This document shows, one piece after another, positions 1 through 18,143 of a stretch of 18,143 nt of DNA. The translations under genes were made by a program, and so were the position numbers. Under the pieces are notes generated by a model. It saw only the letters and a program-made list of their open reading frames with translations, was not told the DNA's origin and searched no databases. The DNA comes from a virus, in the IMG/VR virus record IMGVR_UViG_3300045988_098312, positions 1-18,143 of that record. One strand, 5' to 3'. Each line of letters starts with the position of its first letter. Positions within the stretch are counted from its first letter, which is position 1.

Positions 1-119
1 CATCACAATGTTCCACGTGAAACAATGACCCACACGGGCACGTAGTGGATTATGTGAAATTACAAAAACACTTGTATTCTAGAATAGCTGTGCTATAATT
101 AGGGTACAAAGAAGGAGGG
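1..119. repeat. Left inverted terminal repeat (119 bp, perfect)
   Basis: Bases 1-119 equal the reverse complement of 18025-18143, compared base by base. The first mismatch is at position 120 (c) versus the complement of 18024 (t). Long ITRs at both ends together with TP and protein-primed DNAP genes indicate the ends and origins of a linear genome. Confidence 0.97.
72..99 (+). promoter_or_regulatory. Early promoter inside the left ITR
   Basis: TTGTAT (72-77), 16-nt spacer, TG-extended -10 TGcTATAAT (91-99). It is followed by SD GAAGGAGGG (111-119) and ATG at 128. The spacer contains the perfect palindrome ATTCTAGAAT (76-85). Confidence 0.7.
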
Positions 120-127
120 CAAAGAAA

Positions 128-385
128 ATGACATTAAAAGAAGTATATGACAATGTGATATTAAATAATTATAATGTCACTAGGGAGTCTATTAAATTGA
201 TTAATGTAGATGTATGTAAAAAGGACTTAGTGGTTAATTGTATTAGATCAATGCAAGCAATTTTAATTAATGCTGTTAAAGATGAAGGTATAACATGCAC
301 TGATTTTCAATACTTAAATTTACAGGTAGCTGATTTATGTGATGAATTACTTAAGTGTATTGATGGTGAATCTATTTTCTTATAA
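128..385 (+). CDS. Early protein, unknown function (85 aa)
   Basis: ATG lies 8 nt after SD GAAGGAGGG at the edge of the ITR. It is the first gene of the left early operon. No motif recognised. Confidence 0.7.
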   Translation: MTLKEVYDNVILNNYNVTRESIKLINVDVCKKDLVVNCIRSMQAILINAVKDEGITCTDFQYLNLQVADLCDELLKCIDGESIFL

Positions 386-403
386 TGTTAGGAGGTAAGT
401 GCT

Positions 404-682
404 ATGAAACATTATAGTATTAGAAACATTTGTATTGATTATGATGGTATTAGAAATGAGCAATATATTTCTAAAAGTAAATTAAAAAAAGTTGTATATA
501 ATTTCATTTATGGACAATTAAGTACATCTATGTTGGACCGAATGGAAAAACATAATATTAAGGTGAGTGTTTATTGGCACTATAGCTGGTGGCAACCTGT
601 TGTTTATATTCCTCCATTTTGTGATTATATTGATGTATTATATCAATTAGGTGATGATTTGGGGTTGTATCGTTATGAGTAG
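404..682 (+). CDS. Early protein, unknown function (92 aa)
   Basis: SD AGGAGG lies 8 nt upstream of the ATG. The gene is tightly packed after the previous ORF. Confidence 0.7.
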   Translation: MKHYSIRNICIDYDGIRNEQYISKSKLKKVVYNFIYGQLSTSMLDRMEKHNIKVSVYWHYSWWQPVVYIPPFCDYIDVLYQLGDDLGLYRYE

Positions 683-974
683 AATTTACAAACATTCACA
701 CAATCCAAGTAATATGACAATGGATAATATTAATAATATCGTTGATATTATAGAGACGTATTTATGTGATTATAAACTTGGTTTTCATCTAGTATATCAG
801 CGTAGTCATTTAATTAGAATGGATATTCGTAAATTAAATTCAAAGAGTGTAATAGCTAGTTATTCGTTTCGGTATAACACTATGACAATGTTTAAACGAA
901 AAGTTTTTCAGGGTGTTGTTTCACTTGGTGACATGATTCAAGAAAATGAAAGACGAGGATATAATTATGATTAG
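651..974 (+). CDS. Early protein, unknown function; start uncertain
   Basis: Open frame 651-974. Candidate starts are GTG 651, ATG 654 and ATG 675. ATG 675 overlaps the upstream stop region, with GGGG about 10 nt upstream. None has a strong SD. Confidence 0.55.
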   Translation: MMIWGCIVMSRIYKHSHNPSNMTMDNINNIVDIIETYLCDYKLGFHLVYQRSHLIRMDIRKLNSKSVIASYSFRYNTMTMFKRKVFQGVVSLGDMIQENERRGYNYD

Positions 975-1182
975 TAATTTAATCCTTGCAAGTTTTATAA
1001 TTTGGGTGGTATTATCTGTATACCAAATATACCAGCATTGCAAAGGAAACTTTAAATATTATAAAGTGTCAAACAGATACATAAATTTCATTATATTATT
1101 AATTATAATGTTAGTTATGTGGTTTGTATTAATAAATATGCAAATTGATGAATTATTGGAGGTGTGTCATGTAAAATATTAA
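967..1182 (+). CDS. Small early membrane protein (about 71 aa, two hydrophobic segments)
   Basis: ATG 967 is preferred over ATG 946 because GAGG lies about 8 nt upstream and it overlaps the stop of the previous ORF. Hydrophobic stretches are ISNLILASFIIWVVLSVY and INFIILLIIMLVMWFVLI. Confidence 0.6.
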   Translation: MISNLILASFIIWVVLSVYQIYQHCKGNFKYYKVSNRYINFIILLIIMLVMWFVLINMQIDELLEVCHVKY

Positions 1183-1304
1183 AGTGTTATGACTTCACTA
1201 AAAAGCGATGTAGGTTGTAAATTGTTATGCTGGTTACAAAATTAGACAACTTGAAATAAATTAATTGAAAAAGCAAAAGTTAAAATTAAAAGGAGAATAT
1301 TAAA

Positions 1305-1706
1305 ATGGAAAATTTAGGAAATGAAGTAATGGCAATGGAAAATACAGGGTTAGTTGTGACTGAGGACATGACTCATGAGCAACGTGTTAACTTATTCAAC
1401 GCGGTAAATAATGCGGAAGGTTTAAGCGATCAAGTAGGTAAGGACTTGTATTTGACAGGATATATCGTGCAAGATGTTGAAAAGGAAAATGAAAAAACAG
1501 GTGAGATTATCTGTAGTAAACTAATCACTGTAATTGATAAAGAAGGTAAGGCATATGCTACAAATAGTAAACCTTTCTTACAATCATTAAAGCAACTTAA
1601 ACAAGTATTTAACTATGATTGGACAAAAGAACCGGTGTGTGTGACAATCATTCAGAAAAAATCAAATTCAAGCTCGAATAAATATTTAAGCATGGCTGTA
1701 AAATAG
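1305..1706 (+). CDS. Single-stranded DNA-binding protein, phi29 p5-like
   Basis: Strong SD AAGGAG lies 8 nt upstream. The pattern along the length recalls phi29 p5: MEN.. N-terminus, ..FNA.., and a C-terminal V.V.Q..S....K.. motif. It sits directly upstream of TP and DNAP, as gene 5 does in phi29. It is followed by a strong terminator, consistent with a highly expressed product. Confidence 0.6.
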   Translation: MENLGNEVMAMENTGLVVTEDMTHEQRVNLFNAVNNAEGLSDQVGKDLYLTGYIVQDVEKENEKTGEIICSKLITVIDKEGKAYATNSKPFLQSLKQLKQVFNYDWTKEPVCVTIIQKKSNSSSNKYLSMAVK

Positions 1707-1717
1707 CCTAATAAAAT

Positions 1718-1749
1718 AAGGGTGTTAGCCAAACACCCTTTTATTTTTT
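1718..1749 (+). terminator. Intrinsic terminator between the SSB and TP genes
   Basis: Stem AAGGGTGTT (1718-1726) pairs with AACACCCTT (1732-1740), with a 5-nt loop, then TTATTTTTT. Confidence 0.75.
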
Positions 1750-1771
1750 GACTTAAAAGGGGGTGTTTAAA

Positions 1772-2605
1772 TTGGCTAAAATGAGAAAATCAAGCAAAGA
1801 CGTTAAGCGGTTAAGAAATGCTATAGCAAGTGCTAAGCGAACTGCCACAAGAGCACAAAACTTGGGGCAGGATGTTGTTTTTACGGATATACGAACAATA
1901 AAAGATTTTAATGATCGTAAGGAATTTAATAAATATTTAAAATCAATTGAGCGATTCAATAAAGAAAATAGATACATTGAAAATAGGTACGGTGTTGTTT
2001 TCAATCGTAACGATATTGAAAAGGCTAATAAGCTAGTGGATAAACAGAATAAGCAAAGAAAAAAACTAGCTAGAAGTGTTGGGTTAACGAAATTAAAAGA
2101 AACAAAAGGCGGTATCGCAACGGGTGTTAGTGTTAGAAATGCTCTTTCTGTTTTAAAAGATGACAGAGGCGGATTTTTTGAACCCGTCCACCATGTTAAT
2201 ATCCAGAGTTATAGATATCCTAAACAATTAGCTAATCGAATTGAAAGTTTAGAGGAAAATACTAAGAAGAAAAATAAAAAAATTACAAATTTAAGATTGA
2301 ATTACGAGACAGCTTTAGGGAAACATGTTAGAGGTAATATAATTACAGAAGAAGAAGCGAAAGAAATTTTAAAAGATATAAAATCTTTATCAGATAAAGA
2401 TTTTATAAAATGGTTTTACCAAGAGAGAAAAGCACTTAATACATTTAAATATCTAGATTTAAGCCGTGAGTATACAGAAAACCAAATGTTTGTTAACGAG
2501 CAACTTAGTCGAGCGTTAAAATCAGATATGGCAGATGTAAGAGAAAGTTTGGCGGTGTTTACCGGACGTGCCTATGTTAGCGGTGGTGTTGTTAAGTATA
2601 AATAA
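1772..2605 (+). CDS. Terminal protein (DNA-priming protein), phi29 p3-like
   Basis: It lies immediately upstream of the protein-primed DNAP and has a phi29-TP-like size. Remembered similarity to phi29 TP includes the segments ..DFNDRKEFNKY.., ..NRYGVV.., ..LRLNY.. and ..DKDFIKWFY... TTG 1772 sits 8 nt after AAAAGGGGG. GTG 1763 lies inside the SD, and ATG 1781 is an alternative start. Confidence 0.8.
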   Translation: MAKMRKSSKDVKRLRNAIASAKRTATRAQNLGQDVVFTDIRTIKDFNDRKEFNKYLKSIERFNKENRYIENRYGVVFNRNDIEKANKLVDKQNKQRKKLARSVGLTKLKETKGGIATGVSVRNALSVLKDDRGGFFEPVHHVNIQSYRYPKQLANRIESLEENTKKKNKKITNLRLNYETALGKHVRGNIITEEEAKEILKDIKSLSDKDFIKWFYQERKALNTFKYLDLSREYTENQMFVNEQLSRALKSDMADVRESLAVFTGRAYVSGGVVKYK

Positions 2606-2623
2606 TGTAAAGGGGGTTGTGGT

Positions 2624-4450
2624 ATGGCAAAGAAAAAAGAGCCTAAAGAGATTTGGGCGTGTGACTTTGAGACCACGACCGACCCTTTAGACTGTAGAGT
2701 TTGGGCATGGGGCGCAAGTTTTGTTGAAGATTCGAGTATAAAAGAATATGGCAATACTATAGATGGGTTTATTGATTGGTGTAAAGAAAAAACACGAAAA
2801 TTGTATTTTCACAATTTAGCATTCGATGGTGAGTTTATTGTAAGCTGGTTATTAAATAATGGCTATGAATATTCCGAGAAACCTAAAACCGGATGTTTTA
2901 AAACAATCATATCGAATACAGGTTTGTGGTATTCCATTGAAATATGGTGGAAGTATTCAATTTATCGGTCCACAAAAACAACTATATGGGATTCGTTTAA
3001 GTTAATTCCCTTTAGTATTAAAAAGATTGCGCATGATTTTAATTTACCAATACGAAAATTAAAATTAGACTATACAACAAAAAGAGAAAAAGGACACGAG
3101 TTAACCCCTCATGAAGTTGATTATTTGTTTAATGACATCGATATTGAAGGTATGGCATTGAATGAATGTTTTAAATTAGGATTTAATAAAATGACGGCGA
3201 CAAGCTGTAGTTTTGAGTCATTCAAGAAAACTTTGCCTATGGCGTTTGATAAAATATTCCCAACACTAGAAATGAATGTTGACAGAGATTTAAGACCGGC
3301 TTACGCTGGCGGTTTTGTTTGGGCTAATCCGGAACTAAAAGAACAAGAAATATCTCAAGGTATTGTATTTGATGTAAATTCACTTTTTCCATCACGTATG
3401 TACTATGAGAATTTACCTTATGAAACACCCATATATTTTGAGGGTAAATATCAACAGGATGACGAATATCCTTTATGGGTTGGCGTGATTAGTTTTGCGT
3501 TTGATATTAAAAAAGATCATATTCCTTGTATTTCACTAGATAAGTTTTCTCGGTTTTTTGGAAGTAAAAAATATGTAGATAGTTCAAACGGTGACATTGT
3601 GAGAATGACTGTCACGAGTGTTGATTGGCAGCTATTTAATGAACAATATGATATTTATGATGTTGAATTTCATAATGGGTATAAATTTAGAGGTTGTGTA
3701 GGTATTGCACGACAGTTTATTGATGAGCAAATGGAAGTTAAGAAAAATTCCAAAGGTGCGCAACGTTTCATTGCTAAAAGAAAAATGAACTCTGTTTATG
3801 GAAAATTCGCAACAAACCCAAATGTCACACCTAAAATTCCTTTCATTGATGAGGATGACGGTATTTTAAGACTTCATGACCCTATGTTTACAACGTTTGA
3901 AAATGGTGAGGTTAAAGAGGTCATTGACGAGCAGTTTAGAGATCCTATTTATTTGCCTTACGGCGAATTTGTAACAGCTTACGCACGTAAATATACAATA
4001 TCAACCGCACAAAAAGTAGGTATCCATAGAGTCGCATATATTGATACGGATTCAATACATCTAGTGGGTACACAAGTTCCGAACGCAATTAAAGATATTA
4101 TTGATGATAAAGAGTTAGGCTATTGGGGTCTAGAATCAATATTTAATAGGTCTTATTTTATTGGGGCTAAGTCTTATGTTGAAGAAATTGAAATCAGCTA
4201 TAAGGAATATGTAGAACATCAACAGGAGTATATAGATGAGAATGATTGTAAAGATAATCTTTATTATATTCGTGGCGGAGTATGTTATTATTTGAATGTA
4301 AAATGCGCTGGTATGACAGAGAAGGCGAAACAGAATGTAACATATGATAACTTTAGAGTTGGAAATGTTATTAATGACTGTTTAAAAAAGACGCACGTAC
4401 CCGGTGGCATTGTATTAGTAGATAGACAATTCAGTATTAAAAGTAGGTAA
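2624..4450 (+). CDS. Protein-primed family-B DNA polymerase, phi29 p2-like
   Basis: Exo motifs: Exo I DFETTT, Exo II HNLAFDGEFI, Exo III YLFNDIDI. Pol motifs: motif A DVNSLFPS, motif B KRKMNSVYGKF, motif C YIDTDS, and a K.Y motif GAKSYVE. The order and wording closely parallel the phi29 DNAP. Confidence 0.95.
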   Translation: MAKKKEPKEIWACDFETTTDPLDCRVWAWGASFVEDSSIKEYGNTIDGFIDWCKEKTRKLYFHNLAFDGEFIVSWLLNNGYEYSEKPKTGCFKTIISNTGLWYSIEIWWKYSIYRSTKTTIWDSFKLIPFSIKKIAHDFNLPIRKLKLDYTTKREKGHELTPHEVDYLFNDIDIEGMALNECFKLGFNKMTATSCSFESFKKTLPMAFDKIFPTLEMNVDRDLRPAYAGGFVWANPELKEQEISQGIVFDVNSLFPSRMYYENLPYETPIYFEGKYQQDDEYPLWVGVISFAFDIKKDHIPCISLDKFSRFFGSKKYVDSSNGDIVRMTVTSVDWQLFNEQYDIYDVEFHNGYKFRGCVGIARQFIDEQMEVKKNSKGAQRFIAKRKMNSVYGKFATNPNVTPKIPFIDEDDGILRLHDPMFTTFENGEVKEVIDEQFRDPIYLPYGEFVTAYARKYTISTAQKVGIHRVAYIDTDSIHLVGTQVPNAIKDIIDDKELGYWGLESIFNRSYFIGAKSYVEEIEISYKEYVEHQQEYIDENDCKDNLYYIRGGVCYYLNVKCAGMTEKAKQNVTYDNFRVGNVINDCLKKTHVPGGIVLVDRQFSIKSR

Positions 4451-4463
4451 TGAGGTTGATAAG

Positions 4464-4592
4464 GTGATAAGTGTTTTAACAAGTATATTGTATTATTTAT
4501 TTATGGCATTTTGTTGTTTAAGCGTAACATTTCTATTTGTTGTGTATATTATAGGAATGGGGTTAATGATTATTTGGATTATAAAGGAGTAG
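4464..4592 (+). CDS. Possible 42-aa hydrophobic micro-protein (not in the ORF track)
   Basis: GTG 4464 lies 8 nt after TGAGG. The translation is VISVLTSILYYLFMAFCCLSVTFLFVVYIIGMGLMIIWIIKE*. It fills the DNAP-to-next-gene gap exactly, and its stop lies within the SD of the next gene. Confidence 0.4.
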   Translation: MISVLTSILYYLFMAFCCLSVTFLFVVYIIGMGLMIIWIIKE

Positions 4593-4596
4593 AAAA

Positions 4597-5040
4597 ATGG
4601 AATTTATGTTTTTAATGATTTTAATATGCGTTATTTTGTTAACAGCTTTCAGTTTGGTTATATATTGCAAATATAAAGCATTAAGTGACAACTATAAATA
4701 TTTTAATAAAGAAATTGATAGTTTATCATATGAAGTTTATCATCGTGATAATGCAATATTTAAAAAGTGTGATAAGACTCTAAAAGAATTTAACGAGATC
4801 ATGTTTGGAAGTCCTCCACTTAAAAATAAAGTTGTAGTCGTAAGAAGTATAAAAGATTATGATTATTCAGCCTATCGAAAAGATATTGATATGTTAAACC
4901 AATATTTAGAAAATGGTTGGAGTATTGTGAATCATGAAACGAATGAGTTTGTTCACACATATATATTAGGTAAACCGCTGGCATGGTATGAAGAAAAAGA
5001 AGGTGATGAGGATGATGAGCGAGAAATCGAAACAGCATAG
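4597..5040 (+). CDS. Early membrane-anchored protein with an acidic C-terminus (147 aa)
   Basis: SD AAGGAG lies 7 nt upstream. The N-terminal TM segment is FMFLMILICVILLTAFSLVIYC, followed by a soluble domain and the tail EEKEGDEDDEREIETA. Confidence 0.75.
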   Translation: MEFMFLMILICVILLTAFSLVIYCKYKALSDNYKYFNKEIDSLSYEVYHRDNAIFKKCDKTLKEFNEIMFGSPPLKNKVVVVRSIKDYDYSAYRKDIDMLNQYLENGWSIVNHETNEFVHTYILGKPLAWYEEKEGDEDDEREIETA

Positions 5041-5197
5041 AAACCAATGGTATAGGGATAACGTAAATAAATATTGTGTTTGCGTCAATAAAAATGAAGT
5101 TGAAGTTGTTGGATATATTGAAGATTTATTGAAAAATAAAAAGTTTAGTCAATATGTTAAAGATAAAGTTAAAGAAGATTTGGCAAAAAGTAAATAG
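5012..5197 (+). CDS. Small basic protein, putative ribbon-helix-helix (Arc/CopG-like) DNA-binding protein
   Basis: ATG 5012 or 5015 follows AAGGTGATGAGG. The pattern ..RNQWYRDNVNKYCVCVNKNEVEVVGYIEDLL..FSQYVKDKVKEDL fits an N-terminal basic arm, a beta strand and two helices, as in small plasmid and phage RHH proteins. It overlaps the end of the previous gene in another frame. Confidence 0.5.
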   Translation: MMSEKSKQHRNQWYRDNVNKYCVCVNKNEVEVVGYIEDLLKNKKFSQYVKDKVKEDLAKSK

Positions 5198-5208
5198 CAT
5201 GCTAATAT
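5180..5208 (+). promoter_or_regulatory. Promoter for a non-coding unit
   Basis: TTGGCA (5180-5185), 17-nt spacer, TG-extended -10 TGcTAATAT (5200-5208). It straddles the stop codon (5195-5197) of the RHH-like ORF. Confidence 0.55.
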
Positions 5209-5214
5209 ATAAAC

Positions 5215-5368
5215 GTAAGGAATAAAGACAGGAAATCAGACATGTATGTTAGGTTTACTCGCGGTGAAACGTGCTAACAACATATATAGGAATAGTAAAC
5301 TAGCTGGTAACACTTTAAACTTTACAACCTATATTTATGAAACCCTCTTAAAAGAGGGTTTTATTTTA
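5215..5368 (+). ncRNA. Candidate structured small RNA of about 150 nt (possible prohead/packaging RNA analogue)
   Basis: It has its own promoter (5180-5208) and its own terminator (5341-5368). No ORF exceeds 11 codons. A bulged hairpin can be traced by hand: TGTTAG (5247-5252) pairs with CTAACA (5274-5279), and inside it GTTTAC (5253-5258) pairs with GT(G)AAAC (5264-5270). ATATAGG (5284-5290) is complementary to CCTATAT (5328-5334). Its position just after the replication and membrane-protein early genes matches where phi29 encodes pRNA. Confidence 0.4.
5341..5368 (+). terminator. Intrinsic terminator ending the left early operon and the ncRNA unit
   Basis: ACCCTC (5342-5347) pairs with GAGGGT (5354-5359). 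The stem can extend to AACCCTCTT/AAGAGGGTT. It is followed by TTTTATTTTAT. Confidence 0.8.
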
Positions 5369-5370
5369 TA

Positions 5371-5399
5371 TTGACTTTACAATATTAATAGAATATATT
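5371..5399 (+). promoter_or_regulatory. Late-operon promoter
   Basis: TTGACT (5371-5376), 17-nt spacer, TATATT (5394-5399). It lies directly after the early terminator and 24 nt before the scaffold gene ATG. Confidence 0.65.
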
Positions 5400-5422
5400 A
5401 GTAATAGAAGGGATGTGTAAAA

Positions 5423-5698
5423 ATGGAACGTGATGAATTACGAGAAAAGTTTACAGAGGTGTTGACTGTGGAAGATCAAGCGGAACGTTCAACTATGTTG
5501 AATGATATGCGCGCGGAAGTCGAAAAAACTTATACAGAGTTAGACAATTTGAAAGCCGAAAACACAAAATTAGTTGAAAAGAATACCTCATTAACAGAGG
5601 CAAACTCTAAACTATTTATGCAAATTGGTGTAGAAAAATCCGGTGGCGAAAAACCGAAACATGTTGCACCAATGGACTTACGAAAATTAGGTATTTAA
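5423..5698 (+). CDS. Scaffolding protein, phi29 gp7-like
   Basis: A 91-aa charged, coiled-coil-type sequence (..ELDNLKAENTKLVEKNTSLTEANSKL..) lies immediately upstream of the capsid gene, as gp7 lies before gp8 in phi29. Confidence 0.75.
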   Translation: MERDELREKFTEVLTVEDQAERSTMLNDMRAEVEKTYTELDNLKAENTKLVEKNTSLTEANSKLFMQIGVEKSGGEKPKHVAPMDLRKLGI

Positions 5699-5715
5699 TG
5701 AAAGAGGTGAATTAG

Positions 5716-7065
5716 ATGTCAAAAACAACAGGAGAAGATGTGACTAAAACGTTACAAAATGATTTAGGTATGGACCATAAACCAACAGGTCAAGAAGTTG
5801 CGAGTGCAATGTATGCAATGAGTTCAAGTAACTTTAGGAGTACAATCGGAGACCCAAACGAAACAAGTTCTTTAGAGTTTATGAACGGTTTATTAGAATA
5901 TCCGGATACTTTAGGTGTTGAGTTTATGAATTTGGCTACACGTATTGGTAAAGTGATTGCACACCGCAATATTCTAACGAACAAACTAGCACCATTTAAA
6001 ATGGAAAACATGCCTTTAGGCTATACTATGGAAGAATACTTTGTTGAGTGCGCTAAAGAGCACGAATACAATCAAGCGGACGCGGAAAACACTCTTTTTA
6101 TGAGAAGTTTACCCGATATTAAAACAGCTTTCTACGTAGTAAACAGAAAGTCATACTACCCAGCAACTATTACGGATGATGATTTACGTAAGTATTTTGT
6201 TACTTGGGATGGTGTAAATAGTTTGATTGCTCGTATTGTTGACTCTATGTATAATGGTGATAACAAAGACGATTATAATTATATGAAATCCGCTTTAGTT
6301 ACTCACTACGAAAACGGACACATGAAAATTGTAAATACGAATGCTGTAACAGATACGGAAACAGCTAAAGAATTAGCCCGTAAAATTACAGAATACGTAT
6401 CATATTTAACTGAACCAACAAATGAATATAATGCTATGGCAGTTACTAAACAAAATGAATATGATGATATCTATGTTATCTTGAACGGTAAAACAAATAG
6501 TTATTTAAACATTGATTGGTTGGCTCAAACATTCCAGCTAGAGTTTGCTCAATTCAAAACTCATGTATTAGTATTACCAACTTTACCAAGTACAGCACAA
6601 GGAACTATCGAGGCTATAGTGTGCGACTCAGAAATTTATAGAGTATTTGACCAAAAGTACAGCGTAGGTGTGGCTTACAATGCTAAAGGTTTATATTGGA
6701 ATTATTTCTTGCACCACTGGGAAGGAATTGCGACAAGTCGATTCGCAAACGCGATTGCTTTTGTATCCGGTAATGTTGAGGAAAAAGTTACAGCGATCTA
6801 TTCTAACCCACAAGTTGTAGAAGTTCGTAAAGGTGCGACTATTACCGTACCGTTTACAGTACAAACAAGTGGTTTAAATGCTAAGTATAGTTTAACAGCT
6901 ACATCTAGTGTTGAGGATAAAGTTAAAGCGACAATCGAAAGTGATTTGAAACACGTTAAGATTGAAGGTTTAGAGGCTATTGACGCGGAAGGATTAGCAA
7001 CTGTAACAATCAAAGATACAATTTCTAATGTGACATGCGATATTAAGGTTGTATATAACGTATAG
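5716..7065 (+). CDS. Major capsid protein with a C-terminal Ig-like (BIG2-type) domain, phi29 gp8-like
   Basis: SD AAAGAGGTGA. At 449 aa it is close to phi29 gp8 in size. The C-terminal 90 aa or so (..VEVRKGATITVPFTVQTSG..ATVTIKDTISNVTCDIKVVY) has a bacterial Ig-like pattern. It follows the scaffold gene and is followed by a hairpin and a terminator. Confidence 0.85.
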   Translation: MSKTTGEDVTKTLQNDLGMDHKPTGQEVASAMYAMSSSNFRSTIGDPNETSSLEFMNGLLEYPDTLGVEFMNLATRIGKVIAHRNILTNKLAPFKMENMPLGYTMEEYFVECAKEHEYNQADAENTLFMRSLPDIKTAFYVVNRKSYYPATITDDDLRKYFVTWDGVNSLIARIVDSMYNGDNKDDYNYMKSALVTHYENGHMKIVNTNAVTDTETAKELARKITEYVSYLTEPTNEYNAMAVTKQNEYDDIYVILNGKTNSYLNIDWLAQTFQLEFAQFKTHVLVLPTLPSTAQGTIEAIVCDSEIYRVFDQKYSVGVAYNAKGLYWNYFLHHWEGIATSRFANAIAFVSGNVEEKVTAIYSNPQVVEVRKGATITVPFTVQTSGLNAKYSLTATSSVEDKVKATIESDLKHVKIEGLEAIDAEGLATVTIKDTISNVTCDIKVVYNV

Positions 7066-7077
7066 TTATGTTATAAT
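7048..7077 (+). promoter_or_regulatory. Possible promoter overlapping the capsid stop codon
   Basis: TTGTAT (7048-7053), the same -35 hexamer as the ITR promoter, then an 18-nt spacer and TG-extended -10 TGtTATAAT (7069-7077). Chance occurrence in AT-rich DNA cannot be excluded. Confidence 0.35.
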
Positions 7078-7081
7078 ACTA

Positions 7082-7104
7082 GTGTCATGAGTAGGACATG
7101 ACAC
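7082..7104 (+). other. Perfect 8-bp hairpin followed by a single-stranded CCCUCCUU motif
   Basis: GTGTCATG (7082-7089) pairs with CATGACAC (7097-7104) around a 7-nt loop. No U-tract follows. Instead CCCTCCTT (7105-7112) follows, which is complementary to the SD core AAGGAGGG. Confidence 0.6.
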
Positions 7105-7134
7105 CCCTCCTTTCTATAGTCAAGTGAGTATGGG

Positions 7135-7175
7135 AAAAGAAACATATTAATTTATGTTTCTTTTTCTTTTTCTTT
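7135..7175 (+). terminator. Intrinsic terminator after the capsid gene
   Basis: AAAAGAAACAT (7135-7145) pairs with ATGTTTCTTTT (7154-7164) around an 8-nt loop, followed by a T-rich tail. Confidence 0.65.
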
Positions 7176-7178
7176 ATA

Positions 7179-7207
7179 TTGAAAAATAATGTTTAGTTTG
7201 TTAAATT
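7179..7207 (+). promoter_or_regulatory. Possible re-initiation promoter for the holin and appendage genes
   Basis: TTGAAA (7179-7184), 17-nt spacer, TG-extended TGtTAAATT (7199-7207). Confidence 0.4.
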
Positions 7208-7230
7208 AAATTTAGAAAGAGGTGATTAAA

Positions 7231-7575
7231 ATGAAGATTATTTTAATTTCGTTGGTTTTTAACGGTTTGGATCTTGTTACTGGAATTGTAGGCGCACTTA
7301 AAAATGGTGAGCAAATTAAATCTAGTAAATTAAGAGATGGACTATTTAAAAAAGTAGGTTTTGTTTTTTGTTATGCGTTAGGTGAGGCAATTAACTATGC
7401 TAAATTATATTTACCAATTCCGTTTGGCGATAAATTACTACCTATTATATGTGTTTATACAATTACAACAGAAGTTGTTAGTATTTGTGAAAACATCACA
7501 AAAATTAATCCGGACATCTTACCGGATAAATTAAAACAATTAATTGGATATAAAGGAGTTGATTTAGATGAATAA
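7231..7575 (+). CDS. Holin (phi LC3 / Phage_holin_4_1-type)
   Basis: ATG 7231 follows GAAAGAGGTGA, and the GTG 7222 of the ORF track lies inside that SD. The N-terminal signature is ..NGLDLVTGIVGALKNGEQIKSSKLRDGLFKKVG.. There are about three hydrophobic segments and a charged C-terminus. Confidence 0.8.
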   Translation: MKIILISLVFNGLDLVTGIVGALKNGEQIKSSKLRDGLFKKVGFVFCYALGEAINYAKLYLPIPFGDKLLPIICVYTITTEVVSICENITKINPDILPDKLKQLIGYKGVDLDE

Positions 7576-9430
7576 TGAAAAAGAAAAAGATGCAATTGAT
7601 ACATCTAAAATTGATAAAATACTTCCTGAGTATGATCCGTTAAAGTTAAATGGTATTAACCTAGCTCAAAATTACGTTAGCGCGTTTAATACTGGTATGA
7701 ATATTTATCAATGTGTCAATCAATTACAAGGCTATATTGAATGGGTTATTAAAGCTGTAAATGATGTTGTTAAATCATGGAATATACAAGTTGGTGAATC
7801 TATTGAACAATCAAAAGCTATTGTAAAAGAAACTACAACAGAACAATTTAATAAAGAATGGACAAATAAACAGCCAGAAATAATTGAACAATCAAAAGAA
7901 ACTACAACAGAACAATTTAATATAGAATGGACAAATAAACAGCCAGAATTAATTGAACAAGTAAATAGATTAACAACAAATCAATTTAATATTGAAAAGT
8001 CTGTATTTAATGATGAATTAAGTGCACTTGATGTACGTATGAATAATTTTGATTTAGAATTGAATACATTAAATAATTATATTACACCAGAAATGTATGG
8101 TGCTAAAGGTGATGGTGTAACGGATGATACAAACGCAATTCAACAATGTATTGATAATGCAATAGAAACTAAAAAAGATATATTTTTACAAAATAAAATA
8201 TATCTAACAACTCAGCCTTTACAAATTCAAGAAAAATTTACTATGCGTGGGATTAGTTACACTGATGAATATTATGGTCAAGCTTGCATTAAAAACAACT
8301 TAACAAATATATTTGCACCCAAAACATCAGCATTAGATGCTGGAATAAAGTTTTTAAATATCAGATTTATAGGCAATCAAAATTTTATTGCGAATGCAAA
8401 TTTTAATTGGAGTCAAATTAGGCATTGTGGTTTTGTTGGCTTTTCTAAAGTATTTGAAAGTACTACTTTTTTAGGTTGTTGGTTAACAGATCTATTTATT
8501 AATAATATTAAAACAATTGGTACGTTAAGCGGTTCAGACAATAATTTTAATAATTGGTTTATTAATGGACATAGCGCAAATCAAGGTAATAATGAACCAT
8601 TAATAACTGTATATGGATGCTCATTATCTAGATTTACTAACATTTATTGTACTGGCGTTGAGGTTGGTGAACAAAATACATATGGTTCTAATATAGTATT
8701 ATTCATTGATGGTTATACCGAAAATTTAGTATTTGATCATTGCTGGTTTGATTATGCGAATGATGTATTGATAAAAATTAAAGGGCGTGATAATGATGTA
8801 CCAAAAAGTATTGTTAATAATATTACATTTAATCAATGTTGTATTCGCGGTGGATGTTTAAAAGTAAGAAGTTCATATATTGATGCTGATTTGTGTAGTG
8901 GTATAACATTTAATCAATGTTTTTTCGATAAACATCATATTGATGTTCCTAGTGTTGAAGGTTATACAATATTTAACATTGGAAGTACATTAGTACGAGG
9001 TTTTTTCAACAATAATAACACATACATGATACCAAGAACTGTAAGTGGTGATAAAGAAAGAATTTCAGAGTTATTTCTAGCAACGAACAGTAACAACCCA
9101 AAAGCAATAAATAGCGGTATTGGAATTTCAGGATCTATCGAAAATAATATTTATTTACAAAATGCTAAAATAGAATACAGAAAAGAAAAAGTAACAACTG
9201 ATAGTCAATATGGTTCATTTACTATTTATTCTAGTTCTAATGCTAAAGAAAGTGTTATAATTGCTATACCAGTAGTCAACAATGCTGTTTGTTGTGTAAA
9301 CGAGGTTACAGACAATTCAACTCAATTTATACTACGCAACGTGCAAACCGGTGATGCAATTATTTCAAAAGAAATGTATGTAATGTTATTTATTATTTAT
9401 TTTGAAGATAATAACTGGGGAACATTATAA
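7568..9430 (+). CDS. Tail appendage / tailspike with a pectate-lyase-type beta-helix (phi29 gp12 analogue)
   Basis: SD AAGGAG. The motif ITPEMYGAKGDGVTDDTNAIQQCID is typical of the N-terminal cap of right-handed beta-helix depolymerases. A long N/I/F/C-rich repetitive beta region follows. There are N-terminal tandem repeats. The start overlaps the end of the holin gene. Confidence 0.75.
   Translation: MNNEKEKDAIDTSKIDKILPEYDPLKLNGINLAQNYVSAFNTGMNIYQCVNQLQGYIEWVIKAVNDVVKSWNIQVGESIEQSKAIVKETTTEQFNKEWTNKQPEIIEQSKETTTEQFNIEWTNKQPELIEQVNRLTTNQFNIEKSVFNDELSALDVRMNNFDLELNTLNNYITPEMYGAKGDGVTDDTNAIQQCIDNAIETKKDIFLQNKIYLTTQPLQIQEKFTMRGISYTDEYYGQACIKNNLTNIFAPKTSALDAGIKFLNIRFIGNQNFIANANFNWSQIRHCGFVGFSKVFESTTFLGCWLTDLFINNIKTIGTLSGSDNNFNNWFINGHSANQGNNEPLITVYGCSLSRFTNIYCTGVEVGEQNTYGSNIVLFIDGYTENLVFDHCWFDYANDVLIKIKGRDNDVPKSIVNNITFNQCCIRGGCLKVRSSYIDADLCSGITFNQCFFDKHHIDVPSVEGYTIFNIGSTLVRGFFNNNNTYMIPRTVSGDKERISELFLATNSNNPKAINSGIGISGSIENNIYLQNAKIEYRKEKVTTDSQYGSFTIYSSSNAKESVIIAIPVVNNAVCCVNEVTDNSTQFILRNVQTGDAIISKEMYVMLFIIYFEDNNWGTL
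7802..7960 (+). repeat. In-frame tandem repeat in the appendage gene
   Basis: Unit 1 is 7802-7882 (81 nt). Unit 2 is 7883-7951 (69 nt) and is nearly identical apart from a 12-nt indel. A diverged third copy starts at 7952. Peptides are IEQSK(AIVK)ETTTEQFN(K/I)EWTNKQPE(I/L), then IEQVNRLTTNQFNIEKS. Confidence 0.9.
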
Positions 9431-9461
9431 TGTTAAACATATTTAATTAAATTTTTTATAT

Positions 9462-9496
9462 AAACACGGATATTAATTCCGTGTTTTAATTTTCTT
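9462..9496 (+). terminator. Intrinsic terminator after the appendage gene
   Basis: AAACACGGA (9462-9470) pairs with TCCGTGTTT (9478-9486) around a 7-nt loop, then TAATTTTCTT. Confidence 0.75.
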
Positions 9497-9547
9497 ATTT
9501 AACATTAATAAATATTATTATAGAATATAGAAAAAGGAGTGATAAAT

Positions 9548-9763
9548 ATGAATAGTAAAAAATGTGAACTATCTAGCATTTATAAAATGCAAAAACCGGA
9601 AGATATTCCGTATAGTTTACCGGAAGGATTATCCGTTTATTTTTACATTGAATTTTATATGCAATGTATGCACATTTTAAAAGATGTTGATTATGAACGA
9701 TATAACATATGTAAAGAAAAACTAAAAGAATTAACAATATTAGAAGAGGAATTGAATTTATGA
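9548..9763 (+). CDS. Hypothetical late protein (71 aa)
   Basis: ATG 9548 follows AAAAAGGAGTGA, and the GTG 9539 of the track lies within that SD. Its stop overlaps the next start (ATGA), implying translational coupling to the tail lysin. No motif recognised. Confidence 0.6.
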   Translation: MNSKKCELSSIYKMQKPEDIPYSLPEGLSVYFYIEFYMQCMHILKDVDYERYNICKEKLKELTILEEELNL

Positions 9764-10959
9764 AGGCTGGTCAAAAATTAGAAAAAGATGGTAAGCAAGT
9801 ATGTTTATATCCGCTTGAAACCATGTATATTACGCAATGGTCAAGTCCAACATCTGAATCACACTGTTGTGGACATCCGTTTGATAATGCCGTATCTGGT
9901 CAAGTAAGAGTTCCAGTATATGCACCGTTCGATTGTCATTTAATACATACTTATCCATCTGGAAATACTCGAGTCTATCAAAGTGATAATGTAGTATGGA
10001 CACCAAGCGGATTAAAAACAGTTGTAGTTAGTTTTACGCATGATCCAAACCCACCAACAGCAACACAATATAAACAAGGTGATTTAATTTATCACACTGG
10101 CACGGCTGGAATGGCAACTGGTGATCATGTACATATAGATCAATCGTTTACAGTTGATGCTGGATTAGTTAGTTATGGTGTAGTGTGTAGCTATGGTAAT
10201 GAATGTTATGCGTTAAGTGGTTCAGAATTACCAACAAATGTATTTTATGTGAATGATACAAATATCGTAAATGCTTATGGTCAAGAGTTTAAAATATTTG
10301 ATGGTGGTGATGTTCCTACACCAGAACCAAGTTACAAATACATTAATCATTACGTTTTATTAGATGGTTTAGGTGTTGATTTTGGTTTTTATAAAACAAA
10401 GGAAGAAATTAAACCAGAACCAGCCCCAACCGGTGAATGGTTTATACCGGGTGATATTAACAATACAAGACCATTAACGGAAGAAGAATCTAAAAAGAAC
10501 TGGTTAGCTTTTTGGGCATTCTTTAAAGCTAAAGGATGGACGGCTAATGCTGTATCTGGTATATTAGGTAATTCATATTATGAATCAACTGTTAATCCTA
10601 ATCGTTGGGAAGGTGATATACCTTTTGCACAGCCAGTTGCATCGCGTGGCTATGGTTTGGTGCAATGGACTCCGTGGACTAAAATTATTGACTGGTTAAC
10701 AGAAAAAGGATATTATCCGGACGTGTCTAAATTTGGTGTAGGTGAATGTGAGCGAATTCAATGGGAAATGGAAAACAATCAACAATGGATTGCTACAGCT
10801 ACATATCCAGAATCATTCCGCGATTTTTCAACTTCAACAAAAGATCCATATACATTAGCAATTGAATTTTTAGCAAACTATGAAAGACCAGCCGACCCGA
10901 ACCAGCCACAACGTGGCACGAAAGCGCGCGAGATATATGACTACATAAAAGATAAATAA
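9760..10959 (+). CDS. Tail-associated peptidoglycan hydrolase: N-terminal M23/LAS-like metallopeptidase plus C-terminal phage tail lysozyme domain (phi29 gp13 analogue)
   Basis: The N-terminal half has ..HCCGHPFDNA.. and ..GTAGMATGDHVHIDQ.., a LytM-type H.H motif. A Pro-rich linker (PTPEPS...KPEPAPTGEW) follows. The C-terminal half has ..GWTANAVSGILGNSYYESTVNP...GYGLVQWT...FLANYERP.., typical of the phage tail lysozyme family. Confidence 0.8.
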   Translation: MKAGQKLEKDGKQVCLYPLETMYITQWSSPTSESHCCGHPFDNAVSGQVRVPVYAPFDCHLIHTYPSGNTRVYQSDNVVWTPSGLKTVVVSFTHDPNPPTATQYKQGDLIYHTGTAGMATGDHVHIDQSFTVDAGLVSYGVVCSYGNECYALSGSELPTNVFYVNDTNIVNAYGQEFKIFDGGDVPTPEPSYKYINHYVLLDGLGVDFGFYKTKEEIKPEPAPTGEWFIPGDINNTRPLTEEESKKNWLAFWAFFKAKGWTANAVSGILGNSYYESTVNPNRWEGDIPFAQPVASRGYGLVQWTPWTKIIDWLTEKGYYPDVSKFGVGECERIQWEMENNQQWIATATYPESFRDFSTSTKDPYTLAIEFLANYERPADPNQPQRGTKAREIYDYIKDK

Positions 10960-10960
10960 A

Positions 10961-10986
10961 ATAGTTGAATATTCAACTATTTTTTA
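10961..10986 (+). terminator. Intrinsic terminator after the tail lysin gene
   Basis: ATAGTTGA (10961-10968) pairs with TCAACTAT (10973-10980), followed by TTTTT. Confidence 0.7.
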
Positions 10987-10993
10987 CTAATAT
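10965..10993 (+). promoter_or_regulatory. Promoter embedded in the terminator hairpin, upstream of the tail knob gene
   Basis: TTGAAT (10965-10970, inside the stem), 17-nt spacer, TAATAT (10988-10993). Confidence 0.5.
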
Positions 10994-11020
10994 AAAAATA
11001 TAAAGAAGGAGTTGATTAAA

Positions 11021-13207
11021 ATGAGTATAGGAGTTGTTAACAGTCAATTTACACCACAAAGTAAAATTTATTTATTGAAAGGTTTAGAAATTGACGCAAT
11101 GAATAACACATTTTGGGGTGCATTCGATACACCCGAAAAACAATTTAATTTTTTCATTAATAACTACGATCACATCGTTTTTGAAAATTATACATATCAA
11201 AGAAAAGATGGTACGGTAGTAGTACCGGGTGTTTATGATGATCTACGTTTATACAATTATTTGATTTATCAAAATGGAAATACCGGTAATAAGTCGAAAT
11301 GGATTTATTGTTTTATCACAAGTTTAGGATATCTAAACGACAATGCCACTAGTATTAGTTTTGAAACAGATGTTATTCAAACATGGCGTTTTGAAATTGA
11401 AAGTAACTTTATGGAGTCGTACATCGCATATGAACATAGACCACAATATTATGATACCGGTGATGGTGTACAACGACCTTGTATTAATACACAACCGGAG
11501 AATTTAGAGATTGGAACGGATTTAATTAGTGACAAACAATATCTAATAGACGCAAACGGGATAACTAGTTTCGCTGTAATTGGTATGACTTGTGATATGT
11601 CCGGAACAGACAGCTACACAAACGCACAATTAGGAACACCATCTCAAATTAACTATTATGTTTTTCCTTTCAGTCGATATACGGGAACTGATATAACATC
11701 TTTAAAAATTGGTAGTGTAAGCGGTCAAACTGTGACAATCAGCGGACTTTCAAAAGTATTAGACGCCATTAGAAAAAATGAGAAATTAGTAGGTAAATGT
11801 GTATCTATTGTTGTTACGAATTCTATACCCGGTTTAGTTGTTGAGAATGGTCAAGTTGTCATTAAACGAGATTGCTTTAGTGGTGAACAACAAGGCGATT
11901 ATCAGATATTAACGTATAAAGCTAAAACGATGAATGACATGCTTTCAAATGATTTAAACGCATATGCAAAAACACGTGTATATAATATACCAGCGTTTAT
12001 TGGATTTACTCAATTCACAAAATTATACACGTATCCTTACAGCTATATGCTTATTAGTGATAATAACGGAGCAACAAAAGCTTTTAAAAATGAATTATGG
12101 AAAGACATGAAAAACGCACAGTTTATATATGTCGGCTCACCAAACAGCTCAAAAATAAATATTGTACCATTAAATTATAAAGTAACAAAATCAGATGAAA
12201 ATTATTCAGATTTAATTAATCTAGATAACTCTTTTGAATCGCAATATGAGACAAGTTTACCTATTATTAGTGACACAACCGCATTAATGTTACAATCCTC
12301 ACGTAACTCTATGAACGTAGGATTATCCAATATTAGGAGATCAAACGAAACAAATTCAGCTATAGCAAGCGCAACCGGTAATGCGTTAAGCGCACAAACT
12401 AATTTACAAAATAACTTAAATTTAAGTGTTACCGCACGTAACGCAAATTTAGCAAGTAATTTAAACGATTTACATAACAAGTCGAACATGATAAATGCTA
12501 GTATAAGCGCAATAGGCGGTTTAAGCGGTGGTATTGCCAGCGCACTAACCGGTAATATTGGCGGTGCGGTAGGTAGTTTAGTTGGTGCTGGCTTAGGTAT
12601 TGGACAAACAGCTATGCAAAACCAAATCAACACAAAACAAACCAATATGCAAAACGCAAACGCACTTGCAAATGCAAATGCACAAGCGAGTGCTAATAGT
12701 CAATCTACAGCCATAGGAAACCAATTGAGACAGTTAACAACACAATATCAAAATCAGACTAATATTCAGAATGCTATGGATAGTTACAATGCACGTATCC
12801 ACGACGCACAGGCAACGGCTGACAGTATTGTAACCGGTTCAAATGATTTAATGCGACAAATAGCACTAGATTTAAACACATTCGTATTATATGTTTATCG
12901 ACCTACAGACGAATACAAACAGAAACTAGAAAAAATATGGAACATGCGAGGTTACGCGACAAATGTTATTGACTATCCTAATTTACGATCTAAAATATCA
13001 TGGAACTATATTCAAACTGTAAAATGTAATATTAAAGGTACAAATATCGACCCAAGCGACTTAGAAAAAATTAAACGTGTATTTGATAATGGTATTACAC
13101 TATGGCACAATAAAAACGTTGGTGATTATTCACAAAATAATGGTGAAAGATATTCGTATACGCAATGTGACAAATACGGAAACTATAAAGAAAAGAAAGT
13201 ACATTAA
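11021..13207 (+). CDS. Tail knob (distal tail tube) protein, phi29 gp9-like
   Basis: ATG 11021 follows AAGAAGGAG, and the TTG 11012 of the track lies in the SD region. The N-terminal region ..YLIYQNGNTGNKSKWIYCFITSLGYLNDNATSISFETDVIQTWRFEIESNFMESYIAYEH closely parallels remembered phi29 gp9 (..FQNADYGNKWFYAFVT..FEIDVLQTWMFDI..REH). It contains a long N/Q/A/S/G low-complexity insert. Confidence 0.85.
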   Translation: MSIGVVNSQFTPQSKIYLLKGLEIDAMNNTFWGAFDTPEKQFNFFINNYDHIVFENYTYQRKDGTVVVPGVYDDLRLYNYLIYQNGNTGNKSKWIYCFITSLGYLNDNATSISFETDVIQTWRFEIESNFMESYIAYEHRPQYYDTGDGVQRPCINTQPENLEIGTDLISDKQYLIDANGITSFAVIGMTCDMSGTDSYTNAQLGTPSQINYYVFPFSRYTGTDITSLKIGSVSGQTVTISGLSKVLDAIRKNEKLVGKCVSIVVTNSIPGLVVENGQVVIKRDCFSGEQQGDYQILTYKAKTMNDMLSNDLNAYAKTRVYNIPAFIGFTQFTKLYTYPYSYMLISDNNGATKAFKNELWKDMKNAQFIYVGSPNSSKINIVPLNYKVTKSDENYSDLINLDNSFESQYETSLPIISDTTALMLQSSRNSMNVGLSNIRRSNETNSAIASATGNALSAQTNLQNNLNLSVTARNANLASNLNDLHNKSNMINASISAIGGLSGGIASALTGNIGGAVGSLVGAGLGIGQTAMQNQINTKQTNMQNANALANANAQASANSQSTAIGNQLRQLTTQYQNQTNIQNAMDSYNARIHDAQATADSIVTGSNDLMRQIALDLNTFVLYVYRPTDEYKQKLEKIWNMRGYATNVIDYPNLRSKISWNYIQTVKCNIKGTNIDPSDLEKIKRVFDNGITLWHNKNVGDYSQNNGERYSYTQCDKYGNYKEKKVH

Positions 13208-13210
13208 TAT

Positions 13211-13240
13211 AAAAGGTTGACGGTTCAACCTTTTTTATTT
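13211..13240 (+). terminator. Intrinsic terminator after the tail knob gene
   Basis: AAAAGGTTGA (13211-13220) pairs with TCAACCTTTT (13225-13234) around a 4-nt loop, and the T-run continues. Confidence 0.8.
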
Positions 13241-13269
13241 AACATATAATTAAAAGGAGATGATTAAAA

Positions 13270-14208
13270 ATGGATTTATTGAATGACACAAGTTCGTTTA
13301 CAGACTACTGTAGGAATGCTGTGGATGTTGCTACTATGAACAATGGAGAAGCCGACTTTATATATTACACATATTTACAAATGTTAAGCTTAAATATGTT
13401 TAAATATAAAGGTTTACCCGAATCCATTAACACGTTCTATTTAGAATATGTTTTACAAACACGTGGTTACATTGGTTTTTATGATGATGAAAGATTAGGT
13501 TTAATCTGTAGTGAGATCACATTAGGCGGTCGGTTAAACCACTATCAAATGCCTACAGATTATCATACAGTATCAACAAGCCCACTTATAAAGAAGAACT
13601 TAACAAGTGACGAGTGCGTAGTTATGAAAAACAGTCCTTTGTATGTTGGTATTTTTCCTTACTTAAACTTTTTTGCTAAGAAATTAGCGTTAACAAGTAG
13701 AACGATGGATCAAAACTTAACAATGCAATGGACACCATACATTATTACAGGCGATAGACGAATGTTACAACAATTTAAAGTGTTCATGAAAAAGATTTTA
13801 CAAGGTGTACAAACGATATTTACCTCAAAAGGTTTTAGAATGGAAGACGTTAATGTACTACAAACGAATGCCCCTTTTATTGCCGACGAATTGCACGGCA
13901 TGAAACAAGCGATCTTGCGTGAATGTATGACTCTATTAGGAATTGAAAACGCTAATATGGACAAAAAAGAAAGATTAGTTAGTGATGAAGTAAACGCCAA
14001 TAACCAACAGGTTATTGCGTCTCGTAATATTTGGCTAAGTGAGCGTAAAAAAGCGATTGAAGAATTAAATAAGAAATTTAATTTAAATGCTAGTGTTGAG
14101 TTTGCGCCATATGAAGATTTTGAGGAAATCTTAAAATTAATTGAGTTAGACGGTAGTACAAGCCTTACAGATTTTAAAGATGACCTAACTATTAAAGAAG
14201 GTGATTAG
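13270..14208 (+). CDS. Portal (head-tail connector / upper collar), phi29 gp10-like
   Basis: At 312 aa it is close to phi29 gp10 in size. ..MTLLGIENANMDKKERLVSDEVNANNQQV.. matches remembered gp10 ..[29 protein letters not shown]... The N-terminal ..GLPESIN..LE..L...GYIGFY.. is also conserved. Confidence 0.9.
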   Translation: MDLLNDTSSFTDYCRNAVDVATMNNGEADFIYYTYLQMLSLNMFKYKGLPESINTFYLEYVLQTRGYIGFYDDERLGLICSEITLGGRLNHYQMPTDYHTVSTSPLIKKNLTSDECVVMKNSPLYVGIFPYLNFFAKKLALTSRTMDQNLTMQWTPYIITGDRRMLQQFKVFMKKILQGVQTIFTSKGFRMEDVNVLQTNAPFIADELHGMKQAILRECMTLLGIENANMDKKERLVSDEVNANNQQVIASRNIWLSERKKAIEELNKKFNLNASVEFAPYEDFEEILKLIELDGSTSLTDFKDDLTIKEGD

Positions 14209-14209
14209 T

Positions 14210-14929
14210 ATGATCAAAAAATTAAAAGTACCTAATTATTTGTTAACTTTACAAAGTCCGGTGCTTGCTGAAAACACCGAGACTATTTGCGGAGTCTGTC
14301 ACAATTTGGCATTTACGGAGTTAATCGATGCTCAATATGAATTAAGCGATATGGAAGTGCTAGAAATCGCGCGTAAAAAGATTTTTGATTTTAATTATTC
14401 ATTTTATGACGACCCCGAAAGACGCAAGGCATTAGAAACGGGAATTTTAAAACACTTTTGGTTTGACGAAATAGGACAAGAAACATATGCGTATTGGAAA
14501 TTTGAGCTTCAACATTGGTTTGAAATCAATATGGATAGATATTACACGTTATTTAAAACTATCCCTTTTCAAGACCAAGACGACCCAACCGCAAACACGA
14601 ACTACACGGAAACTTATACACGTGACAGTCGAGGAAACACACAGGCTAGCGGAGAAGATACGAGTATTGCTTTACAGTCTGTAACTCCGGAGGGGCGTGT
14701 GGATATTGAAACAAACGACTATGTTAATAATATCGCTAAGACAATTACCAAACCAAAAAGCGCAAATGATACAACAGGGCATGAAGAATACAGCTTTAAG
14801 CGTAAAGGTAATATTGGTATCCAAACACTAGCGGAAGTATTACAAGGTTCACGTCGTGCGGTCATTACAATTGAAAATGAACTATACGCGGAACTACAGG
14901 AATATGGATTATTTTTCAATATTTTCTAG
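14210..14929 (+). CDS. Lower collar protein (phi29 gp11 analogue)
   Basis: ATG 14210 follows AAGAAGGTGA and lies just after the portal stop. The call rests on position immediately downstream of the portal and on size. No specific motif was recalled. Confidence 0.6.
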   Translation: MIKKLKVPNYLLTLQSPVLAENTETICGVCHNLAFTELIDAQYELSDMEVLEIARKKIFDFNYSFYDDPERRKALETGILKHFWFDEIGQETYAYWKFELQHWFEINMDRYYTLFKTIPFQDQDDPTANTNYTETYTRDSRGNTQASGEDTSIALQSVTPEGRVDIETNDYVNNIAKTITKPKSANDTTGHEEYSFKRKGNIGIQTLAEVLQGSRRAVITIENELYAELQEYGLFFNIF

Positions 14930-14941
14930 GAGGTAAAGAAA

Positions 14942-15667
14942 ATGAATATTAATGTAAATAAATATTATGATTATAGGCGGAAAGTTTTAGGAACATATGT
15001 AGATCGTGATCATGTTTACGGTTCTCAGTGTTGGGATTTGTATTTTGATTGGTGCGAAAAAAATGGATTTAAGGGTGCTAATTGTACATCTAGCGGATAT
15101 GTTAAAGATATTTGGTTAAACCGACAAACAAATGGAATGAACTATAATTGTCTTGAAATTACAGAGCTACAACCGGGTGCAATTGTTGTTTTTAAAGAAG
15201 TACCAAATATTACACCTTTAAGTCATGTTGCTATTTTCGATAGTGATATTAATGGTGTATATGGTCGCTTTTTAGGTGCTAATCAAGGTGGTAAGAATGG
15301 TTTAGTTAATATCGTTACACTTCCGTATTCAGCTACATTCGACACCGCATTTATGCCTAAAGCTATGATTTTAAATGATGAAAAAAGTGAAAAGGTATTA
15401 AATGAAATTCCAAGAGATTTTATTAGAGAATACGGAACTTTCTACCCAAATTGCACAATTAAAATTAGAGAAGCCCCAAGCCAAAGAGGAAATGACACAG
15501 GTTTATATTACACGAATGGTATGAGTGTACGATATGATGGTTATGTTAAACGTGATGGCTATGTGTGGATTAGTTGGATTGGCAGTAGTGGTAAACGTCG
15601 CTGGATGGCTGGCGGTGAGTTAAACTCAAAAGGTATTAATTACTTGCCATATGGAGTATTCAAATGA
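14942..15667 (+). CDS. Endolysin: N-terminal CHAP domain plus C-terminal SH3b-type cell-wall-binding domain
   Basis: SD AGGAGG. The CHAP catalytic context is ..YGSQCWDL.. (Cys) and ..LSHVAIF.. (His). The C-terminal ..IREAPS..G..YDGYVKRDGYVWISWIGSSGKRRWMAGGE.. is SH3_5-like. No signal peptide is present. Confidence 0.85.
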   Translation: MNINVNKYYDYRRKVLGTYVDRDHVYGSQCWDLYFDWCEKNGFKGANCTSSGYVKDIWLNRQTNGMNYNCLEITELQPGAIVVFKEVPNITPLSHVAIFDSDINGVYGRFLGANQGGKNGLVNIVTLPYSATFDTAFMPKAMILNDEKSEKVLNEIPRDFIREYGTFYPNCTIKIREAPSQRGNDTGLYYTNGMSVRYDGYVKRDGYVWISWIGSSGKRRWMAGGELNSKGINYLPYGVFK

Positions 15668-16680
15668 CAAAGTCAATTGATTGGTACAGTCCAACTAATA
15701 TAAAATCATATAACAAATTTTTAAATTTCATCATTGGCGGTCGTGGTATCGGTAAAACATATGGATTCAAAAAAGACTGTATCAGTCGATACAAGAAAAA
15801 AGGAAAACAATTTCTTTATTTGAGAAGATACAAAACGGACCTTAAAAAGATAAAAACATTTTTAAATGACCAGTTTGAAAATTTCAAAGATGATGAATTT
15901 AAAATTACAGGTGGTAGCAACTTTACCACCTTTTATATCAATGGTTGCGAAATGGGATACGCCACATCTTTAACAGCATTCGCAAGTTTAAAATCAACAA
16001 GTTATGTTGACATCGACACAATCATTGTTGACGAGTTTATACCGGAAAAAGCCGGGTTCAATGCATATATCCCGAATGAAGTTGAAATATTATTAAATAT
16101 CATTGACTCTATATTTAGACAAAGAGAAGGACATGTATATTTACTAGCTAATAACGCAAGTATCGTTAACCCTTATTTTAGTTATTTTGGTATAACACCC
16201 GACCAGAACAAAGAATTTAATACATTTAAAGGTAGTGAATCAGTCGAGCAAATTGTTGTCCAAATATGCCACAATGAATATAAAAAAGGAAATCAAGAAA
16301 AATCGAAATTCCATAAATTAATCTCCGGAACTACGTACGGAGAATATAACGCTGGTAAGTTTGCATATGATACAAATGACTTTATCAAAAAGAAAACGAA
16401 TGTTTGTGATTATTTATGTACACTATACTATGATGATATTTACTATGGTGTTTGGATAGATATGAACACGGGTTATGTGTATATCAACCAACAGATAAAC
16501 AAGGAATACGGATATTGTTATTCCATTGGCAGTAATAACCGTGAAAATATGATGATTGCTAAACTATGGCGTAAAGACCAAAGACTAAACATGTTAATAC
16601 GATCATACCGAGACGGTTGCGTGTACTACAACAACCAAGAAACAAAACGATTATTAAGTTATATATTGAGTAAATATTAA
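15664..16680 (+). CDS. DNA encapsidation (packaging) ATPase, phi29 gp16-like
   Basis: ATGA overlap with the endolysin stop. Walker A is GGRGIGKT and Walker B is IIVDEF. ..YNKFLNFIIGGRGIGKTY..FLYLRRYK..YIPNEV..LLNIIDSIFR..NPYF.. parallels remembered phi29 gp16 almost block for block. Confidence 0.92.
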   Translation: MTKSIDWYSPTNIKSYNKFLNFIIGGRGIGKTYGFKKDCISRYKKKGKQFLYLRRYKTDLKKIKTFLNDQFENFKDDEFKITGGSNFTTFYINGCEMGYATSLTAFASLKSTSYVDIDTIIVDEFIPEKAGFNAYIPNEVEILLNIIDSIFRQREGHVYLLANNASIVNPYFSYFGITPDQNKEFNTFKGSESVEQIVVQICHNEYKKGNQEKSKFHKLISGTTYGEYNAGKFAYDTNDFIKKKTNVCDYLCTLYYDDIYYGVWIDMNTGYVYINQQINKEYGYCYSIGSNNRENMMIAKLWRKDQRLNMLIRSYRDGCVYYNNQETKRLLSYILSKY

Positions 16681-16683
16681 AAT

Positions 16684-16713
16684 AAAGAGTGCCATTAATG
16701 CACTCTTTTAAGT
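16684..16713. terminator. Hairpin terminator between the convergent late and right-early operons (probably bidirectional)
   Basis: AAAGAGTGC (16684-16692) pairs with GCACTCTTT (16700-16708) around a 7-nt loop. It is A-rich upstream and T-rich downstream, so it is usable from either direction. Confidence 0.7.
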
Positions 16714-16893
16714 TTAATATTTTAAATTATACTTGCCTACTGTATATAAATAATACGTATGTTTATCACCATACTTTTTATAATACTTGTTATATACATC
16801 TTGAACAACTTTATAGTCTGTAGAATGTACTACAATCAAGTCGTCAAATGTGAAATAAAATTCCAAGCTAATAGGCGTATCAACCAATAACAT
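16714..16893 (-). CDS. Possible 59-aa right-early protein (not in the ORF track)
   Basis: The minus-strand ATG is the complement of 16891-16893, and the TAA is the complement of 16714-16716. The translation is MLLVDTPISLEFYFTFDDLIVVHSTDYKVVQDVYNKYYKKYGDKHTYYLYTVGKYNLKY*. It ends right at the bidirectional terminator. The SD (GGTG) is weak. Confidence 0.35.
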   Translation of the reverse strand: MLLVDTPISLEFYFTFDDLIVVHSTDYKVVQDVYNKYYKKYGDKHTYYLYTVGKYNLKY

Positions 16894-16980
16894 TACTTAT
16901 AACACCGACTTTCTGTTAGATCATGTCATTGTATAATAACAAAACAATAACAAATAAAACATACAAACAAAATAGCGAAG

Positions 16981-17256
16981 TCATATAATTTGTTTTGTAA
17001 AAAAGCTTACAATCTCAAACGCAAACATTTTATTGCGATCTTCTGTATCACAATAAGCTTGCATAGTCATATAATCTAAAACAGCATGGTCAACATCGTT
17101 AACCTTAATATTTTCTAATATAGTCCTATGTCTATTAAACGGATGATACAAATTTAGATCAATATTACAAGTATCATTCTCATTGTATGAAATTTCATAT
17201 TTGACAACCTTAACATCATTATAAAGTAAAAATGTGACTTTACTGTGTAACGCCAT
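16981..17256 (-). CDS. Right-early protein, unknown function (about 91 aa)
   Basis: The ATG at 17256 follows TAGGTG. The GTG 17265 of the track directly abuts the previous stop. No motif recognised. Confidence 0.65.
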   Translation of the reverse strand: MALHSKVTFLLYNDVKVVKYEISYNENDTCNIDLNLYHPFNRHRTILENIKVNDVDHAVLDYMTMQAYCDTEDRNKMFAFEIVSFFTKQII

Positions 17257-17265
17257 AACTAACAC

Positions 17266-17475
17266 CTACCAATTCTCACTATACATAGAAACGAATGTAT
17301 TATTAATGTACTCATGTCTTCTAACACTTACGAGCAATAAATAATATTGCCTGTAACTAATCAGACCTTGATTATAATAGGAATGAATAAGATTTTCACG
17401 CTCGATGTCACTTGTAACACCGAGCGTTCTATTTAATTCGGAACATAAACGATTCAAACTAGTATAATTACTCAT
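17266..17475 (-). CDS. Right-early protein, unknown function (69 aa)
   Basis: The ATG follows AAGAAGGG, which lies within the end of the upstream gene. It is tightly packed in the operon. Confidence 0.65.
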   Translation of the reverse strand: MSNYTSLNRLCSELNRTLGVTSDIERENLIHSYYNQGLISYRQYYLLLVSVRRHEYINNTFVSMYSENW

Positions 17476-17478
17476 ACG

Positions 17479-17721
17479 TTAACCCTTCTTTACAATTCTA
17501 CAAACTTCTCTAAGGTTGTAAGTAATCAACTCATTCAGTTCAAGATAAGCCTCAAAATCTATCTCTTTATCATTATAGATATCTTCAATTGTTTCAATAC
17601 AATCAATATTATAATTAGATAAAGATTTTAATAGATTTGGCAACTCATGTAATCCATTAATCTCTTTCAAAACACTATCGTATGCGTTTTGAATACACTC
17701 TTTATACTTTTCTTTAGTCAT
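17479..17721 (-). CDS. Right-early acidic protein, unknown function (80 aa)
   Basis: The ATG at 17721 lies 9 nt after GGAGGT, just downstream of the stop of the first right-end gene. The longer 131-aa version in the track would overlap that gene and lacks an SD. I counted 16 D/E against 10 K/R. Confidence 0.7.
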   Translation of the reverse strand: MTKEKYKECIQNAYDSVLKEINGLHELPNLLKSLSNYNIDCIETIEDIYNDKEIDFEAYLELNELITYNLREVCRIVKKG

Positions 17722-17740
17722 GTTAGTTGTTACCTCCATT

Positions 17741-18016
17741 CTATAATGACTCTTGTAGCAATTTATAAAAACACTCATCATATGCAAAATACAACATTTC
17801 TTTACATTGTGACACTTTTTCGAATATAACCATTCTATCACCTGCCGAATCAAACAAAACATAACACATCTCAAAAATCATTTCAAACCTACCATGAAAA
17901 TCAGTGTTTACTAAGTTCAACTTATTAATGCTACGACATTCTATAAGCGTATTACAACCGGTAATTGAAATCCTTGTCATCTTGTCTAAAACTCTTCTTA
18001 ATTGTTTTCTAGTCAT
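17741..18016 (-). CDS. First right-early protein, unknown function (91 aa)
   Basis: The ATG at 18016 lies 8 nt after the ITR-borne SD GAAGGAGGG, the same spacing as the left-end gene. The ATG 18022 of the track lies only 2 nt from the SD. Confidence 0.7.
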   Translation of the reverse strand: MTRKQLRRVLDKMTRISITGCNTLIECRSINKLNLVNTDFHGRFEMIFEMCYVLFDSAGDRMVIFEKVSQCKEMLYFAYDECFYKLLQESL

Positions 18017-18024
18017 TATCATGA

Positions 18025-18143
18025 CCCTCCTTCTTTGTACCCTAATTATAGCACAGCTATTCTAGAATACAAGTGTTTTTGTAATTTCACATAATCCACT
18101 ACGTGCCCGTGTGGGTCATTGTTTCACGTGGAACATTGTGATG
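18025..18143. repeat. Right inverted terminal repeat (119 bp, perfect)
   Basis: Exact reverse complement of 1-119. Confidence 0.97.
18045..18072 (-). promoter_or_regulatory. Early promoter inside the right ITR (identical copy)
   Basis: Mirror copy of 72-99 on the minus strand. It drives the leftward small-gene operon 18016 to 16714. Confidence 0.7.

Follow-up and report, generated by a model that had tools for sequence, protein, structure and literature searches.

The prohead or packaging RNAs (pRNAs) of the phi29 family are joined into a ring by base pairing between a one-sided bulge, located between helices C and E, and the D loop. In phi29 this bulge/D-loop complementarity is AACC/GGUU, and a basic N terminus of the connector is reported as the pRNA-binding site. 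Known pRNAs have 2–5 such "kissing" pairs, and the pRNA of phage GA-1, with about 2 potential kissing bp, shows no detectable multimerisation alone (PMC4201828). The GA-1 RNA is annotated and is treated as a studied pRNA in the literature (PMC4201828). pRNA has been described as a feature confined to phi29 and the Bacillus phages akin to it (PMC11476376, a 2024 review; PMC5066667), and further pRNA predictions are confined to Bacillus-infecting Salasmaviridae (PMC9965433). For one non-Bacillus phi29-like phage, Streptococcus phage Cp-1, a putative pRNA has been proposed, according to the part of PMC6266182 that cites the proposal (its reference 61), and this RNA is not reliably found by a pRNA covariance model (PMC6266182). 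A literature search for pRNA beyond the Bacillus-type host range returned nothing besides the Cp-1 proposal. An earlier note on the DNA examined here, which took pRNAs to be firmly described only for Bacillus phi29-type phages, thus agrees with the 2024 review (PMC11476376).

The DNA analysed (hereafter designated the window; 18,143 nt) is the complete linear genome of a phi29-like podophage, bounded by perfect inverted terminal repeats (ITRs) of 119 bp and having a G+C content of 31.7% over its whole length. The phage belongs to an uncultivated lineage. Its early and late gene blocks (Table 1) contain proteins with clear PHROG matches, such as the DNA polymerase (E-value, 1.4e-142) and the major head protein (3.5e-73), and the likely terminal protein has a weak PHROG match only, to a family labelled DNA primase. 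The gp10 and gp16 homologues that had been claimed for this genome were recovered by matches to PHROG 2038 and PHROG 2150, respectively; in phi29-like terms, the connector is the expected prohead partner of the RNA described below, and the ATPase is the expected partner of its helix A. At the DNA level, the window had no match among phage records, nor did megablast and blastn of the RNA region against 50,697 phage records return any. Its capsid protein shares only about 32% identity with the capsid proteins of phi29-like phages of Bacillus, Cytobacillus, Enterococcus, and Hungatella, and an exact-sequence look-up returned no record of it. With blastn giving no phage-record match, relatives for comparison were taken only from IMG/VR, which was searched with the capsid protein and yielded 80 loci at 81–98% protein identity. 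The unit under study is kept in all 79 of these loci that have upstream sequence (78 distinct sequences). A contig of the same phage type has been binned with the human-gut MAG "Clostridia bacterium HGM12814", which gives a weak hint of Clostridia as the host.

Table 1 Features of the RNA unit and its genomic surroundings (window coordinates)
Feature	Position	Strand	Description
Left (early) block	128–5197	+	SSB, likely terminal protein, family-B DNA polymerase
RNA promoter	5180–5208	+	−35 TTGGCA (5180–5185), 17-nt spacer, extended −10 TGcTAATAT (TG 5200–5201, TAATAT 5203–5208)
Domain I of pRNA-like RNA	5215–5327	+	113 nt; conservation, covariation, model matches
Helix A, 5' strand	5215–5239	+	Segments 5215–5220, 5223–5227, 5235–5239
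C/E arm	5242–5283	+	Helix C 5242–5244/5281–5283 and 5247–5252/5274–5279; helix E 5260–5263/5270–5273; loop GUGAAA (5264–5269)
CE bulge GUUUACU	5253–5259	+	7 unpaired nt separating helices C and E, on the 5' side only
D hairpin	5287–5302	+	Stem UAG (5287–5289)/CUA (5300–5302), 10-nt loop (5290–5299)
Helix A, 3' strand	5304–5325	+	5320–5325, 5313–5317, 5304–5308 (partners of the 5' segments, in the same order)
Linker, domain I to terminator	5328–5336	+	Short, less conserved; entropy 0.44 vs 0.25 for domain I
Intrinsic terminator	5337–5368	+	Stem 5337–5364, core GAAACCCUC / GAGGGUUUU, then U run; 12 pairs
Next (late) promoter	5371–5399	+	TTGACT, 17 nt, TATATT; outside the RNA, bounds the unit
Late block	5423–16680	+	Scaffold (5423–5698), major head (capsid) protein (5716–7065), connector, gp16-like ATPase
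Connector (gp10-like)	13270–14208	+	PHROG 2038, upper collar connector, E 8.9e-69; aligned with phi29 and GA-1 connectors
gp16-like packaging ATPase	15664–16680	+	PHROG 2150, E 6e-78

The earlier note had claimed a stand-alone promoter-to-terminator unit between the early and late operons, and this is what the alignment supports: a promoter and a terminator bound about 154 nt, with the late promoter adjoining. The near-consensus promoter described there is present (9/12 matches plus the TG) and does straddle the stop of the last early ORF, overlapping the last codons and the TAG (5195–5197) of ORF 4988–5197. Promoter-like sites do not exceed chance expectation in a window so rich in A+T (118 found versus 105 expected), and the weight of the promoter lies in its conservation rather than in a single match. 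Indeed, TTG of the −35 element and TAnTAT of the −10 element are invariant in 79/79 sequences, and the TG is nearly so (at least 90%). The most variable stretch consists of the 6 nt that separate the −10 element from G5215 (mean entropy, 0.76 versus 0.25 for the RNA), and near-invariance starts exactly at G5215, 7 nt after the −10 element. G5215, where this conservation sets in and where every covariance-model match begins, is predicted as the 5' end of the RNA. The strong intrinsic terminator said to end the unit was listed first, as the strongest of the terminator-like sites detected in the window, and its stem is the second longest; 29 such sites were found versus 7.1 expected. It is conserved among the relatives with compensatory changes in 2 pairs. 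The RNA probably ends at this terminator and would extend from about 5215, the start site of the host RNA polymerase, to about 5368 (about 154 nt); transcripts reading through from the early operon are probably stopped there as well. The late promoter, in which TTGAC and TATATT are invariant in the alignment, serves the scaffold and capsid genes starting at 5423.

Alignment of the homologous regions revealed both conservation and covariation in the 78 relatives. Domain I is more conserved than the mostly coding flanks of 3–6 kb in 76 of the 78 (median, 89.4% versus 80.2%). The fold was obtained by RNAalifold on 79 sequences and by explicit counting of pairs, with partners slid by 1–3 columns and 500 shuffles as controls. 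Standard pairs are formed in 96.9% of cells as compared with 33–44% in the slid controls, and compensatory changes occur in 18 pairs as compared with 2–5; none of the 500 shuffles reached the observed values. The plus strand is the folded strand, as judged from three conserved G-U pairs. Helix A, which joins the 5' end of the RNA to nt 90–111 and had been missed in the earlier note, is paired in 99.7–100% of cells with compensatory changes in 5/16 pairs, as exemplified by UAAAG/CUUUA replaced by AUAACA/UGUUAU in the relatives L020 and L025. The bulged hairpin that had been noticed at 5247–5279 exists as the C/E arm and is the best-supported part of the fold, its pairs numbering 6 bp plus 4 bp, with compensatory changes in 6/10. 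Helix C occurs as GUUAG/CUAAC, AUCAG/CUGAU, and ACCGG/CCGGU (4/6 pairs compensatory), and helix E as CGCG/CGUG, CAUG/CAUG, and UACG/CGUA. The D stem, being 3 bp long and invariant in 79/79 sequences, is neither supported nor contradicted by covariation. Thus, with the D stem excepted, covariation shows that the predicted domain I is a three-way junction with helix A, the C/E arm, and the D hairpin.

RNAalifold itself placed the D hairpin at UAG 5293–5295/CUA 5300–5302, a version that does not persist in L020 and L025 and that would occupy the kissing nucleotides; for these reasons, it was rejected, and the invariant UAG at 5287–5289 was preferred. Another pairing that had been put forward, between 5284–5290 and 5328–5334, is a perfect 7-bp match in the window but lacks conservation among the relatives, in which 72% of cells pair, a level not exceeding that of shuffles, and no more than a 4-bp core persists, with no covariation. 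The minimum free energy fold of the single sequence (z, −2.89) mispairs helix C through a 9-bp AUGUAUGUU/AACAUAUAU stem, which contradicts the covariation, and was therefore replaced by the alignment-based fold.

A pair of complementary loops, also missed in the earlier note although a search for such loops had been suggested there, was found between the CE bulge and the D loop, UUUACU (5254–5259) being complementary to AGUAAA (5294–5299). The two segments are paired in 90.7% of cells versus 18–46% when slid, and none of 500 shuffles scored as high. Five of the six pairs are kept in 91–100% of sequences, and the sixth alternates between A-U and U-A. Four pairs have changed on both sides, and most of this covariation comes from one divergent lineage (L020 and L025), in which both partners of three pairs have been replaced together (UUACU/AGUAA to UUUUC/GAAAA), probably in one evolutionary event. 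Judged from sequence complementarity and covariation, the match between the CE bulge and the D loop is the "kissing" signature of a pRNA.

The relation to known pRNAs was further analysed with three covariance models (R1–R3). The decisive searches were run with filters off, as the default Infernal filters lost the GA-1 matches. The E-values of these models are rough, and weight is placed on how the bit scores compare with the noise, on alignments that span the model from end to end, and on coincidence of position with annotated pRNAs. R1 was built from the window RNA family only and was searched against the window and the genomes of phi29, GA-1, Cp-1, and Athos. Its best foreign match was the annotated GA-1 pRNA (31.8 bits; rough E, 1.5e-4; model positions 1–113; noise at most 16.4 bits), its start lying no more than 1 nt from the 5' end given in the annotation; R1 alone gave no match to the phi29 pRNA at E up to 10. 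R2, the reciprocal model with its own RNAalifold structure, was built from four GA-1-type pRNAs only and matched the window at 5215–5329 (23.7 bits; rough E, 8e-4; noise at most 14.6 bits). It scored L025 at 30.7 bits, L020 at 22.4 bits, and the genuine phi29 pRNA at 15.2 bits, below the window RNA. R3 combined window-family, GA-1-type, and Bfsp1/CH17P1 sequences without any member of the phi29 group, and its top match in 86 kb was the phi29 pRNA (34.7 bits; rough E, 1.5e-5). In the cross-family alignment of R3, compensatory changes are found in 26/32 pairs, a count biased towards the structure by the fitting of the alignment to the model. Moreover, the two folds derived independently for the window family and the GA-1 type have the same topology and nearly equal element sizes.

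A scan with the Rfam model RF00044, which had been suggested for this region, gave no match at the gathering threshold (100 bits) or at E up to 10. This silence is uninformative because the same model, which scores the phi29 pRNA at 145 bits, also misses the annotated GA-1 pRNA; RF00044 covers only the phi29 subgroup and is too narrow for pRNAs outside it. In the Rfam scans, whether at the gathering threshold or at E up to 10, the matches obtained (rli22 and sroH) did not rise above chance level and were driven by the terminator. R1 also detected an unannotated RNA in the Cytobacillus phage Bfsp1, in the left-end early region usual for pRNA (22.5 bits), and one in the Hungatella phage CH17P1 (25.4 bits), flanked there by the DNA polymerase and packaging ATPase genes. 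The latter has its own promoter, an identical GUGAAA E loop, and a GCUA/UAGC bulge-loop pair. R2 matches both places weakly. No convincing model match was obtained in Enterococcus phage Athos, Streptococcus phage Cp-1, or Clostridium phage CS229P1. The syntenic gap of Athos contains a strongly structured promoter-to-terminator RNA.

Collectively, it may be concluded with considerable confidence that the window RNA is the pRNA gene of a phi29-like phage, and the idea of a divergent pRNA, raised in the earlier note, gains support from the conservation, the covariation, the kissing pair, and the model links to GA-1 and phi29. That the unit encodes a small protein, from an 11-codon ORF at 5242 or a 42-codon ORF at 5246–5374, is scarcely credible. 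The longer ORF, which begins with ATG, had been overlooked when 11 codons was given as the maximum, a statement that was wrong; the accompanying view that the unit holds no credible ORF nevertheless stands, as the 42-codon ORF is not conserved as a gene and carries no coding signal. Its frame is open in 54/79 relatives, but its ATG is present in only 34/79, it lacks a Shine-Dalgarno sequence, and it runs through the terminator and the next −35 element, with variability flat across codon positions (0.28, 0.27, and 0.33) and without a third-position excess. For the 11-codon ORF, an ATG in 77/79 relatives and a GGA 8 nt upstream speak in favour, against which variability is highest at codon position 1 and the position of the stop shifts among relatives. 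The peptide substitutions are non-conservative (V-R, I-R, and T-G), yet compensatory for the RNA helices, and no PHROG match was found for the small ORFs of the unit. Both were rejected as genes.

The two remaining explanations accept an RNA but give it another role. If the region amounted to no more than the terminator and 3' untranslated end of the early mRNA, conserved for mRNA stability elements, early transcripts would have to pass through it, and they must indeed cross it and end at the same terminator, as there is no terminator between the stop of the last early ORF (5197) and 5337. This explanation is nonetheless very improbable in view of a dedicated promoter conserved in all relatives, a conservation onset exactly at the predicted start, homology to the GA-1 and phi29 pRNAs, and a 113-nt multi-helix fold whose 18 covarying pairs and loop-loop pair go far beyond the needs of a stability hairpin. 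A role in timing the switch from early to late expression, whether as a cis-acting leader or attenuator or as a small regulatory RNA acting in trans, is improbable too. It would suit the arrangement, in which a structured RNA with its promoter and terminator immediately precedes the co-directional scaffold and capsid genes, as well as the CH17P1 homologue, in which the RNA is not followed by a terminator but continues directly into the ribosome-binding site of the gene for the packaging ATPase. The late genes, however, have their own invariant TTGACT/TATATT promoter past the terminator, and no anti-terminator pairing is conserved, the sole candidate (5284–5290/5328–5334) being without covariation. 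In addition, no Rfam regulatory family was matched (gathering and E up to 10), and reciprocal model searches tie the RNA to known pRNAs in both fold and sequence.

With the window RNA taken as a pRNA, a working model can be proposed in which the packaging function is inferred from homology. Host RNA polymerase would start near G5215 at the extended −10 promoter and stop near 5368, and the first 113 nt of the resulting transcript would adopt the domain-I architecture of pRNA for which the covariation argues. By analogy with phi29, the CE bulge UUUACU of one molecule would then pair with the D loop AGUAAA of the next, and several copies, the number being that expected from phi29, would close into a ring at the connector end of the prohead. 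Helix A would presumably point outward and dock the gp16-like ATPase, which, once docked, would pump the protein-primed linear genome into the head, again as in phi29. The most divergent RNA among the relatives has 64% identity in domain I, and the ATPase and connector encoded on the same contig are 98.5% and 96% identical, respectively, to those of the window; no co-evolution of the RNA with the ATPase or connector is visible among the relatives. This lack fits a motor that reads the shape of the RNA, without being positive evidence for it.

The window very probably places a pRNA in a lineage and a probable host group for which none had been documented. Together with the homologues in the Hungatella and Cytobacillus phages, the window lineage suggests by model similarity that an RNA-dependent motor may be widespread among phi29-like phages. 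We are inclined, if only slightly, to a broader view in which pRNA would be an ancestral and general component of the phi29-like motor, including that of gut Clostridia phages (the window lineage, and CH17P1 with its RNA before the ATPase gene), and in which the window family would form a subclass with a 5–6-bp kissing helix and a 3-bp D stem that tolerates about 36% sequence change with the ATPase and connector essentially unchanged. If this is true, the motor proteins would read shape and a few invariant nucleotides rather than sequence. As they stand, the 78 distinct variants found in nature constitute a mutational map of invariant nucleotides, of helices constrained only to pair, and of a rewritable kissing sequence; the nucleotides that never change are the 5' GUAAG, parts of the E loop, and CUAGCU. 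Such a map is useful both for understanding the role of pRNA in the motor and for RNA nanotechnology, where pRNA three-way junctions and kissing loops are used.

Among the named systems, the GA-1 pRNA (misc_RNA, NC_002649 1719–1879, minus strand) is the closest by covariance-model score in both directions. The ends of domain I are similar in the two RNAs, at the 5' side (AUAAGGCAU in GA-1 and GUAAGGAAU in the window) as well as at the 3' side (UUUUAUAA and CUUUACAA, respectively), and helices A, C, E, and D follow in the same order with a three-segment helix A. In both, the CE bulge is on the 5' side only (7 nt in the window and 6 nt in GA-1), and helix E has 4 bp with a 6-nt A-rich loop (GUGAAA in the window and GUAAAA in GA-1). 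The GA-1 pRNA likewise has its own promoter and terminator, does not lie at the genome end, and is followed by another promoter. The D hairpin differs, with a 6-bp stem and 6-nt loop in GA-1 as compared with a 3-bp stem and 10-nt loop in the window, as does the number of kissing pairs (about 2 versus 5–6). Moreover, the early region of GA-1 is divergent from the late operon, whereas the early genes, the RNA, and the late genes of the window are co-directional.

With the phi29 pRNA (174 nt; RF00044, Phage_pRNA), the window RNA shares helix A, the three-way junction, the bulged C/E arm, and the D hairpin, together with a 3' extension past a domain I of about 120 nt; the kissing pairs number 4 in phi29 and 5–6 in the window. 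The phi29 RNA is also made from its own promoter (A1) after the early replication genes, and the position just after these genes, which the earlier note had likened to that in phi29, is shared by the window RNA with both phi29 and GA-1. Unlike the window RNA, however, the phi29 pRNA is encoded at the very left end of its genome, and the late genes are on the other strand. The connector N termini are MDLLNDTSSF in the window, MARKRSNTYRS in phi29, and MLEDGFSYKT in GA-1, with the basic motif in phi29 only; a basic N terminus is thus not family-defining, as GA-1, which has a known pRNA, also lacks the motif. In gene order, the window resembles Cp-1, whose genome is collinear in the same manner, with the early genes followed by the scaffold and capsid genes on one strand. 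The candidate pRNA of Cp-1 was recovered by none of R1, R2, and R3, and in this respect the window RNA differs from it, being both recovered by the models and supported by covariation.

Searches with the Rfam pRNA family model, RF00044 (gathering score, 100 bits), detected phi29 and missed the annotated pRNA of Bacillus phage GA-1 (L082 1719–1879), showing that this model is too narrow to annotate pRNAs beyond the phi29 subgroup. Matches to three other covariance models, built from the window-RNA family only (R1), from four GA-1-type pRNAs (R2), and from a combined set without a phi29-group member (R3), are listed in the table together with further features of the window and its relatives.

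Positions of pRNA-like RNAs, other structured RNAs, and regulatory elements
Feature	Genome	Position	Strand	Score or remark
pRNA-like RNA, unannotated	Hungatella phage CH17P1 (L086, OP172758.1)	13651–13810		R1, 25.4 bits; R2, 13.7 bits
Candidate pRNA, unannotated	Cytobacillus phage Bfsp1 (L085, MZ570263.1)	625–742	minus	R1, 22.5 bits; R2, 15.0 bits
Weak pRNA-model match	Human faecal 'Bacteriophage sp.' (L091, MT836152.1)	8686–8803		R2, 18.9 bits; R3, 21.1 bits; one place
Second RNA type	IMG/VR relative L020	3493–3607		
Second RNA type	IMG/VR relative L025	3482–3595		
Syntenic gap with promoter, structured RNA, and terminator	Enterococcus phage Athos (L084, LR990834.1)	4577–4842		
Late promoter, before scaffold and capsid genes	Window	5371–5399		Near-consensus −35, TTGACT
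Strong hairpin	Window	7132–7167		15-pair stem; directly past capsid gene
Strong hairpin, terminator-like	Window	1718–1740	both	Interval between SSB and terminal-protein genes
Strong hairpin, terminator-like	Window	16684–16708	both	Between ATPase gene and leftward right-end genes

In phage CH17P1, the R1 and R2 matches coincide in position and lie in the gap between the genes for DNA polymerase and the packaging ATPase. The pRNA-like RNA found there has a dedicated promoter (TTGACA / TGgTAACAT) and a bulge-loop pair of GCUA/UAGC, and shares the GUGAAA E loop with the window RNA. It has no terminator and continues directly into the ATPase ribosome-binding site; therefore, the RNA may be an mRNA leader that undergoes processing. 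The candidate pRNA of phage Bfsp1 is located in a 225-nt gap of the left-end early region, and its E loop, UUGAGUU, is similar to that of phi29. The match in the human-gut phage scaffold L091, which carries no annotation, is possibly a further pRNA.

The second type of RNA occurs in two divergent relatives of the window (L020 and L025), with an identity of 64–66% in domain I and 78% in the surrounding genome, and shows compensatory rewriting of all helices plus the kissing pair. Despite this second-type RNA, the L020 contig encodes an ATPase and a connector that are 98.5% and 96% identical, respectively, to those of the window. Either module exchange or rapid evolution of the RNA could have given rise to the second type.

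The syntenic gap in phage Athos, flanked by a polymerase-side ORF and the scaffold gene, contains a promoter (TTTACA, 17 nt, TGgTAAAAT), an RNA of about 160 nt with strong structure (z −4.09), and a terminator. In this gap, a long helix joins the 5′ part of the RNA to the 3′ part, and a 6-nt bulge precedes the hairpin CACG-UGAAAUAU-CGUG. The pRNA models gave this RNA only a noise-level score (11.3 bits). It could represent an additional pRNA subclass, or something else.

A related contig of 20,113 nt (L092, CAAGJJ010000031.1), whose capsid gene shows 98% identity, is assigned to the human-gut MAG 'Clostridia bacterium HGM12814', and is probably a phage genome that was either binned together with its host or mis-binned. 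The window itself is a complete linear genome, because perfect inverted terminal repeats of 119 bp (1–119 and 18025–18143) begin at its first base. Its replication probably proceeds via protein priming, and its repeats differ in length from those of phi29, which are only 6 bp. The late promoter shows no variation among the relatives, and late-gene control in the window may be a departure from the activator-dependent scheme of phi29. The near-consensus −35 element of this promoter also contrasts with the late promoter A3 of GA-1, which is annotated as having no consensus −35 element.
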